Source: Octopus vulgaris (Eukaryota). From it: a DNA stretch of 64,000 nt. The position numbers and the translations under genes are program-made. Numbering within the stretch: the stretch's first letter is position 1; each line of letters starts with the position of its first letter. The notes under the pieces were generated by a model, which worked only from the letters and a program-made list of their open reading frames with translations, ran no database searches and had not been told where the DNA came from. The stretch covers positions 7,688,001 to 7,752,000 of the forward strand of contig OX597823.1 in assembly GCA_951406725.2 (NCBI GenBank), in the 5' to 3' direction. Positions 1 to 64,000 of the stretch are shown piece after piece.

Positions 1-747
1 TTTAAATGTTGAAGTGAATCTAACGGTTATTGTGTGTTTCATAAATGGCTTATAAACACCTTCCATGCTGCAATTGTTTTCGTTCCAGCACACGATCTCA
101 GATCAGGTCACTTGCTATGCAAGTACATCTCTGTAGTTTGAATTTAATATTTAAAAATATCATTTGTTTGTATGTTTTACTCTGAAATCTGACTCTTATT
201 AAAAACTACATTTTAATATTGGTTTCAAACTTTGGCACGAGGCCAGGATTTCAAGATAGGGTGTAAGTCAATTACATTGACCCCTGTGCTCATTTGCTAC
301 TCATCTTATCAGCCCTGAAAGGATGAAAGGTAATGTCAACCTTGGTGGAATTTTAACTCAAACTGATATTTTAATATTCCTATCATTTTGATTTAAAATT
401 AAAATTACATACCCTTCCATTTATTTATCAAGCATTGTATAAATTAAAAATGGAAATAAAAATGAGACAGATGTGAAGCTTTATTCTATTTAGTGTAAGT
501 GAATGGAATGGAAAAATCTTTTGAATATTCTTTTGATTGCCTCTTGTGTTTGCATCTATATCAACCACAAACTTTTGCTTTTTAGAAGAAATGTGAATTC
601 TTTATTCCTTTTGAAATTAGTCTGCAAATAAACTTGAAGTAGTTGACTTTGAATTCTGATATGGTAGTGTATTCTCTGTATAGAAAAACATGAAGTATAT
701 AATATTTGGAACAAAAAATAATTATGACTACAGATGAAAAGGAAAAC

Positions 748-782
<35 letters not shown>

Positions 783-789
783 TATTTTC

Positions 790-1185
790 TTTTATTCTTT
801 TACTTGTTTCAGTCATTTGACTGTGGCCAGGCTGGAGTACTACCTTTAGTTGAGCAAATCAATCCCAGGACTTACTCTTTGTAAGCTTAGTACTTATTCT
901 ATCGGTCTCTTTTGCCGAACCACTAAGTTACAAGAGCATAATAAACACACCATCATCGGCTGCTAAGCAATGATGGGAGACAAACAATCAAACATACATA
1001 CATACATACATATATATATACATACGATGAACTACTTTCAGTTTCCATCGACCAAATCCACTCACAAGGCTTTGGTCAGCCTGAGACTATAGTAGAAGAC
1101 ACTTGCCCAAGGTGCCACGCAATGGGACTGAACCCAGAACCATGTGGTTGGAAAGCAAGCTTCTTACCACACAGTCACTCTTGCA
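790..1185 (-). mobile_element. tRNA-derived SINE family A
   Basis: A/B-box head (TGGCTGTGTGG..GGTTCAGTCC consensus), CORE-like CCTTGGGCAAGT, internal TA/TG microsatellite, AAAAGAGT tail; about 15 copies in the window. Confidence 0.85.
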
Positions 1186-2026
1186 CATATATATATATAT
1201 ATATATATATGTAAAAAAATACAAACTGGGACAAGAACGCAAAACATTTAGAAGACGATACAAAAAACACGGACAGGACATTCGAAGCCTTCAATCTTCA
1301 GTCGAGAACCGGATCATCCTCACAATTTCGGCTGATTAATCTTGCGATTGCTCCGGTCTGGCCAGCCCGAAAGGAAAATCTAAGCCAAGCGCATTAGATT
1401 CCTTGGAAGAAAGCCTCGAATGTATACAAAACAAGGACGGAAAACGGACGATGTTACACAAATGAGAATACAAAAATATATACATATATATATATATATA
1501 TCAATATATGTATCAAATGAAATAAATGAAAAACAGGACACAGAAGATGTTGTGGTACATATGTTTTGAGCTTTATAGAACACCTTATTCTTACATCAAT
1601 GCATAATCGACATAACAGATAGTTCAAAAGCCCTCTTCAGCCGCATGCAATTGCTACACCAAAGACTTGTATCACATTATGAAAGGTTTCAGAAAAAACA
1701 TTTGGTATTGTTTATAATGGTTGGTAAACCGAGTATCACTGGGAAAGTATGTTTGTAAATCTTCATAGGTGTACATGGTATTATTAGACTCCAAAACAAA
1801 TCGTCTATACTGTTTTCTCACTCAATATAGAATGAATACTGGGTAGGTTCCTTCATGTAAGGGAAGGAATTGGATGTTAAGAGAAAGAGAGAAAGGAGGG
1901 GAAGGGGAGGAAACGTTAATCAAGTTGGGATCACAAAAAAATATATATATAAATATAAATGTAATTATAAGGGATAATAAGATATAAAATATACAAAAAA
2001 TGTAAAGATGTAAAAATATAAGTATA

Positions 2027-2411
2027 TCTTTATATATAAAAGTGAAGTTGTGTGTCTGTCTCCTACGATTTAGATTCCTAACTACTCCCACATTTTGCGG
2101 TGCAGTGTAACCAAAAGCGGGTATCTTATAGTCGTGATTCATATCGAGTCCTTCTGGGTATTAGTGCACGTCTACGATGAGTCTACGATTTAAAAAAAAA
2201 TTTACCATAATTTTTTCATTTTTAATGCATTTTTTGCTATTATATAAGGGAAGTAACTCTCTAAAAATGTATTATTAAATCTCAGAACGTAAAAAGCTAC
2301 AGTAACACCCCGCGCTTTGTGGTTAGCCATATTGAGATGGCTATTATACTTTACATCTCTAAAAATGCTTATATAGTTATTTCCCTAACAAACCTGAGCA
2401 ACTACTGCTAG
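2027..2411 (+). mobile_element. Non-autonomous Helitron, family C
   Basis: 5' A|TC, 3' CTAG|T, no TSD; hairpin partly deleted in this copy. Confidence 0.8.
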
Positions 2412-3255
2412 TAAAGATATAAAGAACTTCAGGTATAGGGTCATAAATTCTAGAAATGTATTGTGAAAGTGTAAAAGGTACAAAAAATAAAAAGTAAAAA
2501 ATAAAAAAGACAAAAATAAAGATAAAGTGAAATAAGGATAAAAGGAACAAAAGTATATACAGCGGTCAGAGATGATGGGTTAAAGTTCTGATGCTGTGGT
2601 GAGTGTTGTAAATTACTTTTAATTATCGGGTGTGGGGGGGGGGGGTATAGTAGTAGGCGAGTGGTCAGTCTATAGGAGTTTGACTTTATATGCTCTAAGC
2701 CTATCTTATCTGTGTGTACGTGTGTGTGTGTGTGTGTCTACATACTTACCCACTCTCACATATATAAACCTGTCTCCTGCATCTAGTGCACACACACACA
2801 CGTGTATATATACATATATACATACATATGTACATACGCACACATATAATATATATTCCCACATACACATATATACATGTATATATATACACCCAGATAC
2901 ATGCCCATATACATAAACGTACATACAGATACATATATATACACATACATGCACGTATACATATACATATACTAACATATATACATATACACATATGCAA
3001 ACACATTCATATGGCCCCCACCTATATACACATACATATACAAAAGTACACATATGCCTACACGACCGACGTGTCCATACATACAAATATACGCACTCAC
3101 ACATGCACACACATGTACATGCCTATACAATTTCTACACACCACAACATATGACGGTAGAGGATCCCCATAAACTGGTTACAATATAAGCAAAACCGAAA
3201 ACATAATAAATAAAATACACAGATAAATAAACAAATAGAAATAAATAACTCTATA

Positions 3256-3465
3256 CTCTTTTTACTCTTTTACTTGTTTCAGTCATTTGACTGCGGCCAT
3301 GCTGGAGCACCGCCTTTAGTCGAGTAAATCGACCCCGGGACTTATTCTTTGTAAGCCCAGTACTTATTCTATCGGTCTCTTTTGCCGAACTGCTAAGTGA
3401 CGGGGACATAAACACACCAGCATCGGTTGTCAAGCAATGCTATGGGGACAAACACAGACACACAA

Positions 3466-3496
<31 letters not shown>

Positions 3497-3665
3497 CATA
3501 TATATACGACAGGCTTCTTTCAGTTTCCATCTACCAAATCCACTCACAAGGCTTTGGTCGGCCCGGGGCTATAGCAGAAGACACTTGCCCAAGATGCCAC
3601 ACAGTGGGACTGAACCTGGAACCATATGGTTGGTTAACAAGCTACTTACCACACAGCCACTCCTT
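3256..3665 (-). mobile_element. SINE family A
   Basis: Full-length match to the other copies. Confidence 0.9.
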
Positions 3666-4183
3666 TTTTTTTTTTATTTAAAAGATATTTTTTTGATTTA
3701 TTATTATTATTATCATTATTATTATTATTACTAGTATTGTTGTTATACATACATACATACAAGCATATGTAATGATAATAATAATAAGTGGATGTAAACA
3801 CATGAACAAAATAAGAATAAACAAAAACAACAACAAAAACAAATTACACGAACATATATAAACAGAAGATACAAATAATACAGGCATCCACCACACACAC
3901 ACACACACACACTAAATAAACATAGACGCACATAGAGATATAAGCATGCGCAAATGAAGACATACAATAGAAATACAAAATGACTGACGGTTAGTAAGGA
4001 GAGACACAAATAAGAAAGAAGAAAACAAAGGACCACTGATGCGGTCACAGGAGTGTGAACTCTCCGAAATAAGATTAAGATTAATGTAAAAAATAAATAA
4101 CACTGAAGCAAAATAACACCAAATATATAGTGCGTGTGTTTTTATTGGCTAAACTGGCAATATGACCATTCCAAAATACAACA

Positions 4184-4184
<1 letters not shown>

Positions 4185-4240
<56 letters not shown>

Positions 4241-4719
4241 CAGATATATGTATAGATATATATATGTATATATGTATAGATATATATATATGTATATATG
4301 TATAGATATATATATGTATATATGTATAGATATATATATGTATATATATATATGTATAGATATAAATATGTATATATATATATGTGTATAAATATGCAAA
4401 ACTAATGCATATATATAGATATATATGCATATATATATAGATATATATGCATATATATAGATATATATGCATATATATATAGATATATATGCATAAATAT
4501 AGATATATATGCATGTATATAGATATATATGCATGTATATAGATATATGTATAGATATATATGTATGTATATGTATAGATATATATGTATATATATATAT
4601 AGTATATAGATATATATAGATATATATGTATGTATATGTATAGATATATATATATATATGTATGTATATGTATGATATATATGTATATATATATATGTAT
4701 GTATATATATATGTATATA

Positions 4720-4781
<62 letters not shown>

Positions 4782-4790
4782 GATAGATAT
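4185..4790. repeat. Compound (TA)/(TG)/(TAGA) microsatellite
   Basis: Direct inspection; similar tracts at 2717-3140 and 52720-53010. Confidence 0.95.
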
Positions 4791-5552
4791 AATATATTTA
4801 TTGAGTTAGCAACAGGAAAGCTAAGTCTGAATGAAGGGTTTTCGGGGGATGTGTATAAAGCAGGTTAGAGCAAGTTCGTAATTGCTTGCCCACAATAGCA
4901 AGTTGAAAATGCAGGTACATTTTTAGTAAACATTAACCTGAATCCTAATTCTTTCCATAATTGGTTTTGAAAATATTGTAATGGAATTTAAGAATGGATG
5001 TCCATAAGAATATCGAGATTATGATAATGATTGTAGAATTGATTGAAATGTTGCTGGATAAATTAAAACCGGACAAAATCCTGTTCTAAGTCATTACACT
5101 GTATTAATTAGTACCAAGAATCTTCAGCCCTCTTTAACTCGTTGTAGAGGTTCTAATGTAGGAAATGGTCTACAAATTTCATATAATATACTGACTATTA
5201 AGCTTGCTGCAAAAAATTTATAGAATTGATTTGCTTTTGGTTAGTCTGACAAATTGCAAATGAAGTGGCACCCTGAAGAATTTACTGCACATTGACAAAC
5301 TACATGCATAGAACTATGTGTCTAATGTGACTCACAGAATATTGGCAGAATGAAAAGTTGCCTCTTAGTAAGTAAACAAATATCCCGGTGCTACAGCATA
5401 TATTGTATAGTTACTATATTTCATACATTTGGCACTATCCAATGAGTAGAAATAAATAAATAGCACGATAGATGATTTAGCAGAAATAATGTAACACAGA
5501 ACGGGTAGTAAAAGAAATGATACAATATATATATTTGCTGAAGTTTTCATTA

Positions 5553-5624
5553 AGCAGAGTGATGCAGTGAAAGCATGCTCGGCTTATAACCCAGAGGTCT
5601 GTAGATGAAACCTATGTTCTGTGA
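5553..5624 (+). pseudogene. Degenerate initiator tRNA-Met copy
   Basis: AGCAGAGTGATGCAGTGAAAGCATGCTCGGCTTATAACCCAGAGGTCTGTAGATGAAACC aligns to the metazoan tRNAi-Met pattern AGCAGAGTGGCGCAGCGGAAGCGTGCTGGGCCCATAACCCAGAGGTC..GAAACC. Anticodon CAT>TAT; A box and acceptor stem are damaged. Confidence 0.8.
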
Positions 5625-7982
5625 AGAAATGGATATTATTTTTGATATTTATACATTGCTACTGAGTTGCCTATAAATATACCAACCATATCCATGTACT
5701 ATATTTGCCAATATAGAAGACACGCTTTTTTATTTTTAAATGTATTGAAAAATTGCCTTGTGTCTAATGTAGCTGTATTATAGATGAGAGACCGAGTGCT
5801 GTGAGCTGCACGAGCATATGTTTACTCATAACAATAAGTGTGACTAATAATGACCATATTGGAAACAATCCAAAATGTCACAGTACAAACTTATGAAAAT
5901 TCACTTATGGTACATTGGCAGTTATGTGAAGAGGTCACATCAACTCCTTATACTTCCCCGGCATTCATAACCCACACCTGATATGTATCTTAAATTATTT
6001 AATGACTGAGTGTTACCTTTAAGAAACATTTTTTAATTGTTTAAATGAAAATTCTCCTTGTAAAATGAAAAGAATATTAAACTTCCATCCACTTGTCAGC
6101 TATTTGCAATGAGTGGATGACAACAAAATCATAGCAGTGGTGTGTCTTCCTGGTGGACAATCAGGGTAACACAAAATGTCATAGCCAAAAATACAAGTTT
6201 CACATCTAATATAGCAATTCTCTTGATCAAAATATAAATAACTGTACAATTGGTTTGAAAAAAGATAAAGTTGAAATATAGTATTTGTATAATATTGTTT
6301 ATGTGTGTTTTATTTATATTTTCATACCTTATTCTAGTGTGCTATGACTGTATTGTATTTGCAGGCAGAATCATACATCTACACATCTCCTACATGAACA
6401 ATTCAAAATATCTTTCAATAAGCATATGATGAAACATACTAAATCTTTTTTTTTTCCGCAAAATATACTTGTAAAATAGGGGTGCATGTTATGCAAGAGT
6501 GCATCTTTTGTGCTGCCAAATCAGTATATATACATGCTGGAGAGGGTGCAAATTATATAATACAATAAGAATTTATATAGAGTCAAGGGTCTCCAACTGA
6601 CCAGCATACACCAAAACCCAAGTAATGTAGTAGGCTGAGTGAGACGATGACAACAGGACTTTTCACTTAGTATGTGGGTTAATGTAATACTAAAAACAAA
6701 ACTCATATTTATTGTTCTGTGAGATTATGTGATAAATTTTGATACATGAGAGACCTAATTAGTGCTGGAAGTAGAATCAGTTCTTTATAGAATTGCTGCC
6801 TTTGCTAGCATCAAACAAATTTTATCTCTGCACAAAGGCTGGACTATAAGATATGTATCTCAACTATATACGATGCTTTATGAGAAGCAGCAAAGACAGC
6901 AAGTGAAGTTTTTTGGAATATAAAAAAATCAAGTATGATTCATTGGATGTGCAACACAACATTGACAGATGTTAGTGAATATCAAGTGAAAACATAATTT
7001 ATTGTAGATAATGGAAGTAAATATGTTACTATAACTTTATAGTGTTTATGCAAGATATATACTTTTCTATGTAACTATGAGTTCAAGTCCAATTATCTAG
7101 ATGTTTCACTATTATGAAAATATGGATGTAGTATAGCTTATTTAGATTTGTTAAGACATACTGTAACAAAATAATGTGGATAGTTTATAATATAGATAAA
7201 TTATATTAGCAGAACCCTTAATTAAATATAGTTCACGGTAATATAATTACATGGATATTTTTTGTTTTTCATCTTTGGATAAAATATTGATTGTTGCAGG
7301 TGGTAAAATAAGCTTAAGAACAAGAAAAATTAAACAGAAATTGCACATATTAATGAATAGGTTGAAGTTCTCATAATCTTAGACTCCAGATTTGCTTAGA
7401 CACTACTTACAATTGACAACAATGAAATCCACACTTGGTTGGAAAAAGGAGAGGAACTTTCTATTGAGAATAACTATAACAGCTAAATATAAAGCATTTT
7501 GGAGAAATCTTTATATGAGAATGAGAGAAGAAATTGATCTACAAATAGTTAAGCTAATAGGAAAACATGTGAGAAACAAATGAGAGAAAGAAAAAGAAAT
7601 GTGGAGATTAAAAACAAGGTGAAAAGAAAAAGAAAATAATTAGATAAAAAAAAAGCTACTTCTTTTGTTATTTCTACCAAATTGACTTTCAATAATGCAA
7701 ACAGCCTTTAGTCTCCTTGAATTTTGGGGGGATTTAGTGGTGGATTAGCAACAGTAAAAACAAGAACTTCAATTGGTTATAACTATTCTAGAAAATATTT
7801 TAAAATATTACATCATCATCATCATCATCATATCTATGTACATACTTTCTTCTCATGATTACAAATTACAATTTGATACAAAGAAAATTATTTTAAATAT
7901 TTTAAATGCATTTTTTCTCCTTTTGAAATACTTTTGAATTTCATCTTTTTAAAACTTCCTTTTATTCATTAATATCTTCCAG

Positions 7983-8054
7983 ATACACTGGCTCTCCATC
8001 ATCAATTCAATGGTCTTAGTTTTTCTATTGATAAGCTTTGTTGTTATTATTTTG
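7983..8054 (+). CDS. TM9SF1: TM9SF1 exon ([24 protein letters not shown])
   Basis: ttccag|ATA...TTG|gtaagt; 72 nt, phase 0/0; first TM helix motif. Confidence 0.95.
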
Positions 8055-9073
8055 GTAAGTTAATGATCTCTTTCATATCATTTAAATAATCACATTTATT
8101 TACCAGTGCTTAACTTTGTTTCAATTAGAAACTTTGTATATCATTTTTTTTTTCTTTAAAATCCTTTACAATTCCAAGAAAAATGAATTTTTAGTTTGGA
8201 ATTTTCATAACATCTTTCTCCAAAGGTCTTATAGTATTTACACCATTTTAAGGTCTTCAGATATTACTGGGTTTCTTTTAACCTTTACATTCTAATTAAA
8301 AGAATGTCATTGATAATGGCAACAAATAAGATTGAGAAATACTGATAAATGATGCACTCAAACCATTTCTTTGTTCCATTTACAAATTGGTACTCATGAC
8401 ATATCACAGATGCATATATGCATGATACACATAGTGTCCTTAAATAAATATTGCCTTACTGGAAATTATGTTTTTTCAGATAGTTCTTTATAAGTTTTAT
8501 AAAGGAGATAATATTATGTGTTCAGTATTGGGGCTGGTTCATCCTAAGGACAATTTGTGATTCATGTTATAAACTAAAGTGTATCATTTTCCTTATTGTT
8601 GAAAGTGTGCAAATGTTGGCATTTTCAATAACATTCTTCATTACTACTGCTAATTGTAGGATATTTATATGGGTTGACATTTAAGTTTTTGTTCAATTAT
8701 CTTCATGTGCAGAATATTTTTTTTTAATATGTGAATTCTATAAAATATATTAAAAAATCCAATTTGCCATCCTAAAAGAAAGTTGACAAGATAATTTTCT
8801 ATTGAACATAAAATGAGTAAAGAAATAATGCTAACTACATTAAAAAATTTTTTTCTTTTTTTAGCATAAGAAAAAGAACTTGAATGTTTGTTGTAAAACT
8901 TGATCACCTTTTCTAATCTCTGATGTACTCTTTCGACATTTTGAACAAATTAAACTTCCATATTCTAACATAAAATAAATGTACATGTTATATATGTTTG
9001 ATATACTTCAAAATTGTACCTTAATTCTTTCAAGTATTTCTAAAAAAAAATATTAGTGCAATTGATTTTATTT

Positions 9074-9108
<35 letters not shown>

Positions 9109-10030
9109 ATATATATATAATACACACTATTCATTTTAATGGTGTATTTGTATCAACTATGATATTTTTTTCAGTATTCTAATGGATGGGGGAGCCCCTA
9201 GCATAAAACAATTCCAAATACTTTCTTCTAATGACATTAAGCTGCTCGATTTTGAGCAATAATATTTATTCAAATGAAATTTTACTTGCAAGAATTCGTG
9301 TGAGTGTGGCAAAGTATAGGGATGTTTTTGGAATTTGTTTTTATATATAATTTAACTGGATCTTTCTGTCAAAGATTATATCTTGCATGCTTTTAACTCT
9401 TTTATAAATATATAAATGTGTTTCAATTAGATTTTCATATATTTAAGATTTTTTTAAGGATTTAGTAGAATATCTTTAACTTTATATATTTATATTATGA
9501 TGAGATTTTGATTAAGATTTTGTTCTAAATGTGAGCACTTTAGTACAAATGATCTTAGTTGGGCTGTTATCAAAAGAATAAGTGATGTGTGTGATACCAC
9601 CCATCACTCAACATGTTTACAACTAGAAAGGGTGATCCAGCAAAATTGGTGCCTATTATAAGACGAGGAGTTATTTGAGACAGAATTTTACAGTCAGGTG
9701 CTCTTCATGTTGCCAACCCTTACCACCTTTATCAAGCAAGGTTGTTCTTTTATTTCATTTTTAAGGTCTTCAAAGGGATAGAGCAGTCAGTCATAATGTC
9801 AAAAGAAAAGCAACATCAGTTTTACACAAGCGGTACCAAATATTGAATGTCAATAATCATACCACACACATATAGACTCAAGTGTGACTGTGTAATTAAG
9901 AAGTTTGCTTCCTAACCATATAGTTCTCGGTTCAGTCCCACTCTATGGTACCTTGGATAGGTGCCTTCTATTATGGCCCTAGGATTACCAAAGCTGATAT
10001 ATAATACATATGAAGCCTGTCATATATAAG

Positions 10031-10077
<47 letters not shown>

Positions 10078-13000
10078 CCTCTTGACATCACGTGGTAGTT
10101 GTAAATGAGTGTCACCATCATACAAGCAGTGTCTTTCATTTCTAATCTTCTGTGAAAATATGTCTGGCCATGAGGAAATATGATCTCACTTGTTTACAAG
10201 TGAGAGTTCATATTGCACTATTTTACTTTTTGTCTGCAATTGAACAGGCTACACAGTTTAACTTGACTAGACCTGTTAACTTGCCTTAAGCTTTTGTTAT
10301 TTTCAGCTAGGGACACAGACTATATGTTCTACATTCTTGCTTTCAGTCATTTATCCTCTTGAGTCTGACCTTACTTAGGTCATGGTGTGCAGTGAGAAAG
10401 TTTACTTGGCTCAGTGCATCCAGTATGCCTTTCACCATTTGTTGTATTACTCAGTTGTTGTATTACTCAGTTGTTGTACTACTCAGTAATCACTCACAGC
10501 TACTGTGCCAGACACAGGCACAGTGCTTCTGCATTTTTCAAAGCATCTACTAAATTGTATACACTTACTAATAGAAATCTTCCTATTATACCACAGGCAG
10601 TGAATATTTTTTCCTCAGTTCCTTGCAAGGAAAATTGGTAGCTGCACCTGAGTTTTAGCAATTTGAATAATGATATCAGCAAAAAGCTGGCCAATGAAAT
10701 TATATGTAAACATGTCATGGATTTTTGAGTGACAATGTCATCACAACTCTGTCCAATTAGATTTGTTCTGGTGCATATAAAAGCGACCAGATAAATAAAG
10801 AAAAAACACAACTTGACAAGCAGGGATTTTGTTTGTCAGGAGTTTAGCAACATGGTCAGCAAATTCTTTCATTTGACAGTCTGTACTCTTATGACTATCA
10901 AAATGCTGTGTTGTAAAAAGAACTGTCTTCACTAACACTAGCGCGTTCACAACTTTCATATGCAAGCTCTTGTACCTCTCTGATGCACATTTTTCTCTCT
11001 AACATTACTTTGTTGTTTTCTTTTCTTGGAGTCGAAGTGTCCCATACAGGCTTTTAATAGTAAAATAGATGAATTGAAACCAAATGACTGTTCTCATTCA
11101 TCCATCATATTCTTAAAGATTATATGAAAGGAGAACTGTTTGCCTGTACCTGAATGTTAAACAAAGTAGCAGATTGCCAATTTCCAGTTATTTATAATGA
11201 AATTATGTATTTTAATATGAAAATATGTATTATAATTACGATTATGGAGCTACTATTTGAGAGTATATGATTATAGAAAAGAGGTTGATTTCACCACAGT
11301 TTCTACTTTTTCTTGCCACTGAACCATGTTAGCTAATGATGCAACATTCTGTATATACCACATCCCACATTTTATACATACTCATGGGTTTCCATCTTGT
11401 TTAACCATTGTGTGATTGTAACACCAACATGTGGAGTCTGAGTAGCTATATGCTTTAAAGCCAAAATTTAAAATCTCTAATTGACCTAACATACATAGAA
11501 ACAACACTTAGCATGACTATAAACATATCAGTTACTAGTTATTTAAACTTAATTGTTTCTTTCTCTTGTATTCATCAGTCTTGATGTCAGAACTCATAAC
11601 AATTTTGGTTGGTAAAGTGTATTGACTTAAGCTGGATTAGTCAATACACTATACCATTTTCCTACTCTATTCCTGGTTAGTAAGAATACTGTTGGGCTTT
11701 GTTTAGGAACCATCATTAATTTTTAAATAACTTTAAATAATGATGTAACAAGAATCTTTATAATTTCTAAATTCTTTCTAAAAGATCAATTAAACACACA
11801 CCCTCTCAGGAGAGTAGAGGGTATCTTTTCTAGCAGTTGGAATAGGGTTATATTACAATGGCAAGCTTAGATTGTGTGTCCTAAGAAATAATACACTTCT
11901 TATCTATTTTTGTATGTTGAATTCAACACATTTTCCAAGTTTCTCTCCCATCCAATGTTTTCTTGCTCCAGTATATGTCACTATCCATAATAACGCAAAA
12001 CAAGAACGGTCAATTATCAAAACTGATTTGTCCTCCAAAAAGCTGATGCCAATAAATCAGCAAAACGGTCAATTACTGATTGTCTGTCAATTTAAGTGGT
12101 GCAATCTTAGGTTATGTATCACCCTAGGAGGCCTTTATTTCATTTGAGTTTAAGTATGTTGGAGACTGCAACTGAAGGGAATTTGATCAGAATTTCATAC
12201 TTTCATGCAATAGTAGACACACTATCAACCTTTGTGTCAAAATTATGGCTGCCATAGCATTTGGAACTTAAATAATACATAATTGAACTGAATTTAGAAT
12301 CACTGAGAGTACATAAGTAATCTTTATATATAAAAGAGAGGTTGTGTGCTGTCTGTCTCTTACGATTTAGATTCCTAACTACTCCCACATTTTGCGGTGC
12401 AGTTTATCTTATAGTCGTGATTCATATCGAGCACTTCTGGGTATTAGCGCGCATCTACGATGAGTCTACGATTTTAAAAAATATTTACCATCAATTTTCC
12501 CCATTTTTAATGCATTTTTGGCATATAGAAGTGAAGTAACTCTCTAAAAATTTATTATTAAATCTCAGAACGTAAAAAGCTACAGTAACCACCCCCCTTT
12601 GTGGTTAGCCATATTGAGATGGCTATTATACTTTACATCTCTAAAAATGCTTATATAGTTATTTCCCTTACAAACCTGAGCAACACCGGGCGTTACTGCC
12701 AGTTTTTCATAAAATGGAATTTAATTGGAACTTAAAGCAAATTTTATGAAGTAATATTTGTGTCATATGAATATTTATTTGGTAATATTGATAAGAGAAG
12801 AAAAGTAACATTGAGCTAAATACATATGTTTAAATGTTTTTGCATCTTTAGACTCGTGTCCTGAAGAGTGATTTTGCTCGGTATAACATAGATGAAGATG
12901 ACAGTGAAGATTTGGACCAAGATGAGAATGGCTGGAAGATCATCCATACTGATGTCTTCAGATTCCCGGTGTGTAAGAGTCTCTTCTGTGCCATTTTGGG

Positions 13001-13728
13001 TAAGTAGATCTTCATTCTATTTACTTTAGTTGCTTCTGAATTCAATACCAGGTGCATCTCATAGTGTATAATATATTTTTGTACTGTAAACCTATTAAAA
13101 ATTGGTTAGGATCTTAAACTGATTTTAGAAGATATTTGTATGTGTAATGATAATGTAAAATCAGGGCAATTTTAAATTATTGGCTCATATGCACAACACA
13201 GCATAATTTAGAAGAACTACCAATTTAAATATTATAAAGCCTCACTGTGGATGTAATGATAATGTAAACTCATTCTTTCTCTGCTGTTGATGTGAATAAA
13301 ATGGAGCGAGTCTCTCAGGAGACCATCTTACTGTTCTTTGACTTCTCCCCAGAAAAGATGCAGTTGGCTTTCTTCCCCAATGAGCAGCACAGGTCATAGC
13401 ATTAGAGATGATCTTTCAGTACAAGTACCATAACTGCCAATTATAAACCCACGTGGGTTTATTTACATTTCTGAAGAAAAAAGAAACCCTTTTCCCCTAA
13501 CCCTAACCCCACAAATATAAAAAAAAAAAAAACTTTACGGAAAGTGACGATCTTCTTCTTCAAAAGGCGCAGGCATGGCTGTGTGATAAGTAGCTGGCTA
13601 ACCAACCACATGGTTCCGGGTTCAGTCCCACTGCGTGGCATCTTGGGCAAGTGTCTTCTGCTATAGCCCCGGGCCGACCAATGCCTTGTGAGTGGATTTG
13701 GTAGACGGAAACTGAAAGAAGCCTGTCG

Positions 13729-13759
<31 letters not shown>

Positions 13760-16700
13760 TTGTGTGTCTGTGTTTGTCCCCCCAACATCGCTTGACAACC
13801 AATGCTGGTGTGTTTACGTCCCCGTCACTTAGCGGTTCAGCAAAAGAGACCGATAGAATATGTACTGGGCTTACAAAGAATAAGTCCCGGGGTCGATTTG
13901 CTCGACTAAAGGCGGTGCTCCAGCATGGCCGCAGTCAAATGACTGAAACAAGTAAAAGAGTAAAAGAGTAAACAGACTTGGCAGTTATGGTACTTGTACC
14001 GAAAGATCGCCACATTAGAAAGAGTATATTTGTGTTCTTGTATTTAAATCTATTTCACTTCTCATGATTTATGCTAGTTGTGCATAAAATTGATATTGTC
14101 TCATTAATGACAAACTCTGCCAATTCAGCTATACACTAATGTGCTATCCTAATTTATGACTGCTTTATACAGTAGATGACACATTGCTGCTGATTGGGAA
14201 GGAGATTGGGGGTATCTTCTCTGGGGAGCAGTCAGTAAAGCACAAGAAGGTCTTTTTTTTTTCCACTCATCAATAGTGTTTGCATTCATATTACACCCAC
14301 AGTGAGACTTTCTACTATTAAAGTGTATATATTCATGTATGCACAATGACACATATCTACATGTACAAACACATGTCATATTGGTATGGCAGAGTTGGAA
14401 CTTTCATATACTAGAAGTTACTCTAGAATCACACATCACAAATAATCTTGGAGAATAATAAAGTGACCATACTCTGAGATGTGTCAGCTCATACAGACAC
14501 GGAGATGGAAGCAATTCATCCCCATATTATTGTTAAAGGCTTTTGGTAAAAGCAATGTCCCCTAATTGATGTCTCTATTCAAACAGATGACAGTTATATT
14601 TTTTTACCCAAATATAAAAATGTGTATCAGGAGATATTCAAAATGTGAGGATTGAAAACCGAACCAATCATCATCATCATCATCACCATCGTTTAGTGTC
14701 CACTTTCTATGCTAGCATGGGTTGGACGGTGCAACTGGGGTCTGGGAAGCCAGAAGGCTGCACCAGGCCCAGTCTGATCTGGCAGTGTTTCTACGGCTGG
14801 ATACCCTTCCTAACGCCAACCACTCCATGAGTGTAGTGGGTGCTTCTTACGTGCCACCGGCACAGGTGCCAGACCAGTCTGGCAAACGGCCACGATCTAA
14901 TGGTGCTTTTTATGTGCCACTGGCACAGGGGCCAGGCGAGGCTGGCAACGGCCACGAACGGATGGTGCTTTATACGTGCCACCGGCACAAGGCCAAATCT
15001 TCACCATAAAAAGTACTTGGTGAATAAAAAAAAAATGATGCAGGCAAATATGCAATCAAACTCCCAAAATATAGAAACTACTGCTACAATTGCACACACA
15101 TATTGCAAAGGATATTCTCAATGCAATAAAACTGAAACAAAATACCATGTGCACGATTGTATTTTTACTGCTTTTTCCCTCATTAGCATTTGTGTATAAA
15201 ACAAAATATATTTTTTCTATTCTAAACTTAGGTGTTGGAAGTCAGTTTCTTGCTTTAGCTACAGGAATTTTGTTGATGGCATTATTCGGTATGTTCAATG
15301 TACATCGCCATGGTTCCATTAACTCTGCTGCAATTGTTCTATATGCACTTACTTCAGGTAAGCACACTTATATTTCTTCTGCATCTATTATTGAAAAATA
15401 AAAAATTTAAATTACAAATTTTAAAATAGCATTCAAAAATTTAGTTCAGTAAGCAATCCTACTTGCAACATTCTGTTTTAATGTTTAGTCTTTTTTTGTT
15501 GTCAACTTCAGTGTTGGGTAAATGTCACCAAGTTTTCAAAAGATTTGTGCAATGTAATTTATTGAAAAAAAATAATATGTGTAGGAGTGACTGTGTGGTA
15601 AGTAGCTTGCTTACAAACCACATGGTTCCGGGTTCAGTCCCACTGCGTGGCACCTTGGGCAAGTGTCTTCAACTGTAGCCTCGGGCCGACCAAAGCCTTG
15701 TGAGTGGATTTGGTAGACGGAAACTGAAAGAAGCCCGTCGTATATATGTATGTGTGTCTCTGTGTTTGTCCCTCCAACATCACTTGACAACTGGTGTGTT
15801 TACATCCCCGTAACTTAGTGGTTCGGCCAAAGAGACTAATAGAATAAGTACTAGGCTTACAAAGAATAAGTCCTGGGGTCGATTTACTCGACTAAAGGCA
15901 GTGCTGCAGCATGGCCACAGTCAAATGACTGAAACAAGTAAAAGAGTAAAAAGACAGATTAAGATGAATCGCAAACTTTTTTTGTATTCTAAAATTACAG
16001 GGTTCAAACAATAGTTGAAATTTTAAAAGTTTTGTTTCAAGGATTCTGTTACATCTACATTTTCAGGTTTACTATGGTGACTGCTGCATTTGGATTTTCT
16101 AATGAAGCTAGTTTTGAAAAACTTATTTTAAATAAAATGAATGATGATCAGATTAAACTTTTGAGTTTTAGATGACAGTTACCAGTATTTGTAGTAAAAA
16201 AAATATATACATAGTCATTATCTGCTTCAAAGTAAAACTATTAACTCTTTCAATCAGCTATATCTGGCCCAAATATCCTACCTGTTTTATGTTTAAAGCA
16301 GCCAGATCTGACTTCTCACACCTATCCTACAATGTCATTCTAAAAATAAACAATTACATTATCAAAATTTTGAAGCTATGGAGTAAACCATGATTAATTC
16401 AAAACAATGTGAAACAGTCAGAATTACATTTGACAGAACAATCTGACTGCTAAATGGTTAAAAATGTAAGTACAGTCAGCACTATTTTATTTACAATGAA
16501 AATAGATAACATTTTGATTTCCTTTCAGGTGTGTCTGGATACATTGCTGCAAACTATTACCGAAAGATGGGTGGTGACAACTGGGTATGGAATATCAATC
16601 TCACTTCAGCTTTGTTCGCATGTAAGTACATTACTCTGAAAAGAACTTTAGAAATTTATTTATCTTTACTATACCAAGTTGTTGTGACTAAGCCATATTT

Positions 16701-19700
16701 CTCTTTGTGTCAAAGTTACCTAAATATGGTTCATAAAGAATTGACCTAAAATTAATGTGACCTACTTATATCACCAACAGAATATCAGTGCAATCATATT
16801 TTTCTCGCTTTCTCAGATGATCTAAGTCAAAGAATACAAAACTTACTTCAGAAATATTTAAAGATATGTTCTCATTTTGTAAAAAGTAAAAATGTTTGAA
16901 CAAGCAAACTATAATCAGAAAAAACAAACTATATGGTTTTCATACAAAAGACTGATCTGTACTAAGAACAGATATATAATCACTTCTTTTTTATTCTTTT
17001 ATAATCTTCTTTTTTCTTTATTATATTTTTGTTCTTTTTATAAAGGAATTGGGTTTATAAAATTTCGTCTTCACAGTATCATCCTAGTGCCTGTTGTTAT
17101 GATTTCTGAGAAAGGAAATATAAAATTAGCCCTAGTGAGACTTGAATTCAGTGAGCCAGAACTTAATTCTGTAAAACTTACTATAAATCAGAAATCACAT
17201 GAAAACTAGCCTATGATAAATGTTTTGATAAAGTTAAAACATTTATATAGGTTGAACTGCCAAAATATTTACAGTAAAAGAAAAATTATTAACTGATAAC
17301 CAATATTAATTTTTACCTTCAGTAGAGATGGGAGGCCACTCTGGATGCAAATTTACTCCTTGATTCGGTCATCATCAAAACACATTCTCTTTATAAATTT
17401 CTGAAAGATCAGCAATGAATTACTATCTCTACTAATTATAAACTTATTCTTAAGAAAATTATTAATTAATAGATTTTTCATGGCTAAAGTCCTATCTTAG
17501 GAATAATTGAAATTGGTATCTTAGGAATATATTTCTTCCTGATTAATTTTTTAATGTTATATATATTTTTTCTATTCATTTCAATTCTAGTGCCATTTTT
17601 CATTGTGTGGGCCCTTATAAACTCTGTTGCATGGGGCTATGGAACCACTCAAGCTTTACCTTGGACTACAGTTGTCATGTTGATATGCTTATGGATGTTT
17701 GGTAATATATTTTTGTCATTCCAGATTTTTCATTTAGAATAAAATCAAACAAATAATTAATTTATGTTCTCAAAGGATTGTATTTTATACAAATTGTTTG
17801 TGCTGTAGTTTATATGTGTCTTGACGAATAACTTTGATGAGTTTGTAATTATAGTCAACTGAAAGCATTCTGTTTTAACAGTTTAATACTTTATTTAAAG
17901 ATAAAATTCACTATATATTTGATTTTATTTCCCTATCCATCTAATATGCAAATATTAGTTCTAGTACCATTTAGAATCTTTCGGAATTCTTAAACTGACT
18001 ACTCTACTAATTACAGAATCTAAAAATTCTTTTTTCTATTTTTGTTTCAGTAATTTTTTCTCATATCATTATTGTTATTATCATCACCATCATAACAAAC
18101 CTATATCCAGGCTGACATGGGTTGGGAGGGTTTATCAGTTCCTCCTTGGGATATGATATCCTCTTATCAAACCTCACTACTTCCTTATATGTCTTCGAAT
18201 GTTATGAGCCCTATCAACTATCAATATACGACAGTTTTTAAACTGGTACTTATCATCTATTGCACGTCTATACTATTGCAGTTATCGCTCTTGCACATAC
18301 CAATTCTTACCTTTACCTCTCATAATTCCTCTCTACCTTTTATACAGCAGAATATTGAATCTTCAACAAATAAATTCATTTCTTTCCAGATTATGTAGAT
18401 TTTCCAAATTAAATCCCCAATTCTCACCACTATGCAGTATGATACTTATTTTGCATGCTTTTATCACCAAGGGAGAAACCATTTGTTGCTAGCAGAGGTA
18501 ATAGCTCCCTAAACTAACTCTACCCACCCTTTCCTTATTCTAGCTACTGTGCCCCCTATCCATAGCACACATAAGGTAACCCAGCAATCATAAACTTTCT
18601 ACATCTGGAATGCCATCTAAGCATTTTATGGGCTCTCACACATCTAAAGTCACAGTTCTTTATCAAAAGATCCTATTCATCATCATCGTCATTTAATGTC
18701 CACTTTCCATGCTGGCATGGGTTGGATGGTTTGACTGAGGGCTGGCAAGCCAGAAGGCTGCACCAGGCTCCAATCTGAACTGGCAAGGTTTCTACAGTTT
18801 GATGCCCTTCCTAATGCCAACCACTTCGAGAGTGTAGTGGATACTTTTTACATGCCACAGGCACAGGAGCCAGTCAGGTGGCACTGGCAACAAAAAATGG
18901 TGTTTTTAACATACCACTGGCACAGGTGGTACTGTCATCGGCCATGACAACGATTTCACTTGCCTCAACAAGTCTTTGCAAGTGCAGTTTATTGCCCCAT
19001 GATTGAAGGGTGCTTTTAAATGGGCTGGTTATGCTGCACTAGCATAGGCCACGGTTACAGTCTCACTTGACTTGCCAGGTCTTCTCAAGCACAGCATATC
19101 TCCAAAGGTCTTGGTCACTTGTCATTGCCTGAGTGAGGCCCAATGTTTGAAGCTCATGCTTCACCATGTCATCCTAGGTCTTCGTAGGCCTACCTCTTCT
19201 GCAGGTTCCCTCTACTGCTAGCATGTGACACTTTTTTATACAGCTATCCTCATCCATTTGCAACACATGATCATACCAGCACAGTCATCTCTCTTGCACA
19301 CCACATCTGATGCTTCTTAAGTCCAACTTTTCTCTCAGGGTGCTTACACTCTTTCATGTATGCACACTGACATTACACATCCAGCAGAGCATACTGGCTT
19401 CATTCCTTGCAAGCTTATGCATGTCCTCGGCAGTCACAGCTCATGTTTCACTGCCATGTAGCATGGCTGTTCGCACACATGGGTTATACAGTCAACCTTT
19501 TACTCTGAGTGAGAAGCCCTTTGTCACCAGCAGAGGTAGGAACTCTCTGAACTTTGCCCAGGCTGTTCTTATTCTAGCAGCTACACTTTCAGAGCATCCA
19601 CTCCTGCTACTGACTTGGTCACCTAGGTAACAGAAGCTATCAACTACTTGTAGTTTTTCCCCCTGGAATGTGACGGAAGCTGTTTTCTGCACATATTCAG

Positions 19701-22700
19701 TGTTTATTGTTCCTGAGCATTTGCCACACACAAAAACTATGTTTCAGTCAACCTTCCTTTGATATTGCTGCACCTCATATGTGTCCATAGCTTATACTGG
19801 GTAGATCTTATAGAGTTTCTACCTACGCCTTTTCTACAGATTGAGCAGGGCCATCAACCTGAAGGGATTTGTGGTTTGTCTGCCTTCCTACTTATTAAGA
19901 CTTGATTTTTGCAAGGTTGACTCTAAGGACTTTTGATTCTAGACCTTTTTCCACACCTGAAACTTCTCTAGTTCTGATAGTGACTCAGCTATTAGAGCAA
20001 GGTCATCAGCATAGAGAAGCTCCCAGGGCAACCTGTCTTGAATTCCCCTGTTATTGCCTGGAGGACTATGATGAATAAGAAGGGGCAAAAAAATTTTTTA
20101 AGTAACCTAAAGTAATCTTCCTTGTAGATCACACACCAAAGTAGTACCTTATCAAAACTAATATGCAGTCAAAGTTGAAAATTAAGTTTATGTAACATAA
20201 TGAAAGTTAACAGACTGCAGAGACAATGATCCTTAGTCCAGAAAAATATAAATATGCCTTTCCTCTTATTGTCATTTTAAGACTTACTTCTATTTTCAGT
20301 ACGTCACAATTTCTATCTCTCTTTTTTATTCATAATAATTTTTGAGAATAAATCCATTTAATTTCTTACATAGAACATGCATGACATTCATATTTATGCT
20401 TAATGAAAATCATCCATTATGCTACTGAAGAACCTAAATCTAGATTTGTTATAGCATATATATTGTATCTGATTTTTTGGATTTTATACCATTGAGGCTA
20501 AAATTGCTTCTGAATGCTCTGCAGGTTGCAAGATTGTCATTTCTTGGACACCTCATATTAGCCAAGAACCAGAATTTCCCTTTGAGATTCAAAGGAATCA
20601 TTTTTCCATTTGCCATAGTACAGTCAAAGATGAATATTAAAGTTGTGGTTTTAAAAGACAAGAAGTAGGTGATATATAGTGAAATATTGCAGTAATATGA
20701 ACAATTATTTTGCTACCTTGCCGAGAGGGATAGTTTCCCTGATAAAGGGACAGGTGCAAAACAGCACCTGGTTCTCCTGGCTGGACTTTGGGTGTTTTAC
20801 AGTGAAGAGGATTCAGTAAGTAACTATAATGTAGTTAATGCCACTATGTGTAACATGATAACCATAAGCTGTATAAACCAAAGATTGCTGGCTCTTCTCC
20901 CACTGCCTGTCACACGCTCCCAAAGCAACTCAAACCCACATTTACAATAACAGCCATGACTCAATCTATTACAATTAGCAGCCAAATCACACCATCTTAC
21001 ATTGGAAAAGGAACACTGAACAAAGTTGCTATATATATCATCATAATCATCATCATCATTTAGCATCTGTCTTCTATGCTGGTATAACTGCAAACGGGTA
21101 AGCCAAGGAACTGCACCAGGTTTCAATCTGAGTACAACAGGGGTCACCACCACCCCCTGCTAGAGCCTCGTGGAGCTTTTAGGTGTTTTCGCTCAATAAA
21201 CACACACAACGCCCTGTCTGGGAATCGAAACCGCGATCCTCCGGCTGCCCTAACCACTGGGCCATTGTGCCTCCACATATATACCTTAAGCATAACTGTT
21301 ATTATAATGGTTATGTACATGAAGGATAAAATAAATATATAATGTTTTAGTAACTGTTCTAGCAAAATTCTTTTCTTTTTATAGTCATACTTGGTTTTAA
21401 TTTCATTACATTTCTTTCCAGTTCTTTCAACATTTTTTTTTTCTGGTAGAGTTAGTTTGAACTTGAAGTTAAGAAAAACTTAGGAAGGGAAACTAAAAAG
21501 ATAAAAATTACAGTTGGTTAAAATTGATGGATAGAATAGAGCCGGAAAGGTTATGAGAAAGAATGAAAAGGGGAAAATGGCAGAAGAAATAACATTGAAC
21601 ACATATGAAAAATGTTATGTAAAATAAAGATGGAAGAAGGATTTCTAGCAAGGCTGAAATTCTGTAATTTCAGGTAGAGACAAATTTAACTTAGACATGA
21701 AAAATAAAACTGACAAAATTTTATTAGTGAAGCTCATGAATGCCTTTAAAAAAAAAATTATTTCTCTACTTTAAATTTCTAGACTACATGAACCAACTTA
21801 TTCTGAATGTAAAGGGAGGTAACATTGTATCCATTCATATTTGTATTTTCTGCTCTTTATTTTTACCTAATATAGTTTTGACAAAAGAAAGGCAAAGAAA
21901 AAAAAAAGCAGAATAAATGGAAAGGGGGAGGGAAAAAAGAGAGAAGAAAGAGAAAAAGTCATCAATGCAGCACCAATGCTTCGATTGGTCACACATTACG
22001 AGGTTCAACGGAACCTACTGAAGCAAGCCAGCACACTCACAGCATTACCATGAGCGATGGCAAAGCTAAGGTGTTTGAAAAGCCAAATGCCCTCGTGGAC
22101 ATCACCTGACACTGCAGTGAGGCAAGCTAAGGCATTCATGAGCTTCACAGACAAAATATTTGTATTAAGTTTTAAAATAACTTCATTTTATTATTTTTAA
22201 CTACACAAAAATCACCATTTCGAGCTTGGCCGTTGTCAGTACTGCCAGACTGGCCCCCCGTGCAGGTGGCACGTAAAAAGCAACCACTACACTCTTGGAG
22301 TGGTTGGCGTTAGGAAGGGCATCCAGCTGTAGAAACTCTGCCAAATCAGATTGGAGCCTGGCGCAGCCATCTGATTCGCCAGTCCTCAATCAAATCGTCC
22401 AACCCATGCTAGCATGGAAAGCGGACATTAAATGATGATGATGATATTAAATAAGATCAGTTGAGAACTATGAGGTATATAGGTTCTAGTTCAGGAAGTA
22501 AATCTCATCAATCCATAGAAATAAATAGATTTTAGAATTAAATATTGTACCCACCACATAGAAATCTTTATATATAAAAGAGAAGTTGTGTGTCTGTCTC
22601 CTACGATTTAGATTCCTAACTACTCCCACATTTTGTGGTGCAGTTTAACCAAAACCGGGTATCTTATAGTAGTGATTCATATCGAGTCCTTCTGGGTATT

Positions 22701-23463
22701 AGCGTGCGTCTACGATGAGTCTACGATTTAAAAAAAAATTTACCATCATTTTTTTCCATTTTAATGCATTTTTTCACTATTATATAAGGGAAGTAACTCT
22801 CTAAAGATGTCTACGATGAGTCAACGATTTAAAAAAAAATTTACCATCATTTTTTTCCATTTTTAATACATTTTTTGCTATTTTCTGGCTATAACTCTCT
22901 AAAAATGCTTATATAGTTATTTCCCTTACAAACCCGAGCAACGCTGGGCGATACTGCTAGTACATTATAAAGTACTCTAAAAGTAGATTTTGAAGCATAT
23001 ATTTTGTATTTATTACCAGTAATTCATCATTTTATATGAAGTGAAGTTGTAATGATATTATTTGCCATTGAAGTGATATTGAGTAATACATATCACTTGA
23101 AAAAAAGTTTATATATTTTTATCTTATTTAAACTACTAAATGCATTTTTATTTACAGTGGGATACCCTTTAACTGTTGTTGGTGGCATTTTTGGTAAAAA
23201 TTGGGCAAATGGTTTTGATGCTCCTTGTCGAACAAAAAATATTGCTCGTGAAATTCCCTCTGCTCCATGGTATAGGTCTGCATTTGCTCATTGCCTTGTA
23301 GGAGGATTTTTACCATTCAGGTAATATTTTTAGATATATTTTACTTCAATGAATCTGCAAAATCCATAGGCACCACTCCTTTCTCTTTTTGACTAAACCA
23401 TTGAAAGAATTCAGAACCAACATATATATATATATATACATTATATATATATATATTCAGAAC

Positions 23464-23517
<54 letters not shown>

Positions 23518-23716
23518 TCTTTTACTTGTTTCAGCATTTGACTGTGGCCATGCTGGAGCACCGCCTTTAATCGAGCAACTCGACCCCGGAACTTATTCTT
23601 TTGTAAGCCCAGTACTTATTCTATCGGTTTCCTTCGCCGAACCGCCAAGTAACGGGGACATAAACACACCAGCATCGGTTGTCAAGCAATGCTAGGGGGA
23701 CAAACACACACTCACG

Positions 23717-23753
<37 letters not shown>

Positions 23754-25005
23754 GACGGGCTTCTTTCAGTCTCCGTCTACCAAATCCACTCACAAGGCTT
23801 TGGTCGGCTCGAGGCTATAGTAGAAGACACTTGCCCAAGGTGCCACGCAGTGGGACTGAACCCGGAACCATGTGGTTGGTAGACTAGCTACTTACCACAC
23901 AGCCACTCCTGCGCCTATATATATATATAATACATAAAGAACAGGACATCACCAATGAATGAAAAATACGTAAACACATAATGAGAGACAAGTATGGAAG
24001 CTCAGAGACAAGTATGGAACCTGCCCAAAAATGCCTTCAAGGTGCTACCTCCAATGCAATATAATTTTGTCACTAAAATGGTACACAATGCCACCACCCC
24101 CCACCAAAGACTATCTTGGGGATAAATATGGATAGTCCCCTTGTTATTGTATGCATCATCATCATTCATCATTGTTCGACCGTGGTCAAGACAATGGAAT
24201 TTACCATGCTACGCCAGACTTCACGGTCCATCATGACATTACGGAGGTCCTGTTGCTGGATACCTGTATCCCTGGAGATTACATCAGGGTAGGAGAGTGT
24301 GCACCCTCTGGTATTGCGAGTAGATGGCTTCCAGAGGAGAAGAGTAGAAATTACCTCTTTTTCAGCTCTACAACAATGTCCAGCAAACTGGACTCTCTTA
24401 CCTTTCACAAGAGATGACACAGGTGGTAGTTTCCCATATATTTGCATTTTGGTTGGATGGCGCTTCCATGAGAGATTTTGAGCTCTCATAAGGAGGCGAG
24501 TGTAGGTTCCATCCAACCGCCTCTCAAGCATACATAAAGGAATATTAATGGAACATTCCCGTCAAAACTTCTACCAAATACAACTACAATAGGTTGTATA
24601 GAATTTTGGGGGATAGACAAGATAAAGTTTGTGCCATCCTCGAGATCAGGTGCCCTGCTGATGTTAATGTCTCTTAGAAAATCTAAGAGATAGAGGATAA
24701 CTATGGACAACTGCTTCAAACCTTTCAGATAATAAATTCACATTTATTCCAGTAATAATTCATGCATTTGGTTTTCTGAGTGATTGTCTAAATGACTTTC
24801 TGGAGACCTAGGATTTTCAGAAAAAGAATTCAACCAGCAGGAGTGGCTCTGTGGTAAGTAGTTTGTTTACCAACCACATGGTTCCGGGGTTCAGTCCCAC
24901 TGCATGGCATCTTGGGCAAGTGTCTTCTACTATAGCCTCGAGCCGACCAAAGCCTTGTGAGTGGATTTGGTAGACGGAAACTGAAAGAAGCCCGTCGTAT
25001 ATATG

Positions 25006-25058
<53 letters not shown>

Positions 25059-25750
25059 CTGTGTTTGTCCCCCTAGCATTGCTTGACAACCTATGCTCAT
25101 GTGTTTACGTCCCCATCACTTAGCGGTTCGACCAAAGAGACCGATAGAATAAGTACTGGGCTTACAAAGAATAAGTCCCGGGATCGATTTGCTCAACTAA
25201 AGGTGCTGCTCCAGCATGGCCGCAGTCAAATGACTGAAACAAGTAAAAGAGTAAAAGAGTAAAAGAATTCAACCAGCTGACATGCACATTACAAAAACAA
25301 TCTGTCATCAGTAGAATAGTAAAAGTGTAACATTGTTTGTTATCTACATTTCAATGATGGAGCTTTGTGTCTTTGTTAGAACCCAGTTCCTTCCTTTCAG
25401 AAACATTTCAAATAGTTAAAAACAGAAGAGTGCTCATGCATACAGTTTGTATGAGGACTCTGTATGAAGAAATGTATGTTAACATAATGCTGTTGGCAAA
25501 ACATTGATTTTAATTTTATAAATGCATTTTTCCTGCCACTCCTATTCATATTGAATTCCACTTCAATTTCTACCCGTTTTTATGTTTAAATTTTATGTAC
25601 TAAAACCAGTGTTTGTGTAATCCAAGATTATTTTCAGTTTCCAGTAATGTTAGTTACATTTATAGTAAGTTGTTGCATGATGCAGTTTGGTGTATGGAGT
25701 AACCAACAGCACAAAGTGGTAAATATAGAATGAATTAAAGCAAATATGAA

Positions 25751-25804
<54 letters not shown>

Positions 25805-28800
25805 AGCAAAACGCCCCACCGTCCAATGGATGGTGCTGAGTTGTCAAACATTTAAACCAAATTTTCTCAAAACAACTTGTCCAACCGTCTCATAGTCCTC
25901 TCCTTTGAGAAACACTGATTTAACCTAAATTTGAGACACTAGCAAAAGACAGATTTCGACTGATGTACTTGCGCATACAAATGCACGTTCCCATGGCTTT
26001 AGCGATTGCATTCTCACCTGGAATCGATTTTTGTAATTTTTTCAAGACTTATACACACCCTGATACTGTTGGTATCTACATATCAAATTTGAGTGCAATT
26101 GGATGGAGGTTGGCCAAGATCCTAGAAGACATACACACACACACAGAATGGATTTTATATAATAGATATTTTTTTAAATGGGTACAGATTTTATTGCTGA
26201 CTAGTATAATTTCTGCACTTGATATTCACATCAACCAAGCAAAGGAATAAATATATTGACAGCTTCTATTGCAATGCCTTCTAAACACAATGCAAGCCTC
26301 CATTTTATGAAAATAAACCTCCTTTTATGGAAATATGTACTCGACAGCATTAGTAAAACTTCTTAAAAACCAAACCCTGGTGGTAATTATTAGCAATTCT
26401 TAAATAGTAAGGCAGATAGTTTCATGAAATTTATGTATCAATCAAAAAGATTTTACATATAAGCACAGGAGTGGCTGTGTGGTAAGTAGCTTGCTAACCA
26501 ACCACATGGTTCCGGGTTCAGTCCCACTGCGTGGCATCTTGGGCAAGTGTCTTTTGCTATAGCCCCGGGTCGACCAATGCCTTGTGAGTGGATTTGGTAG
26601 ACGGAAACTGAAAGAAGCCCGTCGTATATATGTATATATGTATGTGCGTGTATGTTTGTGTGTCTGTGTTTGCCCCACTAGCATTGCTTGACAACCGATG
26701 CTGGTATGTTTACGTCCCCGTCACTTAGCGGTTCGGCAAAAGAGACCGATAGAATAAGTACTGGGCTTACAAAGAATAAGTCCCGGGGTCGATTTGCTCG
26801 ACTAAAGGCGGTGCTCCAGCATGGCCGCAGTCAAATGACTGAAACAAGTAAAAGAGTATAAAAGAGTAAAGAGTATATAGATCAAAGTTACATTTAATCA
26901 AAGCCGGCTTGAACCGATTGTTTATGCCAATGCATCTGATAACTCTGAAAGATTATCCAAGTGTCTCCTTTGCCTGCCAAGATCAGATTTTCTTCCTAAG
27001 CTTATTCAATTCTTAATTCCTTCAAGTTACCAATTATTACCACTATACTTTTGTTTACTGTCACTAATTAGAGGGAAATATCAATTGAGATTGTTTTGCA
27101 TATATCATTCAGCTTGTGATATAATTATTTATCAAAATTCATGCCATTGACCTACTTGAGTTATTTCCCCTTATTCATTTTACTTTCCATTGTATAACTG
27201 CTCTTACCTATTCTGTGTCATCAGGACAATATACATCAAAGTATAGTGTAAGTAAATTTGAGTAATATGTAAATACTGTTTAAACACAAAACAATTACAT
27301 GTATGTCTATATAAAAATCTATTGTATTATAGTTATTATAAATGTATCATTTATGAACAAAAGGAATTATGTTTTCTTTGCAGTGCTATTTCTGTTGAGT
27401 TGTATTATATATTTGCCACACTTTGGGGACGTGAACAATACACACTCTACGGTATCTTATTTGTTGTTTATGGAATTTTGCTCAGCGTGACAGCTTGCAT
27501 CTCTGTAGCTCTTACCTACTTCCAATTATCTGCTGAAGACTACAGATGGTGGTGGAGATCAATTTTTAGTGCAGGGTAAGTTTTACTTCATGCTTGAAAC
27601 ACCTCTTTGAAGGTTTATAAATTGATTTGTATTTCAATTTTTGGGAAGTGAACTCAAAAAAAATTGCTTAGGATTTTCAAATAGTCTGATCTGGAACTGT
27701 CAACATTTTCATTTAACATTCTGTATTAGAAGCCAACAAAGATCTACATGGTAGCTTGATTTGCTAGAAATACTAACCATACTGTCTCAAAAAGAAAGTC
27801 AATATAGTCCTCAATATACAAAATAGTCACATTTGAAATTCCTTTTATTATAGATCTGTTGAATCAAGGCTGACATAGAGCTAGACAATTAGAGAAAAGG
27901 CTTTATTCATGTTTATTTAAACTGTATCAGCATTTAAAAAAATCTGACAATGATGATAAGTTATTACTTAAGCTCATAACATTATAAAATACCATTTGAA
28001 ATCTTTAAAATCCTCAAATTTTCAGAACAAAGGTCGCATTTCTGTCAACAGTAATTACATTGAGAATTAGACAAGGAGTGATTAACAACCAATAACATAT
28101 ACATACCAAGTCTCTTTTAACAAATTAACTTCAAAATGGGAACCATATTTTTAAGTTTTAAATATGTACATTTTAAATTTCATCTATTGACCTAAACTAT
28201 GCCAGGAATCAGGTCTACCATAAATTGGATAAGATATGGTAAATATACCCCTACTATGCCATACACAAAACAACCCTGAAATTAAGTGTTTATTTGATTT
28301 CTTTGACATTGTTCTGCTTGAGTATTGCTGTGTTTGGCTACTTAACCCTTTAGCATTTAAACCAGCCATATCCGGCCAAAAGTATTCTGCCTGTTCAAAC
28401 TGGCCAGATCTGGTCTCTCACACTAACCCTACAATATTGTTTTAAAAATTAACAGCTACCTCATCAAAATCTCATAGCTACCAGATAATGCATGATTAGT
28501 TCAAAACAATGTGGATGAAGAAGCATTAATTTTGGCAGAATAATGCGAACACTAAAGGGTTAATTACCAAAATATAAGCATTAATGAAAGTTCTCTAAAT
28601 TGTTTCCAGTTATTATGAATCTTGTCCTACCAATTATTAGCTACTATTCTAACACTAATTATTTCATGTAAAGAGTAGACGCTGTCAGCTAGTATATTTT
28701 ATATTATCTACAACATGTATATTTCTCTTAATGAATAATAAATTGTTTTCTTTCCAGGTCCACAGGATGCTTCGTATTTCTTTATGCACTTTTCTACTAC

Positions 28801-28959
28801 TTCAAAAGATCAAATATGTCGGGACTTCTTCAAACACTGGAATTCTTCGGATACACTACTCTGTCATGTTATGTCTTTTTCCTAATGCTTGGAACTGTCT
28901 CATTTTTTGCATCTCTGAAGTTTGTACGTTACATTTATGTCAACTTAAAAATGGACTAA
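7983..28959 (+). CDS. TM9SF1: Transmembrane 9 superfamily member 1 (nonaspanin/EMP70), 3' part; 5' exons lie upstream of the window or were not found
   Basis: join(7983-8054,12852-12999,15232-15357,16529-16621,17591-17701,23158-23320,27384-27575,28758-28959). All introns are GT-AG with compatible phases. Translation contains [68 protein letters not shown] and ends YIYVNLKMD*, as recalled for TM9SF1. Confidence 0.96.
9884..10200 (+). mobile_element. SINE family A-related (same head, different tail), diverged
   Basis: Head similarity followed by (TG)n. Confidence 0.6.
12321..12702 (+). mobile_element. Non-autonomous Helitron, family C
   Basis: 5' TC, subterminal hairpin, 3' CCAG variant; same body as other copies. 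Confidence 0.8.
12852..12999 (+). CDS. TM9SF1: TM9SF1 exon ([49 protein letters not shown])
   Basis: ctttag|ACT...TTGG|gtaagt; 148 nt. Confidence 0.96.
13564..13970 (+). mobile_element. SINE family A
   Basis: Full-length copy. Confidence 0.9.
15232..15357 (+). CDS. TM9SF1: TM9SF1 exon ([42 protein letters not shown])
   Basis: acttag|GT...TCAG|gtaagc; 126 nt. Confidence 0.96.
15580..15952 (+). mobile_element. SINE family A
   Basis: Full-length copy. Confidence 0.9.
16529..16621 (+). CDS. TM9SF1: TM9SF1 exon ([31 protein letters not shown])
   Basis: tttcag|GT...GCAT|gtaagt; 93 nt. Confidence 0.96.
17591..17701 (+). CDS. TM9SF1: TM9SF1 exon ([37 protein letters not shown])
   Basis: ttctag|TG...TTTG|gtaata; 111 nt. 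Confidence 0.96.
18678..20085 (-). mobile_element. 5'-truncated RTE-like LINE (RT C-terminus, 3'UTR, (GAT)n tail), degenerate
   Basis: Minus-strand [16 protein letters not shown] / [12 protein letters not shown] and [21 protein letters not shown] motifs with frameshifts; 3'UTR equals the dispersed family B repeat. Confidence 0.85.
22565..22960 (+). mobile_element. Non-autonomous Helitron, family C
   Basis: A|TCTTTATATATAAAA...CCCGAGCAACGCTGGG..CTAG|T. Confidence 0.85.
23158..23320 (+). CDS. TM9SF1: TM9SF1 exon ([54 protein letters not shown])
   Basis: ttacag|TG...TTCAG|gtaata; 163 nt. Confidence 0.96.
23517..23918 (-). mobile_element. SINE family A
   Basis: Full-length copy within a TA run. 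Confidence 0.9.
24155..24530 (-). mobile_element. 3' end of a second RTE-like LINE family
   Basis: [34 protein letters not shown]; (TGA)n tail; second copy at 59418-59687. Confidence 0.8.
24837..25265 (+). mobile_element. SINE family A with TSD AAGAATTCAACCAGC
   Basis: Full-length copy with duplicated flank. Confidence 0.9.
25803..26166 (-). mobile_element. Non-autonomous Helitron-like element, second family
   Basis: Minus strand: A|TCTATTATATAAAA..(TG)n...hairpin CACCATCC/GGACGGTG...CTTG|T. Confidence 0.6.
26462..26873 (+). mobile_element. SINE family A
   Basis: Full-length copy. Confidence 0.9.
27384..27575 (+). CDS. TM9SF1: TM9SF1 exon ([65 protein letters not shown])
   Basis: ttgcag|T...GCAGG|gtaagt; 192 nt. 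Confidence 0.96.
28346..28559. mobile_element. TTAA-flanked (piggyBac-type) MITE
   Basis: TTAA|CCCTTTAG...CTAAAGGG|TTAA; copies at 57159-57380 and, diverged, 16245-16457. Confidence 0.85.
28758..28959 (+). CDS. TM9SF1: TM9SF1 last coding exon ([32 protein letters not shown]...YIYVNLKMD*)
   Basis: ttccag|G TCC...GAC TAA; C-terminal KxD motif typical of TM9SF proteins. Confidence 0.96.
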
Positions 28960-29486
28960 TTCAGTTTCATTTAATCTTGTTTTTATTTATCATTATCAAT
29001 TTTAATGATTTTTTTTTTTCCATATATCTTGGGAAACAGTAAAAAGTTAACACTATTATAAGGGGTCTTTTTTTTTAATTTCAATTGCAGTTATTATTTT
29101 TACTCTTGACGTAGAAAAATATCCATATTTAATATTTTTCAAAAGAATTTTCAATAATTGTAAATGAACGTGGCAAAATATTTTTTAAAAATATGTATAA
29201 ATAATATTTGGTTATGAAAGAGCAGCATTTTAGTATGTAATAGCATTGCATATTCAAGACCCAAGAAGATCATTTCATTCAAAATCATCTTTTATTAGAA
29301 CTTAAGCATTGACTGTTTTTGTTGTTGTTTTTTTTTTTTGTTTTTTGTTTGTTTTTTTCTGGTGCACTCAGAAGATTAAGTGCTGAGAAAGGTACTTTTT
29401 TATGGGGTTTTATAAAATTCACAATTGTAGAAGGTTGATGAGAGATTTGATCTGAGAACCTGCTGAAATGGAAACAATTACTCTGT

Positions 29487-29873
29487 AATAAAGAATCAGT
29501 GATTCTTTAAAACATACATATACATTTATATTCACTTTGTTTTTGTATATAATAGTATTATATATAATATGATTGTATATTATTATAATATATATTATTA
29601 GCCATCAAATTCTTTCATTGTACTGTGTACAGCCTGGTCACTGATTACTCAATTAAGGGCCAATGTCAGTGAGTAGGTATAGCAAAATACTTCCATACTT
29701 AACTATATATAATATTACAAAATGCAATAAAAATGAATGTATTGATGTATGTATGCTTTACTTACTTTCATTGCTGAAGTTTCACCATTTCACAGCACAT
29801 CAAGACATTACCTTACAAACCATGAAACGGTGGCGCTTGAGTAGTGATACTGTTATGTTCAGCTGTTAATAAA
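29487..29873 (+). terminator. Candidate TM9SF1 polyadenylation signals (AATAAA at 29487, 29726, 29868)
   Basis: AATAAA hexamers 0.5-0.9 kb after the stop codon; which one is used cannot be told from sequence. Confidence 0.4.
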
Positions 29874-30263
29874 CATACATTACATTGTACTCTGCAAACA
29901 AATATTTGAGTCTTCTTTTGTTTTATGATTGCTTTAAATTCATGTGTATATATGTGTTTGTTTGTGTGTACACACATATGTATATGAGAAATTTTATATA
30001 CCAAGTAAGTTACGCGTTTTAAATGTATCTAGAGAGAAACCAATTCTTTTGAGTGTGACTTTAGCATAATGAATCAATATGTTTTAACTCTCTAATCCTA
30101 AAGTTTGTCCAAATACACAGTAAAAGATTGGTGTGGCGTATTCTATTTGTTTAGGATACTTATATACCATTTCATATTTTTACTTATATTTTTGGTGTGG
30201 CTGGGGCTCAGTATTCATATTTCAGCAATCATATCTGCTTCTTTATTGCCCACAAGGGGCTAA

Positions 30264-30526
30264 ACTCTGTCATGTTATGTCTTTTTCCTAATGCTTGGAA
30301 CTGTCTCATTTTTTGCATCTCTGAAGTTTGTACGTTACATTTATGTAAACTTAAAAATGGACTAATTCAGTTTCATTTAATCTTGTTTTTATTTATCATT
30401 ATCAATTTTAATGATTTTTTTTTTTCCATATATCTTGGGAAACAGTAAAAAGTTAACACTATTATAAGGGGTCTTTTTTTTTAATTTCAATTGCAATTAT
30501 TTTTACGCCTGAAGTAGAAAAAATAT
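30264..30526 (+). pseudogene. Duplicated fragment of TM9SF1 last exon plus proximal 3'UTR
   Basis: Near-identical to 28858-29122 ([12 protein letters not shown]...NLKMD*). It lacks the native acceptor and is preceded by an in-frame TAA. Confidence 0.92.
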
Positions 30527-31457
30527 AACAAAGACAGACAAACGGATTAAGTCGATTACATCGACCTCAGTGTGTAACTGGTACTTAATTTATCGACCCC
30601 GAAAGGATGAAAGGCAAAGTCGACCTCGGCGGAATTTGAACTCAGAATGCAACGACAGACGCAATACCGCTAAGCATTTCGCCCAGTGTGCTAACGTTTC
30701 TGCCAGTTCGCCGCCTTCAGCAATCTTCTTACAGCCTTGGAAAATATATAACTATCATAACTTAACATTTTCCTTTCATACTTCTATCATGAATCATATA
30801 TTGTTTTATATACAGTTGTTGAAACTAATAATATTGTCAACCCTTTTGTTATAAACTCTCCTGCGACTGCCCTTAGTCCTCTGATACAAACTCTTGCTTT
30901 ACAGTGGCCTACGTTAAAAACCTGTTAAAGTTTCATGTTAATTTATATTCGAAACACCAGCTTAATAATGATAAAAGTTGTTTTTCTCAGTTCTTTATCA
31001 TTTTCAAAATTAATTTAAACAAAAAGTTCCGAGACCCCCTTCGGTCACGACACTGATTGCACCTAGAAAGTTACCCTCCCAGGCACAAGTCTGGGCAAGG
31101 TTGTTAATGGAAGACCAGCAGTCGCCCATGCATACTGGCCTCCCCTCTCCATGCCACGAGTGTTATCCAAGGGAAAGGCATTTATTTGCTTATTAAAAAA
31201 AAAAAAAATAGTGAAATAATAACAAATATAATTCATGCTAACCTGCTGATGATATGGAAAGGTATCCATCATTGCAATGGATTCAGAAAAGCTCGCAATA
31301 GCTCTGAACTCCTGCAGTTTCTTCATGGGGCAAAGCATCTCTGGTGTTTAATTTACATGCTAACATAGAATAAACAAACATTGTAATCCAGTGTTACTTG
31401 AGTCTACTAAAGATGCCAATATTTGTTGCTATTGATACAAACGATATGATTGCTGAA

Positions 31458-31688
31458 GGCGGCAAACTGGCAGAAACGTTAGCACACCGGGCGAAATGCT
31501 TAGCGGTATTGCATCTGTCGTTGCATTCTGAGTTCAAATTCCGCCGAGGTCGACTTTGCCTTTCATCCTTTCAGGGTCGATAAATTAAGTATCAGTTACG
31601 CACTGGGGTCGATGTAATCGACTTAATCCGTTTGTCTGTCCTTGTTTGTCCCCTCTATGTTTAGCCCCTTGTGGGCAATAAAGAAACA
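31458..31688 (+). mobile_element. tRNA-derived SINE family D with 15-bp TSD
   Basis: GGCGG..TGGCAGAAACGTTAGC..GAGTTCAAATTCC head. GATATGATTGCTGAA is duplicated at 31443-31457 and 31689-31703. Other copies at ~221-362(-), 30527-30718(-), 36372-36585(-), 38512-38732(-), 38767-38977(-), 48899-49110(+). Confidence 0.88.
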
Positions 31689-32606
31689 GATATGATTGCT
31701 GAAATATGAATACTGAGCCCCAGCCACACCAAAAATATAAGTAAAAATATGAAATGGCATATAACTACCCTAAACAAATAGAATACCCCACACCAATCTT
31801 TTACTGTGTATTTGGACAAACTTTAGGATTAGAGAGTTAAAACATATTGATTCATTCTGCTAAAGTCACACTCAAAAGAATTGGTTTAAATTCAAAAGCA
31901 GAGGAAGTTTGTAAAATGCTGGTGTGAGATTGTAATATTGGTGACCAAAGTCAGTTATTAAGAACTTCAAAAAAATGTTTAAAATGATATTTTAAACAGT
32001 TAAAAATATATTAAAATACGTTTCAATAACTATAATAATTATTTGATAAATACTTTGATCACAGATTTGAAGGAGAAAAAATGTACATTTTGTTGAAGGA
32101 CTGAAATTTAGTTTTAACTTTATTGACCTTGGAGGGTGTATGACAGAATTTATACTGGTAGGATATGAACTTAGAAATGTTGCAAAGCATTTAGTCTGAT
32201 ACTACATATCATGTTTAACATCATATTCCTTATCTTGTTTAATGCATCTGCATTCTTGTAATCAAAAATAAAGAGTTTACAAAACTTCAACATGTTTTGT
32301 TAATCTATTCATCAACTTTTCAATCTGAAGGTGCAACTGTCATTTGTGAATACAGACTTGATAAAATATGTCGTTCTATCCATTTTCTCATGGAAGTAAC
32401 TAAAGAAGGAATCAGTTCATTTTAATACTTACTGTCTTATTTTAGAGCTAGCAAAAGAAAATTGTTAATATTACTGCAACAAGTAATTTTACAATATGAT
32501 TTTATTTATTCATAAATTTGATGAAAATTTATAATTAAGATCAGAAACTATAATAGCAATTGCAAAGGTATATTTTCAAGGCAAGTGTTTTGATTTGAGA
32601 CTACAT

Positions 32607-32970
32607 ACTCTTTTATTTGTTTCAGTCATTTGACTGCGGCCATGCTGGAACACCGCCTTTAGTCGAGCAAATCGACTCCAGGACTCATTCTTCATAAGCC
32701 TAGTACTTATTCTATCGGTCTCTTTTGCCAAACTGTTAAGTTACGGGGACGTAAACACACCAGCATCGGTTGTCAAGCGATGTTGGTGGGACAAACACAG
32801 ACACACAATATATATACAAACGACAGGCTTCTTTCAGTTTCCATCTACCAAATCCACTCACCGGAGGCTATAGCAGAAGACACTTGCCCAAGGTACCACA
32901 CAGTGGGACTGAACCCAGGACCATGTGGTTGGTAAGCAAGCTACTTACCACACAGCCACTCCTGCACCTA
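32607..32970 (-). mobile_element. SINE family A
   Basis: Copy with a small internal deletion. Confidence 0.88.
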
Positions 32971-33545
32971 TACATGTTGAAACTAAAACAATTGCAACAT
33001 GGAAGACCCATGTTAGCCATTCAGAAACACACTAAGACTGTTAACTTCACTTAAACATTTATTGTTTGTAGTATAGTGTCAAAATTTTCATCATGTGAAA
33101 CTGTGACCTCACAGTGTTTATCATCATCATTTAACGTCTATTGCCCATGCTGGCATGGGTTGGACTGCACCATATTACAAACAAGAAATGTTTAAGAGAA
33201 GTTAAGTCTTTGTTTGTTTCTGAATGGTGAACATGTGTCTTCCACATTGCAATTGTGTAAAAGTAATCACATGATCACGTGACCGACCAGTCCATCAGAT
33301 GTAGTTACACATCGCTGGTCACAATGCGTTCGCATTGTTTTAGCCTTCGAATGACGCCACCCCGCTGGCTAAGCGAGCAGGCCAGTATAAGTAATACTGT
33401 ATCAAAATAATTTCAGATATATTGAAATAAATGATAATTATAAAAGTAGACTTTCTCCAATGAAATTTAGATGGTAAAATGTATAAGAATGGACATAGCT
33501 AAGTATTGTAATAACATTTGGGTTCGGATGTCACACAAGAGAATA

Positions 33546-33908
33546 TCTTTATATATAAAAGTGAAGTTATGTGTCTGTCTCCTACGATTTAGATTCCCAA
33601 ATACTCCCACATTTTGCGGGATTCATATCGAGCCCTTCTGGGTATTAGCGCACATCTACGATGAGTCTACGATTTAAAAAAAAATTTACCATCAATTTTT
33701 TCCATTTTAATGCATTTTTTCGCTATTATATAAGGGAAGTAACTCTCTAAAAATGTCTACGATGAGTCAACGATTTAAAAAAAAATTTACCATCATTTTT
33801 TTTCCATTTTTGATGCATTTTTTTGCGATTTTTTGGCTATAACTCTCTAAAAATGCTTATATAGTTATTTCCCTTACAAACCCGAGCAACGCCAGGCGAT
33901 ACTGCTAG
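33546..33908 (+). mobile_element. Non-autonomous Helitron, family C
   Basis: A|TC...hairpin...CTAG|T. Confidence 0.85.
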
Positions 33909-34346
33909 TTATATATAAGATGGTTGCAGAAAATTTAGTTAATTATCTTCATACCATCAACAGATATTGCAATTTCAGGTTCCTAGTCCTTTTGGTCTTT
34001 TTTCTTGTACATATATATTCAGGGTACTTTTTTTTCTATACTCTGTCATAACTGTATAGCTTGAAAGTTAAAGGGGTCACTTCAAAAAATTACTACCAGA
34101 AGTCTTTATAGATATTTCGTTTTTACACTCGAGCATGGTCGATACCAGTGTCACCTAACTGGCCCCTGTGCTGGTGGCACTTAAAAGGCACCCACTACAC
34201 TCTCAAAGCGTTTGGTGTTAAGAAAGGCATCCAGCTGTAGAAATCTTGCCAGATCAGATTGGAGCTTGGTGCAGCCTCCTGGCTTGCTAATCATCAGTTA
34301 AACCATCCAGCCCATGCCAGCATGGAAAACAAATATTAAATGATCA

Positions 34347-34391
<45 letters not shown>

Positions 34392-34415
34392 AAGGGTGAA
34401 AAGGAACACACGAGT

Positions 34416-34461
<46 letters not shown>

Positions 34462-34496
34462 AGGGTGAAAAGGAACACACGAGTTGATATATATAT

Positions 34497-34900
34497 GAAA
34501 AAACAAGTCAAGATAGAAAATGCTAAAATAATTTTATAAAGAACATTTCAGTACCGGTTTCGGTCATTTTGAGACCTTTTCAACTGTAACGATTAAATAA
34601 TTAAATTTAGAAAATTTAAAAGAAAAGTTTTTTTAAAGGAATATTTGTATTAGTGTTCAAATATAAGTGGCATTTTCCTTGTGTCTGCCTTTCTGTGCAA
34701 ACAAGAGAGACAGAGAAAGGCAGAATGCCACTTATATTTGAACACTAATACAAATATTCCTTTAAAAAACTTTTCTTCTAATTTTTCTAAATTTAATTAT
34801 TTAATCGTTACAGTTGAAAAGGTCTCAAAATGACCGAAACCGGTACTGAAATGTTCTTTATAAAATTATTTTAGCATTTTCTATCTTGACTTGTTTTTTC
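34497..34900. mobile_element. Fold-back element with ~180-bp inverted arms inserted in (TA)n; each arm has a hammerhead-like motif
   Basis: 34497-34674 is the near-perfect reverse complement of 34724-34900; flanked by TA runs. Confidence 0.85.
34811..34848 (+). ncRNA. Minimal type-I hammerhead ribozyme motif, U3-A8 variant (mirror copy at 34549-34586 on minus)
   Basis: CAG-TTGAAAA-GGTC(TCAAAAT)GACC-GAAA-CCGG-TA-CTG: stem I, core, stem II, GAAA, palindromic stem III, GUA triplet. Confidence 0.65.
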
Positions 34901-35178
34901 ATATATATATATATATATATCATCATCATTTAACGTCCGCTTTCCATGCTAGCATGGGTTGGACGGTTCAACTGGGGTCTGGGGAGCCCGAAAGCTGCAC
35001 CAGTCCAGTCAGATCTGGCAGTGTTTCTACAGCTGGATGCCCTTCCTAACGCCAACCACTCCGAGAGTGTAGTGGGTGATTTTATGTGCCACCGACACAG
35101 GTGCCAGACGAGGCTGGCAGACGGCCACGCTCGGATGGTGTTTTTATGTGCCACCGACACAGGTGCCAGATGAGGCTG

Positions 35179-35219
<41 letters not shown>

Positions 35220-35565
35220 AATATCAAATTGACAATACATTTCAATGTCTTAAAAACAAAGTCATCTAAACTAATTACTTAGTTGGGATTAGAATGGTGG
35301 AGCTAAATAAAATTTATTTTTAAAGTAAACCTAGACAGAATTTATTCGATTCTTGACAAATTTTACAATTTATATACTACTTGTTCAACATGGCTGGATG
35401 TTTAAAAAGTTTTGCTTCACAATATTATGGTGCCAGACTTGACTTCCACTATACAGGACATTGGTCAAGAGCTTTCTACTGTATATTCAAGTTGACCAAA
35501 ATATTATAACTGGAATTTGATAGATGGAAACGTTGGTTGTGTGTGTGTGCAGCATGGAGAGAGAG

Positions 35566-35600
<35 letters not shown>

Positions 35601-35659
35601 CACCATTTGATATGTCCCATGGCTTGACAGATTTCATGTATGAAGAATAGTTGAATCCT

Positions 35660-36330
35660 TTGAAATACAGGGCGCATTCCAGAAGTCTTGAGACATTTTT
35701 CAGGACAGACATGTATGAATTTCAAAGTAGTACAAATCTCTAATCTCCTTCAAAGTAGAATCCTCTGATTTCAATGTACTTGTAGTAGTACTCCAGCTAT
35801 TTCATTAAAGCCCTGTGGAAGTCCTCCAAAGTGAAGGTGCCCAGGACCCTTGTCACAGCCTCCTTCATCTTCTTCAGCTTGGAAAACAACCAAAAGTCAC
35901 CGAGAGCAAGGTCTGGGTTGTTGGCAAGGTGAGAGACAGTTTTGATGCCCATCTCTGTCAAATTATCAGGATGGAATTGTGGACTGGTCTTGTACAGGTG
36001 CTCTGAACTTTTACAACAAAATGTCTTCCAAAACTCGTTCAAAAACTCAACAGTGTACTCTTTGTTGACTGTATGGCCAAAGGGAATTCAGTGGATGTAG
36101 ATGATGCCCTTGCTGTTGAAAAACAAGACCATCATGAGTTTCCCAGTGAACCTGATTTGCCTTGCCTCTTGTGCTAGCAAAAAGACATGCTCAACTCATA
36201 CAAGTTAATCCATTGGCAGGTCTGATGCATTTTGTAAGTTTCTGTGGCATATTTGCCTAGTTTAACACTAAACCTTATTGCATAGTGAGCTTCCAAACTG
36301 CCTTCACGTCCCAACTGGATTCTAAAAACT
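35660..36330 (-). mobile_element. Degenerate mariner transposase relic
   Basis: SHLANNPDLALGDFWLF resembles the mariner HPPYSPDLAP.DF.LF motif. Confidence 0.7.
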
Positions 36331-36886
36331 AGTCACCTGTCAAAACAGTGTTTAGTAAGATGTATTCATATTATTTCTTTATTGCCCACAAGGGGCTAGA
36401 CATAGAGGAGACAAACAAGGACAGACAAAGGAATTAAGTCGATTACATCGACCCCCAGTGCGTAACTGGTACTTAATTTATTGACCCCGAAAGGATGAAA
36501 GGCAAAGTCGACCTCGGCAGAATTTGAACTCAAAATGTAGCGGCAGACGAAATACCTATTTCTTTACAACCCACAAGGGGCTAAATACAGTCGATTGAGT
36601 GAGATACATGATTAACTACATGGGTGACTAGGCTGTATCCCACTCTGCCAGATATTTTAAGCATCTTAGCAGTAATTCTTGATGGACCAGGGGCTTTTTT
36701 CATATCCTTCATTGCTTTACCTATCATACTGCTGCTAATTAGAACAAGGATAGCAAGTTCCTCTGTTGGGCCCATGTTAAGAACTCTCTCTCTCTCTCCC
36801 TCCCTCCCTCCCTTCCTCCCATGCATTCTCCATGGTGGTGGTGGTGGTGGTGATGGGTGATGATGATGATGAAGAAATCACATATA

Positions 36887-37280
36887 TCTTTATATATAAA
36901 AGTCAAGCTGTGTGTCTGTCTCCTACGATTTAGATTCCTAACTACTCCCACATTTTTCGGTGCAGTGTAACCAAAACCGGGTATCTTATAGTCGTCATTC
37001 ATATCGAGCCCTTCTGGGTATTAGCGCGCGTCTACGATGAGTCAACGATTTAAAAAAAAATTTACCATCAATTTTTCCCATTTTAAATGCATTTTTGGCA
37101 TATATAAGGGAAGTAACTCTCTAAAAATTTATTATTAAATCTCAGAACGTAAAAAGCTACAGTAACCCCTCCCCCTTTGTGGTTAGCCATATTGAGATGG
37201 CTATTATACTTCACATCTCTAAAAATGCTTATATAGTTATTTCCCTTACAAACCCGAGCAACGCCGGGCGATACTGCTAG
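36887..37280 (+). mobile_element. Non-autonomous Helitron, family C
   Basis: A|TC...CCCGAGCAACGCCGGG..CTAG|T. Confidence 0.87.
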
Positions 37281-37907
37281 TTTAAAATAAGAATACCTGG
37301 AAAAATATTTTGAACAAAACATCTGCAAAATGAACATAGCCAAAGACTGCTTAATGCTTTTTCAAGATTTACTATAAACTGTGCAACGTTATTGTTAATT
37401 ACTTGAGTCTCCAACTCGAGCACTGCTGGGTATTTTAGTTAATCATCATCGTCGTTTAACGTCCGTTCTCCATGCTAGCATGGGTTGGACGGTTCGACCG
37501 GGGTTCTGGGAAGCCAGAAGGCTGCACCAGGCTCCAACAAAAATATAATCAGACTTACTTCTTTTTATAAACTTTTTATTGATATACTCCTCACTAGAAA
37601 ACATACAACTGTTACGTGTCTGGAGTGAAATGTCGCCTGGAACACTGAGACACCAGGAAAGAACAATTCATAATTTGATGCATTCAATGAGTTTATATAA
37701 CATATGAAAATGACTGAGAAATTTAAAGTTCATGACAGTTTTAAATATGCAGAAAAATGGATGATTAAAGTAGTTAGAATTTTAAAATAACAGAAAAGAA
37801 AATACAAGCATATGAAAAAAAAAACAGGCCTATCAGGATTTTCAATCAAGTTAACAAAAACAGAAATTATACAGATTTCATATTTTACTATATTAATTTA
37901 CTAAATG

Positions 37908-37947
<40 letters not shown>

Positions 37948-38502
37948 GCCCTGATGCAGTACCAGGCAGTGGCTCTCATGGCTTCTGATCTTAACTGATT
38001 GGAAGTGTTATCATGTACATTGTTTTGTCTTGGTATAAAAGATGGGCTACAGCAAATATTCTGCTCAATACCACAGATTTGCTTGTCAGTTGTTTGACCT
38101 TAACCAGTTGAGCATGTCCCTTAGTGGCTGACGATATGTGCATCTCTGATCACGAGCAGAAGTAGTGGGAGAGCATCATAGCCATGTGTTGAGAGGGATT
38201 GATTGGGGTTTAAATAATTCACCTCTGGAAACATGGATGGTTCGTTCAACATCCTTAAACAACCCTTATTCAGGGACCTTTCGAGTGGGATGGGTTACTC
38301 GACCAGAAGAAAATTCTAACTGGGCCCCACCTGCAAGGTCATGTGCTGTTTATCTTGATATGAGATCACTATGTCGCGCACATATGGTTGTGATGCATGT
38401 GCCTGGTGTACCCTTATCAGACGGGTAGTCATGATGGGTATACTGGGCTTCGTATATCTTACCCCAGTGTCACTTTGATGGCATGCACTGCACTCTCACT
38501 CA
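37948..38502. repeat. GC-richer insertion bounded by (AAT)n on both sides, probable interspersed repeat
   Basis: Sharp compositional boundaries within an AAT microsatellite; single copy in this window. Confidence 0.45.
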
Positions 38503-38730
38503 ATAATAATCGTTTCAACTCTAAGCACAAGGACTGAAATTGTTGGGGAGGGGGGGACTAATCAATTACATTGACTCTACTGTGTAACTGGTACTTATTT
38601 CATCGACCTCCGTTTGGAGGTCAATGAGAGGCAAAGCTGACCTCAGTAGAATCTAGACTCAGACCATAAGGACAGACAAAATGCTGCTAAGTATTTCACC
38701 TGGTGCGCTAACGATTCTTCCAGCTCACCA

Positions 38731-38767
<37 letters not shown>

Positions 38768-39121
38768 CTTTACTACTGAAGGCACAAGACCTGGACTTTG
38801 GTGAGAAGAGACTTTGTCAATAAACACCAATCGCAGAGTTTAATTCATCAACCCTGAAAGGATGAAAGGCAAAGTCAACCTTGGCAGAATTTGAACTCAG
38901 AACATGAAGATGGACAAAAATGCTACCAAGTATTATTTTTGTCTGGCATGCTAATGATTCTACCAGCTCATTGCCTTAATTATAATAATAATGATGATGA
39001 TAATAATAATGAACTTAATGTATACAGTGCTCAGGGGCACTACAACTCATTAGAAAAAGATATGCACAAGAAATTAACAATGAATGAGTCATTTAAATAC
39101 ATATATATATATATATATATA

Positions 39122-39520
39122 TCTACCCTCTTGCGACTTGCCGCTTAACAAGCCATTCCGTTGGCGATCGCGGCCCGCTCAACATCGTTCTCCCTCTGCC
39201 GAAAAGGTAATTGTTTCCACGCCTGCTAGATAAGTTATTTTTGTCTCATTTTGTCTAAAGTCGTAAGACACCTGCTGTTAACCATTCTTGTTTTTAATTC
39301 TGTTTTCGTTTTTTTGTATTTATATTCGTCTCTGTTGCATTTTACATTCATTCCTTTTACCAAGAAATCTAATGCTCACAGCTTAGTTTTTCCTTGGGGC
39401 TGGCCGTGTTGGAGCAAATATCAGAATTAATCAGCCGAAATTTGCTATGATGATCCGGTTTCTGACTGAAGATTAAAGGCTTCGAATGACCTGTCTGTTT
39501 TCTGTGTTCGTCTCTTTATA
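39122..39520. mobile_element. Family E repeat inserted in (TA)n, unclassified
   Basis: Homologous to 1211-1480 and 62656-62865; all three copies abut TA runs. Confidence 0.65.
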
Positions 39521-39605
39521 TATAAATTTTTATATAATTATATATATATATATATACCAATAGCAAAATAATGAAAAATTTTTTAATTCATTTTAGTGTA
39601 ATACA

Positions 39606-39672
39606 CTACTCTTCATTTCCTTTCCGTTTGGTAAAATTTCCGAGTAAAGATACTAATTGAACTGCGGCAATC
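39606..39672 (-). CDS. TMEM241: TMEM241-like last coding exon (WIAAVQLVSLLGNFTKRKGNEE*)
   Basis: Strong polypyrimidine acceptor ttttctctctacag|G on minus; in-frame TAG at 39608-39606. Confidence 0.78.
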
Positions 39673-40061
39673 CTGTAGAGAGAAAAGAAACAATAAATAT
39701 GATGCTTCAAATTTGTTTCAATTTCTAGCTTCAATAAAATTAAAAAATTTTTTAATAATTTTTTCATTATTCACTTCTACTTAATAATGTCACGTCTACA
39801 AACATCTGCATTTTCACAAACTTTTTCCAACCAGTTCATGCTATAATTAGTGGTAACTTCAGTGGAAATTAAAGTACCTTAAATTCTATAAGTTATCTAG
39901 TGGCTGTGTGGTAAGTAGCTTGCTAACCAACCACATGGTTCCGGGTTCAGTCTCACTGCGTGGCATTTTGGGCAAGTGTCTTCTACTATAGCCCCGGGCC
40001 AACCAAAGCCTTGTGAGTGGATTTGGTAGGCGGAAACTGAAAGAAGCCCATCGTATATATG

Positions 40062-40094
<33 letters not shown>

Positions 40095-43000
40095 TTGTGT
40101 ATGTGTGTTTGTCCCCCTAGCTTTGCTTGACAACCGATGCTGGTGTGTTTACGTCCCTGTCACTTAGCAGTTCGGCAAAAAGAGACCGATAGAATAAGTA
40201 CTGGGCTTACAAAGAATAAGTCCCGGGGTCGATTTGCTCGACTAAAGGTGGTGCTCCAGCATGGCCGCAGTCAAATGACTGAAACAAGTAAAAGAGTAAA
40301 GAGTAATGCACAATCCATAAACACATCTGTGGGTTATCCTTTATCTTTTACTTGTTTCAGTCATAAGAATGTGGCCATGCTGGGGCACCACCTTGAAGAA
40401 TTTTCGGTGAATGAATCGGCCCTAGTACTTTCTTTTAAAGCCTGGTACTAATTATATCAATCTCCTCTGCTGAACCACTAAGTAACTGAGACATAAACTC
40501 ACCAACACCAGTTGTCAAATAGTGGTGGGAGACAGATACAGATATGATGAGTTTCTTTCAGTTTCCATCTACCAAATCCACTCATAAGGTTTTAGTCGGC
40601 CAAGGCTAAAGTAGAAGACACTTGTCCAAGGTGCTACGTTGTAAGACTGAACCCAGAACCATGTGGATTGGAAGCAAACTTCTACCACACAGCCACGCCT
40701 GCATTTTTTTCATTGTTCTGGACAAAGATCCAAGCATTATGTGATAATGAAGGAAAAACATGGACAAGGATGGAAATAAAAATGCGTAATATTATGGAAA
40801 TAGGAACTTGGAAGATCATAATGAAATTCGCTAGCAATACTGTTCTGCTTTATATATTTAGTTCTAAATCAATAATTTTGCAATTGAAAATACCATTCCC
40901 TCCCAACAAAAAGTGTCTGAAAAATCCTACCGTGCCTTATTTGTTTAAGTTCAAGCTTTGGACAGGCTGCTAACAAGAAGTGCTTTCGATGCTGTGGTGG
41001 CTTTACTGGTACCCTAAGTGAACCCCTACGCTATCCTTACAAGAGTGTTTCTCAAATTTCTTTAGAACGATTAGCAACTAAATATTACCAATTGCAAATA
41101 TAGTTATACACGTGTAATTATTGTAATAAATTACAAGTATAATTATACTGTACTTAATAGACATATTTGTGTCCACTGAAGCTGTACAGACAAAAAATGG
41201 GGAAAATACTGTTAAGTTTTTGGCATGCGAATGCTGTATCTGATCGTTGAAATTATTTTACTAAGATAACAATACATTACAGCAGTGCTTTCTTGATATA
41301 AATTACCACTTCAGTCATCATCATCATCGTTTAGCGTCCGCTTTCCATGCTGGCATGGGTTGGACGGTTCAACTGGGGTCTGTGAAGCCAGAAGGCTGCA
41401 TCAGGCCCAGTCTGATCTAGCAGTGTTTCTACGGCTGGATGCCCTTCCTAACACCAACCACTCCGTGAGTGTAGTGGGTGCTTTTTACGTGCCACCTGCA
41501 CAGGTGCCAGACAGAGCTGGCAGACGGCCATGGACGGATGGTGCTATTACGTGCCACCGGCACAGGGGCCAGGCGAGGCTGGCAATGGCCATGAACAGAT
41601 GGTGCTTTTTACGTGCCACCGGCACGGAGGCCAGTTGGGGCGGCGCTGGCAACGGCCACGATCGGATGGTTCGCTTACTTGTCACCGGCACTGGTATCAC
41701 AGCTGCTATTTCCATTGATGTTGATCGGCTTCGATTTTGGTTCTGCATTCTGATATCTGATTTGATTTGGTTTGAATTTGATTTTGATTTTGATTTTTGA
41801 TTTTCTTGATATAAATTACCCCTTCGGTAACTTTATAAAAAGAATAAAGACACAGGTAACTGTAATAAAGAATAACAAGGGATGTAAAAAAAAAACCGTT
41901 AACATCTCGGCGAAGGCCAGTGGTGATATTTGGTAGTGTTATGTAAGCAGCTTAGCCTATCAGGATAGTTTACCAAAGAGTATCAGTCAACATTTTCATA
42001 ATTTCTGTATATATGAAAAATTTATAACCAGAATATGAACGGTCATGTAGTGATAGATAAATTGGTCAAGCACCGAATGTGAGACAGGGGTTACCTACAT
42101 TTTTATTTTCTTGAGAAAACCGAGGTGCATCTTTATATGTCCGTAGGTAGAGTAATCGAAGATATACATTCCATTAGTTACTTAATGTAAGGGAGACAAC
42201 AATGTTACTTGAAAGAGAGAGAGAGAGAATGCGTACAAGGACAATATAAGGGAGGTAACTGCGATGTTTTCGCTAAACGACTGTTACCTGCTGAGAAGTA
42301 TTTAATTCGGCGACTCGAGGGTGATAAGACGCACACTATAATTAACAAAGTACATTTTAGAAAAGATGTTTTTGATGATCTATAAACATATCGAAGTTTT
42401 GTTTTGTAAAAATGACTAGTTTAGTTGCTATTACGTAGTGTAGTAAAAAGGTAATGTCAGCTAAATAACTAAACTGACATCTAAAGCATGGTGTCTCTTG
42501 CAGTGGTACTTCTGCTTGTCGACAAATAGTGTTTGAAGCCAGTAAATCCTTGAAGACTTCTTATTAAGAAGGTGGCAAGCTGGTAGAAACGTTAGCACAC
42601 CGGGCGAAATGCGTAGCCGTATTTCGTCTGTTGTTACGCTGTGAGTTCAAATTCCGCCGAGGTCGACTTTGCCTTTCATCCTTTCGGGGTTGATTAAATA
42701 AGTACCAGTTACGCACTGGGGTCGATGGAATCGACTTAATACCTATGCCTGTCCTTGTTTGTCCCATCTATGTTTAGCCCCTTGTGGGTAATAAAGAAAT
42801 AGGTACTTCTGCTCGTCGACAAATAGTGTGTGAAGCCAGTAAATCCTTGCAGACTTCTGATTAAGGTGGCGAGCTGGCAGAAACGTTAGCAGACCGGGCG
42901 AAATGCTTAGCTGTATTTCGTCTATCTTTACGTTCTGAATTCAAATTCCCCTGAGGTCGACTTTGCCTTTCATCCTTTTGGGTGTGATAAATTAAATATC

Positions 43001-46000
43001 AGTTGCATATTGGGGTTCATCTAATCAACTGGCCCCACTCCCCCAAAATTTCAGAATAGTAAAGAATACTTTACTAAACTAATAAATATGTTAACCATTG
43101 TACTAGGATATAGTTATTACCTGTGAATTATAACTGTAGGCTTATATAAGAAGACAAGGATTCTTGTAAGGGTTGCATCCAACCGTAAAAATTTAATTTT
43201 AGCACTTGACCTTTTCGTGATAAGACATAGGATGATTTGGCTGTTTATTCCTGAAAAAAAGTGCATCTTTAGCACCATGGAAAATAGTAAAACAAGAAAT
43301 AGTTGGAATGATGCACATTTAGTTATGATTTAGGAAATAGATGTAACTTTTTTTTAAAATTAGGTCAAATAAAATTGACACAGTGTATAACTATTGCAAT
43401 TCTACTGTGGCAATTATCAGGAGAATTTATGCAATTGTGGCTGTGATCATGATGATAGAGACATTAGTGATTGTGTATTTATAATGAGTAGAAAAAAAAT
43501 ACTAATTACCAAATGTTATGTTCAGCTGTCGTATGGAATTCAAAAAATAGTAGTGATAGAAAACTTGCCATAATCTACACAGGTAGAGACAAAAACAGTT
43601 AATTAGATAATTATTTACAATAAACATTTACTGTTACTCAACTCAAAATGAACATATAAACAAATATTTAAATGACATGATTGGTTTTAAGAATCAAAAT
43701 ATCATCCATACATTTCAAAGAATTTACGATTATTTAATCAGAAATTTGGAATAAAACCTATTTACCACCTAGATATACTGAGGTAAGTAGGTTAAAGTAT
43801 CTCATCTAAATCTACAACACAGTTTAGGCTTCAACTCATGATCTTAAGATTAGTAATCCAGCAGCTAAAACAGTAGGAAAACTGAGCAAAGTATATTATG
43901 TCAGGTAGTAGGTAATTATTGTAAAAGAAGGTATTAACATCACAGAGGTACACTTGCAAAACAAGTGATTTGATCAGAGACTATGTGTTGGAACTGAAAT
44001 GATTGCAGCATTTTCATCACATGAAGCTATGACCTGGTCCCTGACAGCAGTTTGTAGTAATAACAAAACAAAAAAAATATATACAGTTTGATATGCAGCC
44101 ATATACCAAATAATCATGATCTGGCTCGTGAATGCCTTTGGCAGAGTTTACTCTGTTGCAATCGTTGAAACCGGAGGGTTTGAGGATAGCCTGGAAGCTG
44201 TGGTTTACTCCTCCTTTCCCCACCACACCAGTTTCAGAGACCCTACATTAAGATCAAAGATACTGCCCTTCTTTTGTGATCTCAATTCAGAGCTTCCTTT
44301 CTTAAAACAGTATATTTTAACAGAATTTCTGAAGTAAAGATTATTTTAAAATGATAAAGTTTGAGAAGTATCAACATTATTTTCTAGAGACAAGATATAT
44401 TAATTACATACTTATTAAACAATAAGGGTTATACAGAACACTATATATATTTTTTCACTTCTTTTCTTCATCAAAGCTTTGTAAAAATTTACATAAGGAT
44501 ATTTCATCTTGCAAAAGTTATATAGCAATGGAAAACTGCAGAAGAATTAAGTGATAGAAAGTAGAATATTTTCACTATTTTTACAAACAATACATTGAAT
44601 AATATCTCATTGCAGATGTTACTTAAATCTCTGCACAAAAATTGAAGTTTAAGAATAAAATCTTTCATCAGACCACTTCTCAAGAAGAAGCAAAAATGAC
44701 CAAATATATTTTAACTTGCAGACAGAATTGAAATCAGTCTATGGTTTTTAGTTACTTCTGGTTTATGAAACATAAATTGACAAACTTGAAGCATCTGCTT
44801 CTTGTGGTGTATCCAGAAGATTGTTTTCCTATAAAAATGCAACTGCTGTTTTCTCTATCAAAATGACACATATTTGGAAATCTTTTAATGGCATTATAGT
44901 GGGTAAAATGTGTTACACTGATGGTTATCAACTTCAATTTGAAGAGGATGTAGGCGTTGGATTATTACTCTTTTACATAGACAAGTCAGGGGCATTCAGG
45001 TCAGAAAGGTAGAAAGAAAAATAAGCATGGTCAGGAGCACTCGGGTTAAAAGGGTTAAAAAAAAAATAGGTAAGCACAGGTAATAAATTCCTACCATGAA
45101 AGGTCACATTCAGGTCAAAAGGGTAAAACAAAAATAAGTAAATAAGTATGGTCAGAAAAGCTCAAGTCAAAATGGTAATCGAATGGTATAGTCAGAAGCA
45201 CTCAGATCAAACGTGTAAAAGAAAAAAAATAGGTAAGCACAGGTAATAAATTCCTACCATGAAAGGTCACATTCAGGTCAAAAGGTAAAACAAAGATAAA
45301 TATGGTCAGAAAAACTCAAGTCAAAATGGTAATCGAATGGTATAGTCAGAAGCACTCAGATCAAATGTGTAAAAGAAAAAAAAAAGGTACGCACAGGTAA
45401 TAAATTCCTACCATGAAAGGTCACAAAACCTGCTGAGGTCTCAGTAAACAGATCATGTTATTTCACAGCACGGACTACTGACACAGCAGCAGACATTTAC
45501 TAAAGTAGCACCAAAAAGATTCTATTAATGAAACATGGAAAACATTTCAATAAATCTAAAAAAACAAATTCTGGAAACTTACATGTGCTATCGGAAGCAA
45601 TCTGTTATAAACCAAAAATTCAGAATTCTCCTGAAGACTTATTCGTAACAAATTCAATATAGTTCCTAAAATTCCACTTAAAAATACATAGAAATAAAAG
45701 TATTAAAAAATTACTTTTAAAGTCATTTGAATTTTAATGAATTCTATTTTTAAGAGATTTTATTAAACTAAAGTTAGCTATAAAACATGTAAATTATAAT
45801 GGATGGAAGCACTCCGTCAGTTACGACGACGAGGGTTCCAGTTGATCCGAATCAACGGAACAGCCTGCTCGTGAAATTAACATGTAAGTGACTGAGCACT
45901 CCACAGACACGTGTACCCTTAACATAGTTCTCGGGGATATTCAGCGTGACACAGAGAGTGACAAGGCCGGCCCTTTGAAATACAGGTACAACAGAAAGTA

Positions 46001-49000
46001 AGAGTGAGAGAAAGTTGTGGTGAAAGAGTACAGCAGGGATCACCACCATCCCTGCCGGAGCCTCGTGGAGCTTTAGGTGTTTTCACTCAATAAACACTCA
46101 CAACGCCCGGTCTGGGAATCAAAACCGCGATCCTATGACCGCAAGTCCGCTGCCCTAACCACTGGGCCATTGCGCCTCCACAAATTATAATAAACCTGAT
46201 TGCAATAGCTGATCAATAAGTACTCAGACTGTTGCCATAGTAATGTAGTTAAAGCATGCAGAGTGAAGCCACTCTGTTCATTCAAAGCTGGCAAGGTTCA
46301 ATTATAGAGTAAATATGTAACAAAAATAAAGCAAATATATAAATACATAAAACTAAGAGTTGATTTCTTCCGAAACATTTAGTTCTATGTTACATAGGTT
46401 GTTATGAAATGAGGTGGATTCATAACAACAAACTATAATCAAAATAATATAAAAATGTATAAAAATAATAAAAATATTAAGTACTTACCTTGCAAGGCAA
46501 CCCATATAAAATTTATATAAATATAAGTGTTTGAAGTTAGCTGCTTCAAAAATATCTCCTGTAAGAAAACAGTTGTATATATATATCTATCAATATTTTC
46601 ATTATCACATGTAACAGGTAGATCCTTTCATTTCCATACCTTTTTTCTAGTCTTAATTTGTTTTCAAATTTTCTAATAACCCCAATGCTATATATTTAAT
46701 GATATCAATGGAAATAGTAGTTGTGATACCTGTGCCGGTGGCACATAAAAAGCACCATCCGAACGTGGCCGATGCCAGCACCGCCTCGACTGGCTTCTGT
46801 GCCAGTGGCACATAAAAAGCACCATCCGAACGTGGCCGATGCCAGCACCGCCTCGACTGGCTTCTGTGCTGGTGGCACATAAAAAGCACCATCCGAACGT
46901 GGCCGATGCCAGCGCCGCCTTGGCTGGCTTCCGTGCCGGTGGCACATAAAAAGCACCATCCGAACGTGGCCGATGCCAGCGCCGCCTCGACTGGCTTCTG
47001 TGCCGGTGGCACATAAAAAGCACCATCCGAACGTGGCCGATGCCAGCACCGCCTCGACTGGATTCTGTGCCGGTGGCACATAAAAAGCAACATCCGAACG
47101 TGGTCGATGCCAGCACCGCCTCGACTGGCTTCTGTGCCGGTGGCACATAAAAAGCACCATCCGAACGTGGCCGATGCCAGCACCGCCTCGACTGGCTTCT
47201 ATGCCGGTGGCACATAAAAAGCAACATCCGAATGTGGCCGATGCCAGCGCCGCCTCGACTGGCTTCTGTGCCGGTGGCACATAAAAAGCAACATCCGAAC
47301 GTGGCCGATGCCAGCACCGCCTCGACTGGCTTCTGTGCCGGTGGCACATAAAAAGCACCATCCGAACGTGGCCGATGCCAGTGCCGCCTTGGCTGGCTTC
47401 CGTGCCGGTGGCACGTTAAAAGCACCAACCGATCGTGGCCGATGCAGACCCCCCCCCATGGCACCTGTGCAGGTGGCACGTAGAAAGCACCCACTACACT
47501 CGCGGAGCGGTTGGCGTTAGGAAGGACATCCAGCTGTAGAAACACTGCCAGATCAGACTGGAGCCTGGTGCTGCCCCTGGCTTCCCAGACCCCGGTCGAA
47601 CCGTCCAACCCTTGCTAGCACGGAAAACGGACGTTAAACGATGATGATGATGATGATGATGATGATACAACTACAAACAAAATAACTGCCAAATTTTCAA
47701 TGATGCATTTATTATCTTTCTCTGTTTTTCTCTCTAAACTTTACAGCAATTGTTAGTTATACCTCTCAGTAATTATAACCAGAAAAATTATCAGGAAATG
47801 AATTGTTGTCTATAATTCATCCTGATCATTTCAGTAACACAATAAGATTTTCTGATATCTTGTCCTAAAATAAAAACCAGTCTTAAATAATAATGATAAT
47901 AATGAAATTATTTTATACAGTGCTCAGGTGCACCACAACTTGTCAGAAAGTGCATATAAAGTACATGCAGTAATGTAAAAATGTCTGGAAAGCGAACAAT
48001 GTATGAGTCAGATACATGCTTGTGTGTGTATGGAGGGGAGAAAATCAGGTGTAGTGTTGGTGAATCTCAGAAAGCATGGAAGTTTTGACGGATGCAGTGC
48101 TCCGACAACTAACAACTGATGCTGGTTAAAGAAACTCATGGTCTGCATTGAGAACAATCTCTTAATAAAATTTGCAAATTAGGATAAATTCAAATGACAG
48201 GGAGAGACAAGAACAGAGTATTTGATATTCTCACCTCTCCATTACATGTATACATACACTTATCTAAATTTGAATAAGATCATTTGCCTTGGAAAGACAA
48301 TAATTGTGTATTCAGTATTTTCAATTTCTGACAGCATAGACTGCTTGTTTAGTTTAAGTACCTTGAAATGTGAAGGCACATGGCTCAGTGGTTAGAGCAT
48401 CAGGCTAACAATCATGAGATAGTGAGTTTGATTCCCAGATCAGGCTGTGTGTTGTGTTCTTGAGCAAGACACTTTACTTCGCATTGCTCCATTTCATTCA
48501 GCTGTAGAAATGAGTTGCAACATCACAGGTGCCAAGCTGTATTAGCCCCTTAATCTTTCCCTTGGATAATATTGGAAGGGTGGAGAGAGGAGACTGGTAT
48601 GCATGGATGACAGCTGGTCTTCCATAAACAACCTTGCCCGGACTTGTGCCTCAGAAGAATAAGTACTAGGCTTAAAAAAATGTTCTGGGGTTGATTTGTT
48701 CAACTAAAACCCTTCAAGGCGGTGCCCCAACAGGGTCACAATCAAATAACTGAAACAAGTAAAAGAAAATATTTGACAAAAATCAATTAAATATAATGAT
48801 TCTTCTGCTGATTAATATAAAGTATTCGTAATTAAAAACACATACACAAGAGCATCCCACACAAGCACATAGGATATTTAATATATTCTTTATAGAAGTT
48901 GATGGGCTGCCAGAAACGTTAGCATGCCAGGCAAAACGCTTAGCAATATTTCATGTCTTTTACATTCTGAGTTGAAATTCCGCTGAGGTCAACTTTGCCT

Positions 49001-50778
49001 TTCATCCTTTCGGGGTCGATAAATTAAGTACCAGTTGCAAACTGGGGTCGATCTAATCGACTGGCCGCTCCCCCAAAATTTTGGGCCTTGTGCCTAGAGT
49101 AGAAAAGAATATACACACTTCTGAGATGGTAAAATAAAATATACTGTCAAGTTAAGATTAATTTCTAAAAAATGTAATGACCTTACCTAAAAGGTAACTG
49201 CCCGGAATGAAGAAAATTACACTGAAATATGTAAAGATTAAACAATCAAAATACAATAAATAATATATTTATAAATTGGTAAATTTTATTCTACATTCTG
49301 CATTAAAATAATGCTTATGTTAGGGAGTTAACTCAATCAATTACATTCCTTCCCAATAAAATCTGGCTTATAAAGTGTAAGAAAGCATTAATGAGCTTAG
49401 CCATAGAAAAGGAATTATAAGTGGCAACCCAAATCCTGACATAGTTTCAATTTCTCTTTGAATCTTTTTCATTTACAATGTTAAAGCCTTTGGGAAAAAC
49501 ATGAATATTGTACTTTCCTTTTTCTTTAAAAATATGGTATACAAAATGATATCAAATGTTCCCAGACTCTCTCTTTCTCTTTTCTCTCTTTTACTTGTTT
49601 CAGTCATTTGACTGCGGCCATGCTGGAGCACTGCCTTTAGTCGAGCAAATCGACCCCAGGACTTATTCTTTGTAAGCCCAGTACTTATTCTATCGGTCTC
49701 TTTTGCCAAACCGCTAAGTTACGGGGACGTAAACACACCAGCATCGGTTGTCAAGCGATGTTGGGGGGACAAACACAGACACACAAACATATACACTCAC
49801 ACTTATATATATATATATATACATATATACGACAGGCTTCTTTCAGTTTCCGTCTACCAAATCTACTCACAAGGCATTGGTCAGCCCGAGGCTATAGTAG
49901 AAAACACTTTCCCAAGGTGCCACGCAGTGGGACTGAACCCGGAACCATGTGGTTGGTAAGCAAGCTACTTACCACACAGCCACTCCTGCGCCTAACTAGT
50001 TATGTTTAGTAAAAAAATAACTTATTTACCAAAGTTTTAACATCACACCCTTCGAAATAGTCACCTTGTGCAGCAATATACCTGTCCCAGTGTTCCTGCC
50101 ACTTTTGGAATCTGGGAAGTTGTTTTCCGTAAGTGGATCAAGAACCTTCCGTGATTTGCTCTGGATCTTGACAGTGGTGTTAAAACAGCGACCTTAGATC
50201 TGGATATTTATCTTGAGGAAGTGATGAAAGTCTGCAGGTTCTGTATCTGGTGAATAGCGGAGGTACAGAAGTGATTCCATGTTGTTTTTGGAGATAAATT
50301 TATGAGTGAGGAGGGCTCGGTGACAGGGTGCATTGTCATTGTAATGAATTCTTTGTGCTTCACAGATCCAGTTGCCTTCACCAAATGTCCTCCCTCCAAT
50401 GCTTCAAAACATCGTTGATTGTCCTCCAATGATCCTCATGCACAAGCTGAGGAATTTTCTAAATCAATGGAAATTGTAGTTGTGATACCAGTGCCGGCGG
50501 CATGTAAGAGAACCATCCGAATGTGGCTGTTGCCAGCACTGCCCCCACTGGCCTCCGTGCTGGTGGCACGTAAAAAGCACCATCCGATCGTGGCCGTTTG
50601 CCAGACTCGTCTGGCACGTAAAAAGCACCCACTACACTCACGGAGTGGTTGGCGTTAGGAAGGGCATCCAGCCGTAGAAACACTGCCAGATCAGACTGGA
50701 GCCTGGTGCAGCCTTCTGGCTTCCCAGACCCCAGTTGAACCGTCCAACCCATGCTAGCATGGAAAGCGGACGTTTTAC

Positions 50779-50809
<31 letters not shown>

Positions 50810-53800
50810 CCCAGGGGTGACGCTTGTGGAAGATCTTCCAGATCGCTCATCATATTCCAGGGATGTTCTTCTGCTTTTGAAGCCCCTGTGCCACTCGAAA
50901 CATTGTGTACAACCCATTGTCTCATCACCATAAACTTGCCAAAACGTGCTCAATGTCTTTGTAGCAGACTTCCCAAGTTTAACACAAAATTTCCCGTTGG
51001 CACTTGTTCCTGTCCATGACAAAATCACAGACCACAGCTTCCACATGATCACAAAGACACAAATTTCACAACTTGCTAAGTAAACATAGCGATGTCACTC
51101 GCCACATTGCCTCGTGGTGGTCACTGCGAGCTCTCACTGCGCATGCAGCCATGTGCTGCCATCTGATGATGCACTACAGAACTAATCAGGGAACTTTTTG
51201 ATACCACCTCATATTTGTGATTAGATGATGATGATGATGATAAACAAGAAGCCAATGATGAAGTGCAGTGCATGTTCTTGAAATATGAAAATGGTGACCA
51301 AGAGGCTCCACAGAATTTCGTTTTGTATCCCCTTAGCTTCTGTTTTAATGAGTTTGACTTAAATGAACATAGAGTGTAGTGTAGTAAGAAATTTGCTTCC
51401 CAACATGGTTCTAGATTCACTCCCACCATGTGGGACCTTGAGCAAGTGCCTTCTGCTATAGCCTCAGGCTGACCAAAACCTTGTGAGTGGATTTGGTAGA
51501 TGGAAACTGAAAGTAGCTTTTCGTGTGTATGTGTGTCTGTCTGTCTGTGTCTTTGTGTCTGTGTCTGTGTGTGTGTGTGTGACCACTGCTTTACAACCAT
51601 AACTTAACAGTTTGGCAAAAGAGACCAACAGAATAAGTACCAAGCTTTAAAAGAAAATAAGTACTGTGATTGATTAGTTCAACTAAAATTCCTCAAGGCA
51701 GTGCCCCAGCATGGTCGCGGTCTAAAGACTGAAACAAGTAAAAAGATAAAAAAGAAAAAGCTGAATTGCATTCATTTTGCATATAAGAGGCCAATTTTTT
51801 ATATATATTAATGAGAATTACCAAAACTTACCTGAATATATAATTATAGTAAAGTAATTCAATTTTACTGAAAAAAAAAATAGTAGAAGTAGTTTGATAA
51901 ATAAATAAAAGTATTCTTGGAAAAGTTTTAGTTTTAAAAGTTGAGTACTTAGATTCTTTTTATTTCTCTACTTTTGCTCTATGTCAAGATAAAGAGCTAA
52001 ATTTAAGACAGAACTGGAGATCACTCACCTCTTCCTAAGACTAGATGTAACTGGTAACTATTTTTCACTACAATAACTTTCACAAAACAGACAACATTAA
52101 GAACAATCCTTGCGGCAGGATTTTCCTATCTTCAATTCTTTACCTTTCACTGACCCCAAAATTTGTTTCCTAAATCTAGGATATCATACCCTTAATACTG
52201 TGCACAATTGAACAATACTACCATAGTAGCTTTCGATGAATAAACACAACAGTAGCTGCACACTATGAACGATGTTTCAGTATTGTTGACAGCATTGTCA
52301 TCTCTTATTATAAAAGGCAGATTTTATCTGCCTCCCTTTGGGAGTTATACAAATCTACAATATAGGATTTCTTCAATTACAATTTACCTGGCATTTTTAA
52401 GAGTACAATGCATCGCGTCATGCCAGGTCCAGTTTTTAAAATTTAAACTCCAATTAAGCAAAATTTACAGAAAACTCACATTCTGGTGTGTGTGTCAAAT
52501 GCTTTTCTTAGTCTGGTTTACACCACACGCAAACGCACACACACAGTGGGCAACGAATAAAATGAAAGTAAATAGCGGACAGAGTGATTTGAGGAAGACT
52601 AAAGTGAAAGTATTCTGTCTATGACGATGATAGATACATGAGTAAAATGTATGGGAAGCTAAGAGCTAAGAGTGAGTGAAAATGTTCTTGGAAGAGAGTA
52701 ATTAGTAATAAAGTAAACATACACTCATACATACATACATACATACATATATACATACACACACACACACACATACACACACACATACATACACACACAC
52801 ATACATACATACATACATATACATACATACATACATATACATACATACATACACACACACACATACACACACACACAGTATTGAAGCTTGAGAACAATCA
52901 GATACATTTGCAACACATCTGTTGAAAATATTATTGTTCACACACATACATATACATATATACATACAGACAGACAGACAGATAGACACACACACACACA
53001 CACACATGATCCAGCATGGCCACAACCTCAAGGCTGAAACATATAAAAGAATAACAGAATATAAATGTGTGCAAAGTACAAGAAATATTAATGCAGTATA
53101 TGGGGATTGGACAATAAGCGTAAGGCAGTGTCAATGGTGGTTCCAGAAATCCCGAGCCATAAACTACAGCCTAGAAGACGAGCCTCATCCTGAAAGATCT
53201 GTAGAACTCGACAAGGACATCCTGAAAACCCTGGTGGAACAAAATATCATCGTAACTGTTGAGGAACTAGCAGAGAAGCTTGGATTTGGTCATTCAACCA
53301 TTCATTGACACCTGTGTGCTATCGGAAAAGTCAGCAAATTGGGTCAATGGGTTCCTCACGAACTTTCCGAGTCTAATTGCATGCAGAGAGTGAATGTATG
53401 CTTTTCTTTGCTGTCATATCTCACCACTACTGCGCTATGTATATCTATATATATAAAACTGTAGTTGTGTGAGTGTCTGTCCCCTTCGATTTAGATTCCT
53501 AACTACTCCCACATTTTGCGGTACAGTTTAACCAAATTCGGGTAGCTTATAGTCGTGATTCATATCGAGCCCGTCTGAATATTAGCGCGCGTCTACGATG
53601 AATCTACGATTTTAAAAATAATTTAACATCATTTTTTATTCCATTTTAATGCATAATTTTTCGTGTGTCGATGGCGGCGGAGTTGGCGTCCACGCTCACA
53701 TCTGCACCTGTGGGGAAGGGAGTGTAAGGAAATCAACGTCGTAATGCGTTGTCAAGGAGACCAGTGTTCTTTTAGAACAACGACTTCATGGCTTCAAGAC

Positions 53801-56800
53801 ACCAAAACAGAAATGGCTAAGAAAGCGTCTACATGAGTCTACGATTTAAAAAAAAATTTACCATCGTTTTTTTCCATTTTAATGCATTTTTTCGCTATTA
53901 TATAAGGGAAGTAACTCTCTAAAAATGTCTACGATGAGTCAACGATTTTTAAAAAAAATTACCATCATATTTTTTCCATTTTTAATGCATTTTTTGCTAT
54001 TTTTTGGCTATAACTCTCTAAAAATGCTTATATAGTTATTTCCCTTACAAACCCGAGCAACGCCGGGCGATACTGCTAGTTACTAATATTAACTAAACTA
54101 GATATTAAAAAAATACACTAGCAAAAATTCCATCTACAAAAGCCATTATATTTGGAAGAGAAATATTGGAATAAAATATGCAAGATAGAACTTGATTGAT
54201 TAAAATAATAGAACAATAACATTTATATTACCAGAAGTTAATTGCAAATTACCAGATAATGAGATCTGTGCCAGAATCAGACTACAGATATATGACAGTC
54301 ATAATCAAGTACTCCAAAAGAGTATATAGATTGAGGCATGTTATATACAGAATAAGCTAAATTTAATAGTTATCGCCATACTAATATGGCAGTCTATAAA
54401 TATAAGACTAAAGCTGTCGCTGATTAGCTCCAAGAGGCCATCGCCTCTAGCTAGCTATATGACACACGAACCTGCGTCCATTACAATCTTCGAACAGGGG
54501 AGGTCAGCCGCTTCACCTTGCTAGTCAGACATCTGCAGACATGTTTCAGGGTTGTTGCCCTTTATCAATGCAGCGTAGTCAGAGCCAGCAGGTGTTGCTA
54601 CTGTTCGAAGGTTGTAATGGACGCAGGTTCGTGTGTCATATAGCTAGCTAGAGGCAATGACCTCTTGGAGCTAATCAGCAACAGCTTTAGTCTTATATTT
54701 ATAGACTGCTATATTAGTATGGCGATAACAATTAATATCCAGTAATGCTGCCGTAATCTCCTTTAGAGAGACTTAGTAATTTTAATATTTCTATTAAGCT
54801 AAATTTAGTTTTATCCGAAGAGTTATTCACAATTAGGCAATCAAAGGTTTTTGTCTGTGAAACATATTTTCACGCAACCATTTGTTTCAACTACCAATCA
54901 GGAATCAGTTGCTAATATCAGTTGCTAGATTTAGGAAACAAATTTTTGGGTTAGTGAAAGGTAAAGAATTGAAGATAGGAAAATCCTGCCGCAAGGATTG
55001 TTCTTAATGTTGTCTGTATAAGGATGTTGTCTATATAAGGATGTTCTAGTGTAAAATTAGCAGAACAAATAATTTGGAAACAAAATCAATTTGGGAATAC
55101 AATATTTTTTCAGATTTGATATAGAAGAAGAACAGGCAGATAGTAGGTAGATGAATGATAACCAAAGCACTGGTTTGGAGAGCAATTATATTGTAAGAAC
55201 TGAGTTGGAGTGTCACATAAGAGTGATTATAAAAGCTATTTGAATATATGTAAGCAAATAAGCAAAATAGATGTAAGAAAATTATTTGATTTTACTGCAG
55301 ATATGAACTGACCATAATCAATTAACTAAAGTGTGCTTAAATAACATATTAAATCAACAAACAAGAATGTCAATACAGATAGTAAAACAAAAAAATACAA
55401 TGATATTAAATTACAAAATTAGTTAAGAAAATATTTTTAGAATTGGTTATTAATAATAGATGGCAGGCAGAACTAAAAGACAATCAAACAGTAATCTGTG
55501 AGGGTTGATAAGAAGGAACTGTAGCATAAGAGAGAGGAGAAAAGTTTTTAGATAGATCATAAGAAGCAGTCAAACATATTTTGAAATGGCATAAATATTG
55601 CAATGGTCTTAAATCACTGCCATAACAAAAACTATTTTCTTTTTTAAGAATTAAAGGCTGTGTATGAAAGCTTTTCACTGCAATGGGTGATAGATGATAA
55701 TACAAAAAATATGGCCTTTGTTAGAGATAACTCTAAGAATCTGTACAATTTCTTTAATGAACATTTTACATATAAAGTAAGAGTGAACCAATGAACTTCA
55801 AAATCTACTGTGATAAGTTTTTCAATTATTTAACAGTTTACTAACTTTTTCACTTACTACATTGTGTAAAATGGTTAGAATTAGAAAGGACATCCAACTG
55901 TAGAAATCATGCCAAAGCAGACAGTCCTTTGGCTTACCAGTTCCTGTTAAACTGTCCAACCATAGCAGTATAGAAAATGGACTTTAAATGGGGATGATTA
56001 ACAGGAGAGCTGGATATTGCAAAAGGATTATCATTGTATTTGATGCATAAAAGATTTTGGAAAGAGCACAAAGGACAAATAGAGATATAGCTAATTATCC
56101 TTATTTGTATCTGCTAAGTTTCTTTGCTCAAATTTTAATAAAACAGGACATTAGAATTTGAATGTCTCCAAGTTTCAATTTCAGTCTATTTAAACATCTG
56201 TTTTATGGGTTTTAAATTTCAATTGAAACTTTATAAATAAAAAATAAAATTCAAGATCTGATTTAAAATTACATTGTTCAATAAAGATTTATTTACTATT
56301 ATAGTGTAATCTTGGCCAATCCTTTTGAGACAGGAATTTTTGTTAAAATACATGTATTTTTCTGTCAAACTGATATATTTTTTAACAGGAAAGCTCTAGT
56401 AAAAGATATGTAAATAAATACCTTGCTTCTATGATATCTTTATTGAATTCAATAAATACCACAATAGCACCTGGAAGAAAAAATAATTTCTTTTCAAAAT
56501 GATGTATTTAAATTAATTAATGTTCAAATAACTTTATCATGATATTTCAAATTAATAAAACAATAACCTATTTTTTTACAAGGAAACCAAAGCTTTCTTT
56601 GCAACCTTGGGGCTTCGGGTTCAGTCACACAGCACAGCACTTGGTCAAATGTTTTCTACAATAGCCTTGGGTTGACCAATGCCTTGTTAGTGAATTTGAT
56701 ACAAAGAAACTGTGTTGAAGCCCGTCATTTATATATGTGCGCATAAAAGAGAGAGAGAGAGAGAGAGAGAGTGTGTGTGTGTGTGTGTGTGTGTCTGTCT

Positions 56801-59800
56801 CCCAACCATCTCTTGGCAACTAGCCTTGGTTTGTTTACATTCCTGTAACTTAGTGATTCAGCAAAAGAGACTGATAGAATAAGTATCAAACTTAAAAAGT
56901 AAAGTACTGAGGTCGATTTGTTCAACTAAAACTCTTCGAAGCAAGTTCCAGCATGGCCGCAGTCCAATGACTGAAATGAGTAAGATAAGAGACACACATG
57001 TGCGTGTATGTGTGTAAAAGGACTTACTACAAGTTTATTCATCTACTATGCATTTATTAAAGTCTGTGTGTGTGTATGTTCATCTTCTCTCTCAAACATT
57101 CTCTCCCTCTCTCTCTCTCTCTCTTATTTGCCTCTAGCACTTGAGGGAAACCTTTTAACCCTTTAGCATTTAAACCGGCCATATCCAGCCAAAAGTATTT
57201 TACCTGTTTTATGTTCAAACTGGCCAGATCTAGTCTCTCACACCAACCCTACAATATCATTCTAAAAATTAACAGCTACCTCATCAAAATTTCATAGCTC
57301 CAACATAATGCATGATTAGTTCAAAACAATGTGGATAAAAAAAGCATTAATTTTGGCAGAATAATGCGAACACTAAAGGGTTAAACATTTGGAAATATTC
57401 TTTTATAGGCGACTCTTTCTGCTGACTACTCTTGCACATCTGCTATGGATGAGGTCTTTCTTTTCTTTCAGCCTAAATATGATACCACTGTATGTCTTGT
57501 GTACCTACAACAGTTTACACTAGGTACACTGCATGGCATTCCTACCTACCTATTTACTACATATCAAGCATAGGCATTTTCCAGATGACAGCAGGGTTCT
57601 ACTAACTTAAACTTTTGTCATTGCTAGGTTTAATTTTGGACTTCTTAATTTTTAGGCTTTGTTTCCATTTTTGAAATATCTTCTTTAAGTCTTTAATATT
57701 GGGTTGTCAGGAAAGTTCGTGCCGATTTTTAAAGGAAAGAAAAAGGGCAATAAATACTTGCCATTACATTTTTAATCAACCATATATGAACCATTTTGTT
57801 ACACAATGCATCTCCATCTTTCCTTTAACTTGAAAATACCCGCTTCCCAGAATTGAGTTGGTTTCATGGCAATAATTTATCAAGGTATCATTTTACGTCA
57901 TCCAAGGAATTGAAATTTTTACCATAAAGACTATTCTGCAGAGACCTGAATAAGTGGAAATCCAAAGGAGCAATATCTGGTGAATATGGAGGGTGGGGTA
58001 ACACATCCCAGCCGAGCTGCAGCAATTTTTGTCTGGCTCCCAAGGCATCAAGTGCCGAAAATGAACTTTCTTATCTTCCATTTTAAAGGGTTACAGAATT
58101 AACACAGGTTATAGGAACATAAACCTTCTTCCATGAAAAGATAGCTTAAACTGTGCTCTAAATGGAGGTGTAGTCAAATCCTATTTTATGGACTCAACCA
58201 TGTTCTAAAATAAGTCGAAAGATAAGGTACTATAAATCGGCAAGAACTTTCCAGACAACCCAATAGTTTCAGCTTGAGAATTGGATCTGCAACATGCAAA
58301 CGTTCTCACAGATACCTAGTCTTGTTATGGCATGGAAATCTGTAAAAATCAAACAGGATAAAGATGAGAACTGAGCCCTGATGGGCCCTGATACCAGCAG
58401 GCTAGATTTTTTACTGAACCCATCAGTAACTCAAACCTTGCAAAAGGGAAAGGACCTTTGTTGCCAATAGTAGTAGTAGTTTACTGAACTTTCTCAAACC
58501 CATTCTTACTCTAGCTACTATACTACAGAGTAACCATCTTCCTCGCTAATTACATAAGCAAACGTTATCAACACAGACACACAGCCATCCTGACATTTAG
58601 GAGAATAAACACCAATGTGTTCAGAGTGCATGCATCTACTACGAAGCTTACATTCCCTGTTAGCTTGCCTGTGATTCCACTACATCTCTTGTCTATCCAT
58701 AGCTTACACTGAGTATACAATGTATGGAGTTTACATGTAGCCCTTTTTCTGCGTATCAAGGTCCTGTCTTTTTCCCTACTTACTAAAACTGTCGTCTTTG
58801 CTAAGCTTACCTTAAGTTCTAGGTTTAGCTTCCAAGCCTGGAATTTTCTTTCTAATTCCCCAATAAATTCAGCTATGAGAACAAGACCATCACCATATAG
58901 GAATTCCTATGAACATCCATTCTTAAACTCCTCATTGATAGCCTATCAGGCAATGATGAATAGGAAAGGACTGAGGATTGAACCATGATGGACCTCTATC
59001 CTCACATTAAATTCTTCACTGAAATTGTTGTTGACTCTCACTTTATTTACTGCATCTTTGTACATAGCTTGTACAGCCCTCACAAGCTATTCATCTACAC
59101 AGAGTTTCCTTTGTGACTACCAAATTACTGAATGAGGTCCTCTGTCAAATGCTTCCTCTTAGTCAATGAATGCCAGGAACAGGAGTTTACCCTGTTTTTC
59201 CAAGTATTTCTTCTGCAGTTGCCTTACTACAAAATTGCATTCGTGGTACACCTTCTGAACATGAAGCAAAATGCATCTCATTTACGTCCACTCTATCACA
59301 GATCAATTGTGCTTTGACTTTCTCTATGACCTTCATAACTAGTTCCAGTAGTTTGAATTTTCTCCATTGTTGCCTCTCTCTAATGCATCTCCTTTGCCCT
59401 TGTAACTGTTTATGATTATCATCATCATCATTGTTCGACCGTGGTCGAGACAATGGAATTTACCATGCTACGCCAGACTTCACAGTCCATCATGGCATTA
59501 CGAAGGTCCTGTTGCTGGATACCTGTATCCCTGGAGATTACATCAGGGTAGGAGAGTGTGCGCCCTCTGGTATTGCGAGTAGATGGCTTCCAGAGGAGGA
59601 GAGTAGAAATTACCTCTTTTTCAGCTCTACAACAATGTCCAGCAAACTGGACTCTCTTACCTTTCACAAGAGATGACACAGGTGGTAGAGATACGGTACA
59701 ACTAATAATAACTTTCAGGAGATACAGTAACATCTATATAATAAATATTATTCCATAAATTTGGTGGTTCACTATGTACAAGCATTACAATAACTAATTT

Positions 59801-59919
59801 ATATTGCTACTGAACAAAAATTACTCCAAGAAGAGAAAAAATGTGAAAAATGGTAAAATAAGTAACTCACTGAAGGAAATAATGTGTACATATAACCAGA
59901 AATAACTCTCTATTTCATA
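39606..59919 (-). CDS. TMEM241: TMEM241/SLC35D4-like Golgi nucleotide-sugar transporter, 3' part; 5' exons lie beyond the window end
   Basis: complement(join(39606-39672,43510-43574,45583-45676,46489-46558,49187-49221,51832-51867,56422-56470,59871-59919)). All introns are GT-AG, with phases chaining into one open frame: YEIESYFWLYVHIISFSAIVVFIEFNKDIIEASKIELLYYNYIFSVIFFIPGSYLLGDIFEAANFKHLYLYKFYMGCLASGILGTILNLLRISLQENSEFLVYNRLLPIAHIMASFLSLLFFEFHTTAEHNIWIAAVQLVSLLGNFTKRKGNEE*. The motifs YFW..H, NYIFSV, GD.F...F..LY.Y.F...C.ASG.LG match TMEM241 as I recall it. Confidence 0.88.
39899..40703. mobile_element. Tail-to-tail pair of family A SINEs (39899-40303 on +, diverged 40342-40703 on -)
   Basis: Both match the family consensus, in opposite orientations. 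Confidence 0.85.
41315..41800 (-). mobile_element. Family B copy with ~20-bp TSD (TTTCTTGATATAAATTACC)
   Basis: Flank duplicated at ~41289 and ~41802. Confidence 0.85.
42570..43055 (+). mobile_element. Two tandem family D SINEs with different tails
   Basis: 42570-42801 and 42865-43055, each preceded by the same ~62-bp flank. Confidence 0.85.
43510..43574 (-). CDS. TMEM241: TMEM241-like exon (IMASFLSLLFFEFHTTAEHNI)
   Basis: gtgtag|ATT...TTG|gtaatt on minus; 65 nt. Confidence 0.82.
44985..45425. repeat. Tandem repeat, ~2.5 x 155-165 bp
   Basis: GCACAGGTAATAAATTCCTACCATGAAAGGTCAC occurs three times. Confidence 0.85.
45583..45676 (-). CDS. TMEM241: TMEM241-like exon (SGILGTILNLLRISLQENSEFLVYNRLLPIAH)
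   Basis: tttaag|T...CAT|gtaagt on minus; 94 nt. Confidence 0.83.
45801..46181 (-). mobile_element. tRNA-derived SINE family F with 10-bp TSD AAATTATAAT
   Basis: Minus-strand head TGGCCCAGTGGTTAGGGC...GATTCC; partial copy at 21143-21277. Confidence 0.82.
46489..46558 (-). CDS. TMEM241: TMEM241-like exon (GDIFEAANFKHLYLYKFYMGCLA)
   Basis: ttacag|GA...CAAG|gtaagt on minus; 70 nt. Confidence 0.9.
46706..47666 (+). mobile_element. Family B (RTE 3'UTR-type repeat) with an expanded 67-bp minisatellite
   Basis: Ten full 67-bp units plus a partial unit from 46734, then the conserved tail and (GAT)n. Other copies at 14668-14990(-), 22205-22445(+), 34130-34345(+), 34921-35180(-), 37443-37536(-), 50463-50807(+), 62325-62570(+). 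Confidence 0.88.
48372..48770 (+). mobile_element. tRNA-derived SINE family G fused to a family A tail
   Basis: TGGCTCAGTGGTTAGAGC...GTTTGATTCCC head; family A 3' end from ~48655. Confidence 0.65.
49187..49221 (-). CDS. TMEM241: TMEM241-like micro-exon (SVIFFIPGSYLL)
   Basis: tttcag|T...TTAG|gtaagg on minus; 35 nt. Confidence 0.85.
49585..49993 (-). mobile_element. SINE family A
   Basis: Full-length copy. Confidence 0.9.
50000..51210 (-). mobile_element. Degenerate mariner relic interrupted by family B
   Basis: KLGKSATKT..QVYGDE..CFEWHRGFK..SLEYDERSGRSST HTH-region motif. Confidence 0.75.
51374..51755 (+). mobile_element. SINE family A, diverged
   Basis: Head, body and tail similarity. 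Confidence 0.75.
51832..51867 (-). CDS. TMEM241: TMEM241-like micro-exon (SKIELLYYNYIF)
   Basis: tttcag|T...TCAG|gtaagt on minus; 36 nt. Confidence 0.87.
53050..53420 (+). mobile_element. Mariner N-terminal relic, cut off near a Helitron
   Basis: INAVYGD.TISVRQCQWWFQK..SLEDEP..TVEELAEKLG and LGQWVPHELS motifs. Confidence 0.8.
53444..54079 (+). mobile_element. Non-autonomous Helitron, family C, long variant with extra GC-rich internal segment
   Basis: Same termini as the other copies; extra sequence at ~53660-53826. Confidence 0.85.
54366..54794. mobile_element. Fold-back element: ~128-bp inverted arms, hammerhead motif in the loop, 13-bp target-site duplication
   Basis: Arms 54369-54497 and 54601-54729. 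TAAGCTAAATTTA is duplicated at 54353-54365 and 54795-54807. Confidence 0.85.
54533..54573 (-). ncRNA. Minimal type-I hammerhead ribozyme motif, U3-A8 variant
   Basis: Minus strand: CTGCA-TTGATAA-AGGG(CAACAA)CCCT-GAAA-CATG-TC-TGCAG; 5-bp stem I, 4-bp stem II, palindromic ACATGT, GUC triplet. Confidence 0.72.
56422..56470 (-). CDS. TMEM241: TMEM241-like exon (SAIVVFIEFNKDIIEA)
   Basis: ttccag|GT...CAAG|gtattt on minus; 49 nt, phase-compatible. Confidence 0.8.
56610..56990 (+). mobile_element. SINE family A, diverged
   Basis: Body and tail similarity. Confidence 0.7.
57159..57380. mobile_element. TTAA-flanked MITE, second copy
   Basis: Same TIRs and body as 28346-28559. Confidence 0.85.
57699..58263 (-). 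mobile_element. Internally deleted mariner element with TIRs and TA TSD
   Basis: TA|TTGGGTTGTCAGGAAAGTTC...GAACTTTCCAGACAACCCAA|TA. N-terminal MEDKKVHFRHLM is fused to WDVLPHPPYSPDIAPLDFHLF. Confidence 0.9.
58480..59405 (-). mobile_element. Degenerate RTE-like LINE RT fragment
   Basis: KLLELVMKVIEKV and V.VHHGSILSPFLFII-like remnants, related to 18678-20085. Confidence 0.65.
59418..59687 (-). mobile_element. 3' end of the second RTE-like LINE family
   Basis: Near-identical to 24169-24428. Confidence 0.8.
59871..59919 (-). CDS. TMEM241: TMEM241-like exon (YEIESYFWLYVHIISF)
   Basis: ttgcag|TAT...TTCA|gtgagt on minus; 49 nt. Confidence 0.85.
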
Positions 59920-59994
59920 CTGCAAAACAAGAAAGACAAGGAGTTAAATGAGATTTAATTATATAAAAATTAGCAAAATAGATATATGCATATA

Positions 59995-61116
59995 CTTCGC
60001 GGGGTTTTTCTCTTCCCTTCTCTCCCCCTCTTTTTACATTGTCGTCTGTCTGGACTCCTCTCTTCCTACCACCCGCCATGGCTATGCATACTTAAGCTAG
60101 TAAACTGCCTCATTCGATTCCGAATTCCTTTTGCCAAGTCTGTCCGTAAACGAAGTGATCTCAAGATAAGAAATCTTTGAACTTTAATTCATCCGTATCT
60201 CTATTTATTATTATTATTTATTAATTATTATTATTCTGATCCCCCTAGTCGCCACTCTGTTTACTATTTCAGCCTCGCCTCGTTTTTGCATATTCTGTAT
60301 AATTCACTAGTTATCGTTATAGATATTTAAGATCTATCTCCCTTATAGAAATTGGCTGCCGATTCTTCGCGGGGTTTTTTCTCTTCCTTCTCTCCCCCTC
60401 TTTTACATTGTCGTCTGTCTGGACTCCTCTCTTCCTACCACCCGCCATGGCTATGCATACTTAAGCTAGTAAACTGCCTCATTCTTGATTCCGAATTCCT
60501 TTTGCCAAGTCTGTCCGTAAACGAAGTGATCTCAAGATAAGAAATCTTTGAACTTTAATTCATCCGTATCTCTATTTATTATTATTATTTATTAATTATT
60601 ATTATTCTGATCCCCCTAGTCGCCACTCTGTTTACTATTTCAGCCTCGCCTCGTTTTTGCATATTCTGTATAATTCACTAGTTATCGTTATAGATATTTT
60701 AAGATCTATCTCCCTTATAGAAATTGGCTGCCGATTCTTCGCGGGGTTTTTTCTCTTCCCTTCTCTCCCCCTCTTTTTACATTGTCGTCTGTCTGGACTC
60801 CTCTCTTCCTACCACCCGCCATGGCTATGCATACTTAAGCTAGTAAACTGCCTCATTCTTGATTCCGAATTCCTTTTGCCAAGTCTGTCCGTAAACGAAG
60901 TGATCTCAAGATAAGAAATCTTTGAACTTTAATTCATCCGTATCTCTATTTATTATTATTATTTATTAATTATTATTATTCTGATCCCCCTAGTCGCCAC
61001 TCTGTTTACTATTTCAGCCTCGCCTCGTTTTTGCATATTCTGTATAATTCACTAGTTATCGTTATAGATATTTAAGATCTATCTCCCTTATAGAAATTGG
61101 CTGCCGATTCTTCGCG
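59995..61116. repeat. Tandem repeat, 3 x ~372 bp
   Basis: CTTCGCGG unit starts at 59995, 60365, 60737 and 61110; near-identical units. Confidence 0.95.
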
Positions 61117-61196
61117 GCGCCCGCCCGCCCTACCCACCCCCACCACCAATACCGGATATCTCTATTTTGCTCCAACTATACCGGATGTCGTTTTCT

Positions 61197-62325
61197 CCCA
61201 CCACCATTATAGGTGTCTACTCTTTGAACCCCCTCTTCAATACGCTATTTCACCATGCATTACCCCTCTCTCGATATCCTACGTTCTACTTGCCTAGAAC
61301 CTGTCCTCTGGACCACCCCTCCCACTGGTGCTCACCCCTCCCACTGGTGCTCCCTATATTTCTGCATCCCCCCACCACCATTATAGGTGTCTACTCTTTG
61401 AACCCCCCTCTTCAATACGCTATTTCACCATGCATTACCCCTCTCTCGATATCCTACGTTCTACTTGCCTAGAACCTGTCCTCTGAACCACCCTCCCACT
61501 GAACCACCCCTCCCACTGGTGCTCCCCTATATTTCTGCACCCCCCACCACCATTATAGGTGTCTACTCTTTGAACCCCCCTCTTCAATACGCTATTTCAC
61601 CATGCATTACCCCTCTCTCGATATCCTACGTTCTACTTGCCTAGAACCTGTCCTCTGAACCACCCCTCCCACTGGTGCTCCCCTATATTTCTGCACCCCC
61701 CACCACCATTATAGGTGTCTACTCTTTGAACCCCCTCTTCAATACGCTATTTCACCATGCATTACCCCTCTCTCGATATCCTACGTTCTACTTGCCTAGA
61801 ACCTGTCCTCTGAACCACCCCTCCCACTGGTGCTCCCCTATATTTCTGCACCCCCCACCACCATTATAGGTGTCTACTCTTTGAACCCCCCTCTTCAATA
61901 CGCTATTTCACCATGCATTACCCCTCTCTCGATATCCTACGTTCTACTTGCCTAGAACCTGTCCTCTGAACCACCCCTCCCACTGGTGCTCCCCTATATT
62001 TCTGCACCCCCCACCACCATTATAGGTGTCTACTCTTTGAACCCCCTCTTCAATACGCTATTTCACCATGCATTACCCCTCTCTCGATATCCTACGTTCT
62101 ACTTGCCTAGAACCTGTCCCCTGAACCACCCCTCCCACTGGTGCTCCCCTATATTTCTGCACCCCCCACCACCATTATAGGTGTCTACTCTTTGAACCCC
62201 CCTCTTCAATACGCTATTTCACCATGCATTACCCCTCTCTCGATATCCTACGTTCTACTTGACTAGAACCTGTCCTCTGAACCACCCCTCCCACTGGTGC
62301 TCCCCATATTTCTGCACCCCCCCCA
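61197..62325. repeat. C-rich minisatellite, 7 x ~156 bp
   Basis: CATTATAGGT recurs at about 61205, 61379, 61551, 61707, 61862, 62018 and 62174. Confidence 0.95.
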
Positions 62326-62601
62326 TAAAAAGCACCATCCGAACGTGGCCGATGCCAGACCCCTCTGGCACCTGTGCAGGTGGCACGTAAAAAACACCCA
62401 CTACACTCGCGGAGTGGTTGGCGTTAGGAAGGGCATCCAGCTGTAGAAACACTGCCAGACTAGACTGGAGCCTGGGGCAGTCCCGAGCTCCCCAGACCCC
62501 GGTCGAAACCGTCCAACCCGTGCTAGCGCGGAAAACGGACGTTAAACGATGATGATGATGATGATGATGATACATATAAGAGAACAAAGAGTACTATGCA
62601 G

Positions 62602-62659
<58 letters not shown>

Positions 62660-63549
62660 AAATACAAAATGGGATAAGAACGCAAAACGGGACAACAAAA
62701 GATCCAGATAGACGATACAAAAAAACACAGACAGGTCATTTGAAGCCTTCTATCTTCAGTCAAGAACTGGATCATTCTCGAATCTAATGCTCTTAGCTTA
62801 ATTTTTCCTTGGGGCTGGCCAGATTGGAGCAATCTCAAGATTAATCAGCCGAAATTGCGAGGATTTCTAGCGTGTAGAATTCCTATTAGAGTGGATTCCT
62901 TATGTGTTTAAATATACACTATATTGTATGACTAATATATAGTCTTTTTGACTAAATTTTTACAAGTTAGACCACTGGAAATGTAAATTTTAATTAATTT
63001 TCATTTCCCTTTGATATGATTAAATATTGTAAGTTTTTGGATAATTTTTGATTTTAAAAATTGGTGGTTCTTTTTATTGCCGGCGAAGGACTGTGGCTGC
63101 GCAGTAGATTTTGAAAGAGTTAGGATGTATAAACACAGGGCAAGTAGTTTTGATTGTCCCGTGTGTATACGTTTAACCCTAGGTGGAACTGCTGAAGAAG
63201 ATCACACCTAGTGAGTTCCTTGATTCGCTAAAATAAGATCAGAAACCAATTGGTCCAGGAAACTAGATGGTAAAATGTTTTTCATTTTTCAATTTGTTCC
63301 TGTTGAATTTTATCCCAAATTTTTGTGGTTATAGAACCTAGCTGTTCTTTCTAGCATGTAGAATTCCTATAAGTGGATTCCTTATGTGTTTAAATATACA
63401 CTATATTGTATGACTAATATATAGTCTTCTTGACTAATTTTTTACACGTTAGACCACTGGAAATGTAAATTTTAATTAATTTCCATTTCCCTTTGATATG
63501 ATTATATATATATGTATATGTATATATGTATATATTTTTTTTTTTTTTT

Positions 63550-63948
63550 TTTTACTTGTTTCAGTCATTTGACTGCGGCCATGCTGGAGCACCGCCTTTT
63601 AGTCGAGCAAATCGACTCCGGGACTTATTCTTTGTAAGCCCAGTACTTATTCTATCGGTCTCTTTTGCCGAACCACTAAGTGACGGGGACGTAAACACAC
63701 CAGCATTGGTTGTCAAGCAATGCTAGGGGACAAACACAGACACACAAACACACACACACATATACATATATATACATATATACGACAGGCTTCTTTCAGT
63801 TTCCGTCTACCAAATCCACTCACAAGGCATTGGTCGGCCCGGGGCTATAGCAGAAGACACTTGCCCAAGATGCCACGCAGTGGGGACTGAACCCGGAACC
63901 ATGTGGTTGGTTAGCAAGCTACTTACCACACAGCCACTCCTGCGCCTA
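63550..63948 (-). mobile_element. SINE family A
   Basis: Full-length copy. Confidence 0.9.
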
Positions 63949-63952
63949 TATG

Positions 63953-64000
<48 letters not shown>

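What the first reader, a model, noticed from the sequence alone, without database searches (positions are those of the whole stretch)
34497..34900. Second, unrelated palindromic element carries the same U3-A8 hammerhead variant in both arms
Seen: a ~400-bp near-perfect hairpin in (TA)n between the convergent gene ends. Each arm contains CAG UUGAAAA GGUC-UCAAAAU-GACC GAAA CCGG UA CUG (+34811-34848; -34549-34586), the most GC-rich island in otherwise very AT-rich arms. Both motifs point outward, so a read-through transcript from either strand meets the antisense copy first and should sequester the ribozyme. Only transcripts starting inside the element would leave it free. Inference: a Penelope-derived inverted terminal repeat that has become a MITE-like unit with a self-silenced ribozyme.
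Basis: partly seen in the sequence, partly recalled or inferred. Interest (0 to 1): 0.78.

Follow-up and report, generated by a model that had tools for sequence, protein, structure and literature searches.

The report
Head-to-head Penelope ends with twin hammerheads
A 404-base DNA hairpin with a hammerhead (self-cutting RNA) motif in each arm is likely an ordinary truncated insertion of a Penelope-type jumping gene: both arms belong to an abundant repeat family, and the hairpin centre differs from copy to copy.

Summary
The hairpin (34497-34900) and both outward-facing type I hammerheads with a U3-A8 core are real. The arms belong to a very abundant family in three related animals (1887-3751 contigs per large run). 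The window's centre is not shared: 13 of 15 listed joints join left arm to right arm elsewhere, at roughly single-copy depth, and only 2 of 7 resolved centres keep both hammerheads. The family also runs on upstream of the centre. This fits a 5'-truncated Penelope-like (PLE) end plus an inverted 5'-truncated copy in (TA)n, likely with a 39-nt tail on one side, better than a fixed MITE-like unit. U3-A8 cores, opposite-strand hammerhead pairs 100-700 bp apart and head-to-head pLTRs are all published for PLEs. Read-through RNA would bury the motif, but a freed monomer is not predicted to fold either; it folds only as a dimer, so self-silencing is likely incidental. No RT/GIY-YIG parent was reachable and no convergent gene was found. 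One lead: the two arms carry different alleles that are both common in the family, hinting at two template RNAs.

The parts
34695..34900 (+). Direct, 5'-truncated copy of the family's 3' end (likely pLTR), 206 nt
   Evidence: fixed outer end at (TA)n; 29, 18 and 5 contigs in X1, X5, X9 share further family sequence upstream of 34695
34497..34694 (-). Inverted, 5'-truncated copy, 198 nt; lacks the first 19 nt of the right arm and has 10 extra nt (34674-34683)
   Evidence: the 10-nt reading is mine; the global aligner scored it as mismatches
34811..34848 (+). Type I hammerhead motif: helix I 3 bp (extendable by 34806-34809/34850-34853), core U3-U4-G5-A6-A7-A8-A9 at 34814-34820, helix II 4 bp, GAAA, palindromic helix III 34839-34844, predicted cut after A17 (34845)
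34549..34586 (-). Identical hammerhead motif in the inverted arm
34694..34695 (.). Head-to-head junction, particular to this copy
   Evidence: tables 3 and 5
34458..34496 (-). Likely 39-nt optional 'tail' (9 nt of TA plus a 30-nt unit) on the left arm only; the unit is repeated at 34388-34418
   Evidence: two copies in the window, none elsewhere in it; table 7: 2 contigs of X9 show the unit's last 6 nt plus TA next to the arm end; tail concept from PMC8557442. Inferred, thin evidence.
34350..34457 (.). (TA)n target, left side (interrupted by the first copy of the 30-nt unit)
34901..34918 (.). (TA)n target, right side
34130..34349 (-). Flanking copy of a common interspersed repeat (SINE-like; label recalled), not part of the element
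   Evidence: (I2, I3)
34919..35178 (+). Second flanking copy of the same repeat, opposite orientation

Best explanation
The hairpin is likely one insertion of a Penelope-like retroelement (or a non-autonomous derivative), in which a 5'-truncated copy of the element's 3' end was joined head to head to an inverted 5'-truncated copy inside a (TA)n tract, so each arm carries the family's hammerhead motif. Shown: arms, motifs, (TA)n flanks, family abundance, a fixed outer end and variable centres. Inferred: a GIY-YIG endonuclease nicked the (TA)n tract and reverse transcription began at the family's 3' end and stopped after about 200 nt; a second, inverted copy arose in the same event. The hammerhead is of the dimer-dependent PLE kind and would work in tandem or paired transcripts of source elements. 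In this copy it is likely a passenger: buried in duplex on read-through and without a sense partner otherwise.
For:: 3751, 1887 and 3066 contigs of three organisms lie on the arms; loose ends at the outer end run into (TA)n; 13 of 15 listed joints (of 21) join left arm to right arm at other places, at depths 5.8-83; after setting aside 5 joints with unknown middle and 1 likely duplicate, 7 centres remain, 2 with both hammerheads, 2 with one, 3 with none (plus my reading of table 5c). Window-type depth at the junction is 0/9.6/85 against 148695/32629/292202 at 34683. X9 records 29 and 30 run 103 and 136 nt past the centre with no listed return to the other arm. The 61-nt motif cofolds as a double hammerhead (helix III 0.91-0.99, swapped helix I 0.96, helix II 0.99-1.0). 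The only two variable motif positions are the partners of pair 10.1-11.1. The second palindrome (54363-54735) fits the same scheme with a shorter inverted arm that stops before its hammerhead. Precedent: PMC4209133, PMC8557442, PMC3846280.
Against: No RT or GIY-YIG sequence is linked to the arm: none in the window, no genome held, no true relative in viral, metagenome or prokaryote collections, and 4 arm strings are absent from the Naiad/Hydra/Chlamys supplement. Only 21 joints were reported for a family this abundant, so most copies' structure is unseen. The arms differ at two sites where both alleles are common in the family, which a single-template fold-back does not predict. No target-site duplication can be read in (TA)n. 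With longer flanks (131 and 206 nt) the dimer minimum-energy fold loses helix I. Contigs come from short-read graphs; joint sides are mostly 20-28 nt.
Confidence: 0.75

Rival explanations
1. A longer palindromic master (PLE-derived, non-autonomous) was amplified as one unit, MITE-like, and individual copies later lost their centres, as long palindromes tend to do (recalled).
For: The left-arm and right-arm alleles at 34619/34778 and at the 10-nt indel are both common in all three organisms (tables 2, 3). Ten of 13 joints have arms within 25 nt of equal length, as symmetric central deletion would give. A centre more than about 40 nt inside my query would not be bridged by short contigs.
Against: No high-depth left-to-right joint exists. 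X9 records extend 103 and 136 nt past the centre with no listed fold-back. Near-symmetric, palindromic junctions are also described for primary PLE insertions (PMC3846280). A likely one-sided tail is a PLE insertion mark. Many other polymorphic sites show several subfamilies, which explains two alleles without a fixed master.
Confidence: 0.15
2. The element is a foldback or MITE-type DNA transposon that captured a hammerhead-bearing fragment, or a monomer of a tandem retrozyme; the PLE likeness is secondary.
For: Long terminal inverted arms and TA flanks also fit DNA transposons (PMC4486113, search listing only). No ORF was seen. Animal retrozymes also carry type I hammerheads (bioRxiv 10.64898/2026.07.22.740005).
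Against: Variable centres with a fixed outer end and upstream extension; no tandem array here; hammerhead 55 nt from the outer end with palindromic helix III, as in PLE pLTRs.
Confidence: 0.07
3. The motif is a chance look-alike in an AT-rich repeat and has no ribozyme ancestry.
For: Below Rfam gathering score; monomer fold z -0.6 to -1.2; not significantly more conserved than the arm (p 0.73).
Against: 8 of 20000 arm shuffles give a hit, 2 with a palindromic helix III; all 3 window hits lie in palindromic repeats; the dimer folds as a double hammerhead; no core base varies at 5% or more.
Confidence: 0.03

Closest known systems
PLE hammerheads of Cervera and de la Pena 2014 (PMC4209133; parts 1-2 of 4 read, supplement passages)
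   Same: Type I motif, short helix I, palindromic helix III, dimer-dependent; U3-A8 core reported in Schistosoma PLEs (about 1300 hits); dual motifs 100-700 bp apart on opposite strands; Fig. S4A describes a 5'-truncated PLE with a second motif on the opposite strand at its 5' end.
   Different: Here helix II is 4 bp without the extra unpaired base after A9; 'octopus' has no occurrence in the one supplementary file searched; no ORF is left between the two motifs.
Inverted 5'-truncated pLTR arrangements of endonuclease-bearing PLEs (PMC8557442, PMC3846280; passages and one supplement part read)
   Same: Head-to-head inverted copy at the 5' end, slightly shorter than the direct copy; optional 30-40 bp tail at one end; (TA)n target; Penelope-13_HM is listed with a hammerhead on each strand.
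   Different: Extreme truncation leaves only the two ends. The motif differs from that listed for Hydra-1_Obim, and 4 arm strings are absent from that supplement, so the clade is unassigned.
Non-LTR retrozymes of animals (bioRxiv 10.64898/2026.07.22.740005; part 1 of 5 read)
   Same: Short, non-coding, PLE-related repeat with a type I hammerhead.
   Different: Retrozymes are defined there by tandem units each with a motif; this copy is inverted, not tandem.
MITEs / foldback DNA transposons (recalled; search listing)
   Same: Short, high-copy, long inverted arms, TA flanks.
   Different: No shared centre or length among copies; one-sided tail likely; hammerhead present.

Membership tests
Type I hammerhead ribozyme, PLE dimer kind | Catalytic core with paired positions 3 and 8, GAAA and UH site | tested here: met
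   U3-A8 is a natural, active covariation per PMC3088659 passage
Type I hammerhead ribozyme, PLE dimer kind | Helices I and II, short palindromic helix III completed in a dimer | tested here: met
   for the 61-nt motif; helix I is lost in dimer folds of 131 and 206 nt
Type I hammerhead ribozyme, PLE dimer kind | Conservation or covariation across copies | tested here: inconclusive
   2 of 38 against 8 of 102 variable positions, p 0.73; both variable sites are pair 10.1-11.1, phasing only inferred from 3 contigs of X9
Type I hammerhead ribozyme, PLE dimer kind | Self-cleavage | not testable with these tools
   needs an in vitro assay
Penelope-like element | RT plus GIY-YIG ORF in full-length members | tested here: inconclusive
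   none in the window; no genome held; upstream sequence seen only as 30-nt loose ends
Penelope-like element | Fixed 3' end with variable 5' truncation | tested here: met
   tables 5, 7, 8; later central deletion is not excluded
Penelope-like element | Inverted 5'-truncated copy at the 5' end | tested here: met
Penelope-like element | Hammerhead near the 3' end (pLTR) | tested here: met
   predicted cut 55 nt from the outer end
Penelope-like element | Optional 30-40 bp tail at one end | tested here: inconclusive
   39-nt candidate on the left only; 6 nt of support in 2 contigs
MITE | Uniform length and shared interior among copies | tested here: not met
   junction depth and 13 other joints
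MITE | Target-site duplication and a partner transposase with the same ends | not testable with these tools
   (TA)n hides a duplication; no genome held
Non-LTR retrozyme | Tandem units each with a hammerhead | tested here: not met
   no tandem array at this locus; other loci not seen

The most novel reading that the evidence does not exclude
Head-to-head PLE ends are made from two different template RNAs: both nicked target strands prime reverse transcription, each on its own RNA, and the palindromic helix III of the hammerhead is what pairs the two RNAs. This copy would record such an event, because its arms carry different alleles at two sites where both alleles are common in the family. 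A side prediction is a pile-up of 5' ends at the cut site (3 listed joints have an arm starting at 34846-34847, though alignment clipping may explain this).
Probability: 0.15. Interest if true: 0.6.

Novelty: new member of a known kind. Interest (0 to 1): 0.24.

Why it matters
As it stands it adds one abundant U3-A8 hammerhead-bearing PLE family in what is likely an octopus (taxon recalled from the flanking repeats, not tested). Families with this core escape CUGANGA descriptors and Rfam thresholds, and such hairpins can be mislabelled as MITEs. Its better use is as a test set: many short head-to-head copies with subfamily alleles would let one ask, from a long-read assembly alone, whether the inverted arm is copied from the same RNA as the direct arm. 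PMC8557442 names the formation of inverted PLE structures as unresolved, and PMC3846280 proposes self-priming on an antisense template.

Tried and rejected
No own genome was held, so copies were seen only through contigs laid on the stretch. Full-motif scans of metagenome and viral contigs: 0 matches each. Relaxed scans: 13 metagenome and 3 prokaryote loci, all 16 without helices I and III or arm similarity, rejected as chance. No RNA holder is on record; X9 is only guessed to be RNA, so expression is untested. A>G differences enriched in X9 (34536/34861, 34600) could be editing, but X9 also has other private changes, so they are not counted. Summed contig depth (1e4-1e6) is not a copy number and is used only as a contrast to junction depth. 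Earlier findings of this scan: 4 look-ups, none returned anything. Lunse et al. 2017 is not held; its dimer result is known to me only through review passages (PMC6765202). One supplementary file of PMC4209133 could not be searched, and the O. vulgaris repeat library is on Zenodo, out of reach; either may already hold this family. A search for 'hammerhead ribozyme' with 'octopus' listed 4 papers, none on this family by title or abstract start. An ATG in loop II (34830) opens only 14 codons, so no ORF start was found in the arm. Rfam miRNA hits reflect hairpin shape only.

Full report
Observation. The stretch 34497-34900 is a near-perfect hairpin: outer arms of 150 nt at 98%, -289.9 kcal/mol against -66.6 for shuffles. 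A descriptor scan finds the stated motif at +34811-34848 and -34549-34586, and a third, unrelated U3-A8 motif at -54533-54573 inside another palindrome. Only 1 of 100 window shuffles and 8 of 20000 arm shuffles give any hit (the descriptor was written after seeing the motif). Rfam has no match at gathering score, and a weak Hammerhead_HH9 match on each arm (20.9 bits, E 0.014). The motif is GC-rich relative to the arm (45% against 28%), but the innermost 38 nt are 47%. A TM9SF/EMP70 gene on + ends near 28960. I found no convergent host gene in 337 frames scanned; the direct neighbours are two opposed copies of a common repeat. That the host is an octopus is recalled from these repeats, not tested.

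Anatomy. The right arm (34695-34900) is the longer copy; the left arm lacks its first 19 nt and has 10 extra nt at 34674-34683, besides two substitutions and a one-base indel. Both 3' ends face outward into (TA)n. The predicted cut lies 55 nt from the outer end. Left of the left arm, 9 nt of TA and a 30-nt unit (34458-34496) have no counterpart on the right; the unit is repeated once at 34388-34418 and is found nowhere else in the window. Two contigs of run X9 show its last 6 nt next to the arm end, so it may be the optional 30-40 bp tail of PLEs; this is thin evidence.

Family. No genome was held. Twenty of 24 listed runs, from three organisms, hold part of the stretch. Laying four runs at 80% likeness placed 3751, 1887, 3066 and 40 contigs. 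Loose ends at the outer end run into (TA)n. At the centre the picture differs: depth with the window's letter at 34695 is 0, 9.6 and 85 in the three large runs, against 148695, 32629 and 292202 at 34683. Of 21 joints 15 are listed; 13 join the left arm to the right arm at other places, at depths of 5.8-83, about that of single contigs. Five of these have an unknown middle and two appear to be one locus read from opposite sides, leaving 7 resolved centres: 2 keep both hammerheads, 2 keep one, 3 keep none (and my reading of table 5c). Loose ends before 34695 in 29, 18 and 5 contigs share a further family sequence, and X9 records 29 and 30 run 103 and 136 nt past the centre with no listed return to the other arm. 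So the 3' end is fixed, and the 5' end and the centre vary. Limits: these are short-read contigs, joint sides are mostly 20-28 nt, and most copies' structure is unseen.

The ribozyme motif. No core base varies at 5% or more of depth. The two variable motif positions are the partners of pair 10.1-11.1 (C to U at 13-35%, G to A at 0.4-9% in the large runs); three X9 contigs suggest that the A and U occur together. Overall the motif is not measurably more conserved than the arm (2 of 38 against 8 of 102, p 0.73). The monomer never forms helix III (0.0 in 11 of 11 contexts). Two copies of the 61-nt motif cofold as a double hammerhead with probabilities of 0.91-1.0, though with 131 or 206 nt of context helix I is lost from the minimum-energy dimer. 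RNA starting at or left of 34570 buries the motif fully; RNA starting further in restores helix II only partly (0.08-0.53) and helix I hardly (at most 0.07). Self-silencing is likely a by-product.

Mechanism. Most likely (0.75) a PLE endonuclease nicked a (TA)n tract, reverse transcription copied about 200 nt of the family's 3' end, and an inverted truncated copy was made in the same event. The enzyme steps are inferred from other PLEs (PMC11167929, passages: AT-rich cleavage, extension of both strands, tail, protein-assisted hammerhead not needed for insertion in vitro). The palindrome at 54363-54735 fits the same scheme with an inverted arm too short to include its hammerhead. The main rival (0.15) is a longer palindromic master amplified whole, with later central deletions. 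It gains from the fact that the two arms carry different alleles at 34619/34778 and at the 10-nt indel, both common in all three organisms, and from near-equal arm lengths in 10 of 13 joints. It lacks any high-depth centre. No RT/GIY-YIG parent could be linked, so PLE membership rests on non-coding features.

Comparison with what is known. PMC4209133 (parts 1-2 of 4, supplement passages) reports U3-A8 cores in PLE hammerheads, dual motifs 100-700 bp apart on opposite strands, dimer-dependent low activity, and a 5'-truncated PLE with a second motif on the opposite strand. PMC3088659 (passages) reports natural U3-A8 covariation. PMC8557442 (passages and supplement part 2) describes the inverted 5'-truncated copy, the tail, (TA)n targets and octopus Naiad and Hydra families, none matching this arm in 4 string searches. 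PMC3846280 (passages) calls head-to-head the most frequent inverted arrangement. PMC13282606 (part 1 of 3 and passages) counts 31 recently active PLE families in Octopus vulgaris and has no occurrence of 'hammerhead'; its library was out of reach. Eight paper searches listed no description of this family.

Verdict. A real feature and a new member of a known kind; interest 0.24. The boldest reading not excluded (0.15) is that the two arms were copied from two different RNAs, paired through the palindromic helix III. Arm-by-arm allele tables from a long-read assembly would test it directly.

Noticed in passing
window 54363-54735: Second palindrome, 135-nt arms, single U3-A8 hammerhead on the minus strand in the 103-nt spacer (54533-54573); fits a direct truncated PLE end plus a shorter inverted copy from an unrelated family.
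   Followed up: partly
window 34735-34813 (+): Very AT-rich stretch (11-18% GC in several 38-nt windows) ending in an AG exactly before U3; a second subfamily keeps the last bases but has other pyrimidine-rich sequence upstream. It may be a splice acceptor, as in D. virilis Penelope, where the intron ends at helix I (PMC4209133). No donor seen.
   Followed up: no
window 34536/34861 and 34600: A>G differences (antisense to the element) are far commoner in X9, guessed to be RNA, than in the three large runs; could be editing of the duplex or copy-specific alleles.
   Followed up: no
window 30037-31887 and 28858-29119: About 260 nt of the last TM9SF exon and 3' UTR (28858-29119) are duplicated at 30264-30522 (97%), inside nested inverted repeats of 229 and 199 nt.
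   Followed up: no
window 33000-33244: Another hairpin (arms about 80 nt) with a fragment of the common repeat in its loop; no hammerhead found by the descriptor; a related stretch lies at 3-90.
   Followed up: partly
window 34130-34349 and 34919-35178: Two opposed copies of one interspersed repeat flank the element (76-83% complementary) and would lengthen the duplex in read-through RNA.
   Followed up: partly
window 50462-51094, 52892-53305, 35800-36087, 57891-58070: Decayed mariner-type transposase pieces (HTH_48 hits for the first two; the others judged by eye).
   Followed up: no

Follow-up and report, generated by a model that had tools for sequence, protein, structure and literature searches.

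Hammerhead motifs in the window

The window, by which we mean the whole 64-kb stretch of Octopus vulgaris DNA under analysis, carries hammerhead ribozyme motifs in two repeat families, family A, assigned below to the Penelope-like elements (PLEs), and family B, which appears to be of the retrozyme type. The features are as follows.

34458..34487, minus strand: 'tail' extension of family A, on the inverted arm only; a second tail copy lies at about 34390-34418 between TA runs
34489..34690, minus strand: inverted copy of the family A 3′ end, 95% identical to L061; with the direct piece it makes a foldback of ~430 bp
34549..34586, minus strand: inverted copy of hammerhead A, identical in sequence, on the opposite foldback arm (descriptor match)
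34695..34908, plus strand: 5′-truncated 3′ end of family A, ending in a TA run, with 98% identity to the same end of L061, a copy that has the ORF
34811-34848, plus strand: hammerhead A, with stem I CAG/CUG, stem II GGUC/GACC, palindrome ACCGGU and a GUA site
34811-34813 with 34846-34848, plus strand: stem I of hammerhead A, followed by core UUGAAAA at 34814-34820 and stem II at 34821-34835 (descriptor match)
34836-34838, plus strand: GAA of hammerhead A, then palindrome ACCGGU at 34839-34844; predicted cleavage 3′ of A at 34845 (descriptor and dimer fold)
54363..54603, minus strand: partial monomer of the B unit, about -35 to +206 from U3, 96.7% identical to the unit in L049
54533..54573, minus strand: hammerhead B, with stem I CUGCA/UGCAG, stem II AGGG/CCCU, palindrome ACAUGU and a GUC site
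54568-54562, minus strand: core UUGAUAA of hammerhead B; predicted cleavage 3′ of C at 54538 (descriptor match)
54601..54796, plus strand: inverted 5′ piece of the B unit, unit positions 72-267, 94% identical

The motifs were located with a structural descriptor (stem I - N3 UGA N N8 A - stem II - GAAA - stem III - UH - stem I, leaving the bases at 3 and 8 free) that was run on both strands over the whole 64 kb. It returned three matches only, all with a U3-A8 core and all with a 6-nt palindromic stem III, which amount to two insertions because the foldback of A doubles motif A. Palindromic U3A8 matches occurred in none of 300 dinucleotide shuffles of the window, and the mean number of U3A8 matches of any kind was 0.02. 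The two families with a UUGANAA core that had been proposed by a sequence-only reading of the window, each with the stems listed above and a palindrome of 6 nt, are therefore real by this measure, and they are indeed unrelated in sequence: the 3′ end of family A and the B unit showed no detectable shared sequence (best blastn E 1.7), nor a common 3′ signal. The same reading was right that the motifs are invisible to a canonical descriptor, as a search for CUGANGA alone would miss U3-A8 and an Rfam scan of the window, with 47 rows at E≤1, listed no family of hammerheads.

Both motifs contain the N3-UGAN-N8-A core with a 3-8 base pair, the GAAA and the UH, and U3-A8 is an accepted natural variant of this core. 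An extended, bulged stem I is predicted for the hammerhead, and the predicted lowest-energy cofold of two A copies is a dimeric hammerhead. For B, the palindrome duplex is worth -4.6 kcal/mol and there is competing pairing in the core; in the predicted minimum of the cofold the U3 and A8 region is extended into an alternative pairing with the GUC and is not the clean active form. On each testable feature both motifs are minimal type I hammerheads, predicted to self-cleave.

The window contains other repeats as well. Nested long inverted repeats at 30037-31887 (arms of 229 nt and 199 nt, 96-97% identity) gave no hammerhead match and are possibly a foldback or MITE. Tandem arrays with a 62-67-bp period lie within a common SINE-like repeat at 46730-47491, 14839-14989 and 41477-41634 (11.4 copies at 46730), and at 59995-62322 a 374-bp triple repeat is followed by a 155/156-bp alternating array of 98-99% identity. 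Short frames at 50462-51094 (minus), 52892-53305 (plus), 24172-24561 (minus) and 58571-58906 (minus) resemble mariner transposase and LINE reverse transcriptase fragments, and there is a tRNA-like match at 5553-5624.

Motif A belongs to a Penelope-like element

The window copy of family A consists of a 214-nt 3′ end and a 202-nt inverted copy with its tail. This locus is predicted to fold into a single long hairpin, which in a read-through transcript would bury motif A, so that the window copy is likely inert in place.

Genome-wide, the family A pattern has 2,452 matches (control 0). From 1,650 initial candidates of a DNA search 40 were scored and 30 loci used, a set that includes the window itself and in which two loci are the same site. 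A same-strand PLE open reading frame (ORF) of at least 170 aa lies upstream in 11 of the 30, ending ~700 nt before the motif. The ORF of L061, itself 5′-truncated, encodes 634 aa with a reverse transcriptase domain (RVT_1, E 5e-8) as well as, at its C terminus, a GIY-YIG domain (E 4e-4) whose score of 21.1 bits is slightly under the Pfam cut-off of 22.6; L061 also has a CX4CxxC linker and CCHH residues, and its 5′ side is occupied by a 1,061-bp inverted copy of its own 3′ end. Family A 3′ ends stop at one common point in all 30 loci, where a TA run (21/30) or a shared tail (9/30) follows. An inverted piece is found no more than 150 nt from the 5′ end in 8/30 loci and further out in two more, and in five extended loci (none full-length) the 5′ copy was inverted or absent. 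The marks of endonuclease-bearing (EN+) PLEs, namely 5′ truncation, an inverted 5′ copy, a tail and a microsatellite target, are all present in family A. Family A may be Neptune-like; the CX2-5CxxC linker, present in L061, is shared with Nematis (PMC8557442).

L108, L110 and L111 hold related ORFs (similarity judged by eye) with other U3-A8 hammerheads, and U3-A8 was therefore likely inherited across this PLE group. Compensatory change in stems I and II of family A was seen by eye only, across related families. In further U3-A8 families (L113, L114 and L111 at 2274) stem I and the palindrome are kept, with stem II either weak or followed by an additional base ahead of the GAAA. At L061 3277-3630 (minus strand) a family A element borders, at its inverted end, on a U3·G8 retrozyme dimer whose palindrome is 8 nt long; similar retrozyme-PLE junctions at L102 and L066 suggest common target sites or co-mobilisation.

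Motif B recurs once per unit in a non-coding tandem repeat

The window copy of family B comprises two thirds of a unit and a 196-nt inverted piece, of which 135 bp are complementary to the main piece, so that the hammerhead falls in the loop. B has 271 strict matches in the genome, and the wider U3 retrozyme group has 3,322. Of 1,832 candidates 40 were scored and 30 loci used, and in none of these 30 is there a PLE ORF of 170 aa or more on the same strand. The sequence downstream of the motif is instead repeated upstream of it, which defines a unit of 360-364 nt; over all the units examined, the head-to-tail length is 353-364 nt, each unit having one type I hammerhead, no ORF and a GC content of 0.40-0.50. 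Relatives of B form arrays of 4-5 units, while 16/30 B loci have an inverted 5′ piece and 17/30 a TA run at the end. Predicted circular folds were more stable than shuffled sequence in 5/5 B units (z -4.0 to -9.4, 40 shuffles each). Contigs of four runs that we guess to be RNA cover the B unit, with head-to-tail joints in two of them, a result that tandem genomic copies give equally. Judged by unit size, hammerhead, GC content and self-pairing, B is a non-coding tandem repeat of what its sequence indicates to be the non-LTR retrozyme type.

The PLE that lies beside L035 was considered as the parent of B and rejected, since 19 other loci of its family have no B-unit match among the matches listed; that family is also ruled out by a C3-G8 hammerhead of its own, with a 3-bp stem III, in 13/19 loci. 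The search of the 30 B loci and of the L035-type PLE identified no autonomous partner of B.

Paired cores dominate the genome-wide counts

The 2.8-Gb genome (227 contigs) was scanned with a pattern that forces a 6-nt stem III segment and in which only positions 3 and 8 were varied between counts. Under this pattern we counted 11,750 matches for U3A8 (reversed control 330), 1,546 for C3G8 (142), 888 for U3G8 (204) and 610 for C3A8 (202). Above control, the paired cores (11,420 + 1,404) thus exceed the non-paired ones (684 + 408) more than tenfold; the sequence-only reading would have been undone by U3A8 hits no more frequent than shuffled sequence or non-pairing cores, and the counts came out the other way. 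By eye, ~8 recurring stem II types cover almost the whole of the first 100 U3A8 rows, so that the total is owed to a small number of families that have been amplified. Again by eye, ~12 of the first 100 C3A8 rows and ~10 of the first 100 U3G8 rows resemble family A types that have decayed by a single step. The expectation that the variant would be abundant across the genome therefore held in so far as 11,750 matches were found, but the density extrapolated from the window was too high: at the average density of the genome, 64 kb would contain 0.27 matches to the U3A8 pattern, a value that the window exceeds ~11-fold.

The predominance of U3-A8 is bound to this pattern. In a blind sample of 80 evenly spaced 10-kb stretches (800 kb), searched with a relaxed descriptor, we found 13 C3G8, 12 U3A8, 3 C3A8 and 1 U3G8 motifs against 2 in the reversed control, numbers that are small and clustered, and five more copies of the C3-G8 motif of a second PLE family were seen only by sequence match. 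In 13/19 loci of this second abundant family (150 scored of 12,783 protein candidates) the hammerhead is canonical, C3-G8 with a stem III of 3 bp, and the short stem III makes it invisible to the 6-nt stem III pattern. An overall excess of U3-A8 over C3-G8 of 8:1 was accordingly dropped, as the second PLE family and the blind sample make it valid for the 6-nt stem III pattern only. The counts indicate that roughly one in two hammerhead-like motifs of the genome, or fewer, is U3-A8.

The second PLE family (L132-L154; e.g. L148 near 3398 on the element strand, and L154) has many open frames of ~727 aa as well as tandem and inverted copies, and its hammerhead combines a canonical CUGAUGA with a 2-bp stem II closed by a GCAA loop and a 3-bp stem III. 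More C3-G8 families, with stem III segments of 8-16 nt, occur at L155-L234 (e.g. L174, L180, L168, L172, L212) and recur in the blind sample.

Sister retrozyme subfamilies occupy all four 3-8 states

The shared U3-A8 of the two window motifs had been read as covariation, a claim that does not stand, because two families that both have U3-A8 display no covariation; the real case is found in sister subfamilies elsewhere in the genome. L077 (C3G8) and L105 (U3A8) are 88.7% identical over 372 nt. In an alignment of 13 hand-picked retrozyme hammerheads from related subfamilies, base pairs fill 97.6% of 169 cells, both partners vary in 10 of 13 pairs, and the 3-8 states are UA in seven rows, CG in four and UG in two; within the B group, 8/9 stem I/II pairs change on both sides. 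None of 500 shuffles reached these values, although kinship among the rows inflates this test, and structures slid along the alignment scored far lower.

A retrozyme tree with positions 3 and 8 masked (21 rows, 215 columns) requires at least five changes of state, and its starred branches force three changes for U3A8, with the same result from a 14-row tree. L084, L086 and L094, which lack element homology to the group, and the near-duplicates L037, L045, L100 and L104 were left out. Along one branch the U·G rows are outermost, followed by U-A and then by a C·A cluster with C-G rows nested inside, in a midpoint-rooted tree whose last two forks have support of 80/90 and 89/84 only.

All four 3-8 states are thus represented among sister subfamilies, with ~240 U3·G8 and 26 C3·A8 copies. 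The U3·G8 subfamily (G000, L102-L104) has 76 U3·G8 and 24 U3-A8 cores among the first 100 of 320 matches, and in the C3·A8 subfamily (L119-L130) 26/30 matches share one loop, at ~19 loci that include a tandem trimer. Since both have spread, copying does not strictly require a perfect 3-8 pair, and the amplification of both non-Watson-Crick states counts against strict selection for that pair. The G000 subfamily at L102-L104 also has a U at the cleavage position, with about three quarters of its cores in the wobble form.

Discussion

Taken together, our results make it probable that A and B represent the minimal type I hammerhead in its published U3-A8 form and would self-cleave as dimers, A in the 3′ end of a PLE with reverse transcriptase and GIY-YIG domains and B once per ~360-nt non-coding, retrozyme-type tandem unit that PLE enzymes likely mobilise. 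A more tentative proposal, which we rate at somewhat below an even chance, is that the retrozyme superfamily has undergone a stepwise 3-8 walk from U·G to U-A to C·A to C-G, in which each state, including both non-Watson-Crick ones, was amplified as its own transposing subfamily and U3-A8 became the majority state among the palindromic-dimer hammerheads of the lineage.

Chance matches in AT-rich repeat DNA might be suspected from the ease with which loose core expressions match in the window, yet the absence of palindromic matches from 300 shuffles and family patterns with hundreds to thousands of matches against controls of 0 refute this explanation. The proposal of a ribozyme class missed by canonical searches was not upheld either. 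The high abundance of U3A8 and the lack of an Rfam hammerhead match in the window would suit a distinct, undescribed class with UUGANAA, but all other hammerhead features are canonical, subfamilies 88.7% identical differ as C3G8 versus U3A8, and U3-A8 is already on record in nature (PMC3088659) and in PLEs (PMC4209133), so that we regard such a class as very improbable. Earlier work has described the core variant as well as both types of element, and the motifs are abundant new examples of them.

It is unlikely, but less so, that the hammerheads are weak or dispensable passengers whose core drifts to A/U in an AT-rich genome and which spread regardless of cleavage. The spread of the U3·G8 and C3·A8 subfamilies, including the C3·A8 tandem trimer, fits this explanation, as do PLE insertion in vitro without need for the hammerhead (PMC11167929) and the proliferation of hammerhead-less Naiads (PMC8557442). 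Against it stand the more than tenfold excess of paired over non-paired cores above control (11,420 + 1,404 versus 684 + 408), and stems I and II that covary around an otherwise invariant core across subfamilies just 60-89% alike. We give a similarly low probability to family B being the pseudo-LTR of an unsampled autonomous PLE and not a free retrozyme. PLE-type ends and inversions in B agree with such an origin, the B search scored 40 of 1,832 candidates, and a preprint argues for a derivation of animal retrozymes from pseudo-LTRs; on the other side, a PLE ORF of 170 aa or more on the same strand occurs in 0/30 B loci, the sequence upstream of the B hammerhead is another copy of the unit, relatives of B are pure arrays of 4-5 units, and the PLE next to L035 comes from a family with a different hammerhead of its own.

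Natural U3-A8 covariation was described by Perreault et al. (2011, PMC3088659), who, with reference to Przybilski and Hammann (2007), call this form active in vitro. Our hammerheads show the same 3-8 covariation, but where those examples are, as presented there, rare, here we find thousands of transposed copies and amplified U3·G8 and C3·A8 cores. With a search pattern made for U3-A8, Cervera and de la Pena (2014, PMC4209133) report ~1,300 matches in PLEs of S. mansoni versus ~2,000 canonical ones, a mixture that the one seen here resembles. Akin to the S. mansoni hammerheads of that account, those of the octopus combine a PLE terminal-repeat position, a U3-A8 core, close pairs on opposite strands and a palindromic stem III, implying dimers; unlike them, they have a 4-bp stem II without the 5′ bulge typical of Schistosoma, the copies are young, near-identical and ~ten times more numerous, and U3-A8 dominates the subclass with a 6-nt palindrome.

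With the Neptune/Nematis-type EN+ PLEs described by Craig et al. (2021, PMC8557442), family A shares the C-terminal GIY-YIG, the CX2-5CxxC linker, the CCHH residues, 5′ truncation, an inverted 5′ copy, a 30-40-bp tail, (TA)n targets and a hammerhead near the 3′ end. Cervera and de la Pena (2020, PMC7229834) give mussel non-LTR retrozymes as 350-390-bp repeats and do not mention cephalopods in their main text. B resembles the metazoan non-LTR retrozymes covered there and in a preprint (bioRxiv 10.64898/2026.07.22.740005) in the size of its unit, a single type I hammerhead in each, lack of an ORF, a GC content of at most 50%, a self-paired predicted circle and PLEs alongside; it differs from them by its U3-A8 and mixed cores, by occurring mostly as 1-2 units with 5′ inversions, and by being known here from DNA. 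We found no paper on these motifs in octopus, and earlier work may still report U3·G8, C3·A8 or cephalopod cases.

We propose that the palindromes of two hammerheads, on one transcript or two, would pair into a 6-bp stem III, and that RNA cut behind its GUA (A) or GUC (B) would yield either element RNA or monomers of the unit, perhaps as circles. The released RNAs may then be copied into (TA)n by the reverse transcriptase and endonuclease of PLEs, with 5′ truncation and template switching producing the foldbacks; the window copies would be truncated insertions of this kind. As U3-A8 preserves the 3-8 pair, catalysis would persist, and U3-A8 would be abundant because several master lineages with this core were amplified. 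On their own, minimal PLE hammerheads show weak cleavage in vitro, and in a vertebrate PLE hammerhead mutants showed no loss of in vitro insertion, no reads ended at the site, and the hammerhead needed its protein to cleave (PMC11167929). This hammerhead-independent insertion and the weak minimal cleavage, together with the competing fold of B and the spread of non-Watson-Crick cores, speak against our proposal.

For surveys of ribozymes, the consequence is that CUGANGA-only descriptors overlook about half of the hammerhead-like motifs here (12 U3A8 versus 13 C3G8 in the blind sample) and most palindromic-dimer hammerheads of this genome, and censuses of such genomes therefore need both cores. 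Near-identical sister retrozymes with C-G, U-A, U·G and C·A cores also offer ready constructs for asking whether PLE-dependent transposition needs hammerhead cleavage and, if the 3-8 walk is true, it would constitute a natural allelic series on how much self-cleavage the spread of a retrozyme needs.

Follow-up and report, generated by a model that had tools for sequence, protein, structure and literature searches.

Introduction

Non-LTR retrozymes are a known class of metazoan element. Those of mussels are repeats of 350-390 bp, and monomer cleavage is described as efficient in coral and mussel and weak in axolotl (Cervera and de la Pena, 2020, PMC7229834); a canonical layout of the metazoan hammerhead has also been described (Cervera, 2014). 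For Xenopus, cleavage is reported in one of nine dimers (Li, 2026). Animal retrozymes are thought to borrow the enzymes of Penelope-like elements (PLEs), the prior argument being co-occurrence and pLTR homology, and a PLE origin of retrozymes is argued by Li (2026). The layout of PLEs includes a tail at one end (Craig, 2021, PMC8557442), and in the account of Frangieh (2024, PMC11167929) the PLE enzyme cuts and extends both strands, with two start sites that bound the tail. The hammerhead core holds a C3-G8 pair (PMC3884650); natural hammerheads with U3-A8 have been published and reported active in vitro (Perreault, 2011, PMC3088659), and about 1,300 U3-A8 motifs are described for the Cercyon PLEs of Schistosoma (PMC4209133).

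The window analysed here is a 64-kb stretch of Octopus vulgaris DNA, which contains a hammerhead-bearing insertion within an intron. We conclude that this insertion is very probably a truncated, head-to-head copy of a 362-nt non-LTR retrozyme, inserted by a Neptune-like Penelope enzyme. Like the described metazoan retrozymes, the octopus element has a non-coding monomer of 360-362 nt, a canonical type I layout, partial tandems, long duplications and co-resident PLEs; unlike those described in PMC7229834, it combines a U3-A8 core with the canonical layout, is mostly dispersed and forms short tandems. The octopus family moreover has inverted partner pieces and a tail, and the term 'inverted' is absent from the available text of Cervera (2020, PMC7229834). 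Cleavage and circles have been demonstrated for metazoan retrozymes, whereas in the octopus family they are predicted from sequence.

The earlier note on this DNA had suggested an undescribed non-autonomous, ribozyme-bearing element. Its non-autonomous nature and its relation to PLEs and retrozymes stand, and the family is unreported in the literature found; the class itself is known, however, and the U3-A8 pair is published. No report of an octopus or cephalopod retrozyme family was found in a search of the main text of open-access papers. What appears to be new is a retrozyme with the tail and inversion signature of PLEs, together with the presence in one genome of C3-G8, U3-A8 and mismatched C3·A8 sister families, the last of which is still amplified.

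Structure of the window copy

Several structural claims of the earlier note were borne out by measurement. The 13-bp target-site duplication is an exact direct repeat (Table 1), and the fold-back, put at ~128-bp arms around a ~100-nt loop, has arms of 135 nt (54363-54497 and 54601-54735) that are 96% complementary and spaced by 103 nt. What had been missed is that the insertion is asymmetric, with the 62-nt tail on a single side. Read in modules, it consists of H-A on the minus strand, head to head with A-T on the plus strand, and the 10-nt word at the junction is common to the front of module H in the intact monomer and the reverse complement of the H/A border (comparison with loci L002 and L006). 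The fold-back was nevertheless not the mobile unit that it had been taken for, since other copies reveal the 362-nt monomer: the window copy is a truncated monomer with an inverted piece, not a fold-back element with terminal inverted repeats.

Two minor features of the predicted RNA may be mentioned. The 135-bp near-perfect hairpin at 54363-54735 may be a plausible ADAR substrate in the pre-mRNA. A small hairpin with a CUC...GAG stem, found by eye, lies shortly before the tail end in the window copy (54733-54794) and in three other loci (L091, L131 and L140); it is seen both in retrozyme families and in PLE tails and is a possible common reverse transcription signal.

Table 1. Features of the window copy and of the adjoining host-gene exons (positions in the window).
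Feature	Position	Strand	Remarks
Host-gene exon downstream of element	51832..51867	-	36 nt, AG/GT borders
Target-site duplication, left copy	54353..54365	.	13 bp, begins with TA
Module A, 132 nt, monomer 3' part in hammerhead sense	54366..54497	-	terminates at first fixed 3' end (A-end, 54366)
Module H ('loop'), long bulged stem containing hammerhead	54498..54600	-	8 nt fewer on 5' side than intact monomers
Type I hammerhead	54533..54573	-	C17 = 54538; UAC bulge and distal helix extend beyond
Hammerhead helix I	54573-54569 with 54537-54533	-	core UUGAUAA = 54568-54562 (U3-A8)
Hammerhead helix II, 4 bp, loop 6 nt; then GAAA; helix III palindrome ACAUGU	within 54533..54573	-
Inversion junction, 10-nt microhomology word	54601..54610	-	role inferred
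Second, inverted module A (right arm)	54601..54732	+
Tail T, 62 nt, on inverted piece	54733..54794	+	terminates at second fixed 3' end (T-end, 54794)
Target-site duplication, right copy	54795..54807	.	13 bp
Host-gene exon upstream of element	56422..56470	-	49 nt, AG/GT borders

The 362-nt monomer and its genomic copies

Two genome searches gave 2826 and 2622 first-look candidates, and the best 40 from each were scored. In hammerhead sense the monomer is made up of modules T (62 nt), X (56 nt), H (112 nt) and A (132 nt), with a period of 360-362 (362 in L002, L041 and L043), and in tandem copies T comes after A and opens the next monomer. Its GC content is 43% (L120), and folded as a circle it has a z of -4.2. 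Neither the 362-nt monomer nor the window copy holds an RT and GIY-YIG frame. The structural features of a non-LTR retrozyme are present: a non-coding monomer of 360-362 nt, one type I hammerhead, tandems and, where there is a duplication, a length above 4 bp.

Copies are dispersed or in partial tandems, 5'-truncated, often provided with an inverted second piece and usually situated in (TA)n. End typing covered 92 loci, which represent 80 distinct insertions; the first 30 loci had been chosen with the fold-back query. Among 135 outward 3' ends, 115 fall at the A-end or the T-end, two fixed points separated by 62 nt, rather than at the ribozyme cut site; 25 ends are 5' truncations. Where an insertion has two fixed ends, it nearly always has one of each kind (36/39), as is also seen among the loci not chosen by the fold-back query (18/21; hand tally with script-merged loci restored). 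An inverted piece occurs in 56 of the 80 insertions, at least two hammerheads in 12 and contact with (TA)n in 60; the 20 insertions outside (TA)n comprise seven with an exact duplication of 9-13 bp and 13 with no exact duplication. Inversion junctions vary in position, and insertion lengths range from 256 to 1280 nt.

These 80 insertions bear directly on the view that a fold-back DNA transposon (a MITE, Mutator-like), bounded by terminal inverted repeats of 132 nt, captured a hammerhead. The window copy, with its long inverted arms, long duplication and lack of an ORF, would suit such a transposon, but 24 of the 80 insertions have no inverted piece, junctions and lengths are variable, a tail extends beyond the arm at just one side, direct tandems occur and duplication length is not constant. 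Because of these typed ends, truncations, inverted pieces and tandems, the transposon was excluded, terminal inverted repeats and a fixed-length duplication not being found in all copies; we assign it next to no probability.

Parts of the monomer are present in 19 of 24 listed sequencing runs (four organism codes). Contigs cover the monomer in all four of the runs for which they were obtained, although these are uninformative on level, strand, ends and circles, and the run type was guessed. Contigs across the A-to-T junction occur in two of the four, which a circle or a genomic tandem would fit equally.

The hammerhead motif

The minus-strand sequence at 54573-54533 agrees with that quoted in the earlier note and is the single match to the hammerhead pattern in the window. 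It has the features of a complete type I hammerhead: a UUGAUAA core with a Watson-Crick 3-8 pair, GAAA, a GUC site, the palindrome ACAUGU and three helices. It is not a minimal hammerhead, as had been supposed, since helix I is long and bulged (5-6 bp, the UAC bulge and a distal helix), helix II has 4 bp and a 6-nt loop, and helix III has 2 bp and a palindromic loop. Folded with intron flanks, helix I and helix II have pair probabilities of 0.78-0.92 and 0.97-1.0, respectively, which indicates that the arms leave the motif free, as had been proposed; the energy of helix III for the monomer in this flanked fold is an artefact of the folding program's ban on 2-nt loops. The 41-nt motif on its own has a z of -1.28 and so does not stand out from its shuffles, while the z of the 103-nt loop is -2.6; the argument for a non-chance origin comes from the family, with 1037 genome-wide matches against none for the reversed pattern.

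Genome-wide pattern searches found U3-A8 1037 times, C3-G8 74 times, C3·A8 54 times and U3·G8 18 times, with no matches to reversed controls; the core-variant patterns differ slightly in their flanks, and a few of the 74 C3-G8 matches are due to chance. The U3·G8 motifs are scattered and have no dominant variant, and a C3-G8 core combined with the window family's own helix I gave no match in the genome pattern search. UUGAUAA occurs in 62 of 68 motifs; of the remaining six, three vary solely at position 7, which is free, and the other three have C3, G8 and G6, respectively. U3-A8 is therefore the state of the family and not random decay, and the motif is conserved among copies. An Rfam scan found no hammerhead in the window and none in seven loci, including C3-G8 sister loci with the canonical core; the hammerhead search that had been advised is thus positive by pattern and negative by Rfam, which misses canonical sisters too.

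Of the first 100 matches listed, 98 have a palindromic helix III loop (AU in 63, UA in 22 and GC in 13; hand tally), and in the second retrozyme family described below this loop is CG. All four palindromes are in use, as expected if helix III pairs two ribozymes. Covariation was assessed in an alignment of the window copy, 25 of 30 U3-A8 loci and 10 of 12 C3-G8 loci, from which six loci truncated upstream of the core and one chance match had been dropped. Paired cells made up 85.7% compared to 76.3% in shuffles, and two-sided changes were found in 94 cells compared to 42.8 +/- 5.5 in shuffles and 5-15 in slid controls, in rows that are related and with a 3-8 split imposed by the two search patterns. 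Covariation of stems I and II, which the earlier note had put forward as a check, is thus seen in the two-sided changes, but two of the five measures were not above shuffles (69/500 and 459/500). Helix I pairs are swapped on both sides across relatives, and the sixth pair is G·A in the window copy as opposed to G-C or U-A in older relatives. Together, the palindromic helix III loops and the two-sided helix I swaps suggest that ribozyme structure is under selection across subfamilies.

The window family shares its compensatory core pair with the natural U3-A8 hammerheads described previously (PMC3088659, PMC4209133). As far as those sources specify them, the published U3-A8 motifs are minimal PLE motifs or unspecified examples, whereas the octopus motif is canonical; unlike them, it also shares its genome with homologous families of the C3-G8 and C3·A8 types.

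Sister families and the 3-8 pair

The C3-G8 sister loci have the same layout, with tail-like and X-like sequence and tandems. These families (L128-L139) share loop 2 and have tail-like ends, and they include two fold-backs (L138, L139) and a tandem of ~349 nt (L131). A second 360-nt family (L140-L151, e.g., G000:C4:80857193-80857949) is identical to the first at 205 of 360 positions (score 0, compared to -72.5 +/- 11.8 in shuffles), and by hand tally its 61 motifs comprise 36 with U3-A8 and 25 with C3·A8. The C3·A8 copies, at about 18 loci and including a tandem trimer, are 99% alike; 24 fixed differences separate them from the U3-A8 subfamily, and the palindrome ACCGGU is found in both. This young subfamily also has C7 and a UGC bulge. 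When positions 3 and 8 are masked, 31 selected rows give a tree (root not known) in which U3-A8 takes 2-3 changes and C3·A8 forms one clade (100/99). Among the C3-G8 relatives, U3-A8 would then occupy two clades apart from each other, and the young C3·A8 subfamily may have arisen from a U3-A8 lineage.

The idea that A-to-I editing produced or rescues the C3·A8 core was unsupported, as G8 was found in none of the 61 second-family motifs. Nor do the 24 fixed differences, which are unpolarised, support editing (12 A>G or T>C, seven G>A or C>T and five transversions).

The broken 3-8 pair did not stop spread, and this is the main result against the simple reading. The spread of the C3·A8 subfamily means that an intact core is possibly not needed for mobility, the catalytic weakness of C3·A8 being deduced from how the two bases pair and from the data of Frangieh (2024) on G8C and C3G. 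It is accordingly possible, if clearly the less favoured view, that the same element is mobilised by the same PLE with a hammerhead that is dispensable or vestigial, uncleaved multimers serving as template and the motif binding a protein or acting as a fold. Such a view accommodates the near-identical C3·A8 copies, in which the UAC bulge is altered as well, and genomic ends that lie at the A-end and T-end. Furthermore, PLE hammerhead mutants are described as inserting normally in vitro, with no reads ending at the cut site (Frangieh, 2024, PMC11167929), and Naiads are described without hammerheads (Craig, 2021, PMC8557442). It accounts less well for a core, palindromic helix III and helix I pairing that are retained across families down to 57% identity, and for U3·G8 copies being so few and scattered; canonical retrozymes, moreover, are described as cleaving and circularising (Cervera, 2020, PMC7229834).

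A more speculative proposal, which we consider unlikely, is that the retrozyme families record the whole history of the hammerhead 3-8 pair, with C3·A8 as a cheater that is cleaved in trans and inserted by the PLE. Since the C3·A8 and U3-A8 sisters have a palindrome in common, C3·A8 could be cut in trans, and by the same trans-pairing retrozyme RNA could cut lone intronic copies such as the window copy. The C3-G8, U3-A8 and C3·A8 sister families provide a natural panel on which to ask if the mobility of PLEs and retrozymes depends on hammerhead cleavage.

The proposed Penelope-like helper and mechanism

Searches for GIY-YIG gave 6136 candidates, of which 150 were scored and 30 loci examined; many matches lay in open frames of 781 aa. 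The frame belongs to a Neptune-like PLE with RVT_1, a CX4CX2C linker and GIY-YIG, which is abundant and young (L093-L097) and whose 3' region contains a minimal hammerhead with U3-A8. UUGAUAA...GAAACAU(G/A)U is found downstream in 18 of the 30 loci, with the ACAUGU palindrome in 17. The PLE 3' ends run into (TA)n; among 23 distinct motifs, six have a tail of ~35 nt and 17 have none, and one locus (L094) has one tailed and one tailless PLE end in inverted orientation. An antisense retrozyme copy lies just downstream of the PLE in another (L096).

The retrozyme copies show hallmarks of the PLE type, namely two 3' ends bounding the tail, an inverted 5'-truncated partner and partial tandems, and the co-resident PLE has an open RT and GIY-YIG frame and the same (TA)n target. 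As far as they are described, EN+ PLEs of the Neptune clade resemble the retrozyme in 5' truncation, partial tandems, an inverted 5' piece, a one-end tail, (TA)n targets and a hammerhead in sense near the 3' end. The retrozyme differs from them in having no ORF, a tail of 62 nt rather than 30-40 and a canonical rather than a minimal hammerhead. Only the core and helix III are alike between the monomer and the Neptune-like PLE, with no pLTR homology in the 30 GIY-YIG loci, whereas such homology is reported for 24 of 57 Xenopus families (Li, 2026). As similarity ends at the hammerhead, we infer the helper from shared behaviour and motif, not from descent.

No parent PLE was found among the 30 GIY-YIG loci of the 150 scored matches. 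That the copies instead derive as 3' fragments (pLTRs) from an autonomous PLE missed by the searches, and are not a self-contained small retroelement, appears highly improbable. Most PLE copies are described as 5'-truncated, with minimal hammerheads often single or on opposite strands (Cervera, 2014), and only the best 40 candidates were scored per DNA search, both of which would favour such fragments. However, T or an inversion junction precedes X wherever the sequence is intact, and the monomer is closed in several subfamilies; retrozyme modules follow none of the 30 GIY-YIG loci in sense, the insertion in L081 being antisense.

For the retrozyme inserted by a Neptune-like enzyme, the following sequence of events may be proposed. 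In multimeric transcripts, hammerheads would pair via the helix III palindrome and cleave, and the cleaved monomers would possibly circularise, as in mussel, coral and axolotl. At a TA site, the two DNA strands would then be cleaved by the PLE protein, which would start reverse transcription from a pair of adjacent internal positions, of which one includes the tail and the other does not. The two cDNAs could join through the self-complementary stem around the hammerhead, leaving a fold-back with the ribozyme in its loop, and the 10-nt shared word at the window junction may mark where they annealed. The octopus copies bear a mechanistic fingerprint, in that inverted insertions at (TA)n show both start sites, a different one at each end. 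With this fingerprint beside an apparently intact Neptune-like helper, the partnership is testable with the published in vitro PLE assay.

Elsewhere in the window, a 424-nt fold-back (34487-34910; 94%) with (TA)n flanks is unrelated to the monomer. It resembles an inverted PLE 3' end and may have a hammerhead-like motif missed by the pattern.

The host intron

A contig from run X3 joins the two exons of Table 1, and one reading frame passes through both. The element lies between these joined minus-strand exons, which places the motif in sense in an intron, as the earlier note had stated. The gene is tentatively called TMEM241-like, after the human protein. Pfam gave no name for it from 16 short frames at 51.8-57.5 kb, and known peptide motifs likewise gave none; the intron and the sense orientation are supported by the contig, and the name TMEM241 is tentative.

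The further suggestion that the motif could cleave the intron finds agreement in its sense orientation and predicted freedom to fold, but such cleavage is doubtful because the helix III palindrome is built for dimers and there is a single ribozyme. An effect of the window copy on the host gene by co-transcriptional intron cleavage is thus very doubtful. Coral and mussel monomers are described as cleaving at about 0.8 and 0.1 per min, respectively, whereas axolotl monomers reach 6-22% in 1 h (Cervera, 2020, PMC7229834). Since its helix III has two pairs closing a 2-nt loop, the sixth pair of helix I is G·A and the window holds no second hammerhead as partner, the copy is likely weak. A spliced product across the intron also exists, although its source animal may lack the insertion. 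The lone window copy probably cleaves the host intron poorly. It is probably an ordinary passenger, with weak cleavage or with cleavage that would occur only with a partner RNA in trans.

The window also contains exons of a TM9SF/EMP70 gene at 15075-27576 on the plus strand, with Pfam PF02990 at 23040-23321 and 27262-27576. A SINE of ~420 nt, which we take to be an octopod SINE, is present in many copies (745-1221, 3212-3701, 23465-23942, 49570-50021, 63503-63980 and others), and about 35% of the window is repeated within the window.
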